From NCBI GenBank assembly GCA_022703445.1, contig JAKLDR010000013.1, positions 2,599-66,598 on the forward strand: 64,000 bases of DNA, in the 5' to 3' direction. The position numbers and the translations under genes were made by a program. The notes under the pieces were generated by a model, which was given only the letters and a program-made list of their open reading frames with translations, had not been told where the DNA came from and made no database searches. Below are positions 1 to 64,000 of the stretch, one piece after another. The stretch is from Planctomycetota bacterium (GTDB taxonomy: Bacteria > Planctomycetota > SZUA-567 > JAKLDR01). Positions within the stretch are counted from its first letter, which is position 1. The number at the start of each line of letters is the position of its first letter.

Positions 1-1103
1 AGCTCCAGGGACTTGCCGTCCGCGCCGACCTTGAGCACCGGGTCGGCCAGCTCCGCCCAGGCCGCGCCGCTGTCGGTCGAGATCTCCACCTTGGGTCTGC
101 CTTCGCCGGCCAGCGCGACCAGGACCTTGCTCTCCACCAGCACGTACGGGCACCAGGTGCGCAGGACGACCACCGCCGGCTCACCGTCCTTCTCGGCGAC
201 GATCTTGCCGCCGTCGAGCTTGACGTTCTTGGAGCCGAGCCAGAGCAACTCGGCGGCCTGCGCCGTCTTGAGGTCCGGCTTGTAGGTGAGGTGGCCGTTG
301 CCGTAGGTGATCTCCTTGGAGACGTTGATGGGTCCGGAGGCCACCGCCGTGTCCGGCATGGCTCCGAACTTGTACCACTTGCCCTCGTTGGCCGACGAGA
401 GCGTGATCTTCTCTCCGGAGCGCAAGGTGAGGTACATGGGGTGGCCCATCACTGCGCGGCGGTTGTACTGGTAGTTGTCCTTCTTGGAGAGGTAGAGGTC
501 CATCATCTTCGACGGCGGTCCCCAGGGCTCGAGCGGCTTCACCACCGCGTCGGGGGCGCCAAAGGGATAGAACGGGTCGGACTTCTCCTTGGGGGCGGTG
601 AGCAGCTTGGCGTCGTTGGAGAGCTCCTCCACCGAGGCGATCTGCCCGTCCTCCTTGCGGTGCCAGCCGCGCGCGTCGGCGTCGAGCATGTGCCAGGCTC
701 CGCCGTACTTGACCTCCGGGATGGAGTGCCCGGTGATGGTGTAGGAGCGGGTCTCGAAGCCGGCGGCCTCCCACAGGTCGGTGAGCACCGGGGCGTTCAC
801 GAAGCACGGGCCGAAGCCGTAGGAGTTGATGGCCTTGGCGAAGTCCCGGACGTACTCCGGCACGCACTCCTCCTTCGGCGGGTACCAGTGGTAATAGTGG
901 TCGAGCATGAAGCGCCAGCAGGCCACCGCCTTCTGCTCGTCGGTCATGTCGGGTTTGGTGATCTGCTTCACGACCGCCTCGGCCGAGGAGCAGTCGACCG
1001 TGCTGTCGGTGGTCACCCGCGGGTTGATCACCGCGGGCTGACCGGCCTGGGCCAGGACGCCGCTGAGGACCAGACTGCCGATTGCCAGTGCCAGTGAGCG
1101 CAT
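1..1103 (-). CDS. Secreted transglutaminase-like protein (partial; C-terminus lies beyond the left edge)
   Basis: Missing from the ORF track because no stop falls inside the window. The reverse strand from ATG 1103..1101 reads MRSLALAIGSLVLSGVLAQAGQPAVINPRVTTDS... (signal-peptide-like) and stays open to nt 1. The order GFGPCF...TGHS...WHMLDAD resembles a transglutaminase-core Cys/His/Asp arrangement. The family call is from memory and weak. Confidence 0.6.
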   Translation of the reverse strand, partial: MRSLALAIGSLVLSGVLAQAGQPAVINPRVTTDSTVDCSSAEAVVKQITKPDMTDEQKAVACWRFMLDHYYHWYPPKEECVPEYVRDFAKAINSYGFGPCFVNAPVLTDLWEAAGFETRSYTITGHSIPEVKYGGAWHMLDADARGWHRKEDGQIASVEELSNDAKLLTAPKEKSDPFYPFGAPDAVVKPLEPWGPPSKMMDLYLSKKDNYQYNRRAVMGHPMYLTLRSGEKITLSSANEGKWYKFGAMPDTAVASGPINVSKEITYGNGHLTYKPDLKTAQAAELLWLGSKNVKLDGGKIVAEKDGEPAVVVLRTWCPYVLVESKVLVALAGEGRPKVEISTDSGAAWAELADPVLKVGADGKSLE

Positions 1104-1120
1104 TGTCATTCTCCTGTCCG

Positions 1121-3916
1121 CTACTTGACCTCGACCTTGACCACGTTGCTGATCGGGCTCTCGTTGCTGCACTCGTCGCGGGCCTTGAGCGCGAAGTGGT
1201 AGGTGCCGGGCTTGAGGCCTTTGACCGTGAACTCTTCCTTCTCGCCGGCCTTCTTCGGGGCGGGCTCGCCGGCGACGTTCTCGGCCCCCCAGAAGGAGCA
1301 CTCCCCGCCGCCCTTGGCGAGCTCGACGATGGTGATATCCGACCACTTGACCTGGTAGACTGCCGCCTGGCCCTCGGTGCCGTCGTCGCCGGGCGCGGTC
1401 CAACTGAGCTTGGCCTCGCCGGCGCCGGCCGGCTCGGCGGTCAGGTCCTTGACCGCCGCGGGTGCGGCCTTGTCCGGCCGGAGCTTCATCCACAGGTACG
1501 CGTTGCAGCAGGGCATGTAGTCATCGTAGCCGCCGTCGCCGAGCTTGATGTACTTCTCGGGCTTCTCGCTAAGGTACTTCGGGTTGCCGGTCTGGTCCCA
1601 GGCGAACGCGTTCTGGACCGGGAACTTGCTCTTGGCGTCGGTCCGGCCCTGGGCCAGGCCTATGACCAGGTCGCGCATGCGCTCGTCGCCGGTGACGTTG
1701 TGGGCCAGCACCACCGAGCGGCTGAAGACGTTGTAGAACCAGTCGTTGCCGTAGTTGATGCGCGGCGTGCTGCGGTTGGCCCGGGCCACCTCCCAGAAGT
1801 TGTCCATGGCCTTGGCGACGTAGTCCCTGCACTCCTCCGAGCCGGTCAGGTCGTAGTAGCGCATCAGCGTCCGGAAGCACCAGCCGGTGTCCCGGCCGAT
1901 GCCGACCTTCTTGGTGCCCACGTAGGCCCCGCCGACCGCCGCGGCGTTGCGGGCGATCTCCAGCGCCCGGCTGTCGCCGAAGAGGCAGTACAGGTCGTAG
2001 TGCTCGTCGAGCCCCAGGTGCTCGGGGTTGGGCAGGTACCATTCGGTGCGGGCGTACTTGCCGGCGCTGTACTTCTTGAGCTCCTCGTCGTTGGGCGCCG
2101 CGCGCTTGCACCACTCCTCGCAGACGTTGTTGGCGCTGAAGCTGCCCCAGTCCTTGTACTCGAAGGGCTTGGTGCCCTGGATGTAGCAGGAGCGGATGTT
2201 GCGGGTGTGCATGTCCCGGCGCCAGCCGAACTCCATCCAGGTGGGATGCTGGGTGTTGATCGCCCGCCAGAGGTAGTTGGTCGACCAGATCGGCTCGTAG
2301 TTCCAGGGCGAGTGCCCGGCGTACTCCTCCCAGCGGCAGCCGAAGACCTGCCAGCCGTAGGCGTTGCCCTTGAGGTAGTCGGTGGTGAAGTAGCGCCGTT
2401 CGGTGACGGCCAGCGGGAAGCCGCTGTCGTCGTTGATGGTCGCGTAGGTCCCGATGTCGGCCAGCGCCCCGCAGGCCGCGTAGTGCTCGCGCGGGCACAG
2501 GGCGTAGAGCGGCGGATTGACGTTGTCGGCCACCACGTGCGGCCAGGGCCGGTCGCGGAGCAGGCCCTTCCACTGGCTGCGGGTCTGGTTGTCGCGGGCG
2601 TACTCGTAGCCCGGGGCCTTCTTCATCCCCCGGCCGTAGAAGAGCAGCCACAGCTCCTGGCCGGCCCCTCCCGCGTCCGGGAGCCAGTGGACGGCCTTGT
2701 ACTCGCGGGGCAGGATGCCGATCCGGACGGTGCCGTCGTGGGCCACCTCGATGGCCTTGGGGAACTGCTGCCAGAAGTAGCGGGGCACGATCACGGCGCC
2801 GAACTTCTCGCCGCCGACCGCCACCAGCCCGCGGGCCTGGTCGCCGGAGCCCAGGACCTTCTCGCCGGCCTTGCCCTTGAGGGTCATGCGGTAGCCGCGG
2901 AAGGAGCTGAGGTCGCCGGTGTCCTTGCCCTCGACGCCCGGGTTCACCTTCCAGGTCTCCGAGCCGTTGGAGTCCTGATAGATGACCGCGCTCTCGCCCT
3001 CGCGGAGTTCGTCGTCCACGGGGGCCACGCCGTACATCCGGAACATCACCAGCTTGGGCGCCTCCGGGTCGTCGGGCTTGACCTCCGGCTTGAGGTTGAG
3101 CCGGGTCACCAGCGAGAAGTCCTCGAAGGTCGGGCTGCCGATGGGCTGGGCGGAGGCGTTGTTGATGCAGGCGTCGAGCCGCACCAGGCTCTTGTTCGCG
3201 TAGAAGTGCATGCGCAGGTCGTAGCCGTACATCCCGCGGGAGTAGCCCTTGCCCTCCGGCGCCCGGTGCATGCCCCTGGCTACGATGCAGACCCGCACCG
3301 GGCCGGCCTCCTCGACCTTGACCTCGACCGTCCCCTCAGAGGAGAGGTACTTCTGGCCGAAGGTGTCCTCGACCACCGAGCCGGATGCCGGGTTCGGGCT
3401 GACCGCCTCCTCGTCATCGGAGAACTGTCCGTCGGCATTGAGGTCGATGCGCACGCGGTCGAAGAGGTTGAACTTCCTGCGGCTGATCGTGAACTGGGCC
3501 GGGCCGGTGGTCACGGTGATGGCCTCGTCGGTCTGCGCGACCTTGAGCGGCGAGTCGTAGTCCTTCTCCCGCCCGTCGGCCACGGTGAAGCTCTTGCGGT
3601 CGAAGTCGCCGACGCCGGTGTGGAAGTCGACCAGGGCCCAGCGCAGCGAGTTGTCCTTGTACCACCAGCGCGAGAGCTCCCGAAACTGGGCAACGACCTC
3701 CTTGCCGTCAGCGTCGAGCAGCCGGAGCGTCTTGGCGTCCTTGACCTGCCCGGGCAGGAAGGGCACGCCGATGGTCACGCACTCGGGGCCGCGGCCCTGG
3801 CCGGCGGTCTCGCTGACGGTCAGCGGGATCTTGAGCTCTCCGGCGGAGGAGCCGGTCCCCATACACGCCGCGACCAGCACCGCCGCCAGGCCTGCGTAAG
3901 TCCGTGTCCGTCTCAT
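1121..3916 (-). CDS. Large secreted polysaccharide-active protein (PcRGLX/YetA-like lyase/hydrolase candidate) with C-terminal fibronectin type III domain
   Basis: ORF 1121..4096. I moved the start to internal ATG 3916 because MRRTRTYAGLAAVLVAACMGTGSSAGE is a signal peptide and the upstream 60 residues look non-coding. The N-terminal IPLTVSETAGQGRGPECVTIGVPFLPGQ and the ~930-aa size recall PcRGLX-like proteins (memory-based, unverified). The last ~110 aa (LSWTAPGDDG..YQVKWS..KPGTYHFALKARD) are FN3-like. Confidence 0.6.
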   Translation of the reverse strand: MRRTRTYAGLAAVLVAACMGTGSSAGELKIPLTVSETAGQGRGPECVTIGVPFLPGQVKDAKTLRLLDADGKEVVAQFRELSRWWYKDNSLRWALVDFHTGVGDFDRKSFTVADGREKDYDSPLKVAQTDEAITVTTGPAQFTISRRKFNLFDRVRIDLNADGQFSDDEEAVSPNPASGSVVEDTFGQKYLSSEGTVEVKVEEAGPVRVCIVARGMHRAPEGKGYSRGMYGYDLRMHFYANKSLVRLDACINNASAQPIGSPTFEDFSLVTRLNLKPEVKPDDPEAPKLVMFRMYGVAPVDDELREGESAVIYQDSNGSETWKVNPGVEGKDTGDLSSFRGYRMTLKGKAGEKVLGSGDQARGLVAVGGEKFGAVIVPRYFWQQFPKAIEVAHDGTVRIGILPREYKAVHWLPDAGGAGQELWLLFYGRGMKKAPGYEYARDNQTRSQWKGLLRDRPWPHVVADNVNPPLYALCPREHYAACGALADIGTYATINDDSGFPLAVTERRYFTTDYLKGNAYGWQVFGCRWEEYAGHSPWNYEPIWSTNYLWRAINTQHPTWMEFGWRRDMHTRNIRSCYIQGTKPFEYKDWGSFSANNVCEEWCKRAAPNDEELKKYSAGKYARTEWYLPNPEHLGLDEHYDLYCLFGDSRALEIARNAAAVGGAYVGTKKVGIGRDTGWCFRTLMRYYDLTGSEECRDYVAKAMDNFWEVARANRSTPRINYGNDWFYNVFSRSVVLAHNVTGDERMRDLVIGLAQGRTDAKSKFPVQNAFAWDQTGNPKYLSEKPEKYIKLGDGGYDDYMPCCNAYLWMKLRPDKAAPAAVKDLTAEPAGAGEAKLSWTAPGDDGTEGQAAVYQVKWSDITIVELAKGGGECSFWGAENVAGEPAPKKAGEKEEFTVKGLKPGTYHFALKARDECSNESPISNVVKVEVK

Positions 3917-4112
3917 GGCGTTTCCTCTCTTACGGGGAGTCTGCCCGCACGATTGTATGGTTGAGCGATCAAGCAACAAGGGGCAATACCCCGGACGTGA
4001 ACAAGGGTTCACGGCAAAGAGGTCCTGCCCTTGCGGCGTCGCCCGTACAATGCGATACTGCTTCCGGAGAGAGGAATCGCGCGTGAGCCAGGGCAATCGG
4101 GTCTTCGACGTG

Positions 4113-4388
4113 ATGCGGGGCTTCCGGGCCGGGGCCTACGGGCTGCAGCTGTGGCTCGGCGGCCTGGGACTGCTCCTGACGGCGGCCGCAGCAACAGCCG
4201 CCGTCCTGGGCGGGCTGCCGGTCCACTTCGCGGCCGGCGCCCTGCTGATGGCTCTGGTGTCGATCCCCTGGGCGCTGGTCTGGCGCCGGCGGGTCGAGCG
4301 GGCCTTCTGGCAGGATGCGCGCGTGCCGAGACGCGGCAGACCGGTCCGGCTCCCCTTGGCGGCGGATGAGGAGCCGGAGCGCCCGTGA
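4113..4388 (+). CDS. Small membrane protein (two predicted TM helices)
   Basis: This is the tail of ORF 3915..4388, starting at ATG 4113 (alternative GTG 4083). It has hydrophobic stretches LQLWLGGLGLLLTAAAATAAVLGGL and AAGALLMALVSIPWALVW. Its stop overlaps the next gene's GTG start (GTGA at 4385..4388). Confidence 0.5.
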   Translation: MRGFRAGAYGLQLWLGGLGLLLTAAAATAAVLGGLPVHFAAGALLMALVSIPWALVWRRRVERAFWQDARVPRRGRPVRLPLAADEEPERP

Positions 4389-6436
4389 GCTCCTACGGCC
4401 GGCTCTTCGCGGGACCCGGCCGCGCCGGGCGGCCGCACGGACGGGTGGCCGCCGACTGGCGAGAGTGCCGCGACGCCGACTTCATCCGCGCCCTGCGGCC
4501 GGCCTCCCCGCGGCTGGCCGGGGCCCGCCGGCTCTGGAGCGTGGACCCCGAAGCCGCCCGCCGGTTGGTGGTTGAGCACTTCCTGCTCAGGCGCTCGCCG
4601 CGCTGGGCCTTCGACTTCCGAAGCCGTCGCGCGCAGCGTGTGCCCAGCCGGAACTTCTTCTTCGGAGAAAGCGTGGGCCCGGAACAGGCCCGGCGCGCGC
4701 TCGGCTACGAGTTCTACGACTACAACCTTTCCGGCAACTACCACCGGCTGACCCCGGCGGTGGACTGGGACCGCTCCCGCGTGCGGGAACTGGGCTCGGC
4801 CGGCTGGCTGACCATGTCCTTCGCATACTGGGCGCTCTTCCCGGCCGCCGGCTTCGCCATGAGCCGGGACCTGCGCCACGCCCGGGTCTTCGAGCGCTGC
4901 TGGCGCCGCTGGCTGGAGGACTTCCCCACGCGCGCGACCGACGCCGGGCTGTCCGGCTGGGGGGATTTCAACACCCTGGACCCGTCCGGGATCGACATCT
5001 TCATGAACGTCGGCCGGCGCGCGCTGGTGCTCACTGACGTCCTCTACTCCGGACTGCTCGGAGCGGTTCCGAACGCCACAGCCTTCGAGGTGCTCAAGTA
5101 CCTCTGGTTCGTTGCCGGGCTCTTCCGGACGGCGCACCGGGCCAAGGCCGGGGATGGCGGCCCGTTCCGGAAGGGCAATCACAACCTCTTCGACCTGGGC
5201 ACGGTGCCGTTCTGTTTGGGGACCATGTTTCCCGAATTCGAAGGTGCGGCCGGACTGGCCCGCGCCGGCCGCGGCGTGATCCGGGCCCACGCGGCCGACC
5301 AGGAGCGCGGGGCGGTGCGCGCCGACGGCACCAGCTGGGAGCACTCCTCCCGCTATGCCTGGTACGCGGCCGGCATGTTCCGCCAGGCGCTCGAGGTCGC
5401 ACGGCTCAACCGCCGGCCGCTCCTGAGCCCCGGCGAGGAACGCCGGGTGCGCAGGTTCCTCGAGCACTTCGCGGATCTCTCCGCCCCCGACGGCCGCCTG
5501 GTCCCCTACGGGGACTGCCAGCCTCCGCCGCGCGGCGCGCAGCTGGAGCCGGCCCGGTCGCTGTGGAGCGGGACCGGCGCCGAGGCCGCCGCCCGACGTC
5601 TCGGCGCGGTCACCGAGTGCAGCGCCCCGTCCCGCCGTCGCTCCCCGAAGCCGGCCGAGCCACTGAGGCTCTCTCGGCATCTGCCGGCCAGTGGCATCCT
5701 GACGGCTCGGACCGGATGGGGCTCGCACGACTCGATGCTCTTCGTCACCGCCGACCCGCGCGCGAGCCACTCGGGACACAGCCACCACGATTTCGGCTCC
5801 TTCCAGCTCTGGGCCGACGGCGCGCCGCTCTTCTACGACGCGGCCACCTGGGCATACCGCATCGACGAGATCGTCCCGGCCGAGCGCGGCTACTACTACT
5901 CGGCCTTCAGTCACAACCTGCTCACCGTGGAGGGCTACCGGCCGGCGGCGGTCTTCCGGGCGATGGGCGACGTCCGGGACTGGTGGGGCGATCCGGAGGG
6001 CCCGCCCGCCCGGACGGAGCTCGTGCACCTTGACGGGCCGCGCGGCGAGATGGTGGTGAGCCACGGGGCCTTCCCGGGCATGAAGGTCACCCGACGCTAC
6101 CGCTTCGACCTGTCCAGGCGGTGGCTCGAGATCCGCGACACCGTGGAGCCTGCCGATGCCCAGCCGCGGACCTTCCGGCAGTGGCTGCACCTGGGCTTCG
6201 GCGCCCGGGCCGTACGGTTGCCCGGAAGGGCGCTGCGCGTCCGGCTCGGCGGGACCGAGGCGGTCTGCCGCTGGACGGCGAGCCAGCCAGCCCGCATAAT
6301 CCTGGAGCGCAGCCGGGAGGTCGAGCGCACCGCGCGGGTCTTCCGGCTGGGCGCGCCGCTGCGCTCCTGCGCAGAGGTTCGGTCGCGCGAGCGGAGGCTG
6401 GAGATCGCCTGCCGGATCGAATGGCGGCGGCCGTAG
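4385..6436 (+). CDS. Heparinase II/III-like polysaccharide lyase family protein
   Basis: 683-aa ORF. The C-terminal half carries SHSGHSHHDFGSFQLWADGAPL, the His/Asp-GSF signature I associate with the heparinase II/III C-terminal domain. The N-terminal half is helical, like alginate-lyase-type toroids. Confidence 0.75.
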   Translation: MSSYGRLFAGPGRAGRPHGRVAADWRECRDADFIRALRPASPRLAGARRLWSVDPEAARRLVVEHFLLRRSPRWAFDFRSRRAQRVPSRNFFFGESVGPEQARRALGYEFYDYNLSGNYHRLTPAVDWDRSRVRELGSAGWLTMSFAYWALFPAAGFAMSRDLRHARVFERCWRRWLEDFPTRATDAGLSGWGDFNTLDPSGIDIFMNVGRRALVLTDVLYSGLLGAVPNATAFEVLKYLWFVAGLFRTAHRAKAGDGGPFRKGNHNLFDLGTVPFCLGTMFPEFEGAAGLARAGRGVIRAHAADQERGAVRADGTSWEHSSRYAWYAAGMFRQALEVARLNRRPLLSPGEERRVRRFLEHFADLSAPDGRLVPYGDCQPPPRGAQLEPARSLWSGTGAEAAARRLGAVTECSAPSRRRSPKPAEPLRLSRHLPASGILTARTGWGSHDSMLFVTADPRASHSGHSHHDFGSFQLWADGAPLFYDAATWAYRIDEIVPAERGYYYSAFSHNLLTVEGYRPAAVFRAMGDVRDWWGDPEGPPARTELVHLDGPRGEMVVSHGAFPGMKVTRRYRFDLSRRWLEIRDTVEPADAQPRTFRQWLHLGFGARAVRLPGRALRVRLGGTEAVCRWTASQPARIILERSREVERTARVFRLGAPLRSCAEVRSRERRLEIACRIEWRRP

Positions 6437-6455
6437 GACGCGGAGGCCCTGAGGC

Positions 6456-7100
6456 ATGTTCACCGGGATCGTCGAGTCGGTCGGGAAGCTCCTGGCCGTC
6501 GAGCCGCGCGGCGGCGCGCTGCGCCTGGCCGTGGACCTCGGCGGGCTCGCCGAGGGCACCAAGCTCGGCGACAGCATCGCCGTCTCCGGGCCGTGCCTGA
6601 CCGTGGCGGAACTCTCCGGCTCGGTGGCGCGCTTCGACGCGGTGGCCGAGACCGTTGCCAGGACCACCATGAAGGACTGGCGCGCCGGGCGGCCGGTCAA
6701 CCTTGAGCGCGCGGTCGCGGCCGGCGCGCGCCTCGGCGGACACTTCGTGACCGGGCACATCGACGGGCGCTCGAGGGCGATCGCCGTCCGCAAGGTCGGC
6801 GGGGGGCTGGAGATCGACTTCAGCATCCCGGCGGGCTCGGCGCGCTACGTCGCCGAGAAGGGCTCGGTCGCGCTCGACGGCGTCAGCCTGACGGTGGCCC
6901 GGCTCCTGTCCGAGGAGGCCTTCCGGGTCGCGCTCATCCCCCACACCCTCGGCGCCACCACGCTCGAGGCGCTCCGCGCCGGCGACGAGGTCAACTTCGA
7001 GGCCGACATCCTGGCGCGCTACGCGGCGCGGATCATGGGGCGCGACGCGGCGGGCGGCCCCCTCACCGAGGAGAAGCTCCGCGCCCAGGGATTCATCTGA
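6456..7100 (+). CDS. ribE: Riboflavin synthase alpha chain
   Basis: MFTGIVESVGKL... N-terminus, internal repeat (second GHFVTGHIDG... half), 214 aa. This is the classic riboflavin synthase layout. Confidence 0.95.
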   Translation: MFTGIVESVGKLLAVEPRGGALRLAVDLGGLAEGTKLGDSIAVSGPCLTVAELSGSVARFDAVAETVARTTMKDWRAGRPVNLERAVAAGARLGGHFVTGHIDGRSRAIAVRKVGGGLEIDFSIPAGSARYVAEKGSVALDGVSLTVARLLSEEAFRVALIPHTLGATTLEALRAGDEVNFEADILARYAARIMGRDAAGGPLTEEKLRAQGFI

Positions 7101-7119
7101 GCCCACGGGAGAACACAGG

Positions 7120-7533
7120 ATGGACACGCACGGCGCACCCACCGGGGACCCGGAGGGCGAACTGCGGGGCTCGCCCTATGCGCAGTTTCAGAACGACGAG
7201 CTGATCCTGCGCGACGAACTGGCCATCGACCGGACCCTGCTGGCCAACGAGCGGACGCTGCTGGCCTATCTGCGCTCGGCCATCGGCCTGCTCATCGCCG
7301 GCGTCACCATAATGCACTTCGGCCAGGAGGGCTGGTTCTGGGGAGTCGGGGTGGGCTGCCTCCCGTGCGGAGTCGTCGCCGGGGTGATAGGCATCATCAG
7401 GTTCCGAAGCATGGACAGGTCCATCTCGCAGCTCAGAGTGCGTCCGGAAGCCCGGGCCGGACAGGCCGGGGACGCGGCCCGGCCGGGCGCAGGGCGCGGC
7501 GACGCAGGCGGTGCGACGGGGAACCGCTGCTGA
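7120..7533 (+). CDS. DUF202 (YidH-like) membrane protein
   Basis: LRDELAIDRTLLANERTLLAYLRSAIGLLIAG is the DUF202 hallmark, followed by a second TM segment. Confidence 0.8.
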   Translation: MDTHGAPTGDPEGELRGSPYAQFQNDELILRDELAIDRTLLANERTLLAYLRSAIGLLIAGVTIMHFGQEGWFWGVGVGCLPCGVVAGVIGIIRFRSMDRSISQLRVRPEARAGQAGDAARPGAGRGDAGGATGNRC

Positions 7534-7566
7534 GGAGCCGCAGCGCCGCCAACCCCCGGGGCGTTC

Positions 7567-7594
7567 TTGACAGCGGCCGGGACCGCCCTATAGT
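7567..7594 (+). promoter_or_regulatory. Sigma70-type promoter candidate TTGACA-N16-TATAGT
   Basis: TTGACA at 7567..7572, a 16-nt spacer, and TATAGT at 7589..7594, in the 68-nt gap after the DUF202 gene. The ATG at 7602 lies only 7 nt past the -10 element. Confidence 0.45.
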
Positions 7595-7601
7595 CGCCGC
7601 A

Positions 7602-7877
7602 ATGCCCGCGTTCAGGAATCCCAGACGCATGGCCAAAGCCGTGGCCTTCGGCGGCCTCTCGCTGCTGTCCTACGCGCTGGTCTTCGTCTTTCAGGACCGG
7701 GTGATGGACTACACGACCCGCGGGGCCGGCCACGCCGTCCTGCCGGTCCTGGGCGTCCTCTACTTCTCGCTGATCCACGGGGCTTTCGCCAGCAACCTCA
7801 TCGCCCTCTTCGGCGTCGAGGCCGCCGGCCGCAGGCGGGAGGGCGGCGGGGACCGGCAGGAACCGGACAGCCGATGA
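7602..7877 (+). CDS. Small membrane protein
   Basis: Internal ATG 7602 of ORF 7365..7877 (alternative ATG 7629). Two hydrophobic helices (AVAFGGLSLLSYALVFVF and VLPVLGVLYFSLIHGAF). The stop overlaps the next start (ATGA at 7874..7877). Confidence 0.55.
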   Translation: MPAFRNPRRMAKAVAFGGLSLLSYALVFVFQDRVMDYTTRGAGHAVLPVLGVLYFSLIHGAFASNLIALFGVEAAGRRREGGGDRQEPDSR

Positions 7878-9229
7878 AGCACGTCCCGGCCCTTGCGGCC
7901 ATCCTTGGCGCCATCTTCCTGTCCTGCGGCGCGCAGACGGCGCTGGCGGGGGACGGGTCCGGCGGCGGACGGAGCCGGAGCGGCTTCATCACCGAGGTCG
8001 ACGCCGTCGAGCGCACGGCGCTGTTCAGGGCCGATCGGTCCGCGGAACCGGTCAGGCTGAAGATCGACGACGCGCTTGACCCCCGCAATATCCCGGAGGG
8101 CCGGAAGGTCCTGGTCCACACCCGGACGGACCAGGGCGTCGAGAGGATCCAGAGCGTCTCGGCCATGTTCCTCGACCTGGGCCTGGATACGGTCTGCGCC
8201 CTGCTGGCCATCGGCTTCGTGGGCGGGATGCTCAGCGGCTTCATCGGCTCGGGCGGGGCCTTCGTGCTCACCCCCAGCATGATGTCCATGGGCGTGCCCG
8301 CCGCCGTGGCGGTGGCCAGCAACATGTGCCACAAGTTCCCCAAGGCGCTGGTCGGCGCCTACAAGCGGCACAAGTACGGACAGGTGGACCTCAAGCTGGG
8401 ACTGGTGCTGGCCGCCTCGGCCGTCGCCGGGGTGCAGATCGGCATACGCATCCAGGAGGCGGTGCTGAACCGGTGGGGCGGGGCCGGCTCGAACCTCTAC
8501 GTCAGCCTGGTCTTCGTCGCCGTGCTGGTCGTCGTCGGCTGCGTGGTGACCCGCGACGCCTGGCGCCTGTCCCGCGGTCGCGTCGCCGGACAGACCCACC
8601 GGATAGCCCGGTTCCTGCAGGGCCTGAAGATCCCCCCGATGATGCACTTCCGGACCGCCGGCGTGTCCGCCTCGGCCTGGATCACCATCCCCATAGGCCT
8701 GGGCACCGGCGTCCTGGCCGCCACCATTGCCGTCGGCGGCTTCATCGGCGTGCCCGGCATGATCTACCTGCTCGGCGTCAGCGCCATGGTGGCCAGCGCC
8801 ACCGAGCTGGTGGTGGCCTTCGCCATGGGACTGTGGGCCTCGGTCCAGTGGGGCCTCGACGGGATGATCGACGTGCGGCTGGCCCTGCTGCTCCTGGCCA
8901 CCTCGCTGATCGGCGTGCAGCTCGGCGCCCTGGGCACGACCTACGTCAAGGACCACGTCATCAAGCTGGTGATGGGCGTGGTCACGCTGATCGTGGCGGT
9001 GAGCCGCGCGGCCAAGGTGCCGGTCTACCTCGCGGACCTGGACAGCGTGGCCCTCGGCCCCGGGACCCGTTCCGTCCTGAACTCTTTCAGCTTCTGGACG
9101 CTCGTGGCCGCGCTGGCGGTGGCGGGGGTCATGATCTCGTGGGCGCTGATCACCGGCATCCGGCGGGCCCGGCAGGGCCAGAAGCCGGAACACGACCCCC
9201 TGGTGGACGCGGAGCCATCCGAGGACTGA
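7874..9229 (+). CDS. TSUP (TauE/SafE) family anion permease with N-terminal signal peptide and extra periplasmic segment
   Basis: 451 aa with repeated glycine-rich TM motifs (GFVGGMLSGFIGSGGAFVLTP, VGGFIGVPGMIYLLG) typical of the TauE/SafE family. Confidence 0.85.
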   Translation: MKHVPALAAILGAIFLSCGAQTALAGDGSGGGRSRSGFITEVDAVERTALFRADRSAEPVRLKIDDALDPRNIPEGRKVLVHTRTDQGVERIQSVSAMFLDLGLDTVCALLAIGFVGGMLSGFIGSGGAFVLTPSMMSMGVPAAVAVASNMCHKFPKALVGAYKRHKYGQVDLKLGLVLAASAVAGVQIGIRIQEAVLNRWGGAGSNLYVSLVFVAVLVVVGCVVTRDAWRLSRGRVAGQTHRIARFLQGLKIPPMMHFRTAGVSASAWITIPIGLGTGVLAATIAVGGFIGVPGMIYLLGVSAMVASATELVVAFAMGLWASVQWGLDGMIDVRLALLLLATSLIGVQLGALGTTYVKDHVIKLVMGVVTLIVAVSRAAKVPVYLADLDSVALGPGTRSVLNSFSFWTLVAALAVAGVMISWALITGIRRARQGQKPEHDPLVDAEPSED

Positions 9230-9404
9230 CCCGACGCGCCTCAGCCCGAAACAGCCCAGACGTCGACCCCGCGGGGGTAACCCCATGGCTGGGTTGCCCT
9301 TGAGGCCAGCCCAGGTGCGGTACGGACTCGGGGCGCACTGGGGACGGGGCGCTGGCGTTTTCTCCCTTGCCCCGGGCCGGCCCGGCGGCTATCGTTGCCG
9401 GGCG

Positions 9405-11423
9405 ATGACCGATTCCGAACCGACCGCCCTGCGCCGCCCCGGCGGTCGCAGGGGCTTCCTGCGGCTCATGGAGCAGCACCGCCTGGGGCGGGCCGTGGCC
9501 ATCGGCCTGCTGGCCGCCTCGGCCGCCCTCCTGCTCAGGTGGGCCGGCGCCCTGGACCGGGCCGAGCTGGCCGCCCACGACTGGGCCGCGCGCCGGACCG
9601 CCCCGGGCGGCCGCTCGGACCTCGTGGAGATCGTGGACTTCGACGAGCCATCGGTGCAGTGCTACGAGGAGGTCTTCGGCCCCTGGGGCCAGTGGCCGCG
9701 CGACGTCCACGCCGACCTGGTCAAGGCCATCGCCGCGGGACATCCCAAGGTCATAGCCGTCGACCTGCTCTTCGCTGGCGGGGGCGAGTCCGGCGCCGAC
9801 CGGGACCTGGCCGAGGCCTGCCGGACGGCCGGCAACGTGGTCCTGGCCTGCAGCCTGAACCCGGCCCCCTCCGGGCAGCCGGGCGCGACGGGCCGCCCGG
9901 AGCTGCCGGCAGCCGACGCCGAGAGGCTGTCGCTCGGCGCGGCGCCGCCCGGCCAGGCCATGCAGGGCGCCACCTGGCCCTTCCCGGGGCTGCTCGCGGC
10001 CTGCCGGGCGGTCGGTTCCATCCAGCTCGAGGCGGACCAGGACGCCACCGCCCGCTCGGTCAGCCCGGCGGTCGCCTACGGCGGCAGGCTCTGGCCGTCG
10101 ATGTCCACCGCCGCGGCCTCGGCCTACCTGGGCGCCCGGCCGGCGCTGGGCAACGGCCGCCTCAGCCTGGGGGGAGTCGAGTTCCCGCTCGGACCTGACG
10201 GCCGGCGGCTGCTGCGCTGGTACGGCCCGGGCACCGGGCCGGAGCCGCTGCGCCGCTACCGCAGCACCTCGGCCGCCTGGGTGCTGGAAGGGGCCCGCCG
10301 GCCGGAGGAGTGGCCGGCCCGGGCCAGGATGTTCGAGGGCCGGATCGTGCTGATCGGGTGCAGCGCGGCCGGGGGCTTCGACTTCCGGCGCACGCCCATG
10401 GGCCTGGAGCCCGGCCACTTCATCCACGCGGCGGCCATCGAGAACCTGGTCCGGGGCGACTCGCTGCGGCGGGCCGGGCCGGGCTGGTCGGCGCTGGCCG
10501 CCCTGGGCGCGGCACTGGCCGGGGCGCTGGCCTTCGCGGCCGGCAGCGCCAGGCGCGCGGCGCTGATCGGCTCGGGGGCGTCCCTGCTGCTGGCCGGGGC
10601 CTGCGCGGGAACCGGGCTGCTGCTCTTCGGCCGGTTCGGACTGTGGATCGACCTGGCCGCGCCGCTGGCCGCCCTGGGGCTGGCCCTGGCCGGCTCGCTG
10701 CTGGCCGGCTACCTGGTCGAGGGCCGCCAGGCCCGGGTGATGCGCCGGGGCATGGCCAGGTTCCTCTCCCCCGAGGTGCTCCACGACATCGCCGGGGACC
10801 TCGAGGACCTCCGCCCGGGCATGGGTCGCAAGCGCGAGATCACCGTGATGTTCTGCGACGCGCGCGGCTTCACCGGACTGTCCGAGCGGCTGGCCCCCGA
10901 GGCGGCGGTCGAGGTGCTCGACGCCTACCTGGGGGCCATGAGCGACTGCATCCTGGCCCACGGCGGGACCTTGTCGAAATACATCGGCGACGGCATAATG
11001 GCCTTCTGGAACGCGCCGGCGGACTGTCCGGACCACCCGGCCCGGGCGGCGCGCGCGGCGCTGGCCATGATCCGGGCGCAGGAGGGCATCAAGGAGCGCC
11101 TGCGCGCCGCCGGCCGCCCGGCCTTCGACATCGGCGTGGGGCTGCACGTCGGCGAGGCCATCGTCGGCACGGTCGGCTCCGAGCAGCGCCTGGACTACAC
11201 GGCCATCGGCGACACGGTGAACCTGGCCAGCCGGGTGGAGGGCCTGACCAAGGACTTCCGGGTGCGCATCTGCGTCACCGGGGACTTCGCCGGGCGCGCC
11301 GGACACGGCCGGTTCGAATTCCGGGAACTCGGCCGCGTCCAGGTCAAGGGGCGCAGCGCCGGAGTGGAGATACTGGAGCTGGCGGCGGAGAGGCCCGCCG
11401 CAGGGCAGGAGGAGCGGAAATGA
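9405..11423 (+). CDS. CHASE2 sensor domain-containing class III adenylate/guanylate cyclase
   Basis: ORF 9285..11423, started at ATG 9405. It has a TM segment plus a periplasmic region (CHASE2-like: VAVDLLFAGGGE...), then several TM helices, then a cyclase core ITVMFCDARGFTGLSE..KYIGDGIMAFWNAP..VGLHVGEAIVGTVGS..DYTAIGDTVNLASRVEGLTK. Confidence 0.9.
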   Translation: MTDSEPTALRRPGGRRGFLRLMEQHRLGRAVAIGLLAASAALLLRWAGALDRAELAAHDWAARRTAPGGRSDLVEIVDFDEPSVQCYEEVFGPWGQWPRDVHADLVKAIAAGHPKVIAVDLLFAGGGESGADRDLAEACRTAGNVVLACSLNPAPSGQPGATGRPELPAADAERLSLGAAPPGQAMQGATWPFPGLLAACRAVGSIQLEADQDATARSVSPAVAYGGRLWPSMSTAAASAYLGARPALGNGRLSLGGVEFPLGPDGRRLLRWYGPGTGPEPLRRYRSTSAAWVLEGARRPEEWPARARMFEGRIVLIGCSAAGGFDFRRTPMGLEPGHFIHAAAIENLVRGDSLRRAGPGWSALAALGAALAGALAFAAGSARRAALIGSGASLLLAGACAGTGLLLFGRFGLWIDLAAPLAALGLALAGSLLAGYLVEGRQARVMRRGMARFLSPEVLHDIAGDLEDLRPGMGRKREITVMFCDARGFTGLSERLAPEAAVEVLDAYLGAMSDCILAHGGTLSKYIGDGIMAFWNAPADCPDHPARAARAALAMIRAQEGIKERLRAAGRPAFDIGVGLHVGEAIVGTVGSEQRLDYTAIGDTVNLASRVEGLTKDFRVRICVTGDFAGRAGHGRFEFRELGRVQVKGRSAGVEILELAAERPAAGQEERK

Positions 11424-11926
11424 GAGCACGCGTGATCCCGAGGGTCCTGATGATCGCCGCGGCCGCGGTGGTCCTGGCCGGAGCGCTGGCCCTGGCCGAG
11501 ACGGTCTACGTCAAGGTCAGCAACGCCCGGGTGGTGGAGAAGCCGGACCCCTACAGCAAGCTGATCAGGCGGCTGCAGTACGGCGACCGGCTGGAGCGCA
11601 CCGAGCGGGGCGACAAGTGGGACAAGGTCGCCGTCGACGGCGCGACCGGCTACGTGCGCACCGAGGACCTGGACACCAGCCGCCCCAAGGACAACCGCAA
11701 CCCGGCCTGGAGCGGCGGGCCGTCGAGCTCCGACCCCACCTTCACCGCCGGCTCCCGGCAGCTCGGCCCGCTGGGCAGGAAGTACACCGCCGAGCACAAC
11801 CTCGAGGCCGGCCGCCGGACCGTCGAGGAGGTCCTAGACAAGCTGGCCGCCGAGCCCGACAAGCTCGACGCCTTCCAGCGCGAGGGCCGGGTGGGCGCCT
11901 TCGCCGGAGAGGAGGCGCGGAAATGA
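11420..11926 (+). CDS. Secreted SH3b-domain protein
   Basis: ATG 11420 overlaps the cyclase stop (ATGA). Signal peptide MRARVIPRVLMIAAAAVVLAGALALA. The segment YVKVSNARVVEKPDPYSKLIRRLQYGDRLERTERGDKWDKVAVDGATGYVRTEDL is bacterial-SH3-like. Confidence 0.65.
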   Translation: MRARVIPRVLMIAAAAVVLAGALALAETVYVKVSNARVVEKPDPYSKLIRRLQYGDRLERTERGDKWDKVAVDGATGYVRTEDLDTSRPKDNRNPAWSGGPSSSDPTFTAGSRQLGPLGRKYTAEHNLEAGRRTVEEVLDKLAAEPDKLDAFQREGRVGAFAGEEARK

Positions 11927-12786
11927 GCCGGCCGACCGCCTTCGTCGGCGGCGCGCTCGGCGCCGCCGGGCTCCTGGCCGCGCTGGCCGCCGGGGCCCTG
12001 ACTTCGGGCTGCACCCAGGAACAGATCACCAGGGGCATTCAGACCGCCGGGAAGGTGGCCCAGGCCATCAAGCCCTTCTCCTGGAGCGAGGAGAAGGAGA
12101 TCGGCGGGACCATCGCCGCGAAGGTCGCCGGCAGCAACCCGGTGGTCTCCGACCGCCGGGCCAACGCCTACGTCAACCTGGTGGCCCAGACCGTGGCCTC
12201 CCGCAGCGCGACCCCGGACATCTTCCCGCGGGTGGGCATCGTCCGCGACGAGGTGCCCAACGCCTACGCCTGCCCGTCCGGCTACATCTTCGTGACCACC
12301 GGGCTGCTCCGTACCTGCCGCGACGAGAGCGAGCTGGCCGGCGTGCTGGGCCACGAATTCGTCCATGTGGCCAAGCGCCACACCACCAACGAGCTGCGCT
12401 GGAAGCGGGGCATGAGCTGCGCCGCCGAGGAGGCCGCCAAGTACGGCCCGGGCCAGATCCAGGAGATGTACCCGGGGTTCAAGGGCATCGTCGACCAGGG
12501 CATCAACGGCGTGGTCAACAACCGGCACGGCGACAAGGCCGAGGAGGAGGCCGACCTGCTGGGCGCCGAGTGGGCCGCCCGCGCCGGCTACGACGGCGCC
12601 GGCCTGGGCCGCTTCATCGAGCGCCTGCCCGGCGGGGCCAGCGGCCGCTGGAAGGAGTTCGCCGTGTACAAGGACGGCACCACCCGCGCCCAGCGTATCG
12701 CCGCCAACATGGCCGGCCTCAAGCTCCACGCCGGCGGTGCCGCCAACGCCGAACGCTACAAGCGGGAGGTCGCCGGGGCGCTCTGA
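11923..12786 (+). CDS. M48 family zinc metalloprotease, lipoprotein
   Basis: ATG 11923 overlaps the upstream stop (ATGA). Lipobox-like LAAGALTSGC. It has the HEFVHVAKRH (HExxH) motif and a downstream acidic/E-rich segment typical of M48. Confidence 0.8.
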   Translation: MSRPTAFVGGALGAAGLLAALAAGALTSGCTQEQITRGIQTAGKVAQAIKPFSWSEEKEIGGTIAAKVAGSNPVVSDRRANAYVNLVAQTVASRSATPDIFPRVGIVRDEVPNAYACPSGYIFVTTGLLRTCRDESELAGVLGHEFVHVAKRHTTNELRWKRGMSCAAEEAAKYGPGQIQEMYPGFKGIVDQGINGVVNNRHGDKAEEEADLLGAEWAARAGYDGAGLGRFIERLPGGASGRWKEFAVYKDGTTRAQRIAANMAGLKLHAGGAANAERYKREVAGAL

Positions 12787-12811
12787 GCCCCTGACCAAGG
12801 CGCTTTCCGGA

Positions 12812-12846
12812 CGGCGGGGCCTGGGACAGGCCCCGCCGCTTTCTTT
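12812..12846 (+). terminator. Rho-independent terminator after the cyclase-SH3-M48 operon
   Basis: Perfect 10-bp GC stem CGGCGGGGCC (12812..12821) / GGCCCCGCCG (12829..12838), a 7-nt loop, followed by CTTTCTTTG. Confidence 0.7.
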
Positions 12847-13022
12847 GCGCAACCGGCATCATGAGGCCGTTTGACCGCACGCGGCGGGTATGTCGTAACG
12901 GGCACTCACGGGACCCGACGTCGCCGCCAGTGGCGGAACGCCGCCGGTAAAATCGAAAGCCCGGCCCCATACACCCCCCAATGGATGTCTGGAGGGGGGA
13001 CCCGCATGAAAGGCGCAGCACC

Positions 13023-16000
13023 ATGCCGGAAGCCGGAGACACACCCGTCCCACCCTCTGTCAACCAGGCCGCGCCCGCAGCCCTAGGCTCCACGCCCCCC
13101 GCGGCTCCGACCGGGAGACCGGCGGCGCAACCCGGGCCGGCCTGCGGCCGGAGCCGGCGCTGGCTGGCGGCGTTCATGATCCTAAACGCACTGGGCCTGG
13201 CAGCGGTCGTCTGGCGGATCGAGGCCGGCAACCGCGCCGGCCGATCCCTCCGGGCAGTCGGCATCTCCCCGGCGAACCCGGCGGACCCGGACAGCACCAG
13301 GGAGCTGGCCGTCGAGCTCAACGCCCCGATCGATCCCGAGACGCTGGCCGCCGACACCCTCCGCCCGGTGCCCTTCACCCCGGGGCGGACTGTGCTCCGC
13401 GGCCCGCGGACGCTGGTCTACCTCCTCGACGAGAAGCTCAAGGGCGCCACCGCCTACCGGTTGGAGTTCTCTCCGCAGCTGCGTGGGCTGGGCGGCCAGC
13501 TGCCGCCTCCTAAGCCGGCGGCCGTGGAGACGCCGCGGCTGGAGCTTCTGCGGGTGGCCCAGGTCAACCGCGACGCCTCCGGCGACTGCACCCTGGTGTT
13601 CGAGTTCAACTTCCCGGTGAGCCCCGCGGAGCTGCTGCGCAACGTGACCGTGATATCGCCCCAGGGCACACGGCCGGAGATCGAGAAGCTCGGCGGCGCC
13701 CCGGAAAGGAGCGTGCGCCTGCGCTGCCGGAACGTGCCCTGGAGCCGGCTGCGCGTGGAGGTGGCTGCGGGCCTGGCCGGCACGGAGGGGCCGCTGGGCC
13801 TGGCCGCGGCCTGCGCGGCGAACGTCGACGTTTCCGGCCGGCTGCGCCTCCTCGGCATGAGCCCGGAATTCCGAGGCGACGTCCCGACCGTCCGGGTGCG
13901 CCTCAACGCCCCGGCCGAGGTGGGCCCGGCCGCCCGGCTAGTCAACATCGACCCGCCAGTGAAGTTCAGCGTAGAGCCAAGCAGCGAAGGGCTGGAGATC
14001 CTGGGGCCCTTCGAGTGCGGCGGGCGCTACACGGTCACGCTCAAAGCCGGGCTCGCCGCCGGCGCAGTCCGGCCGCTGGCCGCGGACGTCTCCCGGACGG
14101 TGTGGTTCCCGGACAAACCGGCGGAGCTGCGCTTCGCGGGCGAGGGCGGATACCTCTCGCCGGGCGGCATGCTCAGGCTGCCGGTGCGCACCACCAACAT
14201 CACCAAAATCCGCATCGGACTGCAGAAGCTCCACGCGCATAATGTGGTCGAGTACGTCGCCCGCAACGAGCGCAGCGTCCGGCGGCTAGCGGCCGGCGCA
14301 CCGACCCTGGAAGTGGCCGTCGCCGGCCCGCGCAACCGCGAGGTCGAGACCCTGCTGGACCTGCGGGAGCTGGCCACCCACGCCTTTCCACGGAGCGGTG
14401 CGGAGGGCGCAGGCCGGGCCCCGGCAGGGCCCGATGGCATCTATTGTCTGGAGCTCCAGGGCGACCCCGAGCGCGGCTGGTACGACGAGACGGTCATGCT
14501 GGTGGTCACCGACCTGGGCGTCTCGGCCCGAGTATGGGAAGGCGGGGCCCTGATCTGGGTGACCTCGATCGCGACCGGCAGGCCGGTGGAAGGGGCCAGG
14601 GCGACCCTCTACTCGGCCTGCCGGATCCCGCTGGGCTCCGGAACCACCGGCGCGGGCGGCCTGGCGACGCTCGGGTTCGCTCCGCCGACCGGCGACGACG
14701 AGCCGGCGTTGGTGGTGGTCGAGCGCGGCGAGGCGTTGAGCTACCTCAACCTCGAAAGGGGGGAGCGCTCCCGGGGGCCGGCCGCGGCCGGCGGCAGGGA
14801 TTTCCTCTCCCGCGGCTACGAGGTGGCCGCGGCCAGCGAGCGCGGAGCCTACCGCCCCGGCGACGTCGTGCACCTGAGCTCCTTCGTTCGCGGCGAGCGG
14901 CTGGCGGCGCCGCCGCCGATGCCGCTGGAGGTCGAGGTGGTCAGGCCCGGCGGCAGACGCCTGACCCGGCTGACCGCGATCAGCGACACGGCTGGCCGGC
15001 TGACCCTCGACGTGCCCGTGCCGGCCGGCGCGCCGACGGGCCGCTATCGCGCGCACTGGCGGCTGCCGGCCACGGAACGGGTCCTGGGGTCCTGCGATTT
15101 CCTGGTCGCCGACTACATGCCGCGCACCCTGCGCATGAAGCTCGACGCCCCCGCCGGCCGGCTGGGCGCCCGCGAGCCATTCAGGGCCGGCGTCGAGGTC
15201 CAACACCTCTTCGGGGACAGCGCCTCCGGATTGGCGACGGCCTGCCGCGCCCGCTTCACGGCCGTGGATTTCACCCCCGGCGGTTGGGAGGGCTTCCGGT
15301 TCGGAGACCTGCGCGTCCGGCGGGGGGAGGCCCGCGAGCACCTGGTTGAGCAGCGCTTGGACGCCGGCGGCCGGACCAGCTTCGAGCTCAGGCCGCCGGA
15401 CGTGGCGACGCCGGCGGCAATCCGCGCCGAGGTGGAGGTCGAGGTCCGCGAGAGCGGCGGCCGGGCCATGTCCGAGCGGCTGGTGCGCGACCTCGATCCC
15501 TGGCCCTTCTATGTGGGGGCGCAGCCGCCGGAGCAGCCGCCTATCGCCGGCCGACCGGCGGTTTTCGAGGTCGCCGCGGTGCGCCCCGACGGACGGCTGG
15601 TCGAGCCGGCAGGGCGCTACAGCGCCTCGCTCTACCGGGTGATCCACAACAACGTCCTGCAGCGCGTCGGCCGCGGCCGGCTGGAATACGTGGACATGCC
15701 CCACGAGGAACTGGTGGCCACGGTCACCGGCGACACCGCCGGCGGACGCGCCCGGGTCCAAGTCACTCCCGACCGCGCCGGCGAACACCGGCTGGTCGTC
15801 GGGATCCCCGGCGGCTGCAGCCTGGCCTGCGACCTCTACGTCGGAGGCCCGGGCGGCGGCGGGGTGCTGGCCGACCCTGAGTCGCTCCGGCTGACCCTCG
15901 ACAAACCCAGATACCGTCCCGGCGAAACCGCGCACCTGGCGGTCCGCGCGCCCTTCGGCGGCACGCTGCTGCTGGCGGTCGAGACCGACCGCGTCCTGGA

Positions 16001-18674
16001 AAGCCGCGTGGCAGAGCTGCCGGCCGGCGGGGAGGGCACCTTCGACTTCGCCGTCTCGGAGGCCTGGCGGCCAAACGCCTACCTGACCGCCGCGGTGGTA
16101 CGCGCCGCCGAGCCCGAGGAGGAGTGGCGCCCGCATCGCGCCTCGGGCGTCGTGCGCCTTCCGCTGGACAACGCCGACAAGCGGCTCAGGGTGGAGGTGG
16201 AGTCGCCCGCGGAAGCCAGGCCCGACCGCGAGGTGAGCCTGACCGTCCGGGTGCTGGGCGCCGACGGCCAGGCCAGACCTGGGGCGGCAGTGGTCCTGGC
16301 CGCGGTCGACGAGGGCGTGCTGGCGCTGACCGGCTTCCGCTCTCCCGACCCATTCGGCGCCTTCTTCGCGCCTCGCCGGCTGTCCGTCCGCGAACACGAC
16401 ATGTACTCGCGGCTGGCGCCGGAGCTGCTCGTCTGGAAGGCAGCCAGACCGGCGGCGCCAGGCGGGGACAGCGGCGGCGCCCGCGATGACGGAGACACCG
16501 GCGCGGAGATGTCGCGGCGGCTCAGTCCCGTTGAAGCCGGCCGGGTGCGGACCGCGGTGCTCTGGGCCGGCTCGCTCACCGCCGGCGAGGACGGCGCGGC
16601 CCGGGTGACGCTCCGCGTGCCCGAGTACATCGGCGAACTCCGAGTGATGGCCTCAGCCGCCGCCGGCGACTGTTTCGGCGCCGAGTCCCGGCCCCTACCG
16701 GTGCGCAGCCCGCTCATGCTCCGAGCCTCCTGGCCGCGCTTCGCCGCGCCCGGCGACGAGTTCGAGGTGCCGGTGACCGTCTTCAACAGCACCGCGTCGG
16801 CCGGACCGGTTGCTCTGCTGGTCGAAGGGGTGGCGGAGGCCGGCTCCGCGGCGGTCCTGACCTTCGCCGAACCGCCACCCGCCGTCGTCGAGGTCCCCGC
16901 AGGTGGGGAGCGCACCGTGAAGCTGCATATCCGCGCCGGAGCCGTCGGTCGCTCCGCGGTGCGGATTTCGGCTTCGCTTGGTGCCGAACGCTGCGCCGAC
17001 TCGCTCGAACTGCCGGTACGGCCACCGGTGCCAATGGCCAAACGGTCCGGAACCGCTCTCATCGAAGCCGGGGAGGAGACGCGCATCACCCCGGACGCCG
17101 AGTTCTATCCGGGGACGGCCAAATGCTCACTGGTGGTGGCCGCCAGCCCGGTCGTGGAGCTTTCCGGGGCACTGGGCTTCCTGCTCCAGTACCCCTACGG
17201 CTGCGTGGAACAGACCACGTCGCGCCTCGTGCCGCTCATCTACCTCCGCGACCTGGCGGCGCTATCCTCGCCGGGCGCGCTGGGCGACGGGGACGTGGAG
17301 GGGCCGCTGGCCGCCGGCATCGCACGGCTGGCCTCCATGCAGACCCCGGGCGGCGGACTGAGCTACTGGCCGGGCGGCTCCGAAGCCAGCCCCTGGGGCA
17401 GCACCTACGCGGCCGACGTACTGCTCGAGGCCAGGAAGGCCGGCCACGATGTGCCCGCCGATCTGATCGACCCGCTGCTGGCTTACCTTCGCAAGGGCCT
17501 GGACAGCTGGGCGGCGTCCGACCGGCCCGCCGAGGAGGAGGACCCTGACGAGACCCCGACGACCGGTATGGTCCGCCCGCTGGTCGGCGCAGGGCCGCGC
17601 GCCGGTGGCCCGGGCTGCCACGCCCCAGCCGTGGCGGCCTACGCCTGCTATGTCCTGGCCAGGAGCGGCCGGCCGGCGCACGCCTGGATGGCCAGTCTCG
17701 AGGAACAGTGCCGCCACGATGCCAAGAGCGTCCCGGCCGGCGCTCGCTTCCACCTGGCGGCAGCCTTCCTGGCCTCCGGCCACGCCACAGTCGCGCGGGA
17801 ATTCACCGCCGACGCCCGGCCGACCTGCACGCTCCGCGAGACCGGTGGCAGTCTCGACTCCCCGGTCCGCGAGGCGGCGGTGATGCTCGGCGTGCTTCTG
17901 GACGCTGACCCCGGATCGACGCAGGTCCCGGCGCTGGCCGAGCGCCTGCGCAAGGCGACCAAGGCCGGCCGCTGGGGCACCACCCAGGACAACGCCTTCG
18001 CGCTCATGGCCCTGGGCAAGTACGCCCGCCGGCTCGGCCAGACCTCCGAACTCGGCGGGACGGCGGTGCTCCCGGACGGATCGGAGATGAGGTTCGGCGC
18101 GCGGCAGGGTCTGTGTCTGAAGGAGCTGCGCCCCGGCGACTCGGTGCGGATCCGGGCCGACCAGGGCAAGGGCCGGCTCTACGCCTTCTGGGACGCCGAG
18201 GGCGTGCCCCGGGACGGACGGATCCGTGAGGAGGACTCGGGGCTCTCGATCCGCCGCGAGATGCTGGCCGCCGACGGCAGACCCCTGCCGAAGGGAGCCA
18301 CACTGGAACAGGGCCGGCTCTACCAAGTCCGGCTGGTAGTCGAGAACCCGCGCTGGGCCGACAACGTGGTCATCACCGACCTGCTGCCGGCGGGCCTGGA
18401 GATCGAGAACCCCGACCTGATTGGCAGCGCGGGCCGGGCCACGGCAGGGCAGTCCACGGGGGTCGACACGCTGTCGGCCCGCCACATCGAGCGACGCGAC
18501 GACCGCCTGCTGGTCTTCGCCAACCTCTGGAGCGGGCGGGCCGAGTACCGCTACGCTGTCCGGGCGGTGACTGCCGGGAAGTTCGTGCTCCCGCCGACCG
18601 AGGCCGAATGCATGTACGACCCGGGCATCTTCAGTATCAACGGCGGGGGCAAGGTGGAGGTGGTTGCCAGGTGA
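13023..18674 (+). CDS. yfhM: Bacterial alpha-2-macroglobulin family protein (YfhM type), thioester-containing
   Basis: ORF 12981..18674 (~1.9k aa); start is ATG 13023 or 12981. N-terminal TM anchor RRWLAAFMILNALGLAAVVW. Thioester motif YPYGCVEQTT (CVEQ at 17202..17213). It is followed by pbpC with a GTGA overlap, which is the known A2M-PBP1C pairing. Confidence 0.9.
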   Translation: MPEAGDTPVPPSVNQAAPAALGSTPPAAPTGRPAAQPGPACGRSRRWLAAFMILNALGLAAVVWRIEAGNRAGRSLRAVGISPANPADPDSTRELAVELNAPIDPETLAADTLRPVPFTPGRTVLRGPRTLVYLLDEKLKGATAYRLEFSPQLRGLGGQLPPPKPAAVETPRLELLRVAQVNRDASGDCTLVFEFNFPVSPAELLRNVTVISPQGTRPEIEKLGGAPERSVRLRCRNVPWSRLRVEVAAGLAGTEGPLGLAAACAANVDVSGRLRLLGMSPEFRGDVPTVRVRLNAPAEVGPAARLVNIDPPVKFSVEPSSEGLEILGPFECGGRYTVTLKAGLAAGAVRPLAADVSRTVWFPDKPAELRFAGEGGYLSPGGMLRLPVRTTNITKIRIGLQKLHAHNVVEYVARNERSVRRLAAGAPTLEVAVAGPRNREVETLLDLRELATHAFPRSGAEGAGRAPAGPDGIYCLELQGDPERGWYDETVMLVVTDLGVSARVWEGGALIWVTSIATGRPVEGARATLYSACRIPLGSGTTGAGGLATLGFAPPTGDDEPALVVVERGEALSYLNLERGERSRGPAAAGGRDFLSRGYEVAAASERGAYRPGDVVHLSSFVRGERLAAPPPMPLEVEVVRPGGRRLTRLTAISDTAGRLTLDVPVPAGAPTGRYRAHWRLPATERVLGSCDFLVADYMPRTLRMKLDAPAGRLGAREPFRAGVEVQHLFGDSASGLATACRARFTAVDFTPGGWEGFRFGDLRVRRGEAREHLVEQRLDAGGRTSFELRPPDVATPAAIRAEVEVEVRESGGRAMSERLVRDLDPWPFYVGAQPPEQPPIAGRPAVFEVAAVRPDGRLVEPAGRYSASLYRVIHNNVLQRVGRGRLEYVDMPHEELVATVTGDTAGGRARVQVTPDRAGEHRLVVGIPGGCSLACDLYVGGPGGGGVLADPESLRLTLDKPRYRPGETAHLAVRAPFGGTLLLAVETDRVLESRVAELPAGGEGTFDFAVSEAWRPNAYLTAAVVRAAEPEEEWRPHRASGVVRLPLDNADKRLRVEVESPAEARPDREVSLTVRVLGADGQARPGAAVVLAAVDEGVLALTGFRSPDPFGAFFAPRRLSVREHDMYSRLAPELLVWKAARPAAPGGDSGGARDDGDTGAEMSRRLSPVEAGRVRTAVLWAGSLTAGEDGAARVTLRVPEYIGELRVMASAAAGDCFGAESRPLPVRSPLMLRASWPRFAAPGDEFEVPVTVFNSTASAGPVALLVEGVAEAGSAAVLTFAEPPPAVVEVPAGGERTVKLHIRAGAVGRSAVRISASLGAERCADSLELPVRPPVPMAKRSGTALIEAGEETRITPDAEFYPGTAKCSLVVAASPVVELSGALGFLLQYPYGCVEQTTSRLVPLIYLRDLAALSSPGALGDGDVEGPLAAGIARLASMQTPGGGLSYWPGGSEASPWGSTYAADVLLEARKAGHDVPADLIDPLLAYLRKGLDSWAASDRPAEEEDPDETPTTGMVRPLVGAGPRAGGPGCHAPAVAAYACYVLARSGRPAHAWMASLEEQCRHDAKSVPAGARFHLAAAFLASGHATVAREFTADARPTCTLRETGGSLDSPVREAAVMLGVLLDADPGSTQVPALAERLRKATKAGRWGTTQDNAFALMALGKYARRLGQTSELGGTAVLPDGSEMRFGARQGLCLKELRPGDSVRIRADQGKGRLYAFWDAEGVPRDGRIREEDSGLSIRREMLAADGRPLPKGATLEQGRLYQVRLVVENPRWADNVVITDLLPAGLEIENPDLIGSAGRATAGQSTGVDTLSARHIERRDDRLLVFANLWSGRAEYRYAVRAVTAGKFVLPPTEAECMYDPGIFSINGGGKVEVVAR

Positions 18675-20917
18675 ACGGGCCCGGGCCAAGCGCAGCGGCT
18701 CCCGAGGGCCGGAAGCGCAGGCTCCGCCGGCTGATCCTCTGGGGATCGGGCCTCGGCCTGCTGGCCGCCGCCAGTGCGGCGACGCTCGACCGGCTTATGC
18801 CGTTTCCGGCGGAGCGCCTGGACGCAGCCCGGCGTGGTGGTTCGGCCCTCTTCCTTGACCGCGACGGGCGGACGCTGGCCTGGCTGGTGGGCTCGGCCGA
18901 GGAGTTCCGCCTGCCCGTGCCGCTCGACCGGATCTCGCCGTGGCTGGCCAGGGCCACCGTGGCAGCCGAGGACCGGCGCTTCTTCAGCCACCCCGGGGTG
19001 GATCCGCTGGCCATGGCCAGGGCCGCCGGTCAGAACCTGTCGAGCGGCCGGCGCGTCTCCGGGGCCTCGACCCTGACCATGCAGACCGTCCGGCTGCTCT
19101 GCCCCCGGCCGCGAACCTGGCCGGCGAAGCTGACCGAGGCCGGCCGCGCGCTGCAGATCGAACGGGCCGCTGGAAAGGAGCGCATCCTCGAGACCTACCT
19201 GAACCTCGCGCCCTACGGCGGCAACGCCGTCGGCGCGGAGGCTGCCGCACGGCTCTACTTCGGCAAGGGCGCCGCCGAGCTGACCCTGGCCGAGGCAGCC
19301 ATGCTGGCGGGCATCCCCCAGTCGCCGGCGCGCTTCAACCCCCGCAGGCACCCCGAAGCGGCCCTGGAGCGCCGGGAGTACGTCCTCGGCCGGATGCTCG
19401 AGTTGGGCCTGGCCTCGCCTGATGAGGTCGAGCGCGCTAGGCGGGAGCCGGTGGCCGCCATCGTGGCGGAGGGCCAGAGGTCCGTGGGGTGCCGGACTGA
19501 CCCGTGCGCCGCCTGGCTGGGCGCCCGGCTCGGTCGGAACTGCGGCACGGTGCGGACCACGATCAACCCGGACGTCCAGAAGTTGGTCCGGGCGGCGGCC
19601 GGGCGACATGCCGCCGAACTCCGGCGGCAGGGCGTGGATGGCCTGGCCGTCGTGGTCATCGACGTGCAGCGCGCAGAGCTCGCGGCCATGGTGGCCTGCT
19701 CCGGAGACTCGGAGGTCAACGGCGCCATCGTGCCTCGCCAGCCAGGTTCGTTGCTCAAGCCTTTCGTCTACGCGCGGGCCTTCGATGGGGGACGACTGAC
19801 CCCCGAGGCGGCCGCCTACGACGTCCCCGGCCGGTGGGCGAACTACCGTCCCGAGAACTTCGACCGCGACTTCCTCGGCCCGATCAGCACCGCGCGCGCC
19901 CTGGCCGAATCGCGCAACCTGCCGGCCGTGCGCACCCTGGCCGCGCTCGGGCCGGAGACGCTCGCGCGCGACCTGGCCAACCTGGGGCTGGCCCTGCCGC
20001 GGCCGGCGGAGAGCTACGGCCTGTCGCTGGCCCTGGGCACGCCCGAGCTCCGGCTGGTGGACGTGACCAACGCCTACGCAGCCATGGCCCGACTCGGTGT
20101 CTGGCGACCGCTGCGGGTCGTTCGCGGATCGCCGGACGGCGAGGCGCGGCAGGTCTTCTCCCCGGGAGCGGCCTACCTGACCCTGCGCTGCCTCGGCGCC
20201 CCCGCGGACAACGGGAGGGGCGCGGCCTGGAAGACGGGCACGTCCTGGAACTACCGCGACGCCTGGGCGATGGCGGTAACGCCAGACTACGCGATCGGCG
20301 TCTGGTGCGGGCGACTCTGCGGCGCCGGCCACCCCTCGCTGGTCGGCGCGCAGTCGGCGCTGCCCCTGGCGCTTGAGCTCGCCGGCGCGCTGGCCGCCGC
20401 CGGCTGGAGCCGGCCGGAGACAGTGGGTTGCCGCCGGGTCTGCGCCCTCTCTGGCGCACCGCCGTCAAACTGTTGCCCAGCGAGGGTCGAGGCGGAATAC
20501 CTTGGCGGAGTCAGCCACGAGGCCCCCTGCCGGCTCCACAGGGTGGAAGGCGGCGTAGTGGTCACCGTCTGGCCCCCGGAGGTGGCGGCCTTCATGGTGC
20601 AGGGAACCGCTCGACCGGCGACCAAGGAGACCGGCACGCTTGTCACCCCAACAGCCCCAATGCACATCGAATCGCCATGTCCGGGAGCCGAATATGTTCT
20701 GGCCCCCGGCGAGCAGCAGACCCTGCACCTGGCGGCCAGGTCGCCCGCCGGCCCCGATGGACTATGGTGGTTCATGGACGGAAAGCTGCTGGGACGCGCC
20801 GCCGCCGGGGAGGCGCTGGCCTGGCCCATGGCGCCCGGGGAACACGAGGCCTCCGCCTGCGATTCCTCCGGAACCGCGGCCGCGGTGCGCTTCAGGGTGA
20901 GGGCGGGTCCGCGCTGA
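18671..20917 (+). CDS. pbpC: Penicillin-binding protein 1C (transglycosylase/transpeptidase)
   Basis: ORF 18608..20917, started at GTG 18671, which overlaps the A2M stop. GT51 motifs (RATVAAEDRRFFSHPGVD, GASTLTMQ, RKLTEA-like, YLNLAPYGGN). The transpeptidase part has QPGSLLKPF and KTGTS. Confidence 0.9.
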   Translation: MNGPGPSAAAPEGRKRRLRRLILWGSGLGLLAAASAATLDRLMPFPAERLDAARRGGSALFLDRDGRTLAWLVGSAEEFRLPVPLDRISPWLARATVAAEDRRFFSHPGVDPLAMARAAGQNLSSGRRVSGASTLTMQTVRLLCPRPRTWPAKLTEAGRALQIERAAGKERILETYLNLAPYGGNAVGAEAAARLYFGKGAAELTLAEAAMLAGIPQSPARFNPRRHPEAALERREYVLGRMLELGLASPDEVERARREPVAAIVAEGQRSVGCRTDPCAAWLGARLGRNCGTVRTTINPDVQKLVRAAAGRHAAELRRQGVDGLAVVVIDVQRAELAAMVACSGDSEVNGAIVPRQPGSLLKPFVYARAFDGGRLTPEAAAYDVPGRWANYRPENFDRDFLGPISTARALAESRNLPAVRTLAALGPETLARDLANLGLALPRPAESYGLSLALGTPELRLVDVTNAYAAMARLGVWRPLRVVRGSPDGEARQVFSPGAAYLTLRCLGAPADNGRGAAWKTGTSWNYRDAWAMAVTPDYAIGVWCGRLCGAGHPSLVGAQSALPLALELAGALAAAGWSRPETVGCRRVCALSGAPPSNCCPARVEAEYLGGVSHEAPCRLHRVEGGVVVTVWPPEVAAFMVQGTARPATKETGTLVTPTAPMHIESPCPGAEYVLAPGEQQTLHLAARSPAGPDGLWWFMDGKLLGRAAAGEALAWPMAPGEHEASACDSSGTAAAVRFRVRAGPR

Positions 20918-20929
20918 GGGCGCGCGGGG

Positions 20930-22036
20930 CTACTTGGCGTCCTTGAGCTGCTTGACCATGGCGCCGTTGGGGAACTTGGCGCGGAGCTCCTTGAAGGCCC
21001 AGGCCTCGCGGCCGGCCCACTCCGGGCCCACCGCGGCGCCGCCCAGGCGCCCGGCCCACAGGCCCACGAAGTAGTAGGCGCGCTCCTCGGCCCAGGGGCT
21101 GCCCCGGTACTGCAGGACCGGGCGCATCATCTCCTCGATGGCGTCGAGGGCCCGCTCGCGGTTCTTCTCCTGGGCCAGATCGGCGGCCTTCTCGGGCAGC
21201 CCGGCCAGCAGGCTCTCGCCGATGACCTGGTGGGCGTCGGCGGCGGCGGTCGATGTGCAGCCCTTGACCGCCAGGGCCTTCTTGGCGAACTCGGCGGCCT
21301 CGGCGGCCTGGCCGTCCAGGAGCATGCAGCGGGCCGTGCCGGCGTGGGCCTTGCACAGCACCTCAGGGGCGGGCTGCTTCTTGGCCACGGCCCTGTAGGC
21401 CTCGGCGGCCTTGGAGTACTCGCCCTCCTTGCGCTCGGCCTTGCGCTCCAGCAGCTCGGCGTCGAAGACGCTGGCCAGGAAGGCCCCATCCTCGCCCTGG
21501 GCGCGGAGGATGGCCAGGCTCTTGGAGGCCTCGTCCCACTTGTTGAGGCGCACGTAGCAGTTGAACTGGCCCTCGGCCACGTCGCGGAGGAAGGCGGTCT
21601 TGGGCATCTCCTCGACCAGCTTCTTGTAGGAGCCGGCGGCCTTCTCCATCTCGTTCAGCTTCTCGTAGCACTTGGCCATGCGCAGCCAGGCGTACTGCCG
21701 GGCGAACTTCGGCACGGCCGCGTCCTTGACGGCGTCCTCGTACTTGCCGATGGCCAGGTCGTACTCCTTGGCGTTCTCGTAACCGCGGCCGGTCTCGTAG
21801 TGCCGCTGGAGGCACTCGTACTTGACCTTGGCGCGGATGACCTCGTGCGGCCTGAAGACCTGCTCGCCCTGCCCGCCGGCGATGCGCAGGGCCAGGCCCT
21901 CGGAGTCGTCCTGGGAGATCGTGCCGGTCTGCTTGAGCTCGGCTCCGCTGGCGGTCCGGACGAAGACCTCGTCGGCCAGCGCGCGGCCGGAGAAGAGCAG
22001 CAGGGCCAGGGCGGCGGTCGGGATCAGCTGTCTCAT
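20930..22036 (-). CDS. Secreted helical-repeat (TPR-like) protein
   Basis: ORF 20930..22078, started at ATG 22036 (MRQLIPTAALALLLFSGRALADE, a signal peptide). The body is rich in A/K/E helical hairpins (AIGKYEDAVKD, MAKCYEKLNEMEKAAGSYKKL). Confidence 0.6.
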   Translation of the reverse strand: MRQLIPTAALALLLFSGRALADEVFVRTASGAELKQTGTISQDDSEGLALRIAGGQGEQVFRPHEVIRAKVKYECLQRHYETGRGYENAKEYDLAIGKYEDAVKDAAVPKFARQYAWLRMAKCYEKLNEMEKAAGSYKKLVEEMPKTAFLRDVAEGQFNCYVRLNKWDEASKSLAILRAQGEDGAFLASVFDAELLERKAERKEGEYSKAAEAYRAVAKKQPAPEVLCKAHAGTARCMLLDGQAAEAAEFAKKALAVKGCTSTAAADAHQVIGESLLAGLPEKAADLAQEKNRERALDAIEEMMRPVLQYRGSPWAEERAYYFVGLWAGRLGGAAVGPEWAGREAWAFKELRAKFPNGAMVKQLKDAK

Positions 22037-22223
22037 GGCACACCTCCAGTGTCGTCGGCGGGGGTCCCCGCGCGACATAAGTTATAGCCTGCCGGGGCGC
22101 CTGTCAAGCGACCCGCCGCAGCCCTGGATTTTTGCCGCCCCCCGGCTAGAATCCCGGCGGTCGGCGGAGAGCGCCGGCCGCCGGTCGGCGGCGAACCCGA
22201 ACAGACAGAGAGAGGAGAAGCCC

Positions 22224-22460
22224 GTGCCCAGCGACACTGCCGAGAGAGTCAAGAAGGTCATCCTGGAAGTCCTCAAGGTCGACGCCTCCAAGGTGGTCCC
22301 CACCGCCCGCTTCACCAACGACCTGGGCGCCGAGAGCATCGAGAGCGTCAAGCTCGTGGCCGCCTTCGACGAGGAGTTCGGCATCGAGATGGACGAGGAC
22401 GCCGCCCTGTCGGTCAAGACCGTCGGCGACGCCATCACCTTCATCGACAAGTACCGCTAA
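22224..22460 (+). CDS. Acyl carrier protein (stand-alone, divergent)
   Basis: GTG 22224 with AGAGGAGAAG upstream. ERVKKVILEVLKVDASKV..FTNDLGAESIESVKLVAAFDEEFGIEMDEDAA aligns by eye to AcpP (..DLGADSLDTVELV..). The attachment Ser is present, but the motif is ESI instead of DSL. Confidence 0.85.
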   Translation: MPSDTAERVKKVILEVLKVDASKVVPTARFTNDLGAESIESVKLVAAFDEEFGIEMDEDAALSVKTVGDAITFIDKYR

Positions 22461-22477
22461 ATCCAGGAGCCCCGCCC

Positions 22478-23359
22478 ATGCCCGAAAACACCCCCGCCTA
22501 CAGCAAGGATCTGCTCCTGGCCGGCCTGCGCGAACTGGGCGTGGCCCGGGGCGACGTGCTCATGATCCACTCCTCGGCCAGCTCGGTCGGCTCCATCAAG
22601 GAGCTGATGAAGGCCCCCGACACGGGCATGCGCTGGCTGCTCGACGCCCTGCTGGAGGCGGTCGGCCCCGACGGCCTGATCGCCGTGCCCACCTTCACCA
22701 AGACCTTCAAGAGCGAGTCCGACGGCCCGATCGGCGACGTCTGGAACCCGAAGAAGTCGCACAGCCGGGTGGGCAGCTTCACCAACTACGTCTGGGAGCA
22801 GCCCGGGGCCGCCCGCTCCGACCACCCCACGCACTCGATCGCGGCCATCGGCCGCCGCGCCGCGGACTTCTGCGCCGGGCACTCCTGGCGCGAGGGCGCG
22901 ACCACCTTCGACCGCCGCGGCCCCTGGGGCAAGCTGGTCGACTGGAACGGCAAGATCCTCTGGATCGGCACGGCCATGAAGACCCAGACCGCCGTTCACA
23001 CCGTCGAGGAGTGGATGAAGCTGCCCTACATGGCCACCTGCATCGCGCTGGTCGACGACAACGGCAAGACCCGCGAGGTCCCGGTGCTGCAGTCCCCGGC
23101 CGGCCCGCGCGACTTCTACCGGGACGGATCCAAGTCCGAGCTGGCCTGGAACGCCGCCGGCCTAGCCCGGCGCGGCAAGGTCGGCAAGGCCGACGCCCAA
23201 CTGATGGGCGCCGCCCAGTTCATCGACTGGCTGTGGGCCGCGCTCCTGAAGGACCCGGCGCTGCTGCTCAAGGACAAGCCCGACGACGTCTGGTCGGTCA
23301 AGGCCAAGGCGGACACCGCCGCGCACCTCAGGAACTTCAAGGGCGGCTGGAGGCGCTGA
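22478..23359 (+). CDS. AAC(3)-family (aminoglycoside N3-acetyltransferase-like) N-acyltransferase
   Basis: GDVLMIHSSASSVG...LLEAVGPDGLIAVPTFT...SDHPTHSIAAIG matches my memory of the Antibiotic_NAT/AAC(3) fold signature. Confidence 0.7.
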   Translation: MPENTPAYSKDLLLAGLRELGVARGDVLMIHSSASSVGSIKELMKAPDTGMRWLLDALLEAVGPDGLIAVPTFTKTFKSESDGPIGDVWNPKKSHSRVGSFTNYVWEQPGAARSDHPTHSIAAIGRRAADFCAGHSWREGATTFDRRGPWGKLVDWNGKILWIGTAMKTQTAVHTVEEWMKLPYMATCIALVDDNGKTREVPVLQSPAGPRDFYRDGSKSELAWNAAGLARRGKVGKADAQLMGAAQFIDWLWAALLKDPALLLKDKPDDVWSVKAKADTAAHLRNFKGGWRR

Positions 23360-23365
23360 CCGCCC

Positions 23366-23431
23366 CTCAACCACCAAGACACCAGGACTCAGCGAGGTCA
23401 CCAGGGAGGACGCCAGGCTCAGCCTGGTGTC
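23366..23431 (+). repeat. Post-stop hairpin element, copy 1 (19-mer CTCAACCACCAAGACACCA plus GACACCAGG/CCTGGTGTC inverted repeat)
   Basis: The 19-mer at 23366..23384 starts 6 nt after the TGA of the AAC(3)-like gene. It is identical to the reverse complement of 39079..39097. Inverted repeat arms lie at 23378..23386 and 23423..23431. Confidence 0.5.
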
Positions 23432-23533
23432 CTCTCTGTTTCTCAACGACCGCGAGCGAACGCCCTCTCCGGTTTTCGCGTTGCCACCCGGCCTGCCGGC
23501 GCTAGACTCCGACCTTCACAGGAGGAGCCCGCC

Positions 23534-24586
23534 ATGTCCGAACGCAACCTCAGCCCCATGACCATGTTCGCCCGGATGGCCGCCCAGCACCGGCCGGCCT
23601 TCGCCTTCCGGGGGAAGTCTGCCCGCGACGTCGCCGCCTGGAGGAAGAAGGCCCTGCCGGCGGTGCTGGCCGCGCTCGGCGACCGCCCCGGCCGCGTGCC
23701 GCCCAAGCCGGAGCTCATCGCCGAATACGAGCACGACGGCCTGGTCAAGCAGCGCTGGCTGATCGACGTCGGCCCGCACATCTCGGCGGTCTGCCTGGTC
23801 AACCGGCCGAAGGACCTCGAGGCCGGCGAGAAACGCCCGGCGCTCCTCTGCTGGCACGGCCACGGCCAGTTCGGCAAGGAACCGGTGATGGGCAACGACT
23901 CCTCGCCGGAGCTGCGCTCCTCCATAGAGAAGTGCAACTACAGCTACGGACACCAGATGGCCAAGGCCGGGTTCGTGACCTTCGCCATCGACTGGATGGG
24001 CAAGGGCGACCGGGACGACTCGAAGAAACCCCACCACCGCAGCCATGTCGGCAGCGGCGACTGGTGCAACTCCCTCTATCTCCACGCCACCATGTTCGGG
24101 ACCACGCCGCTGGCCATGAACGTGGCCCAGGGCATGGTCGCCACCGACTTCGCCTGCACGCTGCCGAACGTGGACCCGAAGCGCCTCGGCGTGATGGGCC
24201 TGTCCGGCGGTGGGACCATGACGCTCTGGAGCGCGCTCTGCGACCCACGTTTCAAGGCCGCCGAGATCATGTGCTACAGCGACCTCTGGGCGGCCTTCGG
24301 CATCCGCGACCTCAACTACTGCGGGATGCAGGTGGCGCCGGGCCTCTACAAGCTCGTCGACCTGCCCGACCTGCAGGGCCTGCTCGCGCCCAAGCCGCTC
24401 CTGGTCGACATCGGCGCCTACGACAGCTGCTTCCGTGCCGAGACGGCCATGGCCTGCTACCGCCAAGTGGAGAAGATCTACAAGGCCGCCGGCGCAGCCG
24501 ACAACCTCGAGCTCGACCTCTTCCCGCGGGAGCACGCCTGGGGCGGGAACAAGTCGGTGGCGTTCTTCGAGAAGCACCTGGGGTAG
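23534..24586 (+). CDS. Alpha/beta hydrolase (acetylxylan-esterase / dienelactone-hydrolase-like)
   Basis: 350 aa with nucleophile elbow GLSGGG and an LCWHGHG oxyanion-region-like segment. The architecture resembles the second esterase at 30272..31426. Confidence 0.7.
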   Translation: MSERNLSPMTMFARMAAQHRPAFAFRGKSARDVAAWRKKALPAVLAALGDRPGRVPPKPELIAEYEHDGLVKQRWLIDVGPHISAVCLVNRPKDLEAGEKRPALLCWHGHGQFGKEPVMGNDSSPELRSSIEKCNYSYGHQMAKAGFVTFAIDWMGKGDRDDSKKPHHRSHVGSGDWCNSLYLHATMFGTTPLAMNVAQGMVATDFACTLPNVDPKRLGVMGLSGGGTMTLWSALCDPRFKAAEIMCYSDLWAAFGIRDLNYCGMQVAPGLYKLVDLPDLQGLLAPKPLLVDIGAYDSCFRAETAMACYRQVEKIYKAAGAADNLELDLFPREHAWGGNKSVAFFEKHLG

Positions 24587-24602
24587 GCATGAAGTCTTCC
24601 CG

Positions 24603-24726
24603 GTCGCTATCGGTATCGCTATCGGTATCGAAGCGAAGCGAGGTCGTAGCCCCTGGTCGGTCGGCCTCGCCGCTGCGCCCGCCGCGGCGGGCGAGCTCCG
24701 ATTGCGATACCGATACCGATAGCGAC
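24603..24726. repeat. Intergenic long hairpin with tandem-hexamer arms and a nested GC palindrome
   Basis: GTCGCTATCGGTATCG (24603..24618) pairs perfectly with CGATACCGATAGCGAC (24711..24726), and pairing extends ~5 bp further after one mismatch. The left arm is CTATCGGTATCG repeated twice. The central perfect palindrome GCCCGCCGCGGCGGGC lies at 24677..24692. Confidence 0.6.
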
Positions 24727-24755
24727 ACCGAGGATGGCGGCGAAGGGCAACAGGG

Positions 24756-25595
24756 ATGATAGCCATCAAGGCCCAGAGATGCGACGGCAGCCTGGTGGAC
24801 GACGTCCGGCAGGCGCCGGGCGCCACGGATCGAGTCCGGATGTGGTGGCTGGGGCAGGCGGGGTTCCTGGTGCGCTCGGGCGGGTTCCTCTGCGCGATCG
24901 ATCCCTACCTCTCGGGCCAGCCGCGGCGCCTGATGCCGCCGGCTTTCGATCCCGGCGAGCCGCTGGGGCTCGCGGCCGTGCTCTGCTCCCACGACCACAT
25001 CGACCACATCGACCCCGGGGCACTGCCGGCGCTGGCGGAGGCCAATCCGGGGTGCGTCTTCGTCGTGCCGGCGGCGGCGCGCGAGCGGGTTCTCAAGCTC
25101 GGCCTGCCCGAGGATCGGCTCCGCCCGGCGCGGGACGGCGACCGGATCGAGCTTGGCGGGGGCGCGGCAGTCGTCCACGTCCTGCCCTCGGCGCACGAGG
25201 CGCTCGAGACCGACGCGACCGGCGCACACCGGGCGCTCGGCTTCGTCCTCGAACTTGGCGGCCTGCGCATCTACCACTCCGGCGACTGCGTGCCGTACGA
25301 GGGCCTCGCCGCGCGCCTGGCGGTGCTCCGGCCCGACGTCGCGCTGCTCCCCGCCAACGGTCGCGACGAGGAGCGCCACCGCCAGGGCTATCTCGGCAAC
25401 TTCAGCTTCGCCGAGGCCGCGGAGCTGTGTTTGGCCTCCGGGATCGGCTGGCTCGTGCCCCACCACTTCGGGATGTTCGCCGGGAACACCGTGCCGCGGG
25501 AGGAACTGGAGCGCGCCGCGGCAGCGCTGCCCGAGCAACTCAGGTGCCTGGTGCCGGAGATGGGGGTGAAGTACGAGATGGAGGCAGCTCGCTGA
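24756..25595 (+). CDS. MBL-fold metallo-hydrolase
   Basis: WWLGQAGFLV..., then the HxHxDH motif SHDHIDHID, then later HSGD and a PHHFGMF-type C-terminus. An alternative start at ATG 24840 is possible. Confidence 0.8.
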   Translation: MIAIKAQRCDGSLVDDVRQAPGATDRVRMWWLGQAGFLVRSGGFLCAIDPYLSGQPRRLMPPAFDPGEPLGLAAVLCSHDHIDHIDPGALPALAEANPGCVFVVPAAARERVLKLGLPEDRLRPARDGDRIELGGGAAVVHVLPSAHEALETDATGAHRALGFVLELGGLRIYHSGDCVPYEGLAARLAVLRPDVALLPANGRDEERHRQGYLGNFSFAEAAELCLASGIGWLVPHHFGMFAGNTVPREELERAAAALPEQLRCLVPEMGVKYEMEAAR

Positions 25596-26148
25596 TCTTC
25601 CTGGTCAGAGCTGCAGCCATCTTCTCGATCTTGACCTCTGGACCGCGAAGGCTGAAGACGAATCTGCCTTGGACGAGCTTGTACAGGAGTTCGACAACCT
25701 CGACCAACTGCCCCATGGGTGAACTCGACTTCGGCGAACAGGTGCTGCCCACAGCACCGCCGGCAGAGAACTCATAGCGGTCACCGTCCAGCATGCCGCT
25801 CTCGGTCTCTGCGGGGCGAACGCTTTGGAGTGCCGCCGTCCAAAGGTCTGTGAGTGTCACCGCCAAACTTCTGCCGATCTTTCTTTCCGACCGGCTGGCC
25901 GGGATAAGAGCTTCAGCATTCTGCGGATTCCACACGAGTCGCGAGGCAGTCATGGCAACGATGGCATGTTGGTCACCGTCGTAGACCAGCGCAACCAAAC
26001 GCTCTGGTGCGAAGGAGGTCTTGATCAGCACGGTGGCGACTATGGATTGGGCGGCCAAAGGCTCGAACAGGATCTGCCGCAACCTGCGCTGGTAGCCATC
26101 AAGGACCTCGTTGCCGTACGATGCGGGTACCGGCTCAAGATGATCCAT
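25540..26148 (-). CDS. Hypothetical protein (lower-GC orphan)
   Basis: ORF 25540..26202, started at ATG 26148 (MDHLEPVPASYGNEVLDGYQRRL...). The composition looks like a real globular protein. I recognise no motif. The 3' end overlaps the convergent MBL gene by 56 nt. Confidence 0.5.
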   Translation of the reverse strand: MDHLEPVPASYGNEVLDGYQRRLRQILFEPLAAQSIVATVLIKTSFAPERLVALVYDGDQHAIVAMTASRLVWNPQNAEALIPASRSERKIGRSLAVTLTDLWTAALQSVRPAETESGMLDGDRYEFSAGGAVGSTCSPKSSSPMGQLVEVVELLYKLVQGRFVFSLRGPEVKIEKMAAALTRKISELPPSRTSPPSPAPGT

Positions 26149-26306
26149 GGCTTCACCTCGGGTCCACGGCTGACATTCTCCCCGCACAGCCGCTCGCCGC
26201 AAGACCTATCCTGCCCTTGCCCCGCCCCGGCCGAGGCGTAGAATCCCCTCCCGCCGGAGAAAGAGGGCCCGGCAGCCCGGGCCCGCGAGGATTTCGGAGA
26301 CTACCC

Positions 26307-27317
26307 ATGAAGCTTTGGCGCAAGCTCGCCCTGGTCGCCGTGTGCCTGGCTCTGCCCGGCGCGGCGCTGGCCCACCTCTGCAACGACGTCTTCGCGCAGG
26401 CCAAGGACAACCTGGCCGTGAAGGTCGATGTTCGCGACGGGCAGCTGCGCATCGGCCAGGAGGCCACCTTCAAGGTCTATCTGCTGAACACCATGGACCG
26501 GGAGATCGAGACCATCGGCCTGGAGGTCCGCTCGCAGGAGTTCACCGCGACGGTCAAGCCCTCCGCCGACTGGAAGCAGTACCCGATGCTCCGGCCGGTC
26601 AACCCCAAGGCCCGGCAGGGCGGCGGCAAGAAGGAAAGCTTCGAGGTCACCCTGAAGCGCAACGCCGGCGTGGCCGACGGCAAGTACAAGATCGAGCTGT
26701 GCCTCTTCAACCCCAAGAACAAGTCGCAGGTCTTCAAGACCGTGGACCTGGACAGCGCCGCCGGCGTTCTCGAACTGCCCAAGGGCGCGGCCGTCAAGGT
26801 CGACGGCGCCGCCGAAGAGGCCGAGTGGGGCAAGGCCCCGCTCTGCACCGACCTGTACTCCTACGAGAGGACCGACCCGGCCAAGAACCGCGGCTACATG
26901 GTCAACAAGCCCTGCCAGGACCAGGCCCGCTTCCGCCTGTCCGTCGACGCCGAGAACCTCTACTGCCTGGCCCAGTTCGGGGGCGGCGCCGGGGCGGCCG
27001 GCGACGAGGTCGCCCTGTACGTCGCGCCGGGCGCCGACGCCAAGCCGGTGGCCGTGACCATCGACCGGGCGACCGGCAAGGCCTCCTGCGAGAAGGGCGC
27101 CGAGGGCATCGAGGTCAAGGCCGCCGCCGACAAGAGCGTCATCGAGTGCAAGATCCCGCTGGCGCTGGTGGGGCTCAAGGGCTCCAAGAGCTTCCTGGCC
27201 AACTTCACCCGCACCATCTCCTCGGCGGACGGCAACAAGGCCGTCGGCTACTGGCGCGGCAATCGCGAATCGCTCCTGGAGCCGGTCTTCTACGGGCAGT
27301 TCCGGCTGGCGGAGTAG
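26307..27317 (+). CDS. Secreted protein with CBM9/DOMON-like carbohydrate-binding C-terminal domain
   Basis: ORF 26121..27317, started at ATG 26307 (GGAGA upstream; MKLWRKLALVAVCLALPGAALA is a signal peptide). VKVDGAAEEAEWGKAPLCTDLY resembles the 'DG..D..W..A' opening of CBM9-like domains. The N-terminal half is Ig/NEW3-like (weak). Confidence 0.6.
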   Translation: MKLWRKLALVAVCLALPGAALAHLCNDVFAQAKDNLAVKVDVRDGQLRIGQEATFKVYLLNTMDREIETIGLEVRSQEFTATVKPSADWKQYPMLRPVNPKARQGGGKKESFEVTLKRNAGVADGKYKIELCLFNPKNKSQVFKTVDLDSAAGVLELPKGAAVKVDGAAEEAEWGKAPLCTDLYSYERTDPAKNRGYMVNKPCQDQARFRLSVDAENLYCLAQFGGGAGAAGDEVALYVAPGADAKPVAVTIDRATGKASCEKGAEGIEVKAAADKSVIECKIPLALVGLKGSKSFLANFTRTISSADGNKAVGYWRGNRESLLEPVFYGQFRLAE

Positions 27318-27392
27318 CCCGAGCGGCAACCGGCTGCTCCTCGAAGTCATGAAGGTCGAGCTCGGCCCGCCGGACTGACCGCCAATCCATCA

Positions 27393-29378
27393 GTGATGAG
27401 CTCCTTGAGACTTGTCGCCGCTGCGGTCCTTGCGATCTCCGGCCTCGCCGCGCCGATCACAGGAGGAGAACCGCCCATGCCCCAGCCCGCAGTCGAAGCC
27501 TCCGTGCCAGCCGCGGAGGTCAAGCCCGGGACGGTCATCCTTCGCCACACCGCCGCCGCGCCTGAGACGGTCAGCGGCTTCTACGTCCGACTGGCGAACT
27601 GCCTCGGGCCGGAGAAGGCGCCGGTCGTCGCCGCTCTCCGCGCCGGCGGGGAGCTCCGCGCCGAACGCGCAACCATCCCTGCCTTCCCCTTCCCGCTGAA
27701 GGACTACACCAAGACGGGCGGAGCCGCCCAGCCGCCGCTCGATGTCGGTCAGGAGTACCGCGTCGCCCTCTCGCCGCCGCTGGCGCTGGCGGCCGGCCAG
27801 ACCGTGACGGTCGAGATCGTCTCCGCCGGACCGATGGCCGGAGGCGTCACCGCGGGACTGCAGTTCCACGGCGCCTGGCCGCTGGCCGGAATGCGCCAGC
27901 CCTTCCGGGCGGTGCGCGGCGCCGGACCGGCGAGCCGCGTCGCCTGGTCGGAGCGCGAGGTCGTCTGCACCGGCAACCAGAAGAAGTTCGACCCGGAGTG
28001 CGCCCCGCAGAACAACTCCGGCATCATCGCCGACGAGGACGGTTCGCTCTACCAGTTCAGCTCCTTCTACTCGGTCGACGAGCAGTATGGCGGCGGCCGG
28101 GGCGGCTCCTTCGCCCGGCTCTACGGTTTCCGGAAGCGCCCGGGCGCGAAGGAGTGGGAGAAGCTCGGGCTGCTCGTCGACCCGACCAAGTCGGGCCTGA
28201 CCTACGCCGGCGACCCCTTCGCCTTCCGGGACCTGGAGGGCACCCCGCACCTCGCCTACACCACCGCCGACGGGACGAACGGCTTCAGCGACTGGAAGCT
28301 GATCGACGGCCGGCTGCTGCGCTCGCGGACCAGGAGCTTCGCCGGGCCGTGGGAGGAGGCCGGCGCGCTCTACGAGAAGTTCCCCCGCGGCGAGTCCGAC
28401 GACGGCCGGATGATCGGCATCCGCATCTACCCGCGGCCGGCGACGAAGGACTACGTGCTCCTCTGGCAGCACGGCGGCCGGGACATGCAGGTCCGCGGCG
28501 CGGTCATCGCCGACCTCAAGGCGCGGCTCTCCCACGAGCAGATCCGGAAGGCCGCGGTGCTCGCCCGCAACGAGGAGGAGGGCGGCGGCGGCTTCCAGCG
28601 CGGCGGCCAGGGGTACCTCTCCACCTGGCAGATCCCCTGGGTCAACGACCCCACGGCGCTGCAGCGGCTCTACGAGTTCGATCTGGCCGACGCGCTCAAT
28701 CCGGAGAAGTGGCGCGTCGTCCCCGGCTCCTGGGGCTGGAACGACGGCACCAACGCCGTCGAGGACGGCGGTTGCACCGCCGACGCCTGGTCGCTCTCGA
28801 TGGTCGGCGACGACCTCTGGGCCACCTCGGTGGTCTGGAGCGTGACCAACGGCAAGAACTCGATCCTGGCCTGCCGCGTCCCCTGGGAGCGGCGCGAGGG
28901 CGACGCCTTCCGCTGGGGCGTCACCCGGGTGCCGGCCTACCGGGAGGTCGTCCCGGTGGTCGAGTACGCGCTCGGCGAGCAGTGCAGCCTGGAGTTCGAG
29001 TTCACCGGGAAGGGCCGCGAGGCCTGGGGCTTCCTCTTCCTGGCACCCTCGGTCCGGCCGGGCGTGGGCGGCGCGGTGGGGCTGGAGCTCTCCGACAAGG
29101 GCGCGCGGCTGGCGGCCTACTCTGTCGACGGCAGACCCTCCGGGCTCACGCCGTACCGGGAGCCGAAGTGGGCGGAAGCCAAGGCCTTCAGGCTCAAGCT
29201 CCGGCGCGATGGTGCGGCCGTCACCGGCTGGGTCGACGGCGTCCAGCTCGGTCCGGTGACCATAGCCGATCCGGAGCAGCGCAGACTTCTGGCTGAGCCG
29301 CAGCGCTTCAAGCTCTACGGCTGGCAGGGCGGGCTCTACACGGTCCGCGATGCCGTCCTGACCGACGGCCCGGGGTAG
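27393..29378 (+). CDS. Secreted hypothetical protein (possible beta-propeller glycosidase-like core plus lectin/LamG-like C-terminus)
   Basis: 661 aa with signal peptide MMSSLRLVAAAVLAISGLAAP. The domain guesses rest only on general sequence character, with no diagnostic motif. Confidence 0.5.
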   Translation: MMSSLRLVAAAVLAISGLAAPITGGEPPMPQPAVEASVPAAEVKPGTVILRHTAAAPETVSGFYVRLANCLGPEKAPVVAALRAGGELRAERATIPAFPFPLKDYTKTGGAAQPPLDVGQEYRVALSPPLALAAGQTVTVEIVSAGPMAGGVTAGLQFHGAWPLAGMRQPFRAVRGAGPASRVAWSEREVVCTGNQKKFDPECAPQNNSGIIADEDGSLYQFSSFYSVDEQYGGGRGGSFARLYGFRKRPGAKEWEKLGLLVDPTKSGLTYAGDPFAFRDLEGTPHLAYTTADGTNGFSDWKLIDGRLLRSRTRSFAGPWEEAGALYEKFPRGESDDGRMIGIRIYPRPATKDYVLLWQHGGRDMQVRGAVIADLKARLSHEQIRKAAVLARNEEEGGGGFQRGGQGYLSTWQIPWVNDPTALQRLYEFDLADALNPEKWRVVPGSWGWNDGTNAVEDGGCTADAWSLSMVGDDLWATSVVWSVTNGKNSILACRVPWERREGDAFRWGVTRVPAYREVVPVVEYALGEQCSLEFEFTGKGREAWGFLFLAPSVRPGVGGAVGLELSDKGARLAAYSVDGRPSGLTPYREPKWAEAKAFRLKLRRDGAAVTGWVDGVQLGPVTIADPEQRRLLAEPQRFKLYGWQGGLYTVRDAVLTDGPG

Positions 29379-29390
29379 CGGCCGCCGTCC

Positions 29391-30275
29391 TCAGCCCCCG
29401 AACGCCCGGCTTTCGATGCGGTTCTTGCCGGCCTTCTTGGCTTCGTACATCAATTCGTCGGCCAGGCGCAGCATCTCCTCGACCGAGTTGGGCGGCAGGC
29501 GGAAGGCGGCCACGCCCAGGGTGAAGGTGATTGGCCAGCCCGCCTGCCCGGCGGCTTCCAGCAGCTTCTGGCGGATGCGGTCGGCCACCTCCCGGGCGGC
29601 CTCGAGGCTCGCCTCGGGAAGCAGGATGGCGAACTCGTCACCGCCGATCCGCGCATAGGCATCCGATCCGCGGAGGTTGGAGGCGATGGCCTCGGCGGTG
29701 CGGCGCAGCGCCGCGTCGCCGGCATCGTGCCCCTGGCGGTCGTTGAGCAGCTTGAAGTCGTCGATGTCCAGATAGGCCACGGAGAAGGGCCGGCCGTAGC
29801 GGCGCGCGCGGTCGAGCTCCGAGGCGGCCGCCTCGGCGAAGCAGTGGCGGTTGGGCGCTCCGGTGACCTGGTCGGTGCGGGCCAGCTCGCGCTCGCGCTC
29901 CAGCTCGGCGCGCAGCTTGGCCACCACCAGGCCCGCGGCCAGGAAGGTGACGGCCCGCATGCCCACGTTCCAGGCGCAGACGCGGGAGTCCAGGATCCAG
30001 AGCTTCCCCACCTCCTGGTCGCCGAAGATCCAGAGTCCCAGCGCCGCGGCGGCCAGCAGCCCCGCGCAGGTCCGGCCGCAGGTCCAGGCCACCAGGCAGA
30101 TGGGCACCAGATAGACGGCGTAGAACCGGATGCTGTCGTCGAAGCGCCGGTCAACCAGCCAAATGCCGACGACCAACGCGGCCCCGACCGCCAGCGCCAC
30201 CCATGGGCGGTCCAGGACGGAAGTGCGGGAGCCGGAACTGCCGAGCACTTCCCGAACCGACACCGGGTCCCTCAT
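29391..30275 (-). CDS. Membrane-anchored diguanylate cyclase (GGDEF)
   Basis: ORF 29391..30575, started at ATG 30275, which overlaps the upstream stop (ATGA). It has four hydrophobic helices, then DQVTGAPNRHCF..YLDIDDFKLLNDRQGHDAGD..RIGGDEFAILLP..ADELMYEAKKAGKNR. Confidence 0.9.
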   Translation of the reverse strand: MRDPVSVREVLGSSGSRTSVLDRPWVALAVGAALVVGIWLVDRRFDDSIRFYAVYLVPICLVAWTCGRTCAGLLAAAALGLWIFGDQEVGKLWILDSRVCAWNVGMRAVTFLAAGLVVAKLRAELERERELARTDQVTGAPNRHCFAEAAASELDRARRYGRPFSVAYLDIDDFKLLNDRQGHDAGDAALRRTAEAIASNLRGSDAYARIGGDEFAILLPEASLEAAREVADRIRQKLLEAAGQAGWPITFTLGVAAFRLPPNSVEEMLRLADELMYEAKKAGKNRIESRAFGG

Positions 30276-31426
30276 GGCCTGCCCTCCGAAGCCAGCCAGC
30301 GGTCGAGCCAGGCGAAGGCCTCGCGCTGCATGGGCCGGTCGAACTTGTGCGGCCCGGGGTAGAAAGAGCAGCGGTAGCGGCCGCCCGCACCGGCCTTGGC
30401 ATAGACCCCGCCGAGGATCCGGTCGGCGCGGCGCATCTCCGGCAGGGTGAAGAGCTGGTCCTGCTTGTCGTTCATGACCATGGTCGGAAGCGGCACGCGC
30501 AGCCCCAGGATCTCCGGCCAGTCCAGGTACTGCGGAAGCCTGGGGACGTAGATCATCCAGGTGTGGGTGTGGCACTTGTGGAGCAGGTAGTCGCGCCAGG
30601 TGGTCATCAGCCCCACGCAGACCGCGGCCTTGATGCGCGGGTCGAGCCCGCCGAGGAACACGGTGCGCATCCCGCCGCCGGAAAGCCCGGCGCAGCCCAC
30701 CCGGGCGGCGTCCACGTCCGGCCGGGAGCAGAGGTAGTCGAGCGCCCGGCGGTCCTCGCCGAGGAAGACGCCCGGCCAGGTGGTCCCGGCGCAGAACAGG
30801 CTCTTGGCCATGATGTGCTCGTGGCCGCCGGCCCAGGCGTTGTACTCATCGATCTCCCTGGCCGAGCGCGGGGAGGGCTCGCGGCGGTCGCCGACCAGGA
30901 CTTTGGCGACGTCCGCGTAGCGCACCCGGCGGCTGGCGAAGGGGAAGGCGTCGTGGGCCAGGACGGCGTAGCCGCGCCTGGCTATCTCGTTGGCCCAGGC
31001 CAGGCCGCCGTAGTACTGCCGCTGATGCTCGCGCATCAGCGGGTGCTGCCGCGGCGTCCGGGTGATCTTGCCCAGGCCGAAGTACTTCTTGCCGGCGTGG
31101 TCGTGGAGGGCGAGGATCGCCGGGAGCCGCCCGCGCGCCCCGGCCGGCTTCATGAAGACCGCGTCCGTCCGCGGCCCGTAGGGCAGTTGCCAGGAGAGTT
31201 CCTCGACGGCCAGGCCGTCGAACTCGTAGCGCTTCTCGACCCGGGCCCGGGGCTTCCAGGGGATCTCGGGCTCTCCGATCAGGTCGCGGGCCTTGGCCAG
31301 CGCCAGGCGCCGCCAGGCGGCCAGCCCCCTGGCCTTGAACTTCGGGTTGCGGAAGGACAGCTCCGCCGGCCCGTCGCCGAAGAGCTTCGCGGCCCAGGGA
31401 CCGTAGGCGCCTATCATGTTCCTCAT
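30272..31426 (-). CDS. Alpha/beta hydrolase (acetylxylan-esterase / dienelactone-hydrolase-like)
   Basis: ORF 30272..31747, started at ATG 31426, which overlaps the upstream stop. It has a GLSGGG nucleophile elbow and an ALHDHAG segment, and may be a paralogue of 23534..24586. Confidence 0.7.
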   Translation of the reverse strand: MRNMIGAYGPWAAKLFGDGPAELSFRNPKFKARGLAAWRRLALAKARDLIGEPEIPWKPRARVEKRYEFDGLAVEELSWQLPYGPRTDAVFMKPAGARGRLPAILALHDHAGKKYFGLGKITRTPRQHPLMREHQRQYYGGLAWANEIARRGYAVLAHDAFPFASRRVRYADVAKVLVGDRREPSPRSAREIDEYNAWAGGHEHIMAKSLFCAGTTWPGVFLGEDRRALDYLCSRPDVDAARVGCAGLSGGGMRTVFLGGLDPRIKAAVCVGLMTTWRDYLLHKCHTHTWMIYVPRLPQYLDWPEILGLRVPLPTMVMNDKQDQLFTLPEMRRADRILGGVYAKAGAGGRYRCSFYPGPHKFDRPMQREAFAWLDRWLASEGRP

Positions 31427-32688
31427 GCCTTGAGCCCCGCGAGCTCGAGGAAGTTCTGCGAGAAGAGCCGGTCGACGTCGCTGCGGACCTGCTCGCTGGT
31501 CACGACCCAGCCGGCGGCCAGCAGGTCGGCGTACTTGTCGGCCAGGACCTCGCCGATGACCATCCGCGAGTGGGTCCACTTGTAGATGAGCTGGTCGAGG
31601 ACCCGCGCGTCGGAGTGCTGCGGGATCATCGACAGGCCCAGCAGCTCGAGGCGCTCGGCGGTCATCTCCCGGATGATCGATGGGTCGTTCAGGAACCACC
31701 AGCAGCCGAAGGGCGTGAGGTTCCTGAACTTTCGCGCGGCGATGCACAGGGCGTGCTGGTTCTCGCGCGCGAGCAGGGTGATGAAGAAGCGCACGTCCGG
31801 CCAGTCGCGGCAGAGCCGCTCGACGGCCTCGACCTTCGACAGCCCCAGGCTATCGCCGGCAAGCTTCAGCTCCGGGTTGACGAGCTTCCTCACCCCGATC
31901 ATGAAGGCGGCCGGCAGTTTCCGCTCCCGCGCGAAAGGCAGGACGCACTCCGCCATGACCCTGCCGCGGGAGTTGGACTCTGGGTAGTCCAGGTCCGGCG
32001 GCAGCGAGGCGGCGAGGTAGGCCGGCTTCATGCGATCGGCCCAGTCGCCCAGGAAACGCTTGACCTCGAAGATGCCGCGGGCGTCGGGGCCGGCGGCGTC
32101 GCCGCCCCCCTTGTAGCCCATGGCGGCGAGCTTCTTCGCCACCGCCGGCCACTCGCCGAAGAGCGCATCGATGCGCAGCGCGGGGACGAAGCGGTCGTCG
32201 CGCGGCCCCTTGCCGGCCAGCCACATCTCGCGCTCGGCGTCGTCGAAGGGGTCGTTGGTCATGACCGCCCGGGTCACGCCGGCGAGCCTGAAGACCGCAT
32301 CGACGTGCTCCTCGGGGCTGCGCCTGGCCAGGAGCTTGCGGGTCTCGGCCAGCGCCTTCGGACCCGGCTTGACGCCCAGGGCCTCGATGCAGGTGACCAC
32401 CCCGCGGCATGCCTCGCTCACCGGCGAGCGCTTGACGAAGAGCTCGTCCCATATCAGCTCGGCCTGCGCCGGCTTGGGCATCTGCCAGAACTCGGCGCAG
32501 GTCAGCTCAGGCCGAGCCCGGAAGACCTCGGCCACCAGATAGTGGTAGGTCAGCAGTTCGTCGATGCCCCAGAGCAGCATCCCGCCGAAGCGCGGCTCGA
32601 AGAGGTGGGTGTGCATGTCCACGACGGCCGCGGAGTCGACGGCCTTCCGGACGGCGGCGCGGACGGCCTTCTCGGTGGTCAGGCGCAT
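31423..32688 (-). CDS. Glucuronate/uronate isomerase-like amidohydrolase-fold enzyme
   Basis: ORF 31423..32736, started at ATG 32688 (GGAGG 8 nt upstream). VDMHTHLF metal-binding N-terminus and a late FGCWWFLND motif, as I remember for UxaC-family proteins. Size ~420 aa. Confidence 0.6.
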   Translation of the reverse strand: MRLTTEKAVRAAVRKAVDSAAVVDMHTHLFEPRFGGMLLWGIDELLTYHYLVAEVFRARPELTCAEFWQMPKPAQAELIWDELFVKRSPVSEACRGVVTCIEALGVKPGPKALAETRKLLARRSPEEHVDAVFRLAGVTRAVMTNDPFDDAEREMWLAGKGPRDDRFVPALRIDALFGEWPAVAKKLAAMGYKGGGDAAGPDARGIFEVKRFLGDWADRMKPAYLAASLPPDLDYPESNSRGRVMAECVLPFARERKLPAAFMIGVRKLVNPELKLAGDSLGLSKVEAVERLCRDWPDVRFFITLLARENQHALCIAARKFRNLTPFGCWWFLNDPSIIREMTAERLELLGLSMIPQHSDARVLDQLIYKWTHSRMVIGEVLADKYADLLAAGWVVTSEQVRSDVDRLFSQNFLELAGLKA

Positions 32689-32829
32689 GAGCGAAAATCC
32701 TCCCCGGACCGGTGCGGCCCGGACCCCGGCAAGCATAGCGCCGGCCCGGGCTATTTCAAGAAGCCGGAGTGTTCCGTTCGCCCATGCGCACCTCCGACGC
32801 CAAGCCGTCGGAGGACGGCGGACCGGAGC

Positions 32830-33657
32830 TCAGCCGCAGCAGCAGCGCAGCTGGGTCTCGGCGGACTCCGCCTCGGCCTTCAGGGCGCGCATGCGCCGCT
32901 CGACCGCGGCGCGGTCGACGTGCAGCCCCGCCCCCCGTACGTGGACGGCCCGGAAGAGGTCGAGGAGCACGCCGCTCTCGCCTTTGAGGAAGTCCCGGCT
33001 GGGCGGCCAGCCCAGGAAGAAGACGGCCGGTGCGCCGTTGATCGGTATGGCGCGGGCCAGGTCCGGCCCAGGAGCGGCGGAGGCCTCGCGGACCACCCAG
33101 AGCTCGTGCGAGCGGCCGGCCAGCGACGCCCGGCCCAGCCTCCAGAGCCGGCCGGGGATGACGGCCTGAAGCGTGCCGAAGGCCCGCAGGCCCTCCTTGA
33201 GCGCCCTGGCCAGCGGCGTGAAATCCACGGCCCAGTGCTGCAGCCGCTGCGGCGAGACCTCCACCCGGCCCTTCTCCGGGCAGACGATGAAGTGGTGCAG
33301 CTCCCCGTCGCGGCCGGTCACGCTCTCGACCCATTCGGCGTGGTCAGTTTCGCAGGCCTGGCAGCCGACCGCCCGGGCGGGTTCGGCGGGAGCCAGGAAC
33401 CCCATCCTCCGCAGATCCTGCATGGTGGCTGGCGCGAGGCGGGCGGCCTCGTCGGCCACCAGGACGGGGGAGGGCACCTCCGCCCAGGTCCGCAGAAAGC
33501 GGGGGATCTCGCTCAGCATCGAGCCGCAGGACACATCGCAGCCCACCTGCGGAGCCCGCCTGGCCCTGCCCGTCCTGCGTTTGACCGGTTCGCTTCCGCC
33601 GAATGGCTGGAGGCGCAGCTGATAGACCATCAACCCTGGTGCAGCTTGCCTTCTCAT
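32830..33657 (-). CDS. Hypothetical protein (possible Cys/His metal-binding knuckle)
   Basis: 275-aa ORF with AAGGGGGG 5 nt upstream of ATG 33657 (alternative starts 33630 and 33519). Contains GCQACETDH...HHFIVC and ends in ...QLRCCCG. I recognise no family. Confidence 0.5.
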   Translation of the reverse strand: MRRQAAPGLMVYQLRLQPFGGSEPVKRRTGRARRAPQVGCDVSCGSMLSEIPRFLRTWAEVPSPVLVADEAARLAPATMQDLRRMGFLAPAEPARAVGCQACETDHAEWVESVTGRDGELHHFIVCPEKGRVEVSPQRLQHWAVDFTPLARALKEGLRAFGTLQAVIPGRLWRLGRASLAGRSHELWVVREASAAPGPDLARAIPINGAPAVFFLGWPPSRDFLKGESGVLLDLFRAVHVRGAGLHVDRAAVERRMRALKAEAESAETQLRCCCG

Positions 33658-33907
33658 CCGTCCCCCCTTTGTGGCATGTCGATGATATTATCGGCCCTCA
33701 GCAGCCACGTCCTGTCGCAAAATTGTGTATGGCGCCTGAAAAGACGCCAAGGGTTGCGTTACGTTTGCGAAACACGCCTTCTGCGCGGCTGCAAAAAGCG
33801 CATGTTTGACAGTTGGTGCGACTTAATGAAATCAGGCGCCGATCAAGTCGGAAGACGTGCATTCCGGTGCTTTGCGGAATGCCGTGTAGATACGGTTACG
33901 CCAAGTA

Positions 33908-34390
33908 TCAGTTGATCTGCCCGCGCAGCCTGGCAGCATAGTCGACCACGGCCAGTTCCTGCTCCTCGGTTTCGATGGAGAACGGCCTGAGCTCGCGCAC
34001 CCTGGCGATGGCCCGGCGCGGCTCCCAGCCCTGGCGCACCAGGTAGGATGCCGCCACTGTTCCGCTGCGGCCCAGCCCGGCTCCGCAGTGAACCAAGACC
34101 ATCCGGCCGGCCGCGTCCGCCTGGCGCACGATGAAATCCATGATCCTGTCGAGCTGGCCAGGCGTCGGCGCGGTGAAGTCCGGGATGGCCTCGTGCAGGT
34201 ACTCCATGCCCACGGCACGCACGGCGTCGACCTGGAGCGGCGAGGTGGTCAGCGACACGATCGCGCCGATCTGGTTCCCGCGCAGGAAAGCCAGGTCCTC
34301 CTCCAGCGTGCCGTAGAGACCCGGCCGGCTCATGACCGCGAGCTTCCCGGGCACTATCACCGTGAAGCTGCGGAGGCTGAAAGGTTTCAT
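33908..34390 (-). CDS. Dual-specificity (Cys-based) protein phosphatase
   Basis: ORF 33908..34774, started at ATG 34390, which overlaps the ligase stop (ATGA). HCX5R(S/T) P-loop VHCGAGLGRSGT. 160 aa. Confidence 0.8.
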   Translation of the reverse strand: MKPFSLRSFTVIVPGKLAVMSRPGLYGTLEEDLAFLRGNQIGAIVSLTTSPLQVDAVRAVGMEYLHEAIPDFTAPTPGQLDRIMDFIVRQADAAGRMVLVHCGAGLGRSGTVAASYLVRQGWEPRRAIARVRELRPFSIETEEQELAVVDYAARLRGQIN

Positions 34391-35853
34391 GACTGTCCTT
34401 CCGCGGCCATCTTCGCCAGGGCCTTCCGGTCGGCCTTGCCGGTCGGCCCCTTGGGCAGTTCCGCCAGCAGCACGAAGCGCCGCGGCACCTTGTAGCCGGC
34501 CAGTTCCCGGCGGCAGTGCGCGCGGAGGTCCTCGACGGCCGGCCCGTCGGCGCCGGGGCGGGGGACCACGAAGGCCACCACCTGCTCGCCGCGCTGCTCG
34601 TCGGGCGCACCCGCCACCCCGCACTCGGCCACCGCCGGATGACGGGCGACCGCCGCCTCGACCTCGGCGGGGTGGACGTTCTCGCCGCCGACAATGATCA
34701 GCTCCTTGATGCGCCCGGTCAAGGTCAGGAAACCGTCGGCGTCGAGCCGGCCGAGGTCCCCGGTACAGAGCCATCCGTCGGGGGTCAGCACCCGGCGGGT
34801 GGCCTCCGGCGCGCGGTGGTAGCCGCTCATGACGCTCGCGCCGCGGACCCGGACCTCGCCCTCGGCGCCGGCCGGCAGGGCCCCGCCCCCTTCGTCCGCG
34901 ATCCTGATCTCAAGGTGGGCCAGCGGCCGGCCGACCGTCCCCGGGCGGTTGGAGCCGGGCACGTTGAGCGCCACCACCGGCGAGCACTCGGTGAGCCCGT
35001 ACCCCTCGCAGATCGGCAGGCCGAAGACCGGCTCGAACTCCTCGCGCACCCGCGGCGTGAGCCGCTCGCCGCCGGAGACGATCAGGCGCAGCGCCGGCAG
35101 CGCGCGCGGCCGGGACTTCTGGGCCCGGGCCATGAGGCGGTACATCGAGGGCACGCCCACGATCACGCTCACGCCCTCGGCGGCGAGCTGTAGCGCCCCT
35201 TCGGGCGAGAAGCGGGCCATGGTCACGACCGAGGCGCCGATCAGGAGCGGCGCGATCATCGTGGTGGTCAGCGCGAAGGTGTGGAAGGGCGGCAGCGCCC
35301 CCAGGACGTGGTCCTCGGGACGGAAGCCGGCCGACTCGGCCGCGCCCAGGGCGTTGGCCGCCAGGTTCCGATGGGAGAGGCACACGCCCTTGGGCTCGCC
35401 GGTCGAGCCCGAAGTGTAGAGGATGACCGCCAGGTCGTCGTCGGAACGCTCCGCCGGCGGGTCCAGCGGCGCCCCGGCGGCGAGCAGCCTCTCGACGGCG
35501 AGATAGCGCGCGGCTCCGGCCGGCAACCGCTCCAGGCAGGCCTCGGAGGTGATCACCAGGTCGGCGCCGGAGTGATCCAGGACCGCGGCGAGTTCCTTGG
35601 GAGCCAGGAAGGTGTTGAGCGGCACGGCGGCGCGCCCGGCGGCCAGGACGCCGAAGAACCCGGCCACGAAGCCGGAGCAGTTAGGCAGGTAGATGCCCAC
35701 CGTCCCTCGGGCGGTGGCCGCCGCGACGTGCCCGGCGACCCGGCGCGCGGCGGCGGCCAGCTCCGTGTAGCTCCAAGCCCGTCCGCCGTCGATGACCGCG
35801 GTGCGCGCGGCGTTCTTCGCGGCGGAGTCGAGGAGGGCGCGGGCGAGGGGCAC
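34387..35853 (-). CDS. Acyl-CoA synthetase / fatty-acid AMP ligase (ANL superfamily)
   Basis: ORF 34387..36105. I start it at GTG 35853, 4 nt after the TAG of the upstream mini gene, because the upstream part of the ORF is W/R/G-rich junk overlapping that gene. Motifs: ILYTSGSTGEPKGV, EGYGLTE, TGDLGRLDADGFLTLTGRIKELI, and PKGPTGKADRKAL. Confidence 0.85.
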   Translation of the reverse strand: MPLARALLDSAAKNAARTAVIDGGRAWSYTELAAAARRVAGHVAAATARGTVGIYLPNCSGFVAGFFGVLAAGRAAVPLNTFLAPKELAAVLDHSGADLVITSEACLERLPAGAARYLAVERLLAAGAPLDPPAERSDDDLAVILYTSGSTGEPKGVCLSHRNLAANALGAAESAGFRPEDHVLGALPPFHTFALTTTMIAPLLIGASVVTMARFSPEGALQLAAEGVSVIVGVPSMYRLMARAQKSRPRALPALRLIVSGGERLTPRVREEFEPVFGLPICEGYGLTECSPVVALNVPGSNRPGTVGRPLAHLEIRIADEGGGALPAGAEGEVRVRGASVMSGYHRAPEATRRVLTPDGWLCTGDLGRLDADGFLTLTGRIKELIIVGGENVHPAEVEAAVARHPAVAECGVAGAPDEQRGEQVVAFVVPRPGADGPAVEDLRAHCRRELAGYKVPRRFVLLAELPKGPTGKADRKALAKMAAEGQS

Positions 35854-35857
35854 AGGC

Positions 35858-36130
35858 CTAGCCGCCCGAAAGTGACCGCGACCAGACGTGGCGCAGCACC
35901 GCAGTAGCCAGGAAGCCTGCCACCGCCACGCCCGCTCCCATGCAAATGCTGTTCGCGGACTTGCCCAGGAGTCTGGCCAGATGCTCCGGATCCGACGCCA
36001 GTCCGTGGGCATCCAGGTACCTCTGGGCCATCCACCGCCAGTACCCCCACCCAACCATGCCCATGAGCAGCCCCACCAACCACAGAGCCATCGGTGCCGC
36101 AGCAAGTCGAGCTCTGCTCAGAAGGGGCAT
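35858..36130 (-). CDS. Small membrane protein (two TM helices)
   Basis: ORF 35858..36223, started at ATG 36130, 17 nt after the pmbA stop. Hydrophobic segments MALWLVGLLMGMVGWGYW and ICMGAGVAVAGFLATAVL. Confidence 0.5.
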   Translation of the reverse strand: MPLLSRARLAAAPMALWLVGLLMGMVGWGYWRWMAQRYLDAHGLASDPEHLARLLGKSANSICMGAGVAVAGFLATAVLRHVWSRSLSGG

Positions 36131-36147
36131 CCGCTCACTCGCCAAGA

Positions 36148-37518
36148 CTAGAACTCCGTGGATCCCGTGAATCTGAACGCGCTGAGCTTCAGCGCCGGCA
36201 CGCGGGTCACGCCGCCGTCCCACTCGCCGCCCACGCCCTGGACTTCGGAGCCGACCTGCTCCACCCGGGACAGCGCGTCGAGCACCGACTCGGTGAAGCG
36301 CATGTTGCAGACCGGCCCGGCCACCCGGCCGTTCTCGATCAGGAAGACCCCGTCGCGGGTCATGCCGGTGATCACCGCCTTGGTGGGCTCGGCGACGTTG
36401 GTGTACCAGAAGCGGTTGACGAACAGGCCCTTCGCGGTCGAGGCGATCATGCCCGCCAGGTCGGCGTCGCCGCCCTCCATGACCACGTGCATGGGCAGCG
36501 CGCCGTGCGCGGAGAGCGGCCCGAAGGAGTGGCCGGTGGGAGCCGCGCCCGTCTTCTTGGCGGTGCGGCTGTTATGGGGCAGGTCGCGGGCCACGCCCTT
36601 CTCGACGAGGGTCAGGCGCTTGCGGGGCACGCCCTCGTAGTCGAAGGGCAGGGGCATGGCCGTCGGGTCCAGGCCGTCGTCCCGCAGGGTGATCTTGTCG
36701 CCCACGATCGGCGTGCCCATCCTGCCGGCCAGGCAGGAGCGCCCCTCCTGGTGGGCCTGGGCGTCGAAGCCCAGGTAGACCAGGAAGTCGACCAGCGTCG
36801 AGACCGCCCGGGGGGCCAGGATCACCGGCCACTCGCCGGGGTCAACCTTGCGCGGGCCGCGGGCCTGCAGGGCGGTGTCCACCGCCTCGCGCCCGAAGAT
36901 GGCCAGCCGGGCCGCGAGGGCGTCGACCGACCCGCCCGACCAGTCCTCCGAGCCGGCCGCGCCGTCGACCATGGCGGTGCAGGCCGCGCTGAAGGACGAG
37001 CCGGTGGCGTACTGGCGCACGTCGTTGCTGGTGGCCACGGCCAGCTCGAAGCCGCCGCTGGAGACCTTGCCGGAGGCCACGACGCCCTTCTCCCGGGCGT
37101 AGCCGGCGGCCCGGGCCACGAGGCGCGCGCGCGAGGCCGGCGACAGCGTGGCGGTCTTCTGGTCGCAGGCGCCCTGGATCTCCGGGGCCGGCGCACCGAC
37201 CGCCTCGGAGACCAGCCCCGGGAACTCCTTGTCCTCGGCGGCCTGGGCGGCGATGGCCGCGGCCAGGCGGGCGGCCTGGGAGATGCCCGTCCGGTCCAGG
37301 CGGTTGGTGGTGGCACCGCCGAGCTTCTTCCCGATGATCGCCGCCACCGTGACCGAGGCGTCCTCCTCGGCCACGTTCTGGTGGATGTAGTTGTTGGCGA
37401 AGCGGGTCAGCTCGCTGGAGCCGGCTGTCAGCCGCGCGTAGCCGGCCTTGGCCCCGGCCTTCTCGAGCTCGCCCAGGGCGCGCTCGAGGATGGAGAAGGA
37501 CCTGTCGCGACCGATCAT
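36148..37518 (-). CDS. pmbA: PmbA/TldE metalloprotease subunit
   Basis: ORF 36148..38268, started at ATG 37518, which overlaps the tldD stop (ATGA). The TldD/PmbA-family C-terminal region (GLFVNRFWYTNV..TGMTRDGVFLIENG) lacks HExxxH, as expected for the E subunit. Confidence 0.85.
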   Translation of the reverse strand: MIGRDRSFSILERALGELEKAGAKAGYARLTAGSSELTRFANNYIHQNVAEEDASVTVAAIIGKKLGGATTNRLDRTGISQAARLAAAIAAQAAEDKEFPGLVSEAVGAPAPEIQGACDQKTATLSPASRARLVARAAGYAREKGVVASGKVSSGGFELAVATSNDVRQYATGSSFSAACTAMVDGAAGSEDWSGGSVDALAARLAIFGREAVDTALQARGPRKVDPGEWPVILAPRAVSTLVDFLVYLGFDAQAHQEGRSCLAGRMGTPIVGDKITLRDDGLDPTAMPLPFDYEGVPRKRLTLVEKGVARDLPHNSRTAKKTGAAPTGHSFGPLSAHGALPMHVVMEGGDADLAGMIASTAKGLFVNRFWYTNVAEPTKAVITGMTRDGVFLIENGRVAGPVCNMRFTESVLDALSRVEQVGSEVQGVGGEWDGGVTRVPALKLSAFRFTGSTEF

Positions 37519-38963
37519 TTCACGACCCCCACCTGAACGTTCCTGAAGCGGGCCGGCGCCGTGCCGTGGCCCACGTGGGCGGTCTGCCCGGGCTGGCCCT
37601 TGCCGCAGTTCGGCGTGCCCCACATCTTCCAGTGGTCGCGCGAGCAGACCGCATCGCAGGAACCCCAGAACTCCGGGGTGATGCCGGTGTAGGTGGGGTT
37701 CTTGTACATCCTCCCGAGCCTGCCGCCGCTGATCTCCCAGGCGGCCTCGGTGCCGAACTGGAAGTTCAGCCGCCGGTCGTCGATCGACCAGCTGCGGTTG
37801 GTGGCCAGGAACAGCCCGCCGTCGGTGGCGGCCAGCAGGTCGTCGAACTTCCACTCCCCGGGGAGCAGGTTGATGTTGGTCATGCGCACCAGGGGGATCC
37901 GGCTCCAGCCGTCGGCGCGGGCCGCGCCGGAGCTGGCCAGCCCCAGGCGCGCGGCGCTCTCCCGGTCGGAGATGTAGCCGACGAAGACCCCGGCCTTGAT
38001 CACGTCGACGCGCTGCGCCGGGGTGCCCTCGTCGTCGAAGCCGAAGGTGCCGAGGCCCAGCGGCTCGGTGGCGTCGGCCACCACGTTGACGTGCTCCGAG
38101 CCGTACCGGAAGCCCCCGAGCTTCTCGGTGGTCAGGAAGCTCGTGCCGGCGTAGGCCGCCTCGGTGCCGAAGACCCGGTCGAGCTCTATGGGGTGGCCGA
38201 TGGACTCGTGGACCTGCAGGGCCAACTGCCCGCCGTCGAGGACGACGTCCCGCCGGCCGGCCGGGCACTGCGGGGCGTCGAGCAATTGCCGGGCCTCGGC
38301 CGAGACCCGCTCGGCGTTGCCGGCCAGGTCCATGGCCCGCACGTACTCGAAGCCGGCGGTGCCGAAGTTGCCCCGGAAGCTGTTGGGGTAGCTGCGCACC
38401 TGGAAGTCCGAGCCGCGCACCGCGGTGGCGGCGATGCCGGCGCCGGTCTCGGTGATCTCCTGCTCGAAGCGCACGCCCTCAGTGTTGGCGAAGTGGGTGC
38501 GCTTGCGGAAGATGCTCATGAAGGCCTGGGTGACGGGCAGCTCCGGAGCCCGCAGGCGCTTCTCGGCGGCGGCGAGCAAGCCCAGCTTCTCCTCGACGGA
38601 GACCTCGAAGGGGTCCTCGGCCACCGGCGTGCGGTACTGACCCTCGCCGAAGGCGCCGCCCGGCGCCAGCTGGGCCGGCTCGGAGGCGCGGACCAGGGAG
38701 CTGGCCTTGGCGATCCGGGCGGCCAGCTTGGCCACCCGCGCGGCCTGGCTCTTCTTGGACACGTCCGCCGCCGAGGCGAAGCCCCAGCAGCCGTCGATGA
38801 TCACCCGCACGCCCAGGCCGGCCGAGACGGCGCTGGAGGCCCCGGCCGGCTTGCCGTTCTTGACCTCGTAGCTCTCCGAGCGCTCGTCCACCAGCCGGGC
38901 CTCGGCGAAGGTGGCGCCGAGCACCCGGGCGGCGTCGAGGGCGCTCTTCAGTACGTCTTCCAT
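37515..38963 (-). CDS. tldD: TldD metalloprotease subunit
   Basis: 482 aa. It has HESIGHPIELD (HExxxH), a GTSFL segment and a C-terminal GxC..GKG region typical of TldD. Confidence 0.9.
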   Translation of the reverse strand: MEDVLKSALDAARVLGATFAEARLVDERSESYEVKNGKPAGASSAVSAGLGVRVIIDGCWGFASAADVSKKSQAARVAKLAARIAKASSLVRASEPAQLAPGGAFGEGQYRTPVAEDPFEVSVEEKLGLLAAAEKRLRAPELPVTQAFMSIFRKRTHFANTEGVRFEQEITETGAGIAATAVRGSDFQVRSYPNSFRGNFGTAGFEYVRAMDLAGNAERVSAEARQLLDAPQCPAGRRDVVLDGGQLALQVHESIGHPIELDRVFGTEAAYAGTSFLTTEKLGGFRYGSEHVNVVADATEPLGLGTFGFDDEGTPAQRVDVIKAGVFVGYISDRESAARLGLASSGAARADGWSRIPLVRMTNINLLPGEWKFDDLLAATDGGLFLATNRSWSIDDRRLNFQFGTEAAWEISGGRLGRMYKNPTYTGITPEFWGSCDAVCSRDHWKMWGTPNCGKGQPGQTAHVGHGTAPARFRNVQVGVVK

Positions 38964-38993
38964 CTTTCCGCTTCCTCCAGGTCCGTTTCAGCC

Positions 38994-39097
38994 CCAAAGA
39001 CACAAAGAACGGCCGGTGCCATCGGCTTGTGGTCCCGTTCCACCACGCAGTATCCCCTTGGGGCCCTCTTTAGTGTCTTGGTGTCTTGGTGGTTGAG
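38994..39097 (-). repeat. Post-stop hairpin element, copy 2
   Basis: On the minus strand, CTCAACCACCAAGACACCA (39097..39079) begins 6 nt after the TGA of the HIT gene and is identical to 23366..23384. GTGTCTTGG segments (39073..39089) can pair imperfectly with CCAAAGACAC (38994..39003). Confidence 0.5.
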
Positions 39098-39103
39098 TGC
39101 CCA

Positions 39104-39445
39104 TCACCCCGGCGGCCAGGACAGCTTGCGGCCGCCGATCAGGTGCAGATGGATGTGGAAGACCGCCTGGCCGGCCTCCGGCCCGCAGTTGAAGACCAGC
39201 CGGTAGCCGCGCTCGGCCAGGCCCTCCTGGCGGGCCAGTTCCCTGGCCGCCAGGTGCAGCCGGCCGACGATCGCGGCGTGGCCGGGCTCCAGGTCGTTGA
39301 TGGTTTCGATGTGCTCCCGCGGGATGATCAGGACGTGGGTCGGCGCCACCGGATTGATGTCCCGGAAGGCGACGATCTCGCCGTCCTCGAAGACCTTCTT
39401 GGCGGGGATCTGACCGGCGGCGATCTTGCAGAATATGCAGTCCAT
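39104..39445 (-). CDS. HIT (histidine triad) family nucleotide hydrolase/transferase
   Basis: MDCIFCKIAAGQIPA... N-terminus and the histidine triad HIHLHLIGG. 113 aa. Confidence 0.9.
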   Translation of the reverse strand: MDCIFCKIAAGQIPAKKVFEDGEIVAFRDINPVAPTHVLIIPREHIETINDLEPGHAAIVGRLHLAARELARQEGLAERGYRLVFNCGPEAGQAVFHIHLHLIGGRKLSWPPG

Positions 39446-39450
39446 GCGCG

Positions 39451-39488
39451 ATCCTCCGGAACCACTCTCCGCTGAGACTGCGGAGGAT
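39451..39488 (-). promoter_or_regulatory. Hairpin pairing the HIT gene Shine-Dalgarno with an upstream anti-SD
   Basis: The minus-strand RNA would read AUCCUCCG-(22 nt)-CGGAGGAU-CGC-AUG. The 8-bp perfect arms are 39481..39488 and 39451..39458, and the GGAGGA of the 3' arm is the only SD for ATG 39445. A regulatory function is inferred only. Confidence 0.3.
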
Positions 39489-39629
39489 TATATCGCCGCC
39501 TGAGCGGCCCGCAACCAGCGCCGCGCTTGAATCACCCTCGGTTTCCTGGGGGTTTGGGCCCGCGTCGGACCGTCGCGGGGTCAGCCTTGGGCTACCGCCT
39601 AGAGTGTCGCGCTCCCGGCCGGGTGGAGT

Positions 39630-40868
39630 TCAGGCCCTCCTCATCGCCAGGCAGGCGTTGTGACCGCCGAAGGCGAAGGAGTTGGAGAGGGCCAGGCGGA
39701 GGCCCTTGGCTTCGCGGGCCGAGCCGGGGACGCAGTCGAGGTCGCAGGCCGGGTCCTGCTCCTCGATGTTCATGGTCGGAGGGATCCGGCCGGTGTGAAC
39801 GGCTAGCGCCGCGATGGCCGCCTCGGCGGCTCCGGCGGCCCCAAGCATGTGGCCCAGCATGCTCTTGGTGCTCGAGACCGGCACGCGGTCGGCGGCCGCG
39901 CCCAGCGCCAGCCGGATGGCCCGCGTCTCGGCCGGGTCGTTCAAGGGCGTGCCCGTGCCGTGGGCGTTGATGTAGCCGACCGCGTCGACCGGCTCGCCGC
40001 TCATGGCCAGCGCCCCGGAGATGGCCCGGGCGGCCGGCTCGCCGGTGGGCTCCGGCGCGGTGATGTGGTGCGAATCGGAGGTCAGGCCCCAGCCGGACAG
40101 CTCGGCGTAGATGCGTGCGCCGCGGGCGCGGGCCCGCGCCATCTCCTCCAAGACCAACACCGCTCCGCCCTCGCTCATCACGAAGCCGTCGCGCCGCAGG
40201 TCGAAGGGCCGGCTGGCATGCACCGGGTCGTCGTTGCGCTTCGATAACGCCCCGCAGGCCGAGAAGGCCGCCATGGACAGCGGGGTGATGCTCGCCTCGC
40301 TCCCGCCGGCCAGCATGACTTCGGCTTGGCCGGTGAGGATGCACGAGGCCGCCTGGGCCACGGCCACCGCTCCCGTCGAGCAGGCCGCGGTCACCGCGAA
40401 GCTCGGGCCCTTGAGTCCGTGGGCCTCGGCCAGCGCCGCCGAGGCGGCGTTGATCATCATCTTGGGGATGGACAGCGGCGGCACCCGGTCGGGCCCGCGG
40501 TTGATGAGCCGGGTCTGGCCCTCCTCGATGGTCTCGATGCCCCCGGAGCCCGAGCCGACCAGCACGCCAGCGCGGTATGGGTCGAGCTTGTCCGCCTCCA
40601 GCCCGGAGTCCTTCAGCGCCATGGCCCCGGCGGCCACGGCGAACTGAACGAAACGGTCCAGGTGCCGGGCGGTTCGGACGTCCATCCAGTCGACCGGCCG
40701 GAAGTCGCGGGCCTCCCCGGCAAAGCGCGTGGCATAGGGGGCGGCGTCGAAGCGGGTTATTGGGCCAATGCCGTTGCGTCCGGCCAGCAACGCCTTCCAG
40801 ACCGGCTCGGCGCCGCAGCCCAGCGGCGTCACCCAGCCTATGCCGGTGACGGCGACGTTGCGGGTCAC
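39630..40868 (-). CDS. fabF: Beta-ketoacyl-ACP synthase II-type ketosynthase, coupled to the radical-SAM fusion gene
   Basis: ORF 39630..40964, started at GTG 40868, which overlaps the upstream stop (GTGA). N-terminus (M)TRNVAVTGIGWVTPLG. Catalytic triad context ACSTG / HITAP / NAHGTGT, and C-terminal NSFAFGGHN. Confidence 0.9.
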   Translation of the reverse strand: MTRNVAVTGIGWVTPLGCGAEPVWKALLAGRNGIGPITRFDAAPYATRFAGEARDFRPVDWMDVRTARHLDRFVQFAVAAGAMALKDSGLEADKLDPYRAGVLVGSGSGGIETIEEGQTRLINRGPDRVPPLSIPKMMINAASAALAEAHGLKGPSFAVTAACSTGAVAVAQAASCILTGQAEVMLAGGSEASITPLSMAAFSACGALSKRNDDPVHASRPFDLRRDGFVMSEGGAVLVLEEMARARARGARIYAELSGWGLTSDSHHITAPEPTGEPAARAISGALAMSGEPVDAVGYINAHGTGTPLNDPAETRAIRLALGAAADRVPVSSTKSMLGHMLGAAGAAEAAIAALAVHTGRIPPTMNIEEQDPACDLDCVPGSAREAKGLRLALSNSFAFGGHNACLAMRRA

Positions 40869-43800
40869 GACCGCACCACGGCCCCGGCCAAGAGCGGACG
40901 CTCCTCGACGAAGTAGCGCCGCAGCGATGCCTCGTCGAGCGGGCGGCGGGCGCCGCGCAGCCACTCGCGGAGCTCCCCGGCGCGGTCCAGGAAGAAGCGG
41001 TAGAGGTTGCGGTCGCCGTCGAGATGGCCGAAGTGCTCGCGGTAGGTTTCCCAGGCGGCCACCAGATCGAGGCCCAGCAGCACCGCCGGCGCGCCGCCGA
41101 CTTTGGCGTAGGCGCGCTCCGGTCCGGCCTCGGTCATCAGCAGCATGCGCTTGTAGAAAGATACGTGCCGGGGGTTCACCGTGATCAGGAAGTCGGTGGC
41201 CCCCTCGAGGTGATGGGCTACCAGATAGGCCAGCTTGAAGAGGTGCTTCATGATCTCCGCGCCCCGGCGCAGATCGGTTTCGATGCTTACCAGACTGACG
41301 ATCTCGCAGAGCTTGCGGCCGCCGGCGCGCAGCCCGTCGAGCTCCGACCGGTAGAGTTCGTCGGCCGGCAGCCCAAGCGGCGAGTCGAAGACCAGGGTCA
41401 AAGCCGCCACCGGGACGGACTGGGTTCGGGAACTGCCCGCCGGCTCCTGCCGTTCGACCAGCAGCGTGGTCGTCCCGGGCAGCGCGTCGTGCAGCCCGTA
41501 CCAGAGCTCCTGCGCGTTGGGCCCGGCATAATCCTTCCCGCGATAGACCCGGTAGGCCAGGCGCCAGGCCTTGCGGCGGTCCTCGGCGGAGGCTGCCACC
41601 CGGATCGAATAGGCCCCGTCAGCCCCGAAGCGGTAGCCGGCAGAAGTATGCCCGTCCTGCTCCTCCAGATTGCGCAGCGCCTCGGTCAGCCGGCTCCTCA
41701 TGACGCGCTCCCTACTGTCCGGGAACCCGGCCTGCTCCATCCCCGCCGGGGCCGGAGCTTCCGGCGGCATCCGGCGGGCGAACGCATAACCCTTCGCGGC
41801 CTCGGCCGCCGCCGGACGGCTCTCCCCGGCTGGGGCCTGCTCCCTGACGGATTCCGCCCTGCGTCCATGGGCCGCCAGGCGGGCCAGGGCCAGCCGGGCC
41901 CGGGCGAGCAGCGAGAAGACCGTCACCGCCAGCCCTCCCTTCATCCGGTCCGGGCGCTGGTCGCAGCCGGCGCAGACCGCGCCTGGCAGGTGCGCCTCCT
42001 TGCGGGCCATCAGGCTGGCGATCGAATCGGTCAGCACGTTGCCGCGCGGGGCGCGCACCGCCTGGTCGTTGCAGCAGATCGAGTCGCCGGCGGCGGTGAT
42101 GAACAGATGCGCGTTCCACATGCACGGCAGGCTGAAGCTGCGCACCAGGTCCAGCACCTCCCAGACCTTCGGGAAGAACCTGCGATAGGAGATGCTCATG
42201 TTCACGCGCACGCCGTTGACCGCCCGGCCGTTGAAGGCCCGGACGAGGTCCGGGTAGAAGTCCACCGAGCTGCCGCGGCTGCGGACGAGCCCCGAGCGGT
42301 TCGAGGTCGCCGGGAAGAGCACCAATTCGACCTCGCCGAGCCCGGCGCGCTCCGCCTCGCGGGTCAGGAAACCGACCGTCTCCGGGAAGCCGCGGCGGAC
42401 CATCTCTCGCTCCGGCGGAGAGAGATGGAAGCACAGCCGCGGGATGCGGCCTTCGGCGCGCAGCTCCATCGCCCGGCGGATCCCGGCCTTGGCGGTTTCG
42501 AGCGTCTCGGCGCCGCGCTCCGGACGGCCGAACATCAGCCGGCCGTAGTCGGCGGGCTCGGTCGTCGGGAAGGAGACGATCAGGGTGAGCCGGTTCCCGG
42601 CCACCGCCTCGAGCACCCCGGGGACCAGCAGCCGCTGGCCGTTGGTCACCACCGAAACCTCAGGTGCCGGCACCGGCGCCGCCCAGTTGCGGAGCATGGC
42701 GCCGAACATGTCCATCCGCTCGCGGAACTCGGGGTGCAGCGTCGGCTCGCCGTCGCCGGAGTTGGCGATGTAGCGCACCCGGACCCCGGCGGCCGCGGCC
42801 TGCTCCACCCGGGCGATCAGCCGCCCGGTGACCTCGCGCGGCTGATACTCGCGCGGCCCCTTGTAGCCGGCCTTGTTCACCCCGCAGGTCTGGCAGTTGC
42901 AGTTGCAGATGCCGTGGACCAGGCTGTTGTTCAGCGACAGAGGCCGGCGGGTGCGCATGGTGCAACCGGCTGGCTCCAGACCGGCGAGCCCCCTCACCCG
43001 CCGGCTGCTGAGCGCGAAGGCGGCGCGGCGCAGGAGATTGAACCCGGTCAGCATCTGCAGTCTGCGGATCAGGATGAAAAGCCTCCAGAGGGGCTGCCCC
43101 GGCGCCCAGCGCCGGAGGACCGAATTGGCCAGGACCAGCAGGCCCATCGGCGTGTTCTCGTCCTCGTCGTACATGAGGAAGTTGGCGTGCCGCAGCGCCT
43201 CACGCTTGGTCAGGGCCTTGACGGCGTCGAGGGATATGCCCCGAGGCTGGAAAGCCACCGGGTGGAGGAAGTTGTCCCCGGTCTCGGCGGCGCCCTCGGC
43301 CCTGAGCCGCTCGGCAACCGGCGAACCGCTGTAGACCCGCAGGCCCACGCCGATGTCCACCAGGTCCCACGGCGCCGCCGCCCGACCGATGGTCGCGAAC
43401 GTCTCGGCAAGGGTTGCGGGCGTCTCGTCAGGGGCTCCGACCAGCAGGAACCAGTGGACGGCAATGCTCCGCTCGTGCAGCAGGCGGCCGGCGCGAAGCA
43501 GGGCGTCCTTGCGGAAGTTCTTGCCCAGGCTGCGCAGCGTGGCGTCGCATCCGGATTCGGCCCCCAGGTCCACGTCCCGGAACCCCGCCGCCTGGAGCAG
43601 ATCGGCCAATTCCTCGTCCACGGCTCCGGGGTTCAGGCCCATGGTGTGCAGCTGCAGGTCGAGCCCGCGGCCGGCGATCTCCCGGAGCACGGCCTTGCAG
43701 TGCTCCAGCGGGATGTTGAAGGTGCTGTCCGTGAACTCCAGCCTGCGGATCCCCGACTCGCGCACCAGTTCCTCGATCTCGGCGGCCACCCGCTGCGGCG

Positions 43801-44473
43801 AACGCAGCCGCCAGGCGCGGCCCTCGATTCGGTTGTAGGTGCAGTAGGTGCAGCCCAGCGCGCACCCGCGCTTGGTCTGGATCTGCAGCGGCGACCCGGC
43901 CCGGACGTAGGGCTTCAGATCGAGCCAGCGCCAGGCCCGTGCGGCCGGAAGTTCGTCCAGGCGCTCCACGCACATCGGATCGTTGTTCTCGGTTATGCGG
44001 CCATCGAGGAGGCGGACCAGCCCGCCCATGCCGTCCAGCGGCTCCCCGGCCGAAAGCCGGCGCAGGAACTCCACCATGGCCGCCTCGCCGTCGCCGCGGA
44101 TGGCGTATTCGAGATCGAAGAACCTCAGCATCTCGGCCCCACTGATGCCCACGGCCGGGCCCCCGATGACGATGGGGCCGGGGAAGACCCGCTTCAACGG
44201 CTCGATGGCCTCCTCGCGAACGGCATCGAGCAGGAACCGCGTGCTGTGGCCGGCACAGTTGTCGATGTTACGAATGCCCACCCCAACCGCGTCGGGACGA
44301 AGATCCGCCACTGCCGCCGCAATGCTCCGCGCCGGATCGCGCGAGAAACACAGGTCAAGCACCCGCACCTCATGCCCGGCCTGCTCAAGCGCCGAGGCCA
44401 CACAGCACAGACCGAACGGGATCACCGGCCATGGCTGGTGGAAGCGGTTCGAGTTGATCAGCAGCGTGCGCAT
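40865..44473 (-). CDS. Triple-fusion protein: B12-binding-type radical SAM + second radical SAM (SPASM/twitch-like) + FeeM/LuxI-like N-acyltransferase domain
   Basis: ORF 40865..44512, started at ATG 44473 (AGGAGG 6 nt upstream). Domain 1 is a Rossmann-like N-terminus plus CALGCTYC (43841..43864). Domain 2 has CNCNCQTC (42884..42907), SGDGEPTL and a late Cys cluster CCNDQ..CAGCDQ. Domain 3 (last ~260 aa) has RKAWRLAYRVYRGKDY...VNPRHVSFYKRMLLMTEAGPERAYAKVGGAPAVLLGLDL, resembling long-chain N-acyl amino acid synthases. There are no stops between domains. Confidence 0.8.
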   Translation of the reverse strand: MRTLLINSNRFHQPWPVIPFGLCCVASALEQAGHEVRVLDLCFSRDPARSIAAAVADLRPDAVGVGIRNIDNCAGHSTRFLLDAVREEAIEPLKRVFPGPIVIGGPAVGISGAEMLRFFDLEYAIRGDGEAAMVEFLRRLSAGEPLDGMGGLVRLLDGRITENNDPMCVERLDELPAARAWRWLDLKPYVRAGSPLQIQTKRGCALGCTYCTYNRIEGRAWRLRSPQRVAAEIEELVRESGIRRLEFTDSTFNIPLEHCKAVLREIAGRGLDLQLHTMGLNPGAVDEELADLLQAAGFRDVDLGAESGCDATLRSLGKNFRKDALLRAGRLLHERSIAVHWFLLVGAPDETPATLAETFATIGRAAAPWDLVDIGVGLRVYSGSPVAERLRAEGAAETGDNFLHPVAFQPRGISLDAVKALTKREALRHANFLMYDEDENTPMGLLVLANSVLRRWAPGQPLWRLFILIRRLQMLTGFNLLRRAAFALSSRRVRGLAGLEPAGCTMRTRRPLSLNNSLVHGICNCNCQTCGVNKAGYKGPREYQPREVTGRLIARVEQAAAAGVRVRYIANSGDGEPTLHPEFRERMDMFGAMLRNWAAPVPAPEVSVVTNGQRLLVPGVLEAVAGNRLTLIVSFPTTEPADYGRLMFGRPERGAETLETAKAGIRRAMELRAEGRIPRLCFHLSPPEREMVRRGFPETVGFLTREAERAGLGEVELVLFPATSNRSGLVRSRGSSVDFYPDLVRAFNGRAVNGVRVNMSISYRRFFPKVWEVLDLVRSFSLPCMWNAHLFITAAGDSICCNDQAVRAPRGNVLTDSIASLMARKEAHLPGAVCAGCDQRPDRMKGGLAVTVFSLLARARLALARLAAHGRRAESVREQAPAGESRPAAAEAAKGYAFARRMPPEAPAPAGMEQAGFPDSRERVMRSRLTEALRNLEEQDGHTSAGYRFGADGAYSIRVAASAEDRRKAWRLAYRVYRGKDYAGPNAQELWYGLHDALPGTTTLLVERQEPAGSSRTQSVPVAALTLVFDSPLGLPADELYRSELDGLRAGGRKLCEIVSLVSIETDLRRGAEIMKHLFKLAYLVAHHLEGATDFLITVNPRHVSFYKRMLLMTEAGPERAYAKVGGAPAVLLGLDLVAAWETYREHFGHLDGDRNLYRFFLDRAGELREWLRGARRPLDEASLRRYFVEERPLLAGAVVRS

Positions 44474-44529
44474 GTCGGCCTCCTGCGCGGGGGGATCAAA
44501 GGCCACCTCCAACTCTCAGTCCCCAGTAA

Positions 44530-44545
44530 AGCAATGAATATTCCA
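44530..44545 (-). promoter_or_regulatory. Candidate sigma54 (-24/-12) promoter of the fusion gene
   Basis: Minus strand TGGAATATTCATTGCT: GG and GC have exactly the spacing of TGGCAC-N5-TTGC. The element ends 56 nt upstream of ATG 44473, in an AT-richer gap, and a divergent sigma54 activator gene is adjacent. Confidence 0.4.
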
Positions 44546-44676
44546 CCCGTCAGCAATATGCATCATGCCGTTTAGCGCCGACTTGCGACCTGCCTGCTGA
44601 TGTGTAGCACCAATGATCGCTTGAAACTACGCCAATAATGTGCATATTCTATGCGTATCGAGAGGATGTCTTGGCG

Positions 44677-46974
44677 ATGAGGAAACACCTGCACCCGGTC
44701 GTCAAAGCCTACGGCGAGGGCCGCACGGCCTTCTTCGAGGCTCTCAAGGTCAATCGAGCGGGCCGGGACCGGGACGTCCTCAACGCCATCGTTCTGTTGG
44801 CTAGGGCCCTGAAAACCAAGCAGCCGTACGATGAGGTGCTCAAGACGGTCGAGTCGGTCGACATCCGCAACTGCGACCACAACCTACTGGCGATCTTCTA
44901 CCTGTACCGGACGCACCTCTCGCTGGCCCTGGACCGCCTGGCGGAAGCCTCCATGCTCTGCGACCGCGTCACGGAGCTGACCGGGCCGGACACCCCCGCG
45001 GCCCTGGTGGCGGCGAACCTTCACATTGCGGCTGCGGCCGCCCTGCGCGTGGGTCGAAAGGACCAGGCCGTGGAGCTCAACCGCCGGGCCCTGGCTGCCC
45101 TGCCGCGAAATTCTCCGCGCTTCCCGATGCTCTACAGCGACCTGGCCTGCTTCCAGGCGAACGTGGAGACCTTCGCGGAGATCGAGGAAGAGTACCGCGA
45201 GGTCGTCCGCAACCCTCGGTACGAAGACATGCTCGACTGGCGCGAGGTCATCTACCTGATCCACTACGTAAAGACCGGCCAGATCGAGAAGGTGGCAACC
45301 ATCGACCGCGCCCGCCTGGCCAAGCTTCCTCCGGATACGGTGGCGGAGACCAATCGGCTGCTGCAGCTTACCGAGGTCCTGGCCGGCCGCGCCGGCGGGG
45401 ACCTGCCACCATGCTTCGCCGCCATCCGCGAACTCCTGGCTGGCCGCCCCGAGCCGGCGCTGAGTGCGGCCCGCGAGGACGTCAAGACCAACACCGGCTT
45501 CCTCTACGGCACCGACTTTCAGGATTTCAACCTGGTCCGCTGCGAGTTGGCCACCCGCCGGGCAGGGGCCGCGCGCCGGTTACTGCGCCTGCGCCGGGAG
45601 CGCGGCAACACCCACCACCTGGACGACTTCTTCCTGGCCCGCGCCGAACTGCTCGACGGGGACTGCGGCGAGGCCGCACGGCTCTTTTCGGCCGCGTACC
45701 GGGCCTGCGAGCGATACCAGTCCCTGCCGCGGCTGGACATCGAGGTGCGCATGGCCTGCGAGCTTTCCGCCGCCGACGCCATGCGCCTGACCCGGGCGGC
45801 GCTGACCGCGGCGCCCGCCGGCCTCCGGCCCGGGCTGAAGACTGCCTCCGCACTACCCGCGCCCCCACTGCAGCCGCCTTCGACACAGCCGTCCGGCTCG
45901 GCGCGTCTCCTGGGGCCGAGCGACGCCATGCTCGCGCTACGCGAGGCCATCCACCGCGCCGCCAGGCTCGACGTGCCCGTCCTGATCACCGGCGAGACCG
46001 GCACCGGCAAGGAGCTGGCCGCCCGTGCCATACACGAGGACGGACCGCGCGCCGGCGAGCCCTTCCTGGCGGTCAACTGCGGCTCGATCGCCGAGGGCCT
46101 GCTCGAGTCGGAGCTCTTCGGTCACGTCAAGGGGGCCTTCACCGGGGCCACCGCCAGCCACCAGGGGCTCTTCGAGGCCGCCGGCAAGGGCACGGTGCTG
46201 CTGGACGAGATCGGGGACATGCCCCTGCGGCTGCAGGTGGCGTTCCTGAGGGTGCTCGAATCCGGCGAAGTCCGTCCGGTGGGCAGCGCCTCGGCCCGGA
46301 AAGTCGCCTGCCGGATCCTGGCTGCGACCAACATCTCCCCGGAGCAGCTGGCCGATGCCGGCCGCTTCCGGCAGGACCTGCTCTTCCGCCTGCGGCGACT
46401 GGAGATCGCCGTGCCCCCGCTGCGCGAGCGCCCCGATGACATCCTGGCCCTGGCCGGGCACTTCCTGGCCGAGGGCCGCGCCGACGGGGCCCGCCCGGTG
46501 ATGAGCCCGGAACTCCGCTCGGCGCTGGCTGCCCACCCCTGGCCGGGCAACGTCCGGGAGTTGCGCAACGAGATGGAGCGCATGCGCTTGATGAACTCGG
46601 ACCAGCCGGCCTACGACCTCAGCCACCTCGACCCCCGGATCGCCGCCGGCCAGCCGGTCCAGGGGCCGGCACCGTCCCCGACCCAGGCCCCGGCCGCGGA
46701 TTCGGCCCCGGAACCGACCACGGCCGCTTCCGCCGGACGGAGTCTCCAGCACGGGCGCTCGCCAATGCGCCGGCTCAAGGAGCTGCGCGACCTCTTTCGC
46801 AGCCACCGGAGTATGACCCGGGCGGAGGCCGCCGCGACGCTCGGAGTATCGGCCAACACCGCCACCAAGTACCTCCAGCAGCTCGCCGCCGAGGGCCTCA
46901 TCCTCCGGATGGAACCCAACGCCTCGCCGCGGACCCACTACTTCGAGCTGACCGAGGACAACCGGCAGAAATAG
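44677..46974 (+). CDS. Sigma54-dependent transcriptional activator with long N-terminal helical-repeat sensor region
   Basis: ORF 44638..46974; ATG 44677 is preferred (GAGAGGA upstream) and 44638 is possible. AAA+ core [25 protein letters not shown] (GHVKGAFTGA), LDEIGDMP, and RFRQDLLFRL..PPLRER. The first ~400 aa are TPR-like with no receiver domain. C-terminal HTH-like TRAEAAATLGVSANTATKYLQQLAAEG. Confidence 0.85.
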   Translation: MRKHLHPVVKAYGEGRTAFFEALKVNRAGRDRDVLNAIVLLARALKTKQPYDEVLKTVESVDIRNCDHNLLAIFYLYRTHLSLALDRLAEASMLCDRVTELTGPDTPAALVAANLHIAAAAALRVGRKDQAVELNRRALAALPRNSPRFPMLYSDLACFQANVETFAEIEEEYREVVRNPRYEDMLDWREVIYLIHYVKTGQIEKVATIDRARLAKLPPDTVAETNRLLQLTEVLAGRAGGDLPPCFAAIRELLAGRPEPALSAAREDVKTNTGFLYGTDFQDFNLVRCELATRRAGAARRLLRLRRERGNTHHLDDFFLARAELLDGDCGEAARLFSAAYRACERYQSLPRLDIEVRMACELSAADAMRLTRAALTAAPAGLRPGLKTASALPAPPLQPPSTQPSGSARLLGPSDAMLALREAIHRAARLDVPVLITGETGTGKELAARAIHEDGPRAGEPFLAVNCGSIAEGLLESELFGHVKGAFTGATASHQGLFEAAGKGTVLLDEIGDMPLRLQVAFLRVLESGEVRPVGSASARKVACRILAATNISPEQLADAGRFRQDLLFRLRRLEIAVPPLRERPDDILALAGHFLAEGRADGARPVMSPELRSALAAHPWPGNVRELRNEMERMRLMNSDQPAYDLSHLDPRIAAGQPVQGPAPSPTQAPAADSAPEPTTAASAGRSLQHGRSPMRRLKELRDLFRSHRSMTRAEAAATLGVSANTATKYLQQLAAEGLILRMEPNASPRTHYFELTEDNRQK

Positions 46975-46990
46975 GGGCATCGGCACGGCC

Positions 46991-48028
46991 ATGAACCGGA
47001 CCGAAGATATCCGCCGGGACCTCCAGAACGTCCGGAACACCACCGGCGAGGACGAGGGTGCCGGGCCCTTCGCGCTGCTGACCGAGCGGGATCACCCGCT
47101 GGTGGCGGCGGAGCGGCTCAGGGCCCGGTGCCGGCACCCGCTGACCTTGGCCTTCTGCGTGGCGGCCCCGCTACTGACCCTGGCCGCCATCCGGGCCATG
47201 CCCGTCGCCGAACAGCTTCCGGAACTGGCCAGCCTCTCCCGGAGGGCGCTGGACTTCCTGGCCGCCTTCGTCGCCCTCTGGCCCCTGGCCATGGTCATGG
47301 GCGCGGCCTGGCGCGCGGCGGCGGCAACTCTCGCCGAGGGCGTAGAGGAAACCGCCATGCAGTTGGTGCTCACCCCGCTGCGCAAGCGGACCATCGCCGC
47401 CGCCAAGGTGTTGCCGAACGTCCGGCCCTTCCTGTGGGGGATATTCGCGACGTTGCCGCTCTACCTGCTGGCCGGGGGGATGGAGCCCTTCCTGTTCTCA
47501 AACGCCATGCCTTCCCCGTTCGTCCTCTGGCCGTTCCGGGCGCCTGTGGGGGTCATGGCCCTGCTGTTTGGCGGGCCATACGAGCAGACCGGGCTCTCGC
47601 CGGCCGGGGCCGCGGCTGGGGCGCTGATGGCCCTGACCGACCTGGGGCTGGTCTGGGCGGCCGCCCACTGGGGCGCCGGCCTGGCCGTCAGGGTCAACAG
47701 CCTGGTGGTGGTGGTCCTGCGCCTCCTGCTGCGGCTGATCCTGCTGGCGACCGCCCTGGCGGCCTATCTGATACTGGCACTGCTCCTGGGCCTGGCCATC
47801 TTCCCGGCGGCACAGTGGATGTTCGGCCGGGGGGAGCTCCTGTCCACGCTGCTGGGCACCGCCTCGATGCTATGGCTCTGGTGGCTCTTCCCCCTGCGCA
47901 ACGCGACCCGGCGTTGCCTGGCGGATTTCACCTGGTTCGACCGGCTGGCCATGGACCCGGACGACCCGTCGCTGCGCAACTCGCTGCGGATGGCTGCCTG
48001 GTGGTGGTACGACGGGCGGAGGGCGTGA
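46991..48028 (+). CDS. Polytopic membrane protein of unknown function
   Basis: 345 aa with at least 6 hydrophobic helices. It starts 17 nt after the activator gene stop. I recognise no family motif. Confidence 0.6.
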   Translation: MNRTEDIRRDLQNVRNTTGEDEGAGPFALLTERDHPLVAAERLRARCRHPLTLAFCVAAPLLTLAAIRAMPVAEQLPELASLSRRALDFLAAFVALWPLAMVMGAAWRAAAATLAEGVEETAMQLVLTPLRKRTIAAAKVLPNVRPFLWGIFATLPLYLLAGGMEPFLFSNAMPSPFVLWPFRAPVGVMALLFGGPYEQTGLSPAGAAAGALMALTDLGLVWAAAHWGAGLAVRVNSLVVVVLRLLLRLILLATALAAYLILALLLGLAIFPAAQWMFGRGELLSTLLGTASMLWLWWLFPLRNATRRCLADFTWFDRLAMDPDDPSLRNSLRMAAWWWYDGRRA

Positions 48029-48232
48029 CGAGGCTTTTACCGCAGAGCCGTTCGACAAGCTCACGGTCCAGGCCCTGAGCAAAGCCGAAGGGGGCGCGGA
48101 GTCGCGCAGAGGCGGTGGAGCTTGGGGGCCTGGGGTCTGGGAACGACCAGTCTGCCGATGCCCAAGAAGCCCTCTTGGGATCATCCTCCGCGTGACTCCG
48201 CGTCCTCCGCGGTGAAAGCCCCGATCGGTCGC

Positions 48233-49657
48233 TCAGCGCAGCTTCCGCAGCGCCCAGAGGAGCGACTGGACCTCGCCGTGGCGGCCCTCCCCGAAGCGCA
48301 GGGAGTCGTCCGCGTGGCGGTCGCGGCCCCAGGCCTCGAGCGCGCGGCGGAAGAGCGCCGCGACGCCCTTAGCCGCCGACTTCCGCCGGCCGGCCGCGCC
48401 GTAGCGGGCGACGGCCAGGAGCGCCTCGGCCGAGATGATCACGTCCCCGTAGCGCTCGCGGTTGCGGCGCACGGCCCGGCGCGCGGCTCTGAGCTCCGCC
48501 AGGACCGGCCCGAGCTGCCCGGCCAGCAGCGCCAGCTGCCTCCGGTCCTCCGCCGTGAAGGGCTCCTCGCGGCAGACGCCCTTCATGGTCCGGTCGTGGA
48601 GCCGCTGCTCGATGCCGCCGCCGAAGAGCGCGGCCAGCGCCGCCCCCGCCTGCCGGCCGTCGGCCATCCCGTAGAAGCCGCGGGCGAAGCGCTCGGCGAA
48701 GCGCGGGTCCTCCCCGCCGGCGGTGGCCAGGTGGCCGAAGAGGGCCAGGCCGTAGTCGATGGCTCCCGGAAGATAGCGCCACGGGCACCAGACGGTGTTG
48801 ACCAGACCGGACAGCCCCTTGCCCCGCCGGCGCTGGGGGAGGCTCCGCGCGACGGTGTTCCGGAGGTTGGCCAGGTTCATGGCGTTGGGGGCGATGCGCG
48901 TGCCATAGCAGACCGTCGCCGGGCAGGCCACCGTCTCGAAGCCGGCGTCCAGGAGCAGCGCCGCCTTGGGCGACTCGTACTCGGCGATGTACTGCCAGTT
49001 GAACATGAGCACGTCGCGCCGGAAGTTCTTCATGATCCTGGGCTCGTGGACCACATGGTCGGCCCACATGGCCGGGCGGCGCCCGAGCTTGCGCACGGTC
49101 CCGTGCACCCAGGCGGAGTGGGCCGCGAAGCGCTGCCAGGCCTCGCTCCCCGCCCCAAAGCTGCGGCGGCAGCGCGGGCACTTGCCGAACTCGACCTCGT
49201 CGAGCCCCACGTGGATGACCGGGTGGGGGAAGATCGCGGCGGTGTCGCGGAGCAGGTCGGCGATGATCTCGCGGGTCTCGGGGTGGCTAGGGCAGATGGC
49301 GTTGAAGCCCCACTGGTGGTCGACCTGCTCGCCGAGGTGGCGGTACCTGGGGTGCGAAGTGATGAGCGCCGCGTGGCCCAGGCACTCGATCTCGGGCATC
49401 ACCGCGATGCCGTGCCGCGCGGCGAGAGCGACGAACCGGCGCATCTCCTCCGGGGTGAAGGCCCCCGGCGTGGCCAGCTCCGGACGCGACGGGAAGACCA
49501 GCGCGCAACGCTGGTCATCGATGAGATGGAGGTGGAGCAGGTTGTAGCCCCACTCGGCGAGCCTGGGGAGCAGCGCCTCGTAGTAAGAGCGCCGCTCGGT
49601 TATACGGCCGAGGTCGAGCATCACGCCACGGAGTTCGAATGCGGGCTTGGCGGTCAC
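48233..49657 (-). CDS. Glycoside hydrolase family 20-like (beta-N-acetylhexosaminidase catalytic domain)
   Basis: [10 protein letters not shown] opening of the TIM barrel, [16 protein letters not shown], and the HVGLDEV catalytic D-E pair context. GTG 49657 overlaps the regulator stop (GTGA); an alternative start is ATG 36 nt downstream. Confidence 0.75.
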
Positions 49658-51114
49658 GGCTGGGCAGTCCTTTCTTCCTCGCGTCCCGAGGGCAGTCCGT
49701 ACTCCTCGATCTTCTTGCGCAGGGTGGTGCGGTGCAGCCCCAGTTCGCGCGCGGCCTGCACCTGGTTGCCGCCGACGGCGGCGAGCACCTCGGCGATGAC
49801 CGCACGCTCGGCAAGGCGGACCGCCTCGGCGTGGATGGTCCCGTCCCCGGACGGGTCAGGGCCGGCGCGGTGTGCGGCCAGCATCTCGCAGGCCAGCCTG
49901 CGGGCCAGGGCGTCGATGCTGCCGGGCAGCCCGCCCGGGCCGCCGGAGCCGGCCATCCCCGGCGGCAGGTGCTCGACGCCCACCGTCCCGCCGGTCCCGG
50001 CCAGGGCCGCGGCCCGGTCCAGGCAGTTGCGGAGTTCGCGGACGTTGCCCGGCCAGTCGTGGGCCTCGAGGGCCGAGAGCGCCTCCCGGCTGATCTCGGT
50101 GGGCCGGCCGGCCCGGTTCCCGGACCCGGAGAGGAAGTGGGCGACGAGCAGCGGGACATCCTCCCGGCGCTCTCGGAGCGGCGGCAGCACTATGCGCAGC
50201 ACGTCCAGGCGGTAGAAGAGGTCCTCCCGGAAGGCGCCGGCGCGGACCGCCGCGGCCAGGTCGCGGTTGGTGGCCGAGATCACCCGGACGTCGGCCCGGC
50301 GCGGCTCGCTCTCGCCGAGGCGCTCGAAGGTTCGCGATTCGAGGAAGCGCAGCAGCTTGGCCTGCATGCCCGGGCTCATCTCCCCGACCTCGTCGAGGAA
50401 GAGCGTGCCGCCGTCGGCGGCCTCGACCCGGCCGGTGCGGTTGGCCACCGCCCCGGTGAAGGCCCCGCGGGCGTGGCCGAAGAGCTCGGTCTCGAGCAGG
50501 GTCTCGGGCAGCCCGGCGCAGTTGACCGCCACGAAGGGGCCGGAACCCCGCGCCGAATGCAGGTGGATGGCCCGCGCGGCCAGCTCCTTGCCCGTGCCGC
50601 TCTCGCCGGAGAGCAGCACGGTGGCATCGGCGGCGGCCGCGGCGGCCAGCTGCCGGTAGAGCGCCTGCATGGCGGCGGAGCGCCCCACCAGGAGCGTCTC
50701 GGGCGGAAAATCGGCGAGGTCCTGCCGGGCGCCGTCGAGCGCCGAGCGGGCCGCGCCCTGGGCCAGCGCCCGGTTGAGCGCCGCCCGGGCGGTCTCCACG
50801 CTGAGCGGCTTGGACAGGTAGTCGAAGGCCCCCTTGCGGACCGCCTCCACCGCGGTGGACAGGGTCCCGTGGCCGGTCATGACCATGACCGGGGAGTCAG
50901 GCAGCAGCGCGCGCATCCGGACCAGGGCCTCGAGCCCGGACATGCCGGGCAGGCGGACGTCCATGAACACGGCGGCCGGCCGCTCGCGCTCGGCCAGCTC
51001 CAGCCCCTCCTCGGCGCTGGAGGCGGCCAGGGCGCGGTGGCCCTCCCTGCCGAGCAGCATGGCCAGAGCGCGCGAAACGCCGCTGTCGTCGTCGATCACC
51101 AGGACGGTGGCCAT
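49654..51114 (-). CDS. NtrC-family sigma54-dependent response regulator
   Basis: Receiver [31 protein letters not shown]+ core [24 protein letters not shown], and FLDEVGEM. C-terminal Fis-type [23 protein letters not shown]. Confidence 0.9.
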
Positions 51115-51150
51115 GCCGCTGCTCCTCGCCGGGGCTCCGCTGACGACAAC

Positions 51151-51178
51151 ATCGTAGCGGGGAAGGGCGGAGCGTCAA
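51151..51178 (-). promoter_or_regulatory. Sigma70-type promoter candidate for the response-regulator gene (TTGACG-N16-TACGAT)
   Basis: On the minus strand, TTGACG lies at 51178..51173, then a 16-nt spacer, then TACGAT at 51156..51151. AGGAG sits 7 nt before ATG 51114. Confidence 0.4.
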
Positions 51179-51361
51179 CGCCTGTTGGCGGCTTGCGCGG
51201 GGGAGCGCCCGGGGAAGGGGAGATGCAATCCCCCAACCCCTGACGAGGGCATGAATCACGGGAGCAGGCTAGCGGCTCTGACTGCGGAACGGAGCGGCGG
51301 CTCCTTCTGACACCCGTCGAGTCTGAATCATACCCACTTTCCGAGGAGCGCCGAACGGGGC

Positions 51362-51501
51362 GGGTCCGGTGCACGGGGCGGGCCAGTCTCTACCGCTCGG
51401 AGGGCATCCTGCCCTCCGAGCTGCGACGAAGCTGCCCTATCGCCATCCATGGCTTCGGGCATCTTCGACGCCGAGCCCGGCCCACCCCGTGCACCGGACC
51501 C
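51362..51501. repeat. Long-stem structured element A (candidate structured RNA or MITE-like inverted repeat)
   Basis: The 23-nt arms 51362..51384 and 51479..51501 pair at 22/23 positions. Inside lie a perfect 11-bp hairpin (51396..51406 / 51410..51420, loop TCC) and a second 14-nt-arm hairpin (51424..51437 / 51457..51470, 12/14). Confidence 0.6.
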
Positions 51502-51520
51502 ACGATGGCCGGGAGACGGA

Positions 51521-51653
51521 GGTCCAGGGCTGGGGGAGGAGTTGGCCGGCGCTTAGAACGCCGGAGGCCCGGACGGCCGCGAGGCGTTCTCGCGCAGCGA
51601 GCGGCCAGGGATGGCCGCGAGCGGTAGGCCAACGCCTCCCCCAGCCCTGGACC
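51521..51653. repeat. Long-stem structured element B (same architecture as A)
   Basis: The 27-nt arms 51521..51547 and 51627..51653 pair at 26/27 positions. Inside lie AGAACGCC/GGCGTTCT (51555..51562 / 51583..51590) and GCGGCCA/TGGCCGC (51601..51607 / 51612..51618). Confidence 0.6.
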
Positions 51654-51742
51654 GGGGCACCACCGCGGGGCCTTGGAAACTGGTGACTTGCGGCTGACGC
51701 ACAGGCGGGGTAAGCTGAGTGCGGAGATCGAGGAGGACAGAC

Positions 51743-52060
51743 ATGCCCACTGACCCCAGGAACCACTCGGAAACCTCCGCCGGCGAGCCCAAGCCCGCCA
51801 AGGCCGATGGCCTGGAGGCCTATCACACCGTGGCCGACACCGTGGGCATGGTGCCCAATGTCCGCTTCAGGGACAACCTGATCCAGGGCCTGGTCATCGG
51901 CGGGGGGGCGCTGATCTCCACGCTGGTCGGATTGGTCCTGGGCGGCTGGACCGGTGCGGCCATCGGTTTGGTCTGCGGGCTGGTCCTCTTCCTGCTGGTC
52001 AGCGGTGCCGTGCTCATGGTCATAGGCTGGGTCCGGGCAGCCAGAAAGCTGAAGAAGTAG
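51743..52060 (+). CDS. Small membrane protein
   Basis: ORF 51719..52060, started at ATG 51743 (GAGGAGG upstream). Two Gly-rich TM helices (LVIGGGALISTLVGLVLGGW and GLVCGLVLFLLVSGAVLMVIGW). Confidence 0.5.
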   Translation: MPTDPRNHSETSAGEPKPAKADGLEAYHTVADTVGMVPNVRFRDNLIQGLVIGGGALISTLVGLVLGGWTGAAIGLVCGLVLFLLVSGAVLMVIGWVRAARKLKK

Positions 52061-52062
52061 CT

Positions 52063-52545
52063 GTGGACGGGCAGAAGGCCGCAGGAATCCTGTCGTGGGC
52101 GGCCCTGGCGGCCGGGCTGCTCCTCTTGCTGTGCCTGCATGCCGCGTTTCTGGGCGTCCCGGCGCTTCTGCTGGGAGTGGTCGGGGTCATCTATTCGCTT
52201 CGCAGATCCGGATCCGCGGAAAGTCGCCTCAATCGCCACCGCACCGGGCTTGCCGCGCTCGGGGTCGTGACCGTTGCCCACCTCCTGGTCCTGGCCTTCT
52301 CGGTCCAGTTCTTCCTGATCCCCACGGGGACCGACATCCGGCCGATGGGCTGGACGCTGCTGATGTTCTTCATCGCCATCATCACGCTGGTGGTGGCCGT
52401 GCCGCTGGCGATTGCCGCAATCGCGAAGGAACGCCCGCGCCTGCCGGGGCTGATCGGGCTGGTCCTCGGGTTCACGCCGCTATGCTCTGCCCTGCTGCTC
52501 CTGCGCTTGGCCGTGTGGGCGAAGGGGCTTCATCTGTCGGAGTGA
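52063..52545 (+). CDS. Membrane protein (four TM helices)
   Basis: GTG 52063 lies 2 nt after the previous stop. 160 aa, strongly hydrophobic, with no recognised family. Confidence 0.55.
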   Translation: MDGQKAAGILSWAALAAGLLLLLCLHAAFLGVPALLLGVVGVIYSLRRSGSAESRLNRHRTGLAALGVVTVAHLLVLAFSVQFFLIPTGTDIRPMGWTLLMFFIAIITLVVAVPLAIAAIAKERPRLPGLIGLVLGFTPLCSALLLLRLAVWAKGLHLSE

Positions 52546-52586
52546 AGCCCCTTTCCCCGCATCACGCTGGTTCGGGCCGGGCGGCC

Positions 52587-53834
52587 TCAGCCCGGGAAGC
52601 GATCGGCCCGGGTGCGAACAAAGGTGGCCAGGGCCTCGTCGAAGCGCTCGGCTCGGCGGGCCTTGAAGTAGGCCGCCTCAAGCCTATGGACCGCCGCCTG
52701 ATCGGACTCCCAGAGATCCTCCAGCCTCTCAGCCAGACGCGGCGCGTCAGGCCGGAGGCCTGCCCGCCTTAAGTACCGGGCGATGGCCTTGATGGCGGCC
52801 GCCACTCGCGGCACCCCGAGGCCCCCAGCGGCCTCGGCCGCTGCAAATATGGTGGTTGCCGGGTACTGCGGGGGGATGGCCTGAAGGCCGTCGTGGTGGA
52901 TGGCGTCGTCCAGATCGTGGATGGCCAGAACCGCCGTCTCTTCCTGAGTCAGCGGCTCGCTGCCTACCTTGTGCCGGAGGCACTCGGCCAGCGTTCCCAC
53001 CCAGGCCTCCGGGGCTGCGCTTCTGACCAGCTTCCTAAGATCGTAGCGCGCCGCTGGATTGGCCAGGAGGTCGGGGCGCATCTTGGCCAGCAGATGACTG
53101 CATCGTTCGGCCTGTTGCTTGGCCGAGCGCTCACCAGCGTCGAGGGCGGCGTGGCAGAGAATCACCTCGAAACGGTTGTTGTTCACCGTGTTGAGCAACG
53201 GGCGGATCATCCGGATGGGGCGCTCGAGCAGGAAGGCGACCATCTCCGGCCGGAGCGTGTCAAGGGCCTCCTCCAGGACGCCGCAGGTCAACGGCGCGCC
53301 GGCATCGAGCAGGAGCTGGACCATTTTGATGGAGGCCTTCCGAGCAGCGCAGCACAGGTAGAGATTGTCGGCGGAGCTGTCCGCAATGCGCACGTCGGCA
53401 CCCGCGGCAACCAGTCGGCCAGCCCCGCGCACGGAGTCCTCAGCCGCGGCCTGCAGCAGCCGGGCGGCCCGGGGTGGAAGCAGCTTGACCGGGATGTAGC
53501 GCCCACCCGGGCTGCTCCAACCAGCCGCGGCGCTTCAGACTCCGGGCGATCCGGGCCAGCAGAGCCTTGGAGCAGGCGGACTCCGCCCAGCCCAGGGCGC
53601 TGTGGCAGACCGCCTCGGAGAAGTCGTCGAAGGGGCTGTAGCGCGAGGCTGCCAGGGCATCGAAGAGCCGGACGTCCCGGCTTTCGATAGCCTCCACATA
53701 CGCGGTCAGGCCGCCTCCGAAGGCGGAGGTGGTGTTGGGATTGGCACCTCGGCGATCAGGCGGCGCACCAGGGTCAGATCGCCGTCTTCGGTCGCCCTGC
53801 GGAGATCATAGCGCGTCCGATTAGATCCAGACAT
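52587..53834 (-). pseudogene. Ankyrin-repeat protein with DMP19/DUF4375-like C-terminal region, interrupted by two frameshifts
   Basis: Three consecutive minus-strand ORFs join into one sensible protein if 1 nt is restored at ~53747..53750 (..EDGDLTLVRRLIAE|GANPNTTSAFGGGLTAY..) and another near 53500..53513 (..RRGWLEQPG|RYIPVKLL..LVAAGADVRIAD..MVQLLLDAGAPL). These are ankyrin signatures. Both breaks are at G/C runs, so sequencing error is an alternative. Confidence 0.55.
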
Positions 53835-53862
53835 TTCCGCTCCCTTGTAGCATCGGCCCCGG

Positions 53863-55314
53863 TCAGCTTGCTGGTGCCCCCCACCCCGGCAACTCCACCC
53901 TGAACGTCGCCCCGCGGCCGGTCGCAGCGCCGCCGCCATCGCAGCTCAAGCTCCCGCCGTGCTCCTCGGCGATCCGCCGGGAGACGGCCAGGCCCAGCCC
54001 GGCGCCGCCGCTCTTGGTGGTGTAGAAGGGCGCGAAGATCTTCTCGACCTCCTCGGGCCTGATCCCCGGGCCGGAGTCCGAGACCTCGAGCAGGAGACGT
54101 CCGCCCCCGCCCGCCGCCGGCCTGATCCGCACGACGATCTCGCCGCCACGCGGCTGGGCCTGCATGGCGTTCAGGACCAGGTTCACGAGCACCTGCTTGA
54201 CCTTGTTGCGGTCGGCCCTGGCGGCCCCCGCGGCCGGGTCGAACTCGGTCCTGGCCACGACGTGGGCGTGCTCCAGCTGCCGGCGCATGAAGGCCAGGAC
54301 CTCCTCGACCAGCGCGGGGAGTTCCACCCGCGCGAAGACCGGCGGCGCCGGCCGGGCGAAGGAGACCATCTCGTCGACCACGAGCTCCAGGCGCGCCAGC
54401 TCCTCGAGGACCGCGCGGAGCCGCTCGGCGGCCTCCGGGCGCTTCTCGTCGGCCAGTTCCATCTCCACGACCATCTTGGCGCTGGTCAGGGGGTTCCGCA
54501 CCTCGTGGGCCATGGCCGCGGCCATCTGCCCGGCCACGGCCATCCGTTCGGAGCGGACCAGTTCCTCGCGCGCCGCGACGAGCGCGGCGCTCATCCGCTC
54601 GAGGCTCTCGCCGAGTTCCTCCACCTCGCGCCCGCCGCCCGGGGCGGCCCGGAAGGCCAGTTCGCCGCCGGCCGCGCGGCCGGCCTCGCCGGCCAGCTCG
54701 CCGAGCGGCCGGGCCACGGTGCGGGCCAGCAGGAACCCGAGGAACACCGCCGCCAGCGCGCCGGCCAGCGCCGTCCAGCCGATGGGAGCGGCCGCGGCGC
54801 GCCGGACGCGGTCGATCTCCGCCTGGGGGACAAGCAGCAGGGTCAGCCGCGGGACGCTCCGGCCCCCGGCGGCCTCAGCGTCCAGCGGGGGGTCGCTGCG
54901 CCAGGCGCTGAACACCTGGAAGCGCCGCCCGGCCAGGGTCAGGGGCCCGTCGAGGCGAGGCTCCGGCCGCGGCGACCGGCCATAGGCGCTCAGGTGGCGC
55001 TGCAGTTCGGCCCGCTCGGCCTCCGGCAGGGTGGTGTCGATGAGCGGGGCGCTGCCGCCGCCGCCGGCCGAAAGGCCCCGGACGCTGGCCACCTCGGCGC
55101 CGACCAGCGCCTTGGTCCTCGCCAGGATGTCGGGGTTGCTGACGAAGCTCGGCGGGATGGACTGGACCAGGGAGGCCATGCGGCCGCGGTAGAGCGCCTC
55201 GGCGGCCAGCCCTGCGCGCCAGGCGGCCAGGCCCGCGGTGATCAGGGAGACGGCCAGGAAGAGGCCCCCGAAGGCCAGGGCCAGTCGCGTGCCCAGGCCC
55301 AGCGGACGCCTCAT
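53863..55314 (-). CDS. Sensor histidine kinase (two TM, periplasmic loop, HAMP-like, HisKA/HATPase)
   Basis: ORF 53863..56136, started at ATG 55314, which overlaps the lgt stop (ATGA). H-box AMAHEVRNPL, N-box LVNLVLNAMQA, G-boxes SDSGPGI and GGAGLGLAVS. Confidence 0.85.
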   Translation of the reverse strand: MRRPLGLGTRLALAFGGLFLAVSLITAGLAAWRAGLAAEALYRGRMASLVQSIPPSFVSNPDILARTKALVGAEVASVRGLSAGGGGSAPLIDTTLPEAERAELQRHLSAYGRSPRPEPRLDGPLTLAGRRFQVFSAWRSDPPLDAEAAGGRSVPRLTLLLVPQAEIDRVRRAAAAPIGWTALAGALAAVFLGFLLARTVARPLGELAGEAGRAAGGELAFRAAPGGGREVEELGESLERMSAALVAAREELVRSERMAVAGQMAAAMAHEVRNPLTSAKMVVEMELADEKRPEAAERLRAVLEELARLELVVDEMVSFARPAPPVFARVELPALVEEVLAFMRRQLEHAHVVARTEFDPAAGAARADRNKVKQVLVNLVLNAMQAQPRGGEIVVRIRPAAGGGGRLLLEVSDSGPGIRPEEVEKIFAPFYTTKSGGAGLGLAVSRRIAEEHGGSLSCDGGGAATGRGATFRVELPGWGAPAS

Positions 55315-56225
55315 GCAGCCGGGCTCCCGGGCCGGCCGTCCTCCGGCTTCGGCGCCGGCGGCTCGAAGGGCTTCCGCCCAGCCCTGCGCGCCGCCAGCCA
55401 GGCCGCGCCGAAGACCAGCATCAGCCCGACGCTGATGTGCTGGAAGACGCTCAGGTTGAGCGGCACCAGCGACGGCCCGTCGGCGAAGGTGTCGGCCCTC
55501 AGGAACTCGTTGCAGAAGCGCCAGAGCGCATAGAGCAGCCCGAAGGCGCAGGCCGGGCCGCCGGCGAACGTCCGGCGCGGCCAGATCAGCCACCAGATCA
55601 GCACGGCCATGGCCAGCGCCGCGAGCGTCTCGTAGAGCTGGGTCGGGTGGACCGGGACGGCCTCCCGGAACCCGCAGAGCTGCCCGTTCTCGAAGAGCGC
55701 GTAGACGTGGCTGTGCTGCGGATAGGTCACGCCCCAGGGCAGGTCCCCGGCCACGCGCCCGAAGCAGCAGCCGTTGAGGAAGCAGCCGATCCGGGTCATG
55801 GCCAGCCCCACGGCCGCCGGGGCGGCGACGAAGTCCAGCACGTCGACGAAGGGGATCTTGCGCCGGCGGGTGTAGAGCCAAAGGGCCAGTATGCCCCCGC
55901 CCAGCCCCCCGTAGAAGACCAGCCCGCCCTTCCAGGTGGCCAGCATGGCCCCCAGCCAGCCGAACGGCCCCATCCACTCCGGCCACATGGCCCGGGATAC
56001 GAAGTAGTCCGGCCAGTAGATGACCACGTGGAGCAGCCGGGCGCCGAGCACTCCGCCGACGATGGCGAAGATGCCCATGTCGAAGACCTCCACCTTCTCG
56101 AGGCCCAGGGCCGCCGATCGCCGCCGGGCCATCCACACGGCCAGCAGAAAGCCGACCATGAGCATGGTGCCGTAGGCCGGGACGGCCAGGCCCAGGATAG
56201 GGATCGTGAAGAGGGTGGGGCTCAT
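55311..56225 (-). CDS. lgt: Prolipoprotein diacylglyceryl transferase
   Basis: ORF 55311..56267, started at ATG 56225. YGTMLMVGFLLAVW, GGVLGARL, FWKGGLVFYGGL-like (TWKGGLVFYGGLGG), RIGCFLNGCCFG, and HPTQLYE are Lgt signatures. Confidence 0.9.
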   Translation of the reverse strand: MSPTLFTIPILGLAVPAYGTMLMVGFLLAVWMARRRSAALGLEKVEVFDMGIFAIVGGVLGARLLHVVIYWPDYFVSRAMWPEWMGPFGWLGAMLATWKGGLVFYGGLGGGILALWLYTRRRKIPFVDVLDFVAAPAAVGLAMTRIGCFLNGCCFGRVAGDLPWGVTYPQHSHVYALFENGQLCGFREAVPVHPTQLYETLAALAMAVLIWWLIWPRRTFAGGPACAFGLLYALWRFCNEFLRADTFADGPSLVPLNLSVFQHISVGLMLVFGAAWLAARRAGRKPFEPPAPKPEDGRPGSPAA

Positions 56226-56229
56226 GGGC

Positions 56230-57111
56230 CTACTTCCGGCCCGCGCGCGACCTTCCGGCCGGCTCAAGAAGCAGGTTGTCGATCAGCCGGGTCCGGCCGA
56301 AGCGGACCGCCAGCAGGGCCAGCGCCGGGCGCGTGATCTTCTCGATGTCCTCGAAGCTGTCGGGGTCGACGACCGCGGCGTAGTCGAGCTCGGCCAGCGG
56401 CTCCTCGACGATCTCCTCGGCCATGGCCGCGGCCACCTTGGTGGCCTGGCGCTCGCCGTCGGCGACCAGGTCCGCGGCGGTCTTCAGCGCCCTGGCCAGA
56501 CACAGCGCCGCCTGCCGCTCACCGGGGTTCAGGTAGGCGTTCCGGGAGCTCATGGCCAGGCCGTCCGGCTCGCGGACTATGGGGCAGGCCACCACCTGGA
56601 CGCCGAAGTTGAGCCCGCGGACCAGGTTGCGGATCACCGCCAGCTGCTGCGCGTCCTTCTGGCCGAAGTAGGCCCGGTCGGGCAGAACGATGTTGAAGAG
56701 CTTGGCCACCACCGTGGCCACCCCGCGGAAGTGGCCGGGGCGGCTGGCGCCCTCCAGCGGCCCGGCCACCGCGCCGGGCTCGACGGCGGAACTGAAATCC
56801 TTCGGGTACATCTCCTCGGCCGAGGGCGCGAAGACCGCGTCCACGCCGGCCCCGGCCGAGAGATCCAGGTCCCGCTCCAGGTCCCGCGGGTAGCGCTCGA
56901 GATCCTCGCCGGGACCGAACTGGGTCGGGTTCACGAAGATGCTGACGGCCACGAAGTCGTTCTCGGCCCGGGCCCGGCGCATCAGCGAGACGTGCCCCTC
57001 GTGGAGCGCGCCCATGGTGGGCACGAAACCGACCGACTTGCCGGCGGCGCGCTCGGCCAGGGAGAGCCGCCGCATGGCGGCGGCCTCAGTGACGACCTGG
57101 GGTTTCTTCAC
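56230..57111 (-). CDS. panC: Pantoate--beta-alanine ligase
   Basis: VGFVPTMGALHEGHVSLM, SIFVNPTQFGPGEDL and RPGHFRGVATVV are canonical PanC motifs. Confidence 0.95.
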   Translation of the reverse strand: MKKPQVVTEAAAMRRLSLAERAAGKSVGFVPTMGALHEGHVSLMRRARAENDFVAVSIFVNPTQFGPGEDLERYPRDLERDLDLSAGAGVDAVFAPSAEEMYPKDFSSAVEPGAVAGPLEGASRPGHFRGVATVVAKLFNIVLPDRAYFGQKDAQQLAVIRNLVRGLNFGVQVVACPIVREPDGLAMSSRNAYLNPGERQAALCLARALKTAADLVADGERQATKVAAAMAEEIVEEPLAELDYAAVVDPDSFEDIEKITRPALALLAVRFGRTRLIDNLLLEPAGRSRAGRK

Positions 57112-57114
57112 GGG

Positions 57115-58287
57115 CTATTTCTTCCCTTCGGCGCTCATGGCCGCCAGCGGGGAGCCGCCACCGGGCGGCGCGAAGAAGCTCGTCCCCGGCCCCAGGCCGA
57201 CCAGCGCGTCGACCAGCGCGGCCAGCTGCTCCCGACCGCGGACCAGGTCGAGTTCGTCGGTGTCCACCACCAGCACCGGCGCCCCGGCCGGGCTCCGGAA
57301 ATGCTCGGCGTAGGCGGCGCAGATCCTCTCGAGATAGGCGGGGAGGTCCTCGCCAAGCTCGTAGGCGATGCCCCGCCGGCGGACGCGCTCCATGAGCACG
57401 CCGGGCGAGGCCCGCAGGTAGACGATGGCGTCGGGCCGCTCGAGCCTCCCGGCCACGCCCTCCTCCAGGCGACGATAGAGCCCGAATTCCTCGGGGGACA
57501 GGTTCAGCCCCGCGAAGATCCGGTCCTTGTCGAAGAAGTAGTCGGCCACCGTCCCGCCGGCGAAGAGGTCGCCCTGGGCCAGCTCCGACAGCTGCCGGTA
57601 GCGGTCGAGCAGGAAGGAGACCTGGGCCTGGAAGGCCCAGCGCCGCCGGTCCTTGTACATCAGCGGCAGGAAGGGGTTGGCCTCGGGGGCCTCCAGCACC
57701 AGCCGGTAGCCGAGTTCGTGGGCCAGCCGCGCGGCCAGCGTGGTCTTGCCCACGCCCATGGGGCCCTCCACGGCGATGTGCCGGAAGGGGCTGGCCCGGC
57801 GCCCGGAACCAGCGCGCCGGGCCGGGGCGTTAAAGGCCGCCCAGAGCTCAGCCACGGTCCGCCCGGTGCCGGGCACGGCCAGGCCCGGGGCGATTTCGGC
57901 CAGCGGCTCGAGCACGAAGCCGCGCTCGGCGATCCGCGGATGCGGGACGGTCAGGTCGGGCGCGTCGATGACCCGCTCGCCATAGAGCAGGATGTCGATG
58001 TCGATGGGCCGGGCAGCCCAGCGCTCGGCCGGGCGCTTCCGCCCCAGGGATTTCTCGACCTCCATGATGGCGGCGAGCAGCTCGCGCGGCGAGAGGTCGG
58101 TCTCGGCCATGGCCGCGGCGTTGATGAACTCCGGCTGGCCCTTCGGACCGCCGATCGGGGCGGTCTCGAACATGGCGCTCGCCACCCGGATGCCCACGCC
58201 GCGCGCGGCCAGCAGCTCCAGCGCCCGGCGGACGTTGGCCTCGCGGTCGCCGAGGTTGGCCCCCAGGCCGAGGTAGACGGTGGGCAT
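57115..58287 (-). CDS. folK: Bifunctional HPPK (FolK) / deoxynucleoside-kinase-family fusion protein
   Basis: N-terminal YLGLGANLGDR..ETAPIGGP..RWAARPIDIDILLYG..LTVPHPR (HPPK). The C-terminal half has the P-loop IAVEGPMGVGKTTLA and a DRY/ERS-like layout of dNK-family kinases. GGAGGA lies upstream of ATG 58287. Confidence 0.85.
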   Translation of the reverse strand: MPTVYLGLGANLGDREANVRRALELLAARGVGIRVASAMFETAPIGGPKGQPEFINAAAMAETDLSPRELLAAIMEVEKSLGRKRPAERWAARPIDIDILLYGERVIDAPDLTVPHPRIAERGFVLEPLAEIAPGLAVPGTGRTVAELWAAFNAPARRAGSGRRASPFRHIAVEGPMGVGKTTLAARLAHELGYRLVLEAPEANPFLPLMYKDRRRWAFQAQVSFLLDRYRQLSELAQGDLFAGGTVADYFFDKDRIFAGLNLSPEEFGLYRRLEEGVAGRLERPDAIVYLRASPGVLMERVRRRGIAYELGEDLPAYLERICAAYAEHFRSPAGAPVLVVDTDELDLVRGREQLAALVDALVGLGPGTSFFAPPGGGSPLAAMSAEGKK

Positions 58288-58320
58288 CAGTTCCTCCGTG
58301 GCGAATGACGTGCGGCCATC

Positions 58321-58349
58321 ACTTTACGGCCCGACGGCTGGAGTGTCAA
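58321..58349 (-). promoter_or_regulatory. Near-consensus sigma70-type promoter for folK-panC-lgt (TTGACA-N17-TAAAGT)
   Basis: On the minus strand, TTGACA lies at 58349..58344, then a 17-nt spacer, then TAAAGT at 58326..58321, about 35 nt upstream of ATG 58287. Confidence 0.5.
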
Positions 58350-58365
58350 CTGGGACGCCACAAAT

Positions 58366-58452
58366 GCGGAATGATGAATTATGAATGCCGAACGGAAACG
58401 AGGGACTGCCCCCACGCCGTTCTGCATCCATCATTCAACATTCATGATTCGC
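58366..58452 (-). terminator. AT-rich imperfect hairpin just downstream of dapL (terminator/attenuator candidate)
   Basis: The arms 58366..58395 (GCGGAATGATGAATTATGAATGCCGAACGG) and 58417..58452 (CCGTTCTGCATCCATCATTCAACATTCATGATTCGC) pair imperfectly. GAACGG/CCGTTC is perfect and ATGAATGC/GCATCCAT pairs at 7/8. The element starts 9 nt after the dapL stop, and its AT-richness stands out against the GC-rich flanks. Confidence 0.35.
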
Positions 58453-58460
58453 CGCGGCGC

Positions 58461-59675
58461 CTACCACTTGATCCGCCCGATGCGGCCGACCGCCTCGGCC
58501 AGGCGCTTTTCCGGCACGGTCAGGGCGGCACGCAGGTAGCCCTCGCCGCTCGGCCCGAAGCCGATGCCCGGGGTGAGGACGATGTCGGCCTCCTCCAGGA
58601 TCCGGGTGGCCGCGTCGGCGCTCTGCAGGCCCTTCGGAGTGGGGAACCAGACGTAGAAGGCGCCCCTGGGCTTCTGGACCGCCAGTCCCAGCTTCGCCAG
58701 GCCGTCGCAGAAGACGTCGCAGCGCTTCTGGTACATGGCCCGCAGCGGGGAGATGAAGTCATCGTAGCGCTCCAGGGCCTCGACCGCGGCGAGCTGGATG
58801 GCCGTGAAGATGCCGCTGTCCACGTTGGTCTTGACCTTGCCGAGCGCGCCGCAGAGCTCGGCCGAGCCGGCCGCGAAGCCCACCCGCCAGCCGGTCATGT
58901 TGAAGGTCTTCGAGAACGAGTGGAACTCGATGACCCGTTCCATGGCGCCGGGGATGGAGAGCATGCTCATGGGCTCGGCGCCGTCGAAGGCCAGCTCGGA
59001 GTAGGCGGTGTCGCTGACCACGATCAGGTCGTGCTTCTGGGCGAAGGCCAGGAGCTCCTGGTAGAACTTCGCGTCGGCCACCGCGCCGGTGGGGTTGTTC
59101 GGGTAGTTGACGTAGATCATCTTGGCGCGCTTGAGGCTCGCCGGCTTGATGGCGCCGAGGTCCGGCAGGAAGCCGTTCTTGGCCAGCAACGGCATCATGA
59201 CCGGCTCGCCGCCGGCGAAGATGGTGCCCGAGCGGTAGGGCGGATAACCCGGCTCGGGGATCAGCGCGGCGTCGCCCGGGTTGATGTAGGCCAGGGGGAA
59301 GTGGGCGATGCCCTCCTTCGACCCGATGATCGGGTAGATCTCGCCGTCCGGCGAGAGTTCCACGCCGAAGCGCTTCTTCATCCAGCGGGCGGCGGCGCCG
59401 CGCAGCTCGGGTGAGCCGTTGTCCAGCGCGTACTGGTGCGTCGCCGGGTTCTGGGCGTGCTTGTAGAGCGCGTCGATCACGAACTTGGGCGTCGGGCTGT
59501 CCGGGTCGCCGATGCCCAGGTTGATCACGTCGCGGCCGGCGGCGATGGCGGCCTTCTTCTTCTTGTCGATCTCGGCAAAAAGGTAGGGGGGCAGCTTCTG
59601 GAGACGCTCGGCGATCTGGAACTTGGGGGGCACGGGCTTGATCCTCCACGGCCGGACGGGGAAACTGGCGGCCAC
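58461..59675 (-). CDS. dapL: LL-diaminopimelate aminotransferase-like class I aminotransferase
   Basis: KLPPYLFAEIDKKK..DVINLGIGDPD.PTP N-terminus, NYPNNPTG, and the SFSKTFNMTGWRVG PLP-lysine context. The DapL versus generic aspartate aminotransferase call is from memory of the LPPYLFAEID signature. Confidence 0.7.
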   Translation of the reverse strand: MAASFPVRPWRIKPVPPKFQIAERLQKLPPYLFAEIDKKKKAAIAAGRDVINLGIGDPDSPTPKFVIDALYKHAQNPATHQYALDNGSPELRGAAARWMKKRFGVELSPDGEIYPIIGSKEGIAHFPLAYINPGDAALIPEPGYPPYRSGTIFAGGEPVMMPLLAKNGFLPDLGAIKPASLKRAKMIYVNYPNNPTGAVADAKFYQELLAFAQKHDLIVVSDTAYSELAFDGAEPMSMLSIPGAMERVIEFHSFSKTFNMTGWRVGFAAGSAELCGALGKVKTNVDSGIFTAIQLAAVEALERYDDFISPLRAMYQKRCDVFCDGLAKLGLAVQKPRGAFYVWFPTPKGLQSADAATRILEEADIVLTPGIGFGPSGEGYLRAALTVPEKRLAEAVGRIGRIKW

Positions 59676-59786
59676 CGCCAGTCATGAGCCGTCGCCAACG
59701 GCGGCTACTTTAACGCCCGGCGGAAAGGGTGTCAACCGGAGGCGTAGGCACCGGGTCTTCACACTGGCCAGTCCGGCGCCGGGTCC

Positions 59787-59814
59787 TTGACAATAATTGT
59801 CACCTCCCTACACT
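59787..59814 (+). promoter_or_regulatory. Sigma70-type promoter candidate for pilT (TTGACA-N16-TACACT) with overlapping 15-bp palindrome
   Basis: TTGACA at 59787..59792 and TACACT at 59809..59814. The perfect palindrome TGACAAT-A-ATTGTCA at 59788..59802 covers the -35 element and spacer. Confidence 0.5.
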
Positions 59815-59925
59815 CTATGGTCGCCGTGACAGGGCGATGGCCGGCCAATAAGTAGGTGAAGGCCGGCGCGTTCAGACCGGGCTAGCCCGGCCCCTGATGT
59901 CCCGTGGAGATACTGGAGGCCCCGC

Positions 59926-61011
59926 ATGGTGACCCTAGAGGAACTTCTCCGGGTAATGATCGAACGCGGCTCCAGCGACCTGCACATCACCGCCGGCAGC
60001 CCGCCCCGCATCCGTGTCGACGGCAAGCTCAACCCCACCGAACACGAGATGCTCGACGCCGAGTGGAGCCAGCGGCTGGCCTACAGCATCCTGGACAACG
60101 ACCAGATCGCCAAGTTCGAGCGCGACCTGGAACTGGACATGTCCTTCGGCATCGCCGGCATCGGCCGCTTCCGCACCAACGTCTTCATGCAGCGCGGCGC
60201 GGTGGGCATGGCCATCCGGGTGATCCCCTATGAAATCGCCAGCTTCGAGACCCTGGGCCTGCCCCAGGTGGTCTGCCAGAAGCTCTGCGATCTGCCCAAG
60301 GGCCTGGTCCTGGTGACCGGGGCCACCGGCTCGGGCAAGTCGACGACGCTGGCCGCCATGATCGACAACATCAACACCTATCAGCCGGTGCACATCGTCA
60401 CCATCGAGGACCCCATCGAGTTCGTGCACCGCAACAAGACCTCCCTGGTCAACCAGCGCGAGGTCGGCCCGGACACCAAGGGCTTCTCAGAGGCCCTGCG
60501 CCACGTCCTGCGCCAGGACCCGGACGTGGTGCTGATCGGCGAGATGCGCGACCAGGAGACCATGGAGGCCGGGCTGACCCTGGCCGAGACCGGCCACCTG
60601 ACCTTCGCCACCCTGCACACCTCCGACTGCGTCCAGACCATCAACCGCATCATCGACGCCTTCCCGACCGGGCAGCAGAACCAGATCCGCACGCAGCTCT
60701 CCTTCGTGCTCGAGGGAGTCTTCTGCCAGCAGCTCCTGCCCGTGGCCAACGGCAAGGGCCGGGTGCTGGCCGCCGAGATCATGCTGCCCAACGAGGCCAT
60801 CCGCGCGCTGATCCGCGAGGACAAGGCCCACCAGATCCAGTCCAGCATCCAGGTCGGCGGCAACGTGGGCATGCGCACCATGAACCAGTCGCTGTTCGAG
60901 CTCTACAAGCGCGGCCAGATCACCTACGAGGACGCCATCCACCACACCTCCGACCCGGAGGACCTGAAGCGCACCTTCCAGCGCGCCGTCCCCGGGCCGG
61001 GAGGGCGGTAG
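59926..61011 (+). CDS. pilT: Type IV pilus retraction ATPase PilT
   Basis: GGAGG upstream. SDLHITAGSPP, Walker A GATGSGKSTT, TIEDPIEF, RQDPDVVLIGEMRD, TGHLTFATLHT, and the AIRALIREDK (AIRNLIRE-type) PilT signature. Confidence 0.95.
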   Translation: MVTLEELLRVMIERGSSDLHITAGSPPRIRVDGKLNPTEHEMLDAEWSQRLAYSILDNDQIAKFERDLELDMSFGIAGIGRFRTNVFMQRGAVGMAIRVIPYEIASFETLGLPQVVCQKLCDLPKGLVLVTGATGSGKSTTLAAMIDNINTYQPVHIVTIEDPIEFVHRNKTSLVNQREVGPDTKGFSEALRHVLRQDPDVVLIGEMRDQETMEAGLTLAETGHLTFATLHTSDCVQTINRIIDAFPTGQQNQIRTQLSFVLEGVFCQQLLPVANGKGRVLAAEIMLPNEAIRALIREDKAHQIQSSIQVGGNVGMRTMNQSLFELYKRGQITYEDAIHHTSDPEDLKRTFQRAVPGPGGR

Positions 61012-61062
61012 GCCGGGCCGGCGCCGCTGGGGACGGGAACCGGAACGGGGGCAGGCTGACCG

Positions 61063-61677
61063 ATGGTCCGCATCACGCGCATGACCAAGAAGCGGCTCGG
61101 GGAGCTGCTGCGCGACGAGGGACTGGTCAACGAGGCCCAGATCGAGGAGGCCCTGGCCGATCAGCGCAAGTCCGGGGAGCTGCTCGGCGAGGTGCTGGTC
61201 CGCCTCGGCTACGTCACCGAGGCCGACATAGCCCAGACCATTGTCACCCAGTTCGGCCTGCCCTACATCGCCGTCAAACAGTACTTCCTGTCCGACGACG
61301 TCATCAAGCTCTTCCCGGAAAGGCTGATGCGCCAGCACCAGTTCATCCCCCTGGACCGGATCGGGCGGGTCATCACCATTGCCGTCGGCGGGCTGCTCAA
61401 CTTCGACGTGCTCACCGAGCTGGAGAACATGGCCACCGCGCGGATCCAGGTGTTCGTGTCCACCTGGAGCGAGATCAAGGCGGCCATCGACGATCGCTTC
61501 AAGGGGTCGGCCAAGCCCAAGGCCAAGGGACAGACCCAGGTCTCCGCGCCGCCGCCGCCCGGACCGGCGCCGGCCGCCCAGGCGCCCGCTGCCGCCGAAG
61601 GCGAGGACAGCACCCTGACCGAACTCGGCAACATGCTGCTCGGCGACGTCGGGGGCGGACCGGAGCCGCAGAAGTGA
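61063..61677 (+). CDS. Stand-alone T2SSE_N / MshEN-like domain protein
   Basis: 204 aa (alternative start ATG 61081). RLGELLRDEGLVNEAQIEEALADQ followed by LGEVLVRLGYVTEADIAQTIVTQ are two copies of the GspE-N/MshEN helix-pair motif. The tail is Pro/Ala-rich. The stop overlaps the pilB GTG start (GTGA). Confidence 0.7.
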   Translation: MVRITRMTKKRLGELLRDEGLVNEAQIEEALADQRKSGELLGEVLVRLGYVTEADIAQTIVTQFGLPYIAVKQYFLSDDVIKLFPERLMRQHQFIPLDRIGRVITIAVGGLLNFDVLTELENMATARIQVFVSTWSEIKAAIDDRFKGSAKPKAKGQTQVSAPPPPGPAPAAQAPAAAEGEDSTLTELGNMLLGDVGGGPEPQK

Positions 61678-63386
61678 ACAAGTTCGACAAGCGCCTCGGC
61701 TCGATCCTGGTCAAGGCCCGCCTGATCACCCAGGAGGCCATGGACGATGGCCTGGCCGCCGCCGAGAAGGACAGCAAGAGCCTCACCGAAGTGCTGGTCG
61801 GCAAGAAGACGGTCGACGAGAAGGCGGTCATCGGCTGCATCGCCGAGGAGATGAACCTCCCGCCCATCGATCTCACCAAGGTGGAGATCGACAAGGCGGC
61901 CATGGAGCTCATCCCCGAGGACCTGGCCAACTACTACACGGTCCTGCCCGTCGCCAAGATCGGCAAGGCCCTTACCCTGGCGGTGGCCAACCCCTTCGAC
62001 ATCCTGACCCTCGACGACATCAAGATCGTCACCGGCTGCGAACTGCTCCCCGTCGTCTCCAGCGATGTGACCATCAAGAAGGGCATCCAACGCGCCTACA
62101 ACAAAGCCCAGGCTCAGATGGAGGAGCTCTTCGCCAAGGAGGGCGACGCCGACAAGGACCTGGTGCTCACCGAGAAGAAGGAGGAGGAGGCCGACGCCGC
62201 CGCGCTGGCCGCGGAGGGCGAAGAGGCCCCGGTGGTGAAGCTCGTAAACCTCATGATCCTGCAGGCCATCCGGGAGGGCGCCTCGGATATCCACATCGAG
62301 CCGTTCGAGAAACACCTGCGCGTGCGCTATCGCGTGGACGGCGCCTGCCACGAAACGGTCAGCCCGCCGCTCAAGATGCACTCGGCCATCGTCAGCCGCA
62401 TCAAGATCATGAGCGAGATGGACATCGCCGAGCGCCGCCGGCCCCAGGACGGCAAGTTCCAGATGAAGGTCCAGGGCCGGCAGATCGACTTCCGCGTCTC
62501 CATCCTGCCCATGATCCACGGCGAGAAGGTGGTCATCCGCGTACTCGACACCTCCGCGCTGGCCCTGTCCCTCGACTCCCTGGGGTTCGAGGAGAAGGCC
62601 CTCAAGGACTTCCGCAAGGCCCTGGCCTCGCCCTACGGCATGATCCTGGTCACCGGGCCGACCGGCTCAGGCAAATCCACCACCCTGTACTCGGCCGTCA
62701 AGGAAGTGCTCAACATCGAGGACAACATCACCACGGTGGAGGACCCCGTCGAGTACCAGCTGGACGGCGTCAACCAGGTCCCGGTCTCCGAGAAACGCGG
62801 ACTGACCTTCGCCGCGGCCCTGCGCTCCATCCTGCGCCAGGACCCGGACACGGTCATGATCGGCGAAATCCGCGACCGCGAAACCATCGAGATCGCCGTC
62901 AAGGCGGCGCTCACCGGCCACCTGGTCTTCTCCACCCTGCACACCAACGATGCGCCCAGCACGGTGACCCGTATGGTGGACATGGGCGTGGAGGCCTTCC
63001 TGGTTGGCGCGGCCACCGTGCTGATCGCCGCCCAGCGACTGGGACGCAAGGTCTGCAGCGAGTGCAAGGAGCCGGTGGACGTGCCGGAGCCGGCGCTGCT
63101 CGAGGCCGGCTGCTCGCCGGATCAGGCCAAGGGGGCCAAGCTCTTCAGGGCCAAGGGCTGCAGCCGCTGCGCCGGCGGATACAAGGGCCGCTTCGCGCTC
63201 CTGGAGACCATGCCGCTAAACGAGGAACTGCGCCGGGTGATCTCCACCGGGGCCAACGCCCTGGAGATCAAGCGCGAGGCCATCAAGCAGCAAATGCTGA
63301 CTCTGCGTCAGGTGGGGTTGGCCAACGCCCTCCGCGGCAAGACCAGTCTGGAAGAGGTCGTGGCCATCACCATGGAAGACAAGTAG
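61674..63386 (+). CDS. pilB: Type IV pilus assembly ATPase PilB (GspE family)
   Basis: N-terminal GspE-N repeats, Walker A GPTGSGKSTT, VEDPVEY, RQDPDTVMIGEIRD, TGHLVFSTLHTND, and the tetracysteine CSECK...CSRC. Confidence 0.9.
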   Translation: MNKFDKRLGSILVKARLITQEAMDDGLAAAEKDSKSLTEVLVGKKTVDEKAVIGCIAEEMNLPPIDLTKVEIDKAAMELIPEDLANYYTVLPVAKIGKALTLAVANPFDILTLDDIKIVTGCELLPVVSSDVTIKKGIQRAYNKAQAQMEELFAKEGDADKDLVLTEKKEEEADAAALAAEGEEAPVVKLVNLMILQAIREGASDIHIEPFEKHLRVRYRVDGACHETVSPPLKMHSAIVSRIKIMSEMDIAERRRPQDGKFQMKVQGRQIDFRVSILPMIHGEKVVIRVLDTSALALSLDSLGFEEKALKDFRKALASPYGMILVTGPTGSGKSTTLYSAVKEVLNIEDNITTVEDPVEYQLDGVNQVPVSEKRGLTFAAALRSILRQDPDTVMIGEIRDRETIEIAVKAALTGHLVFSTLHTNDAPSTVTRMVDMGVEAFLVGAATVLIAAQRLGRKVCSECKEPVDVPEPALLEAGCSPDQAKGAKLFRAKGCSRCAGGYKGRFALLETMPLNEELRRVISTGANALEIKREAIKQQMLTLRQVGLANALRGKTSLEEVVAITMEDK

Positions 63387-63397
63387 GAGCCGACGCC

Positions 63398-64000
63398 ATG
63401 CCGACTTTCAAGATCACCGCCAGCGACAAGGCCGGCCGCAAGGTCAACCGCACGGTGGAGGCCCCCAGCCAGGGCGAGGCCGTGGCCGTGCTCCGGCGGG
63501 AGGGATACACCGCGCTGGACATCCACGAGGAGCGCGGAGGCGCGTCCGGGGCCGCCAAGACCCGCAAGGGGCCCTCGCCGCGGGTCTCCGGCTCGGATCT
63601 GGCCATCTTCACCCGCCAGTTCGCCACCATGATCGGCGCCGGCATCGCCGTGCTCGAGTGCCTTGACGTGCTCACCCAGCAGGCTTCGGACCCCGGATTC
63701 CGTTTCTGCCTGGAGACGGTGGTTGAGGACATCCGCGGCGGAACCGACCTGTCCACGGCCATGTCCCGCCACCCGAAGGTCTTCAGCCACATCTATGTGA
63801 ACATGGTCAAGGCCGGCGAGGCCTCCGGCCAGCTCGAGGCGATCCTCGTGCGCCTGGCCGAGTACATGGAGGCCACCGTCAAGCTGAAGCGCGAGATCGT
63901 CTCGGCCATGACCTACCCGGTGATCTCGCTGGTCATGATCTTCGGCGTCACCGCCTTCCTGATGATCTTCATCATCCCCAAGTTCGAGGAGATCTTCAAA
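63398..64000 (+). CDS. pilC: Type IV pilus platform protein PilC (GspF family), partial, 3' end beyond window
   Basis: Not in the ORF track (no stop in the window). ATG 63398 with AGGAG upstream. LAIFTRQFATMIGAGIAVLECLDVL..IRGGTDLSTAM..FSHIYVNMVKAGEASGQLE are GspF/PilC repeat signatures. The frame is open to nt 64000. Confidence 0.85.
   Translation, partial: MPTFKITASDKAGRKVNRTVEAPSQGEAVAVLRREGYTALDIHEERGGASGAAKTRKGPSPRVSGSDLAIFTRQFATMIGAGIAVLECLDVLTQQASDPGFRFCLETVVEDIRGGTDLSTAMSRHPKVFSHIYVNMVKAGEASGQLEAILVRLAEYMEATVKLKREIVSAMTYPVISLVMIFGVTAFLMIFIIPKFEEIFK

What the first reader, a model, noticed from the sequence alone, without database searches (positions are those of the whole stretch)
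33908..38963. TldD-PmbA protease pair in one tight operon with a mini membrane protein, an acyl-CoA/AMP ligase and a dual-specificity phosphatase
Seen: five minus-strand genes with minimal gaps.
- tldD/pmbA: ATGA overlap at 37515..37518.
- pmbA to mini gene: 17 nt.
- Mini gene to ligase: 4 nt.
- Ligase to phosphatase: ATGA overlap at 34387..34390.
Motifs: HESIGH in TldD; STGEPKG, GYGLTE and a C-terminal Lys in the ligase; VHCGAGLGRSG in the phosphatase.

Known: TldD/TldE form a heterodimeric metalloprotease that trims or matures peptides (e.g. microcin B17). ANL ligases adenylate carboxylates. HCX5R phosphatases act on phospho-proteins, lipids or carbohydrates.

Inference: the combination is not a housekeeping arrangement I recognise. 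It lies directly downstream (same strand) of the radical-SAM/FeeM/KS locus and the HIT gene, so it could be the peptide-processing and acyl-activation half of the same pathway, for example an acylated peptide. This is speculative.
Basis: partly seen in the sequence, partly recalled or inferred. Interest (0 to 1): 0.6.

Follow-up and report, generated by a model that had tools for sequence, protein, structure and literature searches.

The report
Mosaic protease–ligase–phosphatase operon in a planctomycete
The five tightly packed genes are real and recur in close relatives, but the operon joins two separately conserved housekeeping-type gene sets (a TldD/PmbA peptidase pair and an acyl-activating ligase with a protein-phosphatase-like gene) and shows no conserved link to the neighbouring lipid/radical-SAM locus.

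Summary

The genome is an uncultured Phycisphaerae (Planctomycetota) MAG. HIT–TldD–PmbA–(mini)–ligase–phosphatase recurs only in its own family-level clade, and not in every member. It is built from modules that also occur alone:
- **HIT–TldD–PmbA.** This unit also occurs without the ligase or the phosphatase.
- **Ligase–phosphatase pair.** In a sister family and in a basal relative it sits in a class-wide core cluster: tmk–holB–PSP1–Minf_1886–[ligase]–phosphatase–Ser/Thr kinase. All phosphatase-linked ligases form one clade. One nested lineage keeps HIT–ligase–phosphatase after losing TldD/PmbA.
- **Mini gene.** It is a real, fast-evolving two-helix membrane protein found at the same junction in two other lineages. 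It is absent from the same-genus genome, and unrelated ORFs or non-coding DNA fill that slot elsewhere.

The FabF/radical-SAM–FeeM block adjoins the operon only in this genome, so the "acylated peptide pathway" idea is not supported.

Most likely functions: a general peptide-trimming protease, a CoA-ligase-type (non-FAAL) acyl activator of unknown substrate, and a DUSP23-like protein phosphatase partnered with a Hanks kinase. No biochemical function was tested and no expression data were available.

Interest is low to moderate.

The parts
39487..39492 (-). TATAAT -10-like hexamer (TTGCGG-16 nt-TATAAT) 42 nt upstream of the HIT start, in the 184-nt gap after FabF. It is a candidate start of the transcription unit.
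   Evidence: Read directly from the sequence. The consensus scanner did not call it, so it is weak evidence.
39104..39445 (-). HinT-like histidine-triad (HIT) hydrolase, 113 aa, with the HIHLH motif. It is the most constant left border of the unit in relatives.
   Evidence: Pfam HIT 4.5e-28. NCBIfam HinT scores 121 bits, below the cut-off of 206. HIT lies upstream of TldD in G001, G002, L123-L127, L162, L163, L172 and L178, and directly upstream of the ligase in L129.
37515..38963 (-). TldD, the catalytic subunit of a TldD/TldE-type metalloprotease. HESIGHPIELD lies at 38178..38210 (HESIGH at 38193..38210) and Cys-Gly-Lys at 37599..37607.
   Evidence: Three PmbA_TldD Pfam domains. Aligned to E. 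coli TldD (5NJ5) with HExxxH and CGK in register. The ligand roles are described in PMC5810440.
36148..37518 (-). PmbA/TldE, the non-catalytic partner subunit. It has no HExxxH motif and overlaps TldD by ATGA.
   Evidence: Pfam. PDB hits to PmbA/TldE-type proteins. Motif search negative.
35858..36130 (-). Small two-helix membrane protein, 90 aa (77 aa if translation starts at Met14). It has a conserved loop Y-x4-G-L-A-x2-P and occurs patchily in the operon.
   Evidence: Two hydrophobic segments at about residues 9-29 and 61-80. Only 3 homologous clusters among 1.84 billion representatives. Two of these sit in the same position after PmbA, one of them before the ligase. The gene is absent in G001.
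34387..35853 (-). Class-I adenylate-forming (ANL) ligase, 488 aa. All core motifs are present and there is no FAAL insertion.
   Evidence: Pfam AMP-binding 1.4e-85 plus AMP-binding_C. Best NCBIfam hit is long-chain-fatty-acid–CoA ligase NF004837, 410 bits, below the cut-off of 476. Best PDB hits are fatty-acyl/feruloyl-CoA synthetases at 1e-69. Motif positions.
33908..34390 (-). DUSP23/VHZ-like cysteine-based dual-specificity phosphatase, 160 aa. The P-loop HCGAGLGRSG lies at 34061..34090. It overlaps the ligase by ATGA.
   Evidence: Pfam PTP-SAK 4.4e-23 and DSPc 3.1e-12. PDB hits: 25xa 1e-30, human DUSP23 7e-22, archaeal PTPs 1e-18. Present in 61 of 61 genomes of the class.
33658..33907 (-). 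250-nt spacer that ends the unit. The next gene (33657..32830) belongs to a different gene set.
   Evidence: Coordinates. No terminator-like site was called there. Downstream genes differ in every relative: metG, topA or rlmN-like.

Best explanation
The stretch is one co-transcribed unit, probably starting at HIT: HIT–TldD–PmbA–mini–ligase–phosphatase. It arose in the ancestor of this Phycisphaerae family when a pre-existing ligase–phosphatase pair was placed behind a pre-existing HIT–TldD–PmbA module.

The phosphatase is a core gene of the class. Its ancestral place is tmk–holB–PSP1–Minf_1886–phosphatase–Hanks Ser/Thr kinase. The ligase, which is widespread in the phylum, was inserted once in front of the phosphatase and the two have travelled together since.

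Inferred functions:
- TldD/PmbA form the usual heterodimeric cage protease that trims unfolded peptides.
- The ligase adenylates a carboxylic acid and passes it to CoA. It is of the fatty or organic acid CoA-ligase type, not a FAAL.
- The phosphatase is a protein Tyr/Ser/Thr phosphatase that opposes the kinase, which is now encoded elsewhere in this genome (contig C46).
- The mini protein is an optional membrane accessory.

The products need not act in one pathway, and they are not part of the neighbouring radical-SAM/FeeM/FabF system.

Shown here: gene structure, catalytic motifs, distribution, synteny and the ligase phylogeny. Inferred: co-transcription, all biochemical activities, and the kinase–phosphatase partnership.
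For: **Structure and motifs.**

**Phosphatase distribution.** It is present in 61 of 61 genomes of the class.

**Ancestral cluster.**
- Clustering of neighbours gives tmk–holB–PSP1–F4–[ligase]–phosphatase–kinase across families. F4 is TIGR04138.
- Phosphatase–kinase adjacency holds in 13 of 16 informative loci outside the family and in further f4 loci.

**The ligase–phosphatase pair.**
- Ligase orthologues occur in all 17 genomes of the sister family f4 and are adjacent to the phosphatase in 14-15 of them.
- Elsewhere in the phylum the ligase is present in 54 of 301 genomes. It is never next to the phosphatase in 22 loci examined, and some of those genomes lack the phosphatase altogether.
- In the maximum-likelihood tree all 20 phosphatase-linked ligases form one clade (support 100/98). 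The tmk-cluster copy L130 is basal to the family clade. L129, which lacks TldD/PmbA, groups with the branch of TldD/PmbA-bearing loci G002, L162 and L163.

**Independence of the modules.**
- HIT–TldD–PmbA occurs without the pair (L123).
- TldD–PmbA occurs alone (L121, L128, L174, L175).
- HIT–TldD–PmbA–phosphatase occurs without the ligase (L125).
- HIT–ligase–phosphatase occurs without the protease (L129).

**Own genome.** tmk–holB, PSP1–F4 and the kinase orthologue (64% identical) lie on three other contigs.

**Junction variability.**

**FabF/radical-SAM–FeeM block.** It is absent from the neighbourhood in all relatives.

**Housekeeping neighbours of the pair and of ligase orthologues.** metG, topA, an rlmN-like gene and gyrB–dksA-like genes.
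Against: - The operon is tightly coupled. G001 even has a 1-nt PmbA/ligase overlap. It persists over ligase divergence down to about 61% identity, which could reflect selection for co-expression and hence a shared function.
- The phosphatase stays next to TldD–PmbA in two different arrangements, with and without the ligase.
- The mini gene has so far been found only between PmbA and the ligase.
- No substrate is known for any of the four enzymes.
- The phosphatase fold also includes lipid, RNA, glycan and inositol-phosphate phosphatases, so a protein substrate is only the most probable reading.
- No expression data could be obtained.
- All relatives are MAGs or metagenomic contigs, so absences can be assembly artefacts.
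Confidence: 0.6

Rival explanations
1. Integrated pathway. The four enzymes and the mini membrane protein act together on one substrate, independently of the FeeM locus. One version: a peptide or protein tail is trimmed by TldD/PmbA and then acylated through the ligase's acyl-adenylate. HIT would remove stray adenylates and the phosphatase would remove a phosphate from an intermediate.
For: - Translational coupling throughout.
- PmbA and the ligase overlap by 1 nt in G001.
- The whole set is conserved across the family clade.
- The mini gene is known only from this junction.
- HIT is kept next to the ligase even where the protease is lost.
- TldD/E homologues do occur in RiPP clusters (titles).
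- Earlier notes of this scan report other ligase types beside TldD/PmbA in other phyla (unchecked).
Against: - Every component is dispensable in some lineage while the rest stay: the protease is lost in L129, the ligase is absent in L125, and the pair is absent in L121, L123, L128, L174 and L175.
- The sister family keeps the pair, but most of its genomes lack this TldD type.
- Spacers of 180-220 nt of non-coding DNA, or unrelated ORFs, separate PmbA from the ligase in several relatives.
- No precursor-like peptide, carrier protein or maturase is conserved.
Confidence: 0.15
2. Kinase–phosphatase–substrate unit. The ligase is itself the regulated target: the Hanks kinase switches it off or on and the adjacent phosphatase reverses this. 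The ligase–phosphatase pair is then the functional unit and TldD/PmbA are only co-transcribed neighbours.
For: - In the sister family and in a basal relative the order is ligase–phosphatase–kinase.
- The pair stayed together through at least one relocation and forms a single clade.
- There is precedent for Ser/Thr phosphorylation regulating an ANL enzyme: FadD32 (Le et al. 2016, cited in PMC8044546).
Against: - Phosphatase and kinase are adjacent class-wide, including families that have no ligase orthologue, so the ligase cannot be their main target.
- Ligase orthologues in other planctomycete families work without an adjacent phosphatase, and some without any orthologue of it.
- Only one clade-specific Ser and no Thr or Tyr signature was found in linked ligases.
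Confidence: 0.15
3. Non-protein phosphatase. The DSP-fold enzyme dephosphorylates a lipid, nucleotide, RNA end or sugar phosphate that is metabolically linked to the ligase's acyl substrate, for example a PTPMT1-like phosphatidylglycerophosphate phosphatase in lipid synthesis.
For: - The fold family includes such enzymes.
- Weak hits to PTPMT1 (1.8e-8), baculovirus RNA 5'-phosphatase (1e-7) and PTP-like phytase/XopH models.
- The NCBIfam hit PRK12361 matches a 546-aa profile, of which only the part aligned with the phosphatase was seen. That this family joins such a phosphatase to a lipid-kinase-type domain is from memory and was not checked.
- The ligase's best family hit is long-chain fatty-acid–CoA ligase.
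Against: - Hits to protein phosphatases of the DUSP23/archaeal PTP type are far stronger (1e-30 to 1e-18).
- The class-wide neighbour is a protein kinase.
Confidence: 0.1

Closest known systems
E. coli TldD/TldE (PmbA) heterodimeric metalloprotease (PDB 5NJ5; Ghilarov et al. 2017, PMC5810440)
   Same: - Two paralogous adjacent genes with the three-domain PmbA_TldD architecture.
- TldD has HExxxH followed by the Glu/Asp pair, and the C-terminal Cys-Gly-Lys metal ligand.
- The partner lacks these residues.
   Different: - Far below the NCBIfam equivalog cut-offs: 95 of 513 bits for the E. coli type and 139 of 635 for the archaeal type.
- It belongs to a separate, very conserved subfamily shared with Chloroflexota, Acetothermia and Latescibacterota at 60-68% identity.
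- It is preceded by a HIT gene.
- It is one of three TldD/PmbA pairs in this genome.
- The substrate is unknown.
Human DUSP23/VHZ (PDB 4ERC, 2IMG), the bacterial entry 25xa, and archaeal PTPs (SsoPTP, Thermococcus PTP 5Z5A)
   Same: - A minimal single-domain phosphatase of about 150-160 aa.
- HCX5R(S/T) P-loop and a general-acid Asp in an IPDF context.
- Aligned end to end.
   Different: - Bacterial, and a core gene of a whole class.
- Encoded next to a Hanks-type kinase in most of that class, and next to an ANL ligase in two families.
- The substrate has not been tested.
Short class-I ANL acyl-CoA synthetases (fatty-acyl/feruloyl-CoA synthetases 8WEU/8WEV, malonyl-CoA synthetase MatB, MenE, FadD13, 4-coumarate–CoA ligase)
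   Same: - Domain pair AMP-binding plus AMP-binding_C.
- Motifs A3, A5, A7, A8 and the A10 lysine are present.
- Length is about 490 aa.
   Different: - It reaches no curated equivalog cut-off.
- It forms its own planctomycete orthologue group at 40-48% identity across the phylum.
- In this clade it is fixed next to a phosphatase.
Bacterial Hanks kinase / phosphatase gene pairs such as PrkC–PrpC or PknB–PstP
   Same: A kinase and a phosphatase gene are adjacent and conserved across a large taxon, embedded among core genes. That the named pairs are arranged this way is recalled from general knowledge, not checked here.
   Different: - The phosphatase here has the cysteine-based DSP fold, whereas the named pairs use PP2C-type phosphatases (from memory).
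- In the window's own family the kinase is no longer adjacent.
RiPP clusters that recruit TldD/E-like leader peptidases (for example ammosamide and biphenomycin-like clusters)
   Same: A TldD/PmbA pair is encoded beside other enzymes in one operon.
   Different: - No precursor peptide and no YcaO, MNIO, PEARL or SPASM-type maturase is conserved with the operon.
- The nearby radical-SAM/FeeM gene is not syntenic in any relative.

Membership tests
TldD/TldE (PmbA) metalloprotease | Both subunits carry the PmbA_TldD three-domain architecture | tested here: met
   Pfam PF01523, PF19290 and PF19289 in both proteins. The central domain of PmbA is just below cut-off (20.6 versus 20.9 bits).
TldD/TldE (PmbA) metalloprotease | TldD has the HExxxH motif, the following Glu and Asp, and the C-terminal Cys (plus Lys) metal and clamp residues | tested here: met
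   HESIGHPIELD at 252-262 and CGK at 453-455, aligned with E. coli His262/His267/Glu270/Asp272 and Cys454/Lys456.
TldD/TldE (PmbA) metalloprotease | The partner subunit lacks the metal ligands | tested here: met
   No HE...H in PmbA. Its best PDB hits are PmbA/TldE-type proteins.
TldD/TldE (PmbA) metalloprotease | Heterodimer formation and peptidase activity | not testable with these tools
   Inferred from the 4-nt gene overlap, which is conserved in all relatives.
TldD equivalog of E. coli or archaea (NCBIfam NF008006 / NF040952) | Score above the curated cut-off | tested here: not met
   95.2 versus 513 bits, and 138.7 versus 635 bits. It is a distinct subfamily.
ANL (class I adenylate-forming) acyl-CoA synthetase | AMP-binding and AMP-binding_C domains with motifs A3 (SGSTGxPKG), A5 (GYGxTE), A7 (TGD), the A8 hinge and the A10 Lys | tested here: met
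   Pfam 287.8 and 81.5 bits. Motifs at residues 146, 284, 364, 380 and 473.
Fatty acyl-AMP ligase (FAAL) | FAAL-specific insertion in the N-terminal domain that blocks the CoA-ligation conformation (feature recalled from knowledge of the family; no FAAL sequence was aligned here) | tested here: not met
   Only about 80 residues lie between GYGLTE (284) and TGD (364), and the total length is 488 aa. No entry named as a FAAL appears among the 60 best PDB matches shown.
Long-chain-fatty-acid–CoA ligase (NCBIfam NF004837) or any other curated ANL equivalog | Score above the curated cut-off | tested here: not met
   Best hit 409.9 versus 476 bits. All 25 families shown are below their cut-offs. The substrate is therefore open.
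Cysteine-based dual-specificity phosphatase, DUSP23/VHZ-like | HCX5R P-loop, general-acid Asp, single compact domain | tested here: met
   HCGAGLGRSG at 101. The Asp of IPDF at residue 71 aligns with the DUSP23 IPDF. E-values 1e-30 (25xa) and 7e-22 (DUSP23). Pfam PTP-SAK 82.5 and DSPc 46.9 bits, both above cut-off.
Cysteine-based dual-specificity phosphatase, DUSP23/VHZ-like | Activity on phosphoprotein substrates | not testable with these tools
   Supported only by class-wide adjacency to a Hanks kinase.
PTPMT1-type phosphatidylglycerophosphate phosphatase | Closest similarity to PTPMT1 rather than to protein DSPs | tested here: not met
   PTPMT1 scores 1.8e-8 over 83 residues, against 1e-30 and 7e-22 for DUSP23-like proteins over the full length.
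RiPP or lipopeptide biosynthetic gene cluster | Protease conserved together with a precursor peptide and modifying enzymes | tested here: not met
   - The only nearby modifying enzymes (radical-SAM–FeeM, FabF) are not adjacent in any relative. The fusion has no orthologue in G002 and G003, which keep the ligase and phosphatase (G002 the whole operon).
- The ORFs in the PmbA/ligase junction are unrelated to one another, except for the 2-TM mini protein.

The most novel reading that the evidence does not exclude
The ligase–phosphatase pair is a true functional unit. In this reading the acyl-activating enzyme's activity, or that of its acylated protein or peptide product, is switched by Ser/Thr/Tyr phosphorylation through the class-wide Hanks kinase and the DUSP23-like phosphatase.

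In this family the switch would have been wired to HIT (adenylate hydrolase), the TldD/PmbA peptide trimmer and a private two-helix membrane protein. Together these would form an undescribed, membrane-associated system for regulated acylation or turnover of peptides.
Probability: 0.12. Interest if true: 0.55.

Novelty: new member of a known kind. Interest (0 to 1): 0.27.

Why it matters
The result mainly clears a false lead. The operon should not be counted as part of the radical-SAM/FeeM lipoamino-acid locus, or mined as a natural-product cluster.

Three modest positive results remain:
- **A conserved ligase–phosphatase pair.** An ANL ligase and a DUSP23-like phosphatase stay together across two families that do not share an order in the tool's kinship labels, in three different genomic contexts. 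This gives an uncultured group a testable pair of genes.
- **A cysteine-based phosphatase beside a Hanks kinase.** A DSP-fold phosphatase, and not a PP2C-type enzyme (the partner I recall from the well-studied pairs), is the conserved neighbour of a Hanks kinase inside the tmk–holB–PSP1 core cluster of Phycisphaerae.
- **A small membrane protein family.** A fast-evolving two-helix membrane protein is known only from the PmbA/ligase junction.

None of these changes the current understanding of these enzyme families.

Tried and rejected
1. The genome-contig scan with the ligase returned only generic ANL enzymes at 40% identity or less. None had the phosphatase nearby. The scan was wasted and gave no organism names for close relatives. 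The class name came instead from source names.
2. The idea that the phosphatase is a PTPMT1-like phosphatidylglycerophosphate phosphatase was rejected on relative similarity and on its kinase neighbour.
3. My first view that the mini ORF is unique to this genome rested on its low GC3, its absence in G001 and the unrelated ORFs in G002 and L127. The exhaustive representative search and two contexts overturned it.
4. A search for clade-specific Ser/Thr/Tyr residues in phosphatase-linked ligases, as possible regulatory sites, found only 8 signature positions and one Ser. This is not informative.
5. The FAAL reading of the ligase was rejected on motif spacing and length.
6. Ligase–phosphatase fusion proteins (a Rosetta-stone test) were sought. 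None appeared among the 120 best ligase homologues.
7. Promoter and terminator scans gave nothing above chance: 2 terminator-like sites against 2.5 expected.
9. A literature search for planctomycete dual-specificity phosphatases found nothing relevant.
10. Structure prediction was not run. Sequence matches to solved structures were already unambiguous for fold assignment, and a model could not settle substrates.

Full report
**1. What is in the sequence**

The window has about 71% G+C, so mechanical ORF lists are full of spurious frames.
- TldD: 38963..37515.
- PmbA: 37518..36148.
- A 90-aa ORF: 36130..35858.
- An ANL ligase: 35853..34387, with a GTG start.
- A 160-aa phosphatase: 34390..33908.

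The junctions are as described: ATGA, 17 nt, 4 nt, ATGA. All quoted motifs are present. A HinT-like HIT gene (39445..39104) lies 140 nt upstream. It is preceded by a 184-nt gap after FabF that contains TTGCGG-16-TATAAT. A 250-nt spacer follows the phosphatase. The consensus scan gave no promoter or terminator signal above chance.

**2. What the proteins are**

*TldD and PmbA.*
- Both have the PmbA_TldD domains.
- TldD aligns with E. coli TldD (5NJ5) with HExxxH, the following Glu/Asp and the Cys-Gly-Lys ligand in register. These are the residues shown to bind the metal and tether the clamp in the E. coli enzyme, and TldE lacks them (PMC5810440). PmbA here has no HExxxH.
- Both fall far below the curated equivalog cut-offs.
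- They belong to a strongly conserved subfamily that is 60-68% identical to proteins labelled Dehalococcoidia, Chloroflexota, Acetothermia and Latescibacterota.

*Ligase.*
- It has all ANL core motifs, including the A10 lysine. It is 488 aa long with only about 80 residues between A5 and A7, so it has no FAAL-type insertion.
- Its best matches are fatty-acyl/feruloyl-CoA synthetases, MatB, MenE and 4CL.
- No NCBIfam cut-off is reached, so its substrate is open.

*Phosphatase.*
- It is a minimal cysteine-based DSP.
- Matches are full-length to PDB 25xa (1e-30), human DUSP23 (7e-22) and archaeal PTPs. The match to PTPMT1 is much weaker.

**3. Who has it**

The window lies in a MAG that is 81% complete. 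Source names of homologues place it in Planctomycetota, class Phycisphaerae, with the sister family f4 probably Tepidisphaeraceae.

The phosphatase is in 61 of 61 genomes of the class. I fetched 20 loci, mapped the window's proteins onto them, clustered all neighbours and annotated the recurrent ones. This reveals a class-wide cluster: tmk–holB–PSP1–Minf_1886 (TIGR04138)–phosphatase–Hanks Ser/Thr kinase. Phosphatase–kinase adjacency holds in 13 of 16 informative loci outside the window's family.

In family f4 the ligase sits between Minf_1886 and the phosphatase. Ligase orthologues occur in 17 of 17 f4 genomes and are adjacent to the phosphatase in 14-15 of them.

Only the window's own family has HIT–TldD–PmbA–ligase–phosphatase: G001 and G002, plus G003, whose short contigs carry ligase–phosphatase and the split TldD separately.

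In the window's genome the old cluster is scattered:
- tmk–holB on contig C271.
- PSP1–Minf_1886 on C41.
- The kinase orthologue (64% identical) on C46.

**4. The modules occur separately**

Contexts of TldD and ligase homologues on metagenomic contigs:

| Arrangement | Where |
|---|---|
| TldD–PmbA alone | L121, L128, L174, L175 |
| HIT–TldD–PmbA followed by unrelated genes | L123 |
| HIT–TldD–PmbA–phosphatase–RlmN-like, no ligase | L125 |
| HIT–ligase–phosphatase–topA, no protease | L129 |
| Complete tmk–holB–PSP1–Minf_1886–ligase–phosphatase–kinase | L130 |
| HIT–TldD–PmbA–ligase–phosphatase–metG–M20–FapA–kinase | L162, L163, G002 |

This TldD type is missing from most of the class (8 of 61 genomes).

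A metagenome scan with PmbA found the ligase or phosphatase downstream only among relatives at 59% identity or more (4 of 7 informative loci). It found none in about 70 more distant relatives.

Across the phylum the ligase orthologue group is common (54 of 301 genomes). Outside Phycisphaerae it is never next to the phosphatase (0 of 22 loci). It often follows gyrB and a DksA/TraR-type gene. Some of those genomes have the phosphatase far away or not at all.

**5. History**

A maximum-likelihood tree of 42 ligases shows:
- All 20 phosphatase-linked copies fall in one clade (support 100/98; one change of state).
- The tmk-cluster copy L130 is basal to the family clade.
- The protease-less L129 groups with protease-bearing loci.

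The simplest history has four steps:
1. The ligase was inserted once in front of the phosphatase.
2. The pair was later moved behind HIT–TldD–PmbA in the ancestor of this family.
3. The protease was lost secondarily in one lineage.
4. The ligase was lost in another.

**6. The junction and the mini gene**

The PmbA/ligase junction is a variable slot:
- 1-nt overlap in the same-genus G001.
- 25 nt in L162, L163 and L178.
- 180-220 nt without any ORF in L176 and L177.
- An unrelated 160-aa ORF in L127 and L172.
- An unrelated low-GC 268-aa ORF in G002.

The mini ORF has lower GC3 than its neighbours and two hydrophobic helices. Among 1.84 billion representatives it has three related clusters. One is the window's own gene, called from Met14. 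The two others, about 40% identical (P0242, P0243), lie directly after PmbA orthologues that are 73% and 68% identical. In L165 the mini homologue lies directly before a ligase that is 64% identical. The alignment keeps a loop motif and both helices. The mini gene is therefore real, old within the family, fast-evolving and often lost.

**7. The neighbouring radical-SAM/FeeM/FabF block**

In G001, G002, L127, L162 and L163 the HIT side of the operon is flanked by other genes. In G001, G002 and L127 these are homologues of the window's 46991..48028 gene. In L162 and L163 they are an unannotated gene or a DNA methylase, with a sulfatase further out. The block at 39.6-46.9 kb thus looks like an insertion specific to this genome.

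G001 has 37 matches to the fusion protein, all on other contigs. G002 and G003 have only distant FeeM or B12-radical-SAM homologues, yet keep the ligase and phosphatase (G002 the whole operon). An earlier follow-up in this scan treated that block as a self-contained lipoamino-acid system. My synteny data agree that it is independent.

**8. Reading**

The best-supported explanation is a mosaic, family-level operon of housekeeping and regulatory genes:
- A general peptide-trimming TldD/PmbA protease with its frequent HIT companion.
- An acyl-CoA-synthetase-type ligase.
- A DUSP23-like protein phosphatase that ancestrally pairs with a Hanks kinase.

Co-transcription is inferred from the overlaps, and the activities from motifs and homology. 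None was measured.

Rivals are kept with lower weight:
- A truly integrated acyl-peptide pathway.
- The ligase as phospho-regulated target. There is precedent in FadD32 (Le et al. 2016, as cited).
- A non-protein substrate for the phosphatase.

A search for clade-specific phospho-acceptor residues in linked ligases was uninformative. No ligase–phosphatase fusions were seen.

**9. Verdict**

- Observation: confirmed.
- First reading: partly supported. The operon and its local conservation are real. The pathway link is not supported.
- Novelty: new members of known families in a previously undescribed but ordinary arrangement.
- Interest: low to moderate. The conserved ligase–phosphatase(–kinase) linkage and the junction-specific membrane mini-protein are the only points worth a bench test.

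Noticed in passing
Loci L026, L029, L035, L039, L130 (and G000 contigs C271, C41, C46): Class-wide Phycisphaerae core cluster: tmk–holB–PSP1–Minf_1886 (TIGR04138)–DSP phosphatase–Hanks Ser/Thr kinase. The kinase's conserved neighbour is a cysteine-based phosphatase, whereas the well-studied bacterial pairs use PP2C-type enzymes (from memory).
   Followed up: partly
window 40865-44512; G001 contigs C79, C103, C101, C6, C58, C155 and others: The radical-SAM–radical-SAM–FeeM fusion belongs to a large paralogue expansion. There are 37 matches in the same-genus genome and at least 7 FeeM-domain matches elsewhere in the window's own genome. The other genus of the family has only distant homologues.
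   Followed up: partly
window 39487-39492 (minus strand): TTGCGG-16 nt-TATAAT lies 42 nt upstream of the HIT start codon, in the gap after FabF. It is a possible promoter that would separate the HIT…phosphatase unit from FabF.
   Followed up: no
L022 6759-7565 (G002); L127 9082-9564 / L172 about 7360-7860: Two unrelated ORFs without family matches occupy the PmbA/ligase junction in relatives: 268 aa in a visibly lower-GC stretch, and 160 aa with one N-terminal hydrophobic segment. The junction behaves as an insertion hot spot.
   Followed up: partly
window 37515-38963 and homologues P0045-P0120: This TldD subfamily is 60-68% identical between Planctomycetota and Chloroflexota/Dehalococcoidia, Acetothermia and Latescibacterota. 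It is nevertheless absent from most Phycisphaerae (8 of 61 genomes), which suggests strong constraint plus lateral transfer.
   Followed up: no
L141, L144, L146-L148, L158, L159: In other planctomycete families the orthologous ligase directly follows a DksA/TraR-type zinc-finger gene and, in five loci, gyrB. This is again a core-gene neighbourhood.
   Followed up: partly
G000 contigs C35, C79, C145: The genome encodes three separate TldD/PmbA pairs. The two others are only about 26-32% identical to the window's pair.
   Followed up: no
L162, L163, L022: In the other genus-level lineage the operon is followed by metG, an M20 peptidase, a FapA-domain protein and a roughly 1000-aa Ser/Thr kinase fused to an FGE-sulfatase-type domain.
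   Followed up: no

Follow-up and report, generated by a model that had tools for sequence, protein, structure and literature searches.

The known N-acyl amino acid synthases of the FeeM type are free-standing proteins of about 200–300 residues, and enzymes of this family use free amino acids. Planctomycetes have both such synthase genes and N-acyl tyrosine products, and in this group the N-acyl tyrosine derivatives called stieleriacines affect biofilm communities (PMC7293339). Their tailoring has been proposed to involve an SfmM2-like conventional methyltransferase and a dehydratase; in the literature, no relevant paper was found that combines a FeeM-type synthase with radical-SAM enzymes, either fused or clustered. 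Among radical-SAM enzymes, the class B (cobalamin-dependent) methylases, such as TsrM, HpnR, PhpK, TokK and CysS, carry an N-terminal B12-binding domain before the core, and methyl transfer via methylcobalamin is their default chemistry. TIGR04072 (rSAM_ladder_B12) is a further B12/radical-SAM family; in our reading it most probably corresponds to Kuste2803 from the fatty-acid/ladderane clusters of anammox bacteria. We know of no member with a demonstrated function. These anammox clusters also hold FabF paralogues (PMC2649909, PMC13459092). SPASM/twitch radical-SAM enzymes join a partial TIM-barrel core to a C-terminal, Cys-rich auxiliary-cluster domain. In quorum-sensing pairs, such as LuxI/LuxR and CqsA/CqsS, an acyl-transferring synthase is encoded beside a cytoplasmic sensor or regulator, and VpsV/VpsS, a FIST protein with a hybrid kinase, is a quorum-sensing input of Vibrio cholerae (PMC4398556).

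The locus described here lies in a window of 64,000 nucleotides from an uncultured anaerobic planctomycete (Table 1). A first-pass annotation had read one uninterrupted frame with three parts, and this reading holds: counted from the ATG, 44473..40868 of the minus strand is a single stop-free ORF of 1,202 codons (an alternative TTG start 13 codons 5' of the ATG is possible), which comprises a B12-binding radical-SAM domain, a second radical-SAM domain, here called MID, and a FeeM domain, with the motifs located where they had been placed. The GC content by codon position is 0.71/0.50/0.90, which is typical for coding sequence in DNA of about 70% GC. An ORF of 1,183 aa on the plus strand (41024..44575) was rejected as a shadow of the fusion ORF.

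Table 1. Features of the fusion locus and its neighbours (window coordinates).
Feature	Position	Strand	Remarks
AMP-binding fatty-acid-CoA/ACP ligase-like enzyme	34387..35853	-	membership in the system uncertain
FabF-type beta-ketoacyl-ACP synthase (KS)	39630..40868	-	412 aa; TIGR03150; GTG start
Triple-fusion gene, B12-radical-SAM / MID radical-SAM / FeeM	40865..44473	-	1,202 codons + TGA stop; Pfam/NCBIfam matches
Module 3, FeeM-type N-acyl amino acid synthase domain	40868..41638	-	residues 946-1202; Pfam core 969-1136 = 41569..41066
VNPRHVSF motif of FeeM domain	41179..41156	-	
Ala/Pro-rich linker	41639..41893	-	residues 861-945; no family match
Module 2, MID	41894..42958	-	residues 506-860; rare SPASM/twitch-like radical-SAM domain
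CAGCDQ	41974..41957	-	MID C-terminal Cys motif
CCNDQ	42076..42062	-	MID C-terminal Cys motif
SGDGEPTL	42760..42737	-	MID
CNCNCQTC (CX3CX2C)	42907..42884	-	MID
Read-through linker	42959..43003	-	residues 491-505; joins former B12-enzyme ORF to Met506
Module 1, B12-binding radical-SAM domain	43004..44473	-	residues 1-490; cobalamin-binding domain 17-136, radical-SAM core 200-360
CALGCTYC (CX3CX2C)	43864..43841	-	residues 204-211
Sigma-54 type -24/-12 element TGGAAT-ATTCA-TTGCT	44530..44545	-	about 57-72 nt upstream of ATG
Divergent sigma-54 enhancer-binding activator	44677..46974	+	765 aa; Sigma54_activat 205 bits

At least three independent assemblies, which differ in their contig ends, contain an identical 1,202-aa product: ENA ERZ27257498 (a k141 contig), JGI 3300028644 and NCBI GCA_035390085.1. 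The contig of the last is apparently also present as the NODE contig of ENA ERZ761563. Across 14–18 kb, the DNA of these assemblies is 99.985–100% identical. An assembly artefact is thereby excluded, and the gene is a genuine fusion of three enzymes into a single polypeptide. B12 enzymes of relatives terminate near fusion residues 491–505, and free-standing MID and MID-FeeM proteins start with MRTRRP(L/I)S(I/L)NNS, which matches fusion Met506; the triple fusion would have arisen when a B12-enzyme gene that preceded an already existing MID-FeeM gene lost its stop codon. Between MID and FeeM, an unmatched gap of similar length to the Ala/Pro-rich linker is also present in the MID-FeeM proteins of relatives. 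It could be argued that the fusion is a recent, non-functional read-through or incipient pseudogene in which only the separate domains matter, as the triple fusion occurs in only one population and its 15-residue junction resembles translated former intergenic DNA. Against this, the catalytic motifs of all three domains are intact, a coding-type GC3 of 0.90 extends across the whole ORF, the frame is identical in the independent assemblies, and every pairwise fusion of the modules exists elsewhere, so that fusion seems to be tolerated and to have been kept repeatedly. Such a dead-end origin is therefore hardly credible.

Module 1 is assigned by its motifs and profile scores to the class B radical-SAM enzymes. 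The B12-binding profile PF02310 matches residues 17–136 with 50.2 bits (Pfam cut-off 32.1), ahead of the predicted radical-SAM core with its CX3CX2C motif, a domain organisation like that of the class B methylases, and PF04055 (Radical_SAM) matches the fusion protein with 95 bits over two stretches (cut-off 29.5). The best-scoring named family is TIGR04072, with 262 bits over profile positions 1–407 of 443, but its cut-off of 360 is missed by the window protein and by all seven relatives tested (262–346 bits). TIGR04428, the tryptophan 2-C-methyltransferase TsrM, requires 500 bits and gives 148.5; TsrM and other class B models score about 128–150 bits, far below their family cut-offs, and Module 1 remains below the cut-off of every curated family. 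TsrM is also the closest solved structure by sequence (6wte, E 2e-36). As it is a non-radical outlier, its mechanism is not transferable to Module 1, and since this atypical aromatic C-methylase is the closest solved structure and no curated B12 family is reached, the target could be the amino acid and not the chain. Chemistry other than methylation by the B12 domain is possible too. On the other hand, the B12 subfamily tracks genes of fatty-chain lipids, encoding an MMPL transporter, LolA-like and DUF1302 proteins, an acyl ligase, an NAD_binding_4 reductase and a class I methyltransferase, and an HpnR-like B12 enzyme (lipid C-methylase-like) adjoins a FeeM-KS pair at locus L082. No characterised member was found for either this subfamily or the MID family.

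MID harbors the motifs expected of a radical-SAM enzyme, a CX3CX2C and a GGE-type motif (SGDGEPTL), and within its family C18, C22 and C25 and the GxGE of G68-x-G70-E71 are invariant or nearly so. Its putative auxiliary cysteines (fusion residues 784, 800/801, 834 and 837) include four that are invariant in the family (MID positions 279, 295, 329 and 332). PF04055 matches all eight relatives scanned, with 28.5–41.9 bits, seven of them at or above the cut-off of 29.5; PF13186 (SPASM) gives a weak match (E 0.006) in one relative and none in the Pfam scan of the window protein. Of the matches that the first-pass annotation had expected, those to PF02310, FeeM and one PF04055 were obtained, while the second PF04055 and SPASM are weak for the window protein alone. 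Structure prediction with a Foldseek search, also proposed there, gave an AlphaFold2 model of pLDDT 92 that matches SPASM/twitch enzymes, namely SuiB, DesII, SkfB, anSME, MoaA, BtrN and GDGT-MAS, with a Foldseek probability of 1.0 and TM scores of 0.35–0.59 (0.53–0.59, but only 0.35–0.44 for BtrN and GDGT-MAS). The model shares with them the partial TIM-barrel core and has a Cys-rich C-terminal domain that would hold an auxiliary cluster; identity is 12–17%. Taken together, the conserved motifs, the Radical_SAM matches in relatives and the modelled fold show that MID is a radical-SAM enzyme. It forms a separate and rare family (of 1.84 billion representatives, 34 are matched at E <= 1e-10) that reaches no curated family and is most often fused or adjacent to FeeM; FeeM-MID and GT2-MID fusions exist among the relatives.

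These structural neighbours, which include the maturases SuiB, SkfB and ChlB, raise the question of whether the radical-SAM enzymes and the GNAT act on a ribosomal precursor peptide (RiPP), with TldD/PmbA, encoded 0.7 kb downstream of the KS, as leader protease; the B12 domain also has weak matches to RiPP C-methylase families. However, the radical-SAM motif of MID begins at residue 18 and no N-terminal peptide-recognition domain precedes it, no conserved small ORF adjoins the three modules in any lineage, TldD/PmbA is missing from every related locus and here follows a terminator-like site, and the use of free amino acids by FeeM-family enzymes (2g0b; family knowledge) does not fit. A peptide product is very improbable.

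Module 3 completes the polypeptide. A FeeM-like C-terminal domain had been claimed, and PF21926 indeed covers it over profile positions 2–158 of 158 with 138 bits (cut-off 27, E 3e-40); the FeeM crystal structure 2g0b is matched at E 1e-8. The Glu of KLCEIVSL, at least 90% conserved among 15 family members, aligns to the Glu of FeeM LAEVVQF, which is reportedly an active-site residue. By these alignments Module 3 is a genuine, full-length FeeM-family domain that keeps the conserved Glu, and it differs from the known synthases in being fused to radical-SAM enzymes. The hits of the isolated domain are confined to PRK14852 (83 bits) and marginal ones; TIGR03694, which covers the PEP-CTERM/exosortase-associated N-acyl amino acid synthases, gives none at E <= 0.1. 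The Pfam scan of the window protein gave no match to the LuxI-type PF00765; in Desulfobacterota loci, this profile is matched by a different GNAT. The chemistry expected from the family is acyl-ACP-dependent N-acylation of an amino acid.

In Planctomycetota, Fermentibacterota, Victivallaceae and Kiritimatiellae, the three modules recur side by side or fused in pairs, and nearly all permutations occur. Among the genome loci, [MID-FeeM][B12] is found eight times, [MID][FeeM][B12] five times and [MID][FeeM-B12] once; [B12-FeeM] fusions occur at four Planctomycetota loci and [B12][MID] in Kiritimatiellae. Ten further metagenome loci hold MID and FeeM together, fused in 7 of them. The usual form is a MID-FeeM protein with a separate B12 enzyme. 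The triple fusion, of which the survey found no second case, stands at one end of a broader family in which the degree of fusion varies. That the enzymes form a functional unit, as had been claimed, is thus borne out by their recurrence across phyla, while the uniqueness of a "self-contained module" is not. As the module order varies among relatives, the fusion does not tell in which sequence the steps occur. Neither a characterised homologue nor a paper on the three-module system was found. The only small ORF that recurs by the triad is an antisense shadow and was discarded as a precursor-peptide candidate. Export genes (MMPL, LolA-like, DUF1302) are present in related B12/FeeM clusters of Desulfobacterota and Omnitrophota.

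The fusion stop (..TCG TGA) overlaps the GTG start of the KS by four nucleotides (GTGA, 40868..40865), as read directly on the minus strand and as first annotated. The KS scores 536 bits on the FabF equivalog TIGR03150, above the cut-off of 493.75, and its translation holds the Cys-His-His motifs ACSTG, HITAP and NAHGTGT. KS orthologues of 63–72% identity lie directly 3' of orthologous FeeM genes at two loci (L082 and L084), and all five contexts examined for the closest KS relatives (61–72% identity) are cassettes of FeeM or of an alpha-oxoamine-synthase-like aminotransferase, with no fab operon among the five. The notion of a private ketosynthase is consistent with this, and the gene neighbourhoods mark the KS as a dedicated partner of the fusion, although the FeeM-then-KS adjacency occurs in only two other genomes and the KS is absent from most triad loci, including all in Fermentibacterota. 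The ACP at 22224, which had been suggested as a possible feeder of the module, does not appear to act as one: it is a canonical AcpP-type protein (passing the NF002151 and TIGR00517 cut-offs) encoded 17 kb away amid unrelated genes, and none of the related loci has an ACP gene. The link to the acyl ligase is weak. Ligases stand near the B12 enzyme at only 4 of about 70 related loci (L008, L010, L029, L064), and the window ligase, scored 410 bits by long-chain fatty-acid-CoA ligase models, which is below the cut-off, is on the strand of the KS, 3.8 kb downstream; but HIT and TldD/PmbA genes and a terminator-like site intervene. No conserved ACP, transporter or acceptor-supplying gene accompanies the triad among the related loci.

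Like Module 1, TIGR04072 proteins combine B12-binding and radical-SAM domains in Planctomycetota-type lipid loci beside FabF-type ketosynthases. The B12 enzyme and KS could build an unusual acyl chain, one with a branch or a ring, for the bulk lipids of the membrane, as in ladderane clusters, with FeeM merely off-loading the chain or making an ornithine-lipid-like aminolipid. The planctomycete host, the MMPL, LolA-like and DUF1302 genes of related loci and the fusion of one MID relative to a GT2/ceramide-glucosyltransferase-like domain are compatible with this. Yet the family cut-off is missed throughout, amxACP, FabZ and desaturase genes were not seen in the annotated neighbourhood of the fusion gene, nor ACP, FabZ and desaturase genes at the related loci, and the regulators of individual cassettes and the several paralogous cassettes per genome resemble specialised metabolism more than bulk lipid synthesis, so that a ladderane-like role is unlikely.

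The promoter, activator and sensor genes were missing from the first-pass annotation. TGGAATATTCATTGCT (44545..44530) is the only TGG-N8-TTGCT match on either strand of the window. Equivalent -24/-12 elements precede the homologous genes or operons at L002 and L011, and near-matches, read by eye, do so at L001 and L007. In the divergent activator, 400 residues at the N-terminus make up a helical sensor domain of TPR-like type, and a receiver domain is lacking; an AlphaFold2 model compared with Foldseek gives a TPR superhelix (best TM 0.56, MalT domain III). Homologous N-terminal domains adjoin FeeM cassettes at L052, L002, L077 and L082 and MID genes at L092 and L101. With a predicted promoter of the GG-N10-GC type and an AAA+ activator, the fusion is predicted to belong to a sigma-54-dependent operon. 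A FIST protein and a hybrid kinase are encoded directly 3' of the triad at 13–14 genome loci and four metagenome loci. They accompany the module in Fermentibacterota, where the conserved block consists of triad and sensors only.

It has to be considered whether the product is an autoinducer-type signal, a diffusible modified N-acyl amino acid that a neighbouring regulator would sense in the cell (via the TPR-like domain in Planctomycetota, via FIST and hybrid histidine kinase in Fermentibacterota), which would close a positive feedback like that of LuxI/LuxR or CqsA/CqsS. As in those pairs, synthase and putative dedicated sensor adjoin here, in lineages with unrelated sensor types; at family level the window synthase is not homologous to LuxI or CqsA, and the regulators are of the sigma-54 activator and FIST classes. 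Several paralogous FeeM cassettes each have a divergent sigma-54 activator and different tailoring enzymes (L077, L001, L002, L052, L082), the synthase genes are preceded by sigma-54 promoters, and none of the sensors has a transmembrane segment, as would suit a lipid ligand able to cross the membrane. The FIST protein with cytoplasmic hybrid kinase is the VpsV/VpsS architecture (PMC4398556), and stieleriacines act on biofilm communities (PMC7293339). Still, regulators encoded within a cluster often go with ordinary secondary metabolites and with lipids induced by stress. Relatives show an expansion of the activator family, which is found beside non-FeeM genes too (L079); the TPR-like fold match of the activator is generic; and the MMPL, LolA-like and DUF1302 genes in Desulfobacterota and Omnitrophota clusters are of a kind usual for envelope lipids. 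Nitric-oxide sensing of the NosP type is moreover known from FIST proteins that pair with hybrid kinases, so that the sensor ligand need not be the product. Signalling of this kind is a tentative possibility.

The most likely product of the module is a radical-SAM-tailored N-acyl amino acid, and a single-polypeptide module making a regulated lipoamino acid via two radical steps is the best explanation, with a probability of roughly 0.55; from the observed architecture and gene associations we infer the product, its acceptor amino acid and the radical steps. In the proposed model, the translationally coupled KS would provide an acyl-ACP carried by the housekeeping AcpP, or set its chain length. 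The B12 radical-SAM domain, whether a methylase or a rearranging enzyme, would then act on the fatty chain, C-methylation of an unactivated carbon being the most probable change. The FeeM domain would move the acyl group onto the amino group of an amino acid, and MID, helped by its putative auxiliary Fe-S cluster, may carry out a further radical reaction, for example a dehydrogenation or C-C/C-X bond formation, on either the substrate or the product of FeeM; the order of these steps is likewise conjectural. Expression would proceed from the sigma-54 promoter under the dedicated, divergently encoded activator. Under such dedicated control, the lipoamino acid would be made in a regulated manner, whether as a lipid of the envelope or as a signal that diffuses, and "lipid or signal", the earlier reading, is still the right level of claim. 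The variably fused triad would represent a biosynthetic module conserved across several anaerobic phyla.

The fusion gene encodes, in one frame, a cobalamin-binding radical-SAM module (B12 domain), a middle radical-SAM domain (MID, residues 506-860) and a domain of the FeeM family of N-acyl amino acid synthases. This three-part frame, proposed by the first-pass annotation, is confirmed by ORF reading and Pfam matches, and a direct read of the junction bears out the overlap with a FabF-type ketosynthase (KS) gene, as TCG TGA ends the fusion gene and the KS GTG begins at 40868, within a 4-nt GTGA; every motif that the annotation had cited in this ORF is found where it had been placed. GC by codon position is 0.71/0.50/0.90, as is typical of coding sequence in DNA of ~70% GC, and the long ORF on the opposite strand has been rejected as a gene, because the GC3 of 0.90 in the minus-strand frame identifies it as an antisense high-GC shadow. 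The Pfam set that had been expected is recovered in part: B12-binding matches residues 17-136 and FeeM is covered over its entire profile at residues 969-1136 (E 3e-40), which places this domain within the family, while Radical_SAM appears in two stretches, the stronger being residues 200-360, and MID searched alone gives only marginal matches, to radical-SAM families of the viperin, MoaA and maturase types. The same exact 1,202-aa product, with DNA 99.985-100% identical across 14-18 kb, has been recovered in at least three metagenome assemblies that are independent of one another and differ in their contig ends. Therefore, the fusion belongs to the organism (a Planctomycetota MAG); an assembly or frameshift artefact is rejected, and the stops that might have split the ORF elsewhere are absent from these assemblies.

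Features of the window and of related loci discussed in the text
Feature	Position	Strand	Remarks
CHASE2-domain adenylate/guanylate cyclase, alpha-2-macroglobulin, PBP1c-type penicillin-binding protein	9150..20917	+	Bacterial macroglobulin of 1,907 aa; unrelated to fusion
AcpP-type ACP gene, then aminoglycoside-3-N-acetyltransferase-like gene	22224..23359	+	Directly adjacent
ORFs	30272..33687		Function not assigned
Acyl (AMP-) ligase	35853..34387
ORF of 77 aa	36091..35858	-	No family match
TldD/PmbA metalloprotease pair	38963..36148	-	Divergent
Terminator-like hairpin	39023..39008		Upstream of TldD/PmbA
HIT-family gene	39445..39104		Upstream of TldD/PmbA
KS	39630..40868	-	FabF-type
Fusion gene	44473..40868	-	Single open frame, 1,202 codons
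Antisense ORF	41024..44575	+	1,183 codons
-24/-12 element	44545..44530		TGGAATATTCATTGCT; sole TGG-N8-TTGCT site in window, 57-72 nt ahead of fusion ATG
Sigma-54 activator	44677..46974	+	765 aa, divergent, no receiver domain
Protein of 345 aa	46991..48028	+	3' of activator; about four hydrophobic segments; no family match, not conserved in related loci
Second sigma-54 activator and GH20 hexosaminidase gene	51174..48233	-	Response-regulator type; genes overlap
L077 cassettes	ERZ724098 NODE_73, 1..13542		Related planctomycete
L001 cassette	12754..16022
L079 activators	GCA_036768975.1, 1..10178		In tandem
L083 cassette	7001..10547		KS clade
L086 cassette	1118..6071		KS clade; near-identical copy in L087

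In the survey of related loci, a B12-domain alignment was used to scan one genome per species, and every ORF was then classified by the three window domains. MID, FeeM and the B12 enzyme adjoin in Fermentibacterota (Aegiribacteria, Sabulitectum, Fermentibacteraceae), Victivallaceae, Kiritimatiellae and Planctomycetota, arranged as [MID-FeeM][B12] at 8 loci, [MID][FeeM][B12] at 5, and [MID][FeeM-B12], [B12][MID..] or B12 divergent from MID-FeeM at 1 each; four other Planctomycetota loci carry [B12-FeeM] fusions without MID. A metagenome scan with an 8-sequence MID alignment adds 15 loci, chiefly MID-FeeM fusions followed by B12, and FeeM-MID and GT2/ceramide-glucosyltransferase-like-MID fusions also exist. 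The occurrence of fusions in almost all permutations is strong evidence, drawn from gene organization, that the three enzymes would act in one pathway. The domain order varies among relatives, and the order of steps cannot be inferred from it. The recurrence raised by the first-pass annotation holds for the modules, as neighbours and pairwise fusions across phyla, and not for the triple fusion, of which no second example appeared in homologue searches of 1.84 billion representatives or in the 8-sequence metagenome scan, so that it is so far confined to one population. The closest MID-FeeM relative (P0012, locus L081) has no B12 gene and no KS beside it on its contig, which is short (3.4 kb).

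Free MID and MID-FeeM proteins start MRTRRP(L/I)S(I/L)NNS, exactly residues 506-517 of the fusion protein, and therefore the window gene arose by read-through from a B12-enzyme gene into a MID-FeeM gene. That the outcome of such read-through is non-functional is the least probable of the readings weighed here. In the MID family alignment the CX3CX2C motif, the GxGE motif and four C-terminal cysteines are all invariant or near-invariant. With 34 proteins at E <= 1e-10 in an exhaustive HMMER search of the 1.84 billion representatives, the MID family is real but rare, and it belongs to none of the curated families. Its AlphaFold model (pLDDT 92) resembles the SPASM/twitch radical-SAM enzymes SuiB, DesII, SkfB, anSME, ChlB and MoaA (TM-scores 0.53-0.59), as well as BtrN and the C-C-forming lipid enzyme GDGT-MAS (0.35-0.44), with 12-17% identity to all these structures. 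MID is devoid of an N-terminal peptide-recognition domain, and RiPP maturation, to which its maturase-type resemblances might point, is very improbable. The L002 operon, another FeeM cassette, has a free radical-SAM/SPASM gene, whose orthology to MID was rejected, the similarity being no more than generic (E 0.027).

The B12 domain, like seven of its relatives, scores below every curated cut-off (262 vs 360 for TIGR04072; TsrM too). Its subfamily extends to Desulfobacterota, Omnitrophota, Bacteroidales, Clostridia, Aminicenantes and Verrucomicrobiota, where its neighbours include a class I methyltransferase (14 loci, fused too), an MMPL transporter, LolA-like and DUF1302 proteins, a second GNAT, acyl ligases or a fatty-acyl-reductase-family enzyme. 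The fatty chain is the feature common to these contexts, and therefore the B12 step is placed on the acyl group. A ladderane-cluster-like route to bulk membrane lipids would also suit such contexts, and is considered improbable. At eight loci of Desulfobacterota, Omnitrophota and one planctomycete (L012, L018, L063, L064, L050, L046, L016, L009), several with FeeM too, the B12 enzyme lies in an apparent lipid-export cluster, whose other members are an MMPL transporter bearing a sterol-sensing domain, LolA-like and DUF1302 proteins, a large methyltransferase and a second GNAT that resembles autoinducer synthases. In Bacteroidales MAGs (L030-L033) it adjoins a FAD_binding_4 oxidoreductase, a NAD_binding_4 protein (fatty-acyl reductase family) and a methyltransferase, with no FeeM, which suggests that the subfamily works on fatty chains of several lipid classes.

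The KS passes the FabF equivalog model (536 bits vs a 494 cut-off) with its Cys/His/His motifs present, and has ~14 close relatives (61-72% identity), followed by thousands of generic FabFs at <=57%. A search that starts from the B12 enzyme rarely finds KS nearby, and the coupling was taken as non-conserved, a view overturned by the search starting from KS. The five contexts examined for its close relatives are all specialised cassettes; a fab operon is not among them. In L082, an activator is divergent from two B12 radical-SAM genes (one HpnR-like), followed by FeeM (373 bits to the window domain) and KS (72% identity); L085 is of the same type and ends immediately upstream of KS; in L084, FeeM is followed by KS and a FAD-binding oxidoreductase; and in L083, and in L086 with its copy L087, KS adjoins a class I/II aminotransferase (alpha-oxoamine-synthase-like) and a reductase. 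Therefore, KS is a dedicated partner of enzymes joining a fatty acyl group to an amino acid, in support of the 'private ketosynthase' proposed earlier. The aminotransferase cassettes, which comprise KS, aminotransferase and NAD reductase, or an ECF-like sigma (528 aa), aminotransferase, SDR and KS, could, in the same lineages, serve amino-lipid pathways of a sphingoid-like or capnine-like kind. The feeders suggested by the first-pass annotation fared less well: the ACP passes housekeeping AcpP models and no ACP occurs at any related locus, and the acyl ligase is weakly linked. TldD/PmbA, the HIT gene, the ACP and the unassigned ORFs were rejected as parts of the system, having no counterpart in any of ~70 related loci. 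The acetyltransferase-like gene is an odd neighbour for a housekeeping ACP, and the macroglobulin/PBP1c pairing is common.

The -24/-12 site ahead of the fusion gene has equivalents upstream of homologous genes in L002 and L011, and inspection by eye shows near-matches in L001 and L007. The N-terminal 400 aa of the divergent activator are modelled as a TPR-like superhelix, whose best TM of 0.56, to MalT domain III, is a generic TPR match from a shallow 4-sequence model. Homologous N-terminal domains adjoin FeeM cassettes (L052, L002, L077, L082) and MID genes (L092, L101), and this domain as query returns 3 proteins only. FeeM is absent beside the tandem activators of L079, and therefore an exclusive regulator-synthase pairing is weakened. 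That locus holds four same-family activators, one a 1,461-aa double activator, beside a CMAS-like methyltransferase; the activator family is strongly expanded in these planctomycetes. L077 carries three cassettes of FeeM with a divergent activator, each tailored differently: one pairs a GT1-FeeM fusion with a radical-SAM/SPASM gene, another has only FeeM, and a third combines FeeM, a GT2-MID fusion and an acyltransferase of the 2-oxoacid_dh type. They look like an expanded paralogous family (see also L001), and the L002 cassette adds a sulfotransferase and a reductase. In Fermentibacterota, the genes next after the triad encode a FIST protein and a PAS/hybrid histidine kinase (L039, L042, L057, L089, L094, L096 and others); both are without membrane segments, the kinase being cytoplasmic, and share the architecture of VpsV/VpsS of Vibrio cholerae. 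FIST partners of hybrid kinases also include NosP-type nitric-oxide sensors. A signalling role for the product has real support, and is held as a tentative possibility.

The locus probably encodes a route to N-acyl amino acids in which the tailoring by radical-SAM enzymes would be without precedent, since the last domain and KS belong to FeeM and FabF, B12 and MID stand outside curated families, and in the literature searched no paper connects FeeM-type synthases with radical-SAM enzymes, nor did anything relevant turn up that ties sigma-54 to N-acyl amino acid synthases or cobalamin to N-acyl amino acids. Beside the observed architecture, authenticity, gene linkage and regulatory elements, we infer a chemistry in which KS would supply acyl-ACP, a B12-dependent radical modification, probably methyl, would follow, FeeM would N-acylate an amino acid with the acyl group, and MID would carry out a second radical step. 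Stieleriacines of aerobic Planctomycetes are N-acyl tyrosines, methylated and alpha,beta-dehydrogenated (PMC7293339); by speculative analogy, the oxygen-independent enzymes could perform similar methylation and dehydrogenation here. Fatty-acid-derived (ketoacyl) lipids are hardly known as targets of radical-SAM chemistry; the proposed ladderane and jawsamycin cases are the only ones named in a 2026 review (PMC13459092).

The locus and its cross-phylum module are compact and testable, since one gene holds three enzymes, and a single heterologous expression could expose a new lipoamino-acid scaffold and reveal the functions of two uncharacterised radical-SAM families. Because the B12 family is more closely related than any other to the anammox 'ladderane-cluster' B12 enzyme, the result could inform the long-standing ladderane problem. 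The consistent pairing with dedicated sensors offers an entry to the chemical signalling of uncultured anaerobic phyla, which to our knowledge is essentially unexplored. It is conceivable, if rather unlikely, that the fusion synthesises a bacterial signal of a new class, a fatty-acyl amino acid reshaped in two oxygen-independent radical steps and sensed through TPR-domain sigma-54 activators in anaerobic Planctomycetota and FIST/hybrid-kinase pairs in Fermentibacterota, the paralogous synthase-regulator cassettes with differing tailoring (radical SAM, glycosyl-, sulfo-, methyltransferases) acting as orthogonal channels. If true, this system would be an anaerobe counterpart to LuxI/LuxR-type communication.

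Follow-up and report, generated by a model that had tools for sequence, protein, structure and literature searches.

Among the classical MITEs of bacteria, several have extensive secondary structure, including Correia/NEMIS in Neisseria, ERIC/IRU in enterobacteria and RPE in Rickettsia. Elements of these three groups are 100-400 bp long, lack coding sequence and have both terminal inverted repeats and a target duplication; they are dispersed in intergenic DNA near promoters, where the whole element makes up a long stem-loop and can be co-transcribed with its neighbours. A second described system is that of the REPINs, inverted doublets whose stems carry compensatory changes, are held by Watson-Crick pairs only and can fold either as one long hairpin or separately (PMC3116915). 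Repeats tagged with GTAG, together with their head-head and tail-tail dimers, have moreover been reported in the PVC superphylum (PMC3733652). In the literature that we searched, no description of a family such as the one considered here was found for Planctomycetota. The feature under study is probably a copy of a mobile repeat of ~372 bp, non-coding and non-autonomous, MITE-like or REPIN-like in kind, that is scattered in planctomycete genomes; as such, it likely represents an ordinary kind of element in a new family, and not a new regulatory RNA.

The stretch of DNA analysed here (the window, 64,000 nt in length, from a Planctomycetota MAG) holds the feature between a gene for an NtrC-type regulator and an ORF for a small membrane protein, which are the flanking genes that an earlier reading of the sequence alone (the sequence-only reading) had described. 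The parts of the locus are as follows, the ends of the repeat unit in the window being approximate, within ~6 nt:

49654-51114, minus strand: gene for the NtrC-type sigma-54 activator
51178-51151: sigma-70-like promoter-like site for the regulator, between the unit and the gene, in the conserved part
51323-51693, no strand assigned: whole repeat unit of ~372 bp, a closed nested fold; homology to the copies at loci L108, L100 and L103 stops here and the flanks are unrelated
51323-51361, no strand assigned: left tail, an outer terminal inverted repeat (CTGAATCATACCCACTTTCC...) that pairs with the right tail as outer helix P0
51362-51501, minus strand: module A, a three-helix module (159 bits to model R1)
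51473-51501 with 51362-51390, minus strand: helix P1 of module A, the arms of element A (29 nt, 90% complementary; one mismatch in the inner 23 nt)
51423-51471, minus strand: helix P2 of module A, a branched hairpin
51395-51421, minus strand: helix P3 of module A, a perfect 12-bp hairpin
51472, 51422 and 51391-51394, minus strand: junctions of module A, reading G, A and GGTA respectively
51502-51520, no strand assigned: central spacer of 19 nt (ACGATGGCCGGGAGACGGA) between the inverted modules
51521-51653, plus strand: module B, a three-helix module (94 bits to model R1)
51521-51547 with 51627-51653, plus strand: helix P1 of module B, the arms of element B (27 nt, 96% complementary)
51549-51595, plus strand: helix P2 of module B, a hairpin
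51597-51622, plus strand: helix P3 of module B, a hairpin with tandem G.A/A.G and a GGGA loop
51548, 51596 and 51623-51626, plus strand: junctions of module B, reading G, A and GGTA respectively
51654-51693, no strand assigned: right tail, an outer terminal inverted repeat (...GGAAACTGGTGACTTGCGG), its tip degenerate in the window copy
51743-52060, plus strand: small membrane-protein ORF

An inverted-repeat scan recovered the arms of two elements, A and B, where the sequence-only reading had placed them, and each element encloses the two hairpins that had been proposed for it, at slightly wider coordinates. The claim that so much pairing exceeds chance was likewise upheld once folding was set against shuffled controls. 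Positions 51355-51660 (306 nt) fold with z = -10 on the plus strand and -13.8 on the minus strand, a fold that none of 100 shuffles equalled, and with DNA folding parameters each module reaches z = -9.6 to -14.4; inverted repeats of such quality are expected ~0.5 times per shuffled window. The adjacent 247 nt of the same intergenic spacer fold with z = -0.4, and the strong fold is therefore not a G+C artefact of the window, which is 71% G+C. Since four independent assemblies carry an identical spacer sequence, an assembly artefact is ruled out as well. The low-complexity ORFs that had been described as running through the stems do run through them; a protein search with the longest, which served as a proxy for copies of the element, gave no hits, and we found no coding capacity in the unit.

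The two elements had been taken for a tandem pair of identical architecture, and this did not survive closer comparison, as they are mirror images of one another. The minus strand of A aligns with the plus strand of B at z = 8.7 over the full length and at z = 4.5 over the interiors alone, whereas the two plus strands align at z < 1; when A, B and the spacer were compared with the window by BLAST, neither plain same-orientation similarity of A and B nor any other copy emerged. As inverted copies the two are ~60% identical. A hand-made structural alignment yields 59 pair columns, 55 of which have bases in both copies, and these divide into 32 identical pairs, 17 with double-sided changes that keep the pairing, none with a one-sided change and six broken in one copy. 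Because A(-) aligns with B(+) while A(+) does not, and the parts follow in the same order, A and B are, on the strength of these alignments, inverted and diverged copies of one three-helix module. They form the two halves of a single unit, which travels as a whole. Each module measures ~135-140 nt and runs through P1 (26-28 bp with one internal mismatch), G, a branched P2, A, P3, GGTA and the return strand of P1, the three helices meeting at a three-way junction.

The true unit is larger than the two elements originally noted and extends over ~51323-51693, because tails of ~39-40 nt beyond each module are also conserved between copies and pair with each other as mutual inverted repeats. The left tail is conserved in L100 (TTGAACCATCCCCACTTCC, facing GTGAGTCATCCCAAGTTTC as the other tail of that copy) and in L108 (..GACCATCCCCAGTCTC), and the terminal repeats of the unit read TTGAAYCATCCCCA.... 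In all four units (4/4) the tails form a closing helix, with 12 perfect base pairs in L108, such that the whole is a nested structure of ~372 nt. The 19-nt central spacer is conserved in L108 and L100 and different in L103.

Copies elsewhere came from a metagenome scan with a two-arm skeleton pattern, which returned nine loci, four of them (L108, L100, L103 and L102) holding true relatives. The complete arrangement of A, spacer and B is present in L108, L100 and L103, at 91%, 83% and 78% identity to the window, and L102 has a solo B-type module 12 nt after the end of a Mur-ligase gene; the total, with the window included, is thus four units and one solo module. The flanks of the four outside copies do not match the window, the neighbours being FGE-sulfatase and class-V aminotransferase genes in L108 and a FliK-like gene and a double NDK-like gene in L100. 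The window and L100 probably belong to the same MAG, to judge from their neighbouring accessions (HOX05996.1/HOX04950.1) and shared sample (ERZ27257498). Within the window, a covariance model made from A and B gave no other convincing hit; model R2, run over the window and ~320 kb of planctomycete loci, added no member, and blastn matched the unit to nothing in the plasmid and phage collections. A junction-motif pattern (CGGCG..CGCAGC..CGAGCGGTAG) produced 15 matches in viral contigs, all of them chance by a covariance-model check. Loci L101, L104, L106 and L107, which have GGTCCGGGGC termini, were rejected as members, their interiors being different, their flanks extending the palindrome and direct repeats being absent.

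Evidence that the unit inserts comes from its ends. In L100 the unit (6682-7053) is bordered exactly at both flanks by a perfect 9-bp direct repeat, TCCGGCATG (chance ~5e-4 over the offsets tried), and the flanking repeat at L108 agrees at 8 of 9 positions; the window copy and L103 show no recognisable target duplication, which for the window copy is what the sequence-only reading had reported. Relatives of the L100 locus were obtained through its NDK-like gene, and one of them, L110, is syntenic with L100 (PRTase, FlhB-like, FliK-like and NDK-like genes). Its spacer measures 275 nt against 813 nt in L100, contains no module and has TGCGGCGTG only once, after which comes ACCTTGCA, as in L100. 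Once the unit and one 9-mer are taken out, L100 and L110 are colinear through the junction (74% identity in 139 nt), the alignment setting ...GCTCCGGCATG / ACCTTGCA... of L100 (the stroke marking the junction) against ...GCTGCGGCGTGACCTTGCA... of L110. Judged by this alignment, L110 is the empty site for the L100 insertion, at one site and with a left flank that is only moderately similar. Inverted-repeat insertions of MITE type were among the options first listed for the two elements, with the proviso that many dispersed copies with target-site duplications would make the elements ordinary MITEs. Four units and a solo module, duplications at 9/9 and 8/9 and an empty site go most of the way towards that outcome; the option fits best in view of these dispersed copies, duplications and empty site, and what has to be given up is the idea of two separate insertions in favour of one unit of ~372 bp.

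How the fold has changed among the copies bears on what maintains it. Aligned to the model, the nine modules have 92.8% of their cells paired (446 Watson-Crick, 21 G.U, 5 A.C and 31 other), and 27 of 57 pairs have changes on both sides, against 1-6 in slid-partner controls, with a covariation score of 0.437, whereas shuffles score 0.155. Between close copies, most differences are single changes that break a pair or turn it into a wobble, and subfamilies stand 11-15 compensated pairs apart, a pattern that fits selection on the fold in propagating lineages followed by decay of individual insertions. REPINs behave in this way too (PMC3116915). The unpaired junction bases (G, A and GGTA) are invariant among the modules, and GGA occurs in the P2 and P3 loops of nine out of nine.

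Strong covariation in all helices, invariant unpaired junctions and constant loops are also what would be seen if the modules were primarily functional RNAs, leaders or small RNAs transcribed outward, for which mobility is secondary; the three-way junction would then display its two GGA loops for an RNA-binding protein, CsrA for example, or would act on stability or translation in some other way. We consider this account, taken as a whole, improbable. It can draw on several strand-specific features: the outward-reading strand has 15 occurrences of GGATG and the antisense strand none (shuffle mean 2), G.U exceeds A.C on the outward strand by 21:5 in cells and 15:5 in column events (all five A.C coming from one copy), and the three of three units with resolved neighbours lie between divergent genes, each module being sense to the gene that it faces. 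There is a resemblance between the loop motif and the core of RUACARGGAUGU, the CsrA consensus, which has its GGA in a loop (PMC4347634), and CsrA has been reported to occur in Planctomycetes (PMC4682653). However, CA(G)GGAUG is frequent in the modules while the conserved ACA of that consensus is absent. A tblastn of E. coli CsrA (an approximate query) against the fetched DNA fragments gave no match, an uninformative result. Hardly any pairs are other than Watson-Crick, and either strand folds equally well, which is unusual for selection on a one-strand RNA; the copies also have the marks of insertions, namely a duplication and an empty site. In L100 the unit lies 3 nt upstream of a conserved promoter-like block with a -35-like hexamer, belonging to the gene that it faces, and, being upstream of that hexamer, it lies outside the transcript of the gene. 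The block, TTGCA[GC]-N16-TAT[GC]CT, precedes the 388-aa double NDK-like gene in six planctomycete relatives (at L100 7066, L110 5146, L109 9945, L112 1580, L118 427 and L117 119). No terminator-like site was found in 51000-54000, and no promoter-like site for a separate module transcript. The sequence-only reading could match the elements to no RNA family, and Rfam agrees with it, the covariance models giving 0 matches in the whole window at gathering thresholds and only sub-threshold miRNA-hairpin look-alikes at permissive settings; ARAGORN detected no tRNA or tmRNA.

The closest RNA comparison is with the CsrA-sequestering RNAs of CsrB/RsmZ type, which share with the unit several hairpins with GGA in their loops, variable stems with constant loops and several copies per genome. 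Unlike them, the unit is palindromic on both strands and insertion-like, with a target duplication, lacks ACA and shows no signs of a promoter or terminator. To our knowledge, no Csr-type RNA is known in Planctomycetota. We give slightly less credence still to a more ambitious combination, in which the module would be a functional folded nucleic acid on a mobile element, with two invariant GGA(U) loops and the GGUA junction on the outward strand acting either as a CsrA-like platform or as the recognition structure of an undescribed transposase. Were the platform version true, the element would bring neighbouring genes under post-transcriptional control in Planctomycetota, as a mobile decoy or leader; were the transposase version true, there would be an enzyme that needs a branched single-stranded substrate and yet makes a 9-bp duplication.

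Under the mobile-repeat reading, which we prefer, a transposase encoded elsewhere in the genome would mobilise the unit in trans, and the unit would insert into intergenic DNA with duplication of ~9 bp of target. Copying would continue only for those copies that can fold, be it as RNA or as single-stranded or cruciform DNA, such that selection on the propagating lineages would keep the internal fold, and individual insertions would decay afterwards. Binding of a transposase to double-stranded terminal repeats would, on its own, leave the internal covariation, the invariant junctions and the strand-biased GGA(T) loops unexplained; the unusually clean compensatory evolution and the strand bias of the GGA loops are small unexplained features.

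Set beside the classical MITEs, the unit has what defines them: a length of ~372 bp, no coding content, terminal inverted repeats (in four units), copies in unrelated contexts and an empty site (at one site). Its likeness to Correia/NEMIS, ERIC/IRU and RPE extends to its size range, target duplication (perfect in L100, 8/9 in L108), dispersed intergenic placement near promoters and the folding of the whole element into a long stem-loop. Unlike them, it is nested, its interior being an inverted duplication of a palindromic three-helix module, and the covariation of its internal helices is unusually clean; the duplication is of 9 bp, in contrast to the TA generally known for Correia. With REPINs the unit shares inverted palindromic modules with a short spacer, the ability to form one long hairpin or separate hairpins (a 'clover'), stems kept by compensatory changes, an intergenic and non-coding nature with solo remnants, and a conserved unpaired tag that contains GTAG. 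It departs from them in a branched module (with the three-way junction) that is 4-5 times larger, and in its outer terminal inverted repeats and 9-bp target duplication. The GTAG lies 3' of the P3 hairpin, whereas it lies 5' in GTAG REPs, and modules of 135-140 nt with stems of 26-28 bp contrast with REPs of 20-40 nt and 5-13 bp (PMC3733652). Membership of the REP/REPIN class was accordingly rejected on the 3' GTAG, the module size and the target duplication, the inverted doublet itself being present.

These likenesses nevertheless give some substance to the idea of a REPIN-like element moved as single-stranded DNA by a RAYT, the enzyme that mobilises REPINs, or by a tyrosine (HUH) transposase of IS200/IS605 type, that recognises the hairpins and the GGTAG by P3. 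The inverted doublet, the alternative folds and the compensatory, Watson-Crick-only changes are as in REPINs (PMC3116915), GTAG-tagged repeats and their dimers are on record for the PVC superphylum (PMC3733652), an unpaired GGTA(G) is conserved at the foot of the hairpin, and a solo module exists (L102). We regard it as an unlikely route all the same, in that the GTAG is on the 3' and not the 5' side of P3, the modules and stems are far larger than in REPs, and no RAYT gene was seen among the fetched DNA fragments. The unit has, in addition, terminal inverted repeats, a direct duplication of 9 bp and an empty site to match, none of which IS200/IS605-type transposition is known to produce. An integron attC site was considered and rejected, as the ends read GGTCC...GGACC and the tails ...CATCCCCA.../...TGGGGATG..., not the R''/R' core sites (RYYYAAC ... 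GTTRRRY), and no cassette array or integrase is found among the neighbouring genes.

The setting of the window copy invites a different explanation, namely a locus-specific protein-binding site that controls the divergent genes, be it a cruciform or an enhancer at which the adjacent NtrC-type sigma-54 activator would act. The copy lies in a divergent spacer beside the activator gene, its distance upstream of the small membrane-protein gene being ~50 nt and that upstream of the regulator gene ~210 nt. GGTGCAC/GTGCACC, which occurs in the arms of module A, is reminiscent of NtrC half-sites. We hold this explanation to be very improbable, and the dispersed copies already largely refute it: the unit stands beside unrelated genes with no NtrC-type gene adjacent, an observation that leaves the protein-binding cruciform offered by the sequence-only reading unsupported as a locus-specific site. 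Upstream of the small membrane-protein gene we see no canonical -24/-12 promoter, and the promoter-like site of the regulator falls between the unit and the regulator gene. A search with a loose sigma-54 pattern was uninformative, at 310 matches against 286 expected. The unit is furthermore absent from the orthologous locus in the closest species representative, L005, where the regulator is 84% identical and the genes for a histidine kinase and the NtrC-type regulator are adjacent, 189 bp apart.

What L005 lacks is a segment of 2.7 kb (window 51180-53880) that includes the unit. This segment is lineage-specific, and the unit lies inside it, now without a recognisable target duplication. It also contains the small membrane-protein ORFs at 51743-52060 and 52063-52545 and a 281-aa protein, p281, at 52587-53432, which has a weakly DMP19-like C-terminus and in a homologue search of 5.8 billion proteins matched only itself, as an orphan. 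Proteins p105, p160 and p281 were rejected as parts of the element because none of them accompanies other copies. On the other side of the regulator, the window shows a 4-nt overlap (49654-49657) of the regulator gene with the GH20 gene downstream, and L005 has ~1.17 kb of extra DNA between the two (7419-8590). An effect of the unit on its neighbouring genes is possible.

Long palindromic elements are common in this material, at ~1 per 46 kb across all fetched bacterial loci, Sphingomonas included, and the window has at least two more. One (24603-24731), just after a stop codon, has 32-nt arms of hexamer-periodic repeats (GGTATCGCTATCGGTATCG...) and a branched interior; a 78%-identical copy at L100 4301-4430 has unrelated flanks, which makes it another dispersed repeat family of the same organisms. 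The other (48085-48212), just downstream of the GH20 glycosidase gene, has an outer stem of 18-19 bp and two inner hairpins (z = -4.2) and matches the module model weakly (23-24 bits), its sequence being unrelated. Elsewhere, L101 (1506-1628) and L104 (1768-1891) share a dispersed palindromic family, 81% identical with unrelated flanks, whose termini, GGTCCGGGGCGCGGGGG, resemble those of the studied modules; L106 and L107 start with GGTCCGGGGC and have other interiors. In other planctomycete or unclassified MAGs, very stable long-stem elements of ~140 nt with branched interiors occur at L068 8972-9111 (a Gemmata MAG; z = -14) and L081 12593-12737 (z = -8), the latter with a tandem direct repeat in its interior, and a control scan of the Sphingomonas loci L014, L017 and L018 found a recurring inverted-repeat element, CGTCACCCCGGACTTGATCCGGGG, at ~3783-3855 and 7534-7622.

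Upstream of the NDK-like gene, other elements occupy the same place as the L100 unit, just before the promoter-like block. L118 has a 177-nt element (232-408) with 33-bp arms and a perfect 10-bp direct repeat (CGTTTCAAGG) on both sides, and L109 (9830-9917) and L112 (~1400-1540) have hexamer-periodic palindromes. This spot looks like an insertion hot spot.

For those who annotate planctomycete MAGs, the practical consequence is that the repeat should be masked, and that ORFs or ncRNAs should not be called through it. What appeared to be a tandem structured RNA is best read as a mobile palindromic repeat, and a repeat family, equipped with a working covariance model and defined ends, is added to a phylum whose repeats have barely been described. 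With at least 3-4 different families of palindromic elements landing just upstream of promoters in these genomes, such repeats are relevant both to the evolution of promoters and to breaks in assemblies.
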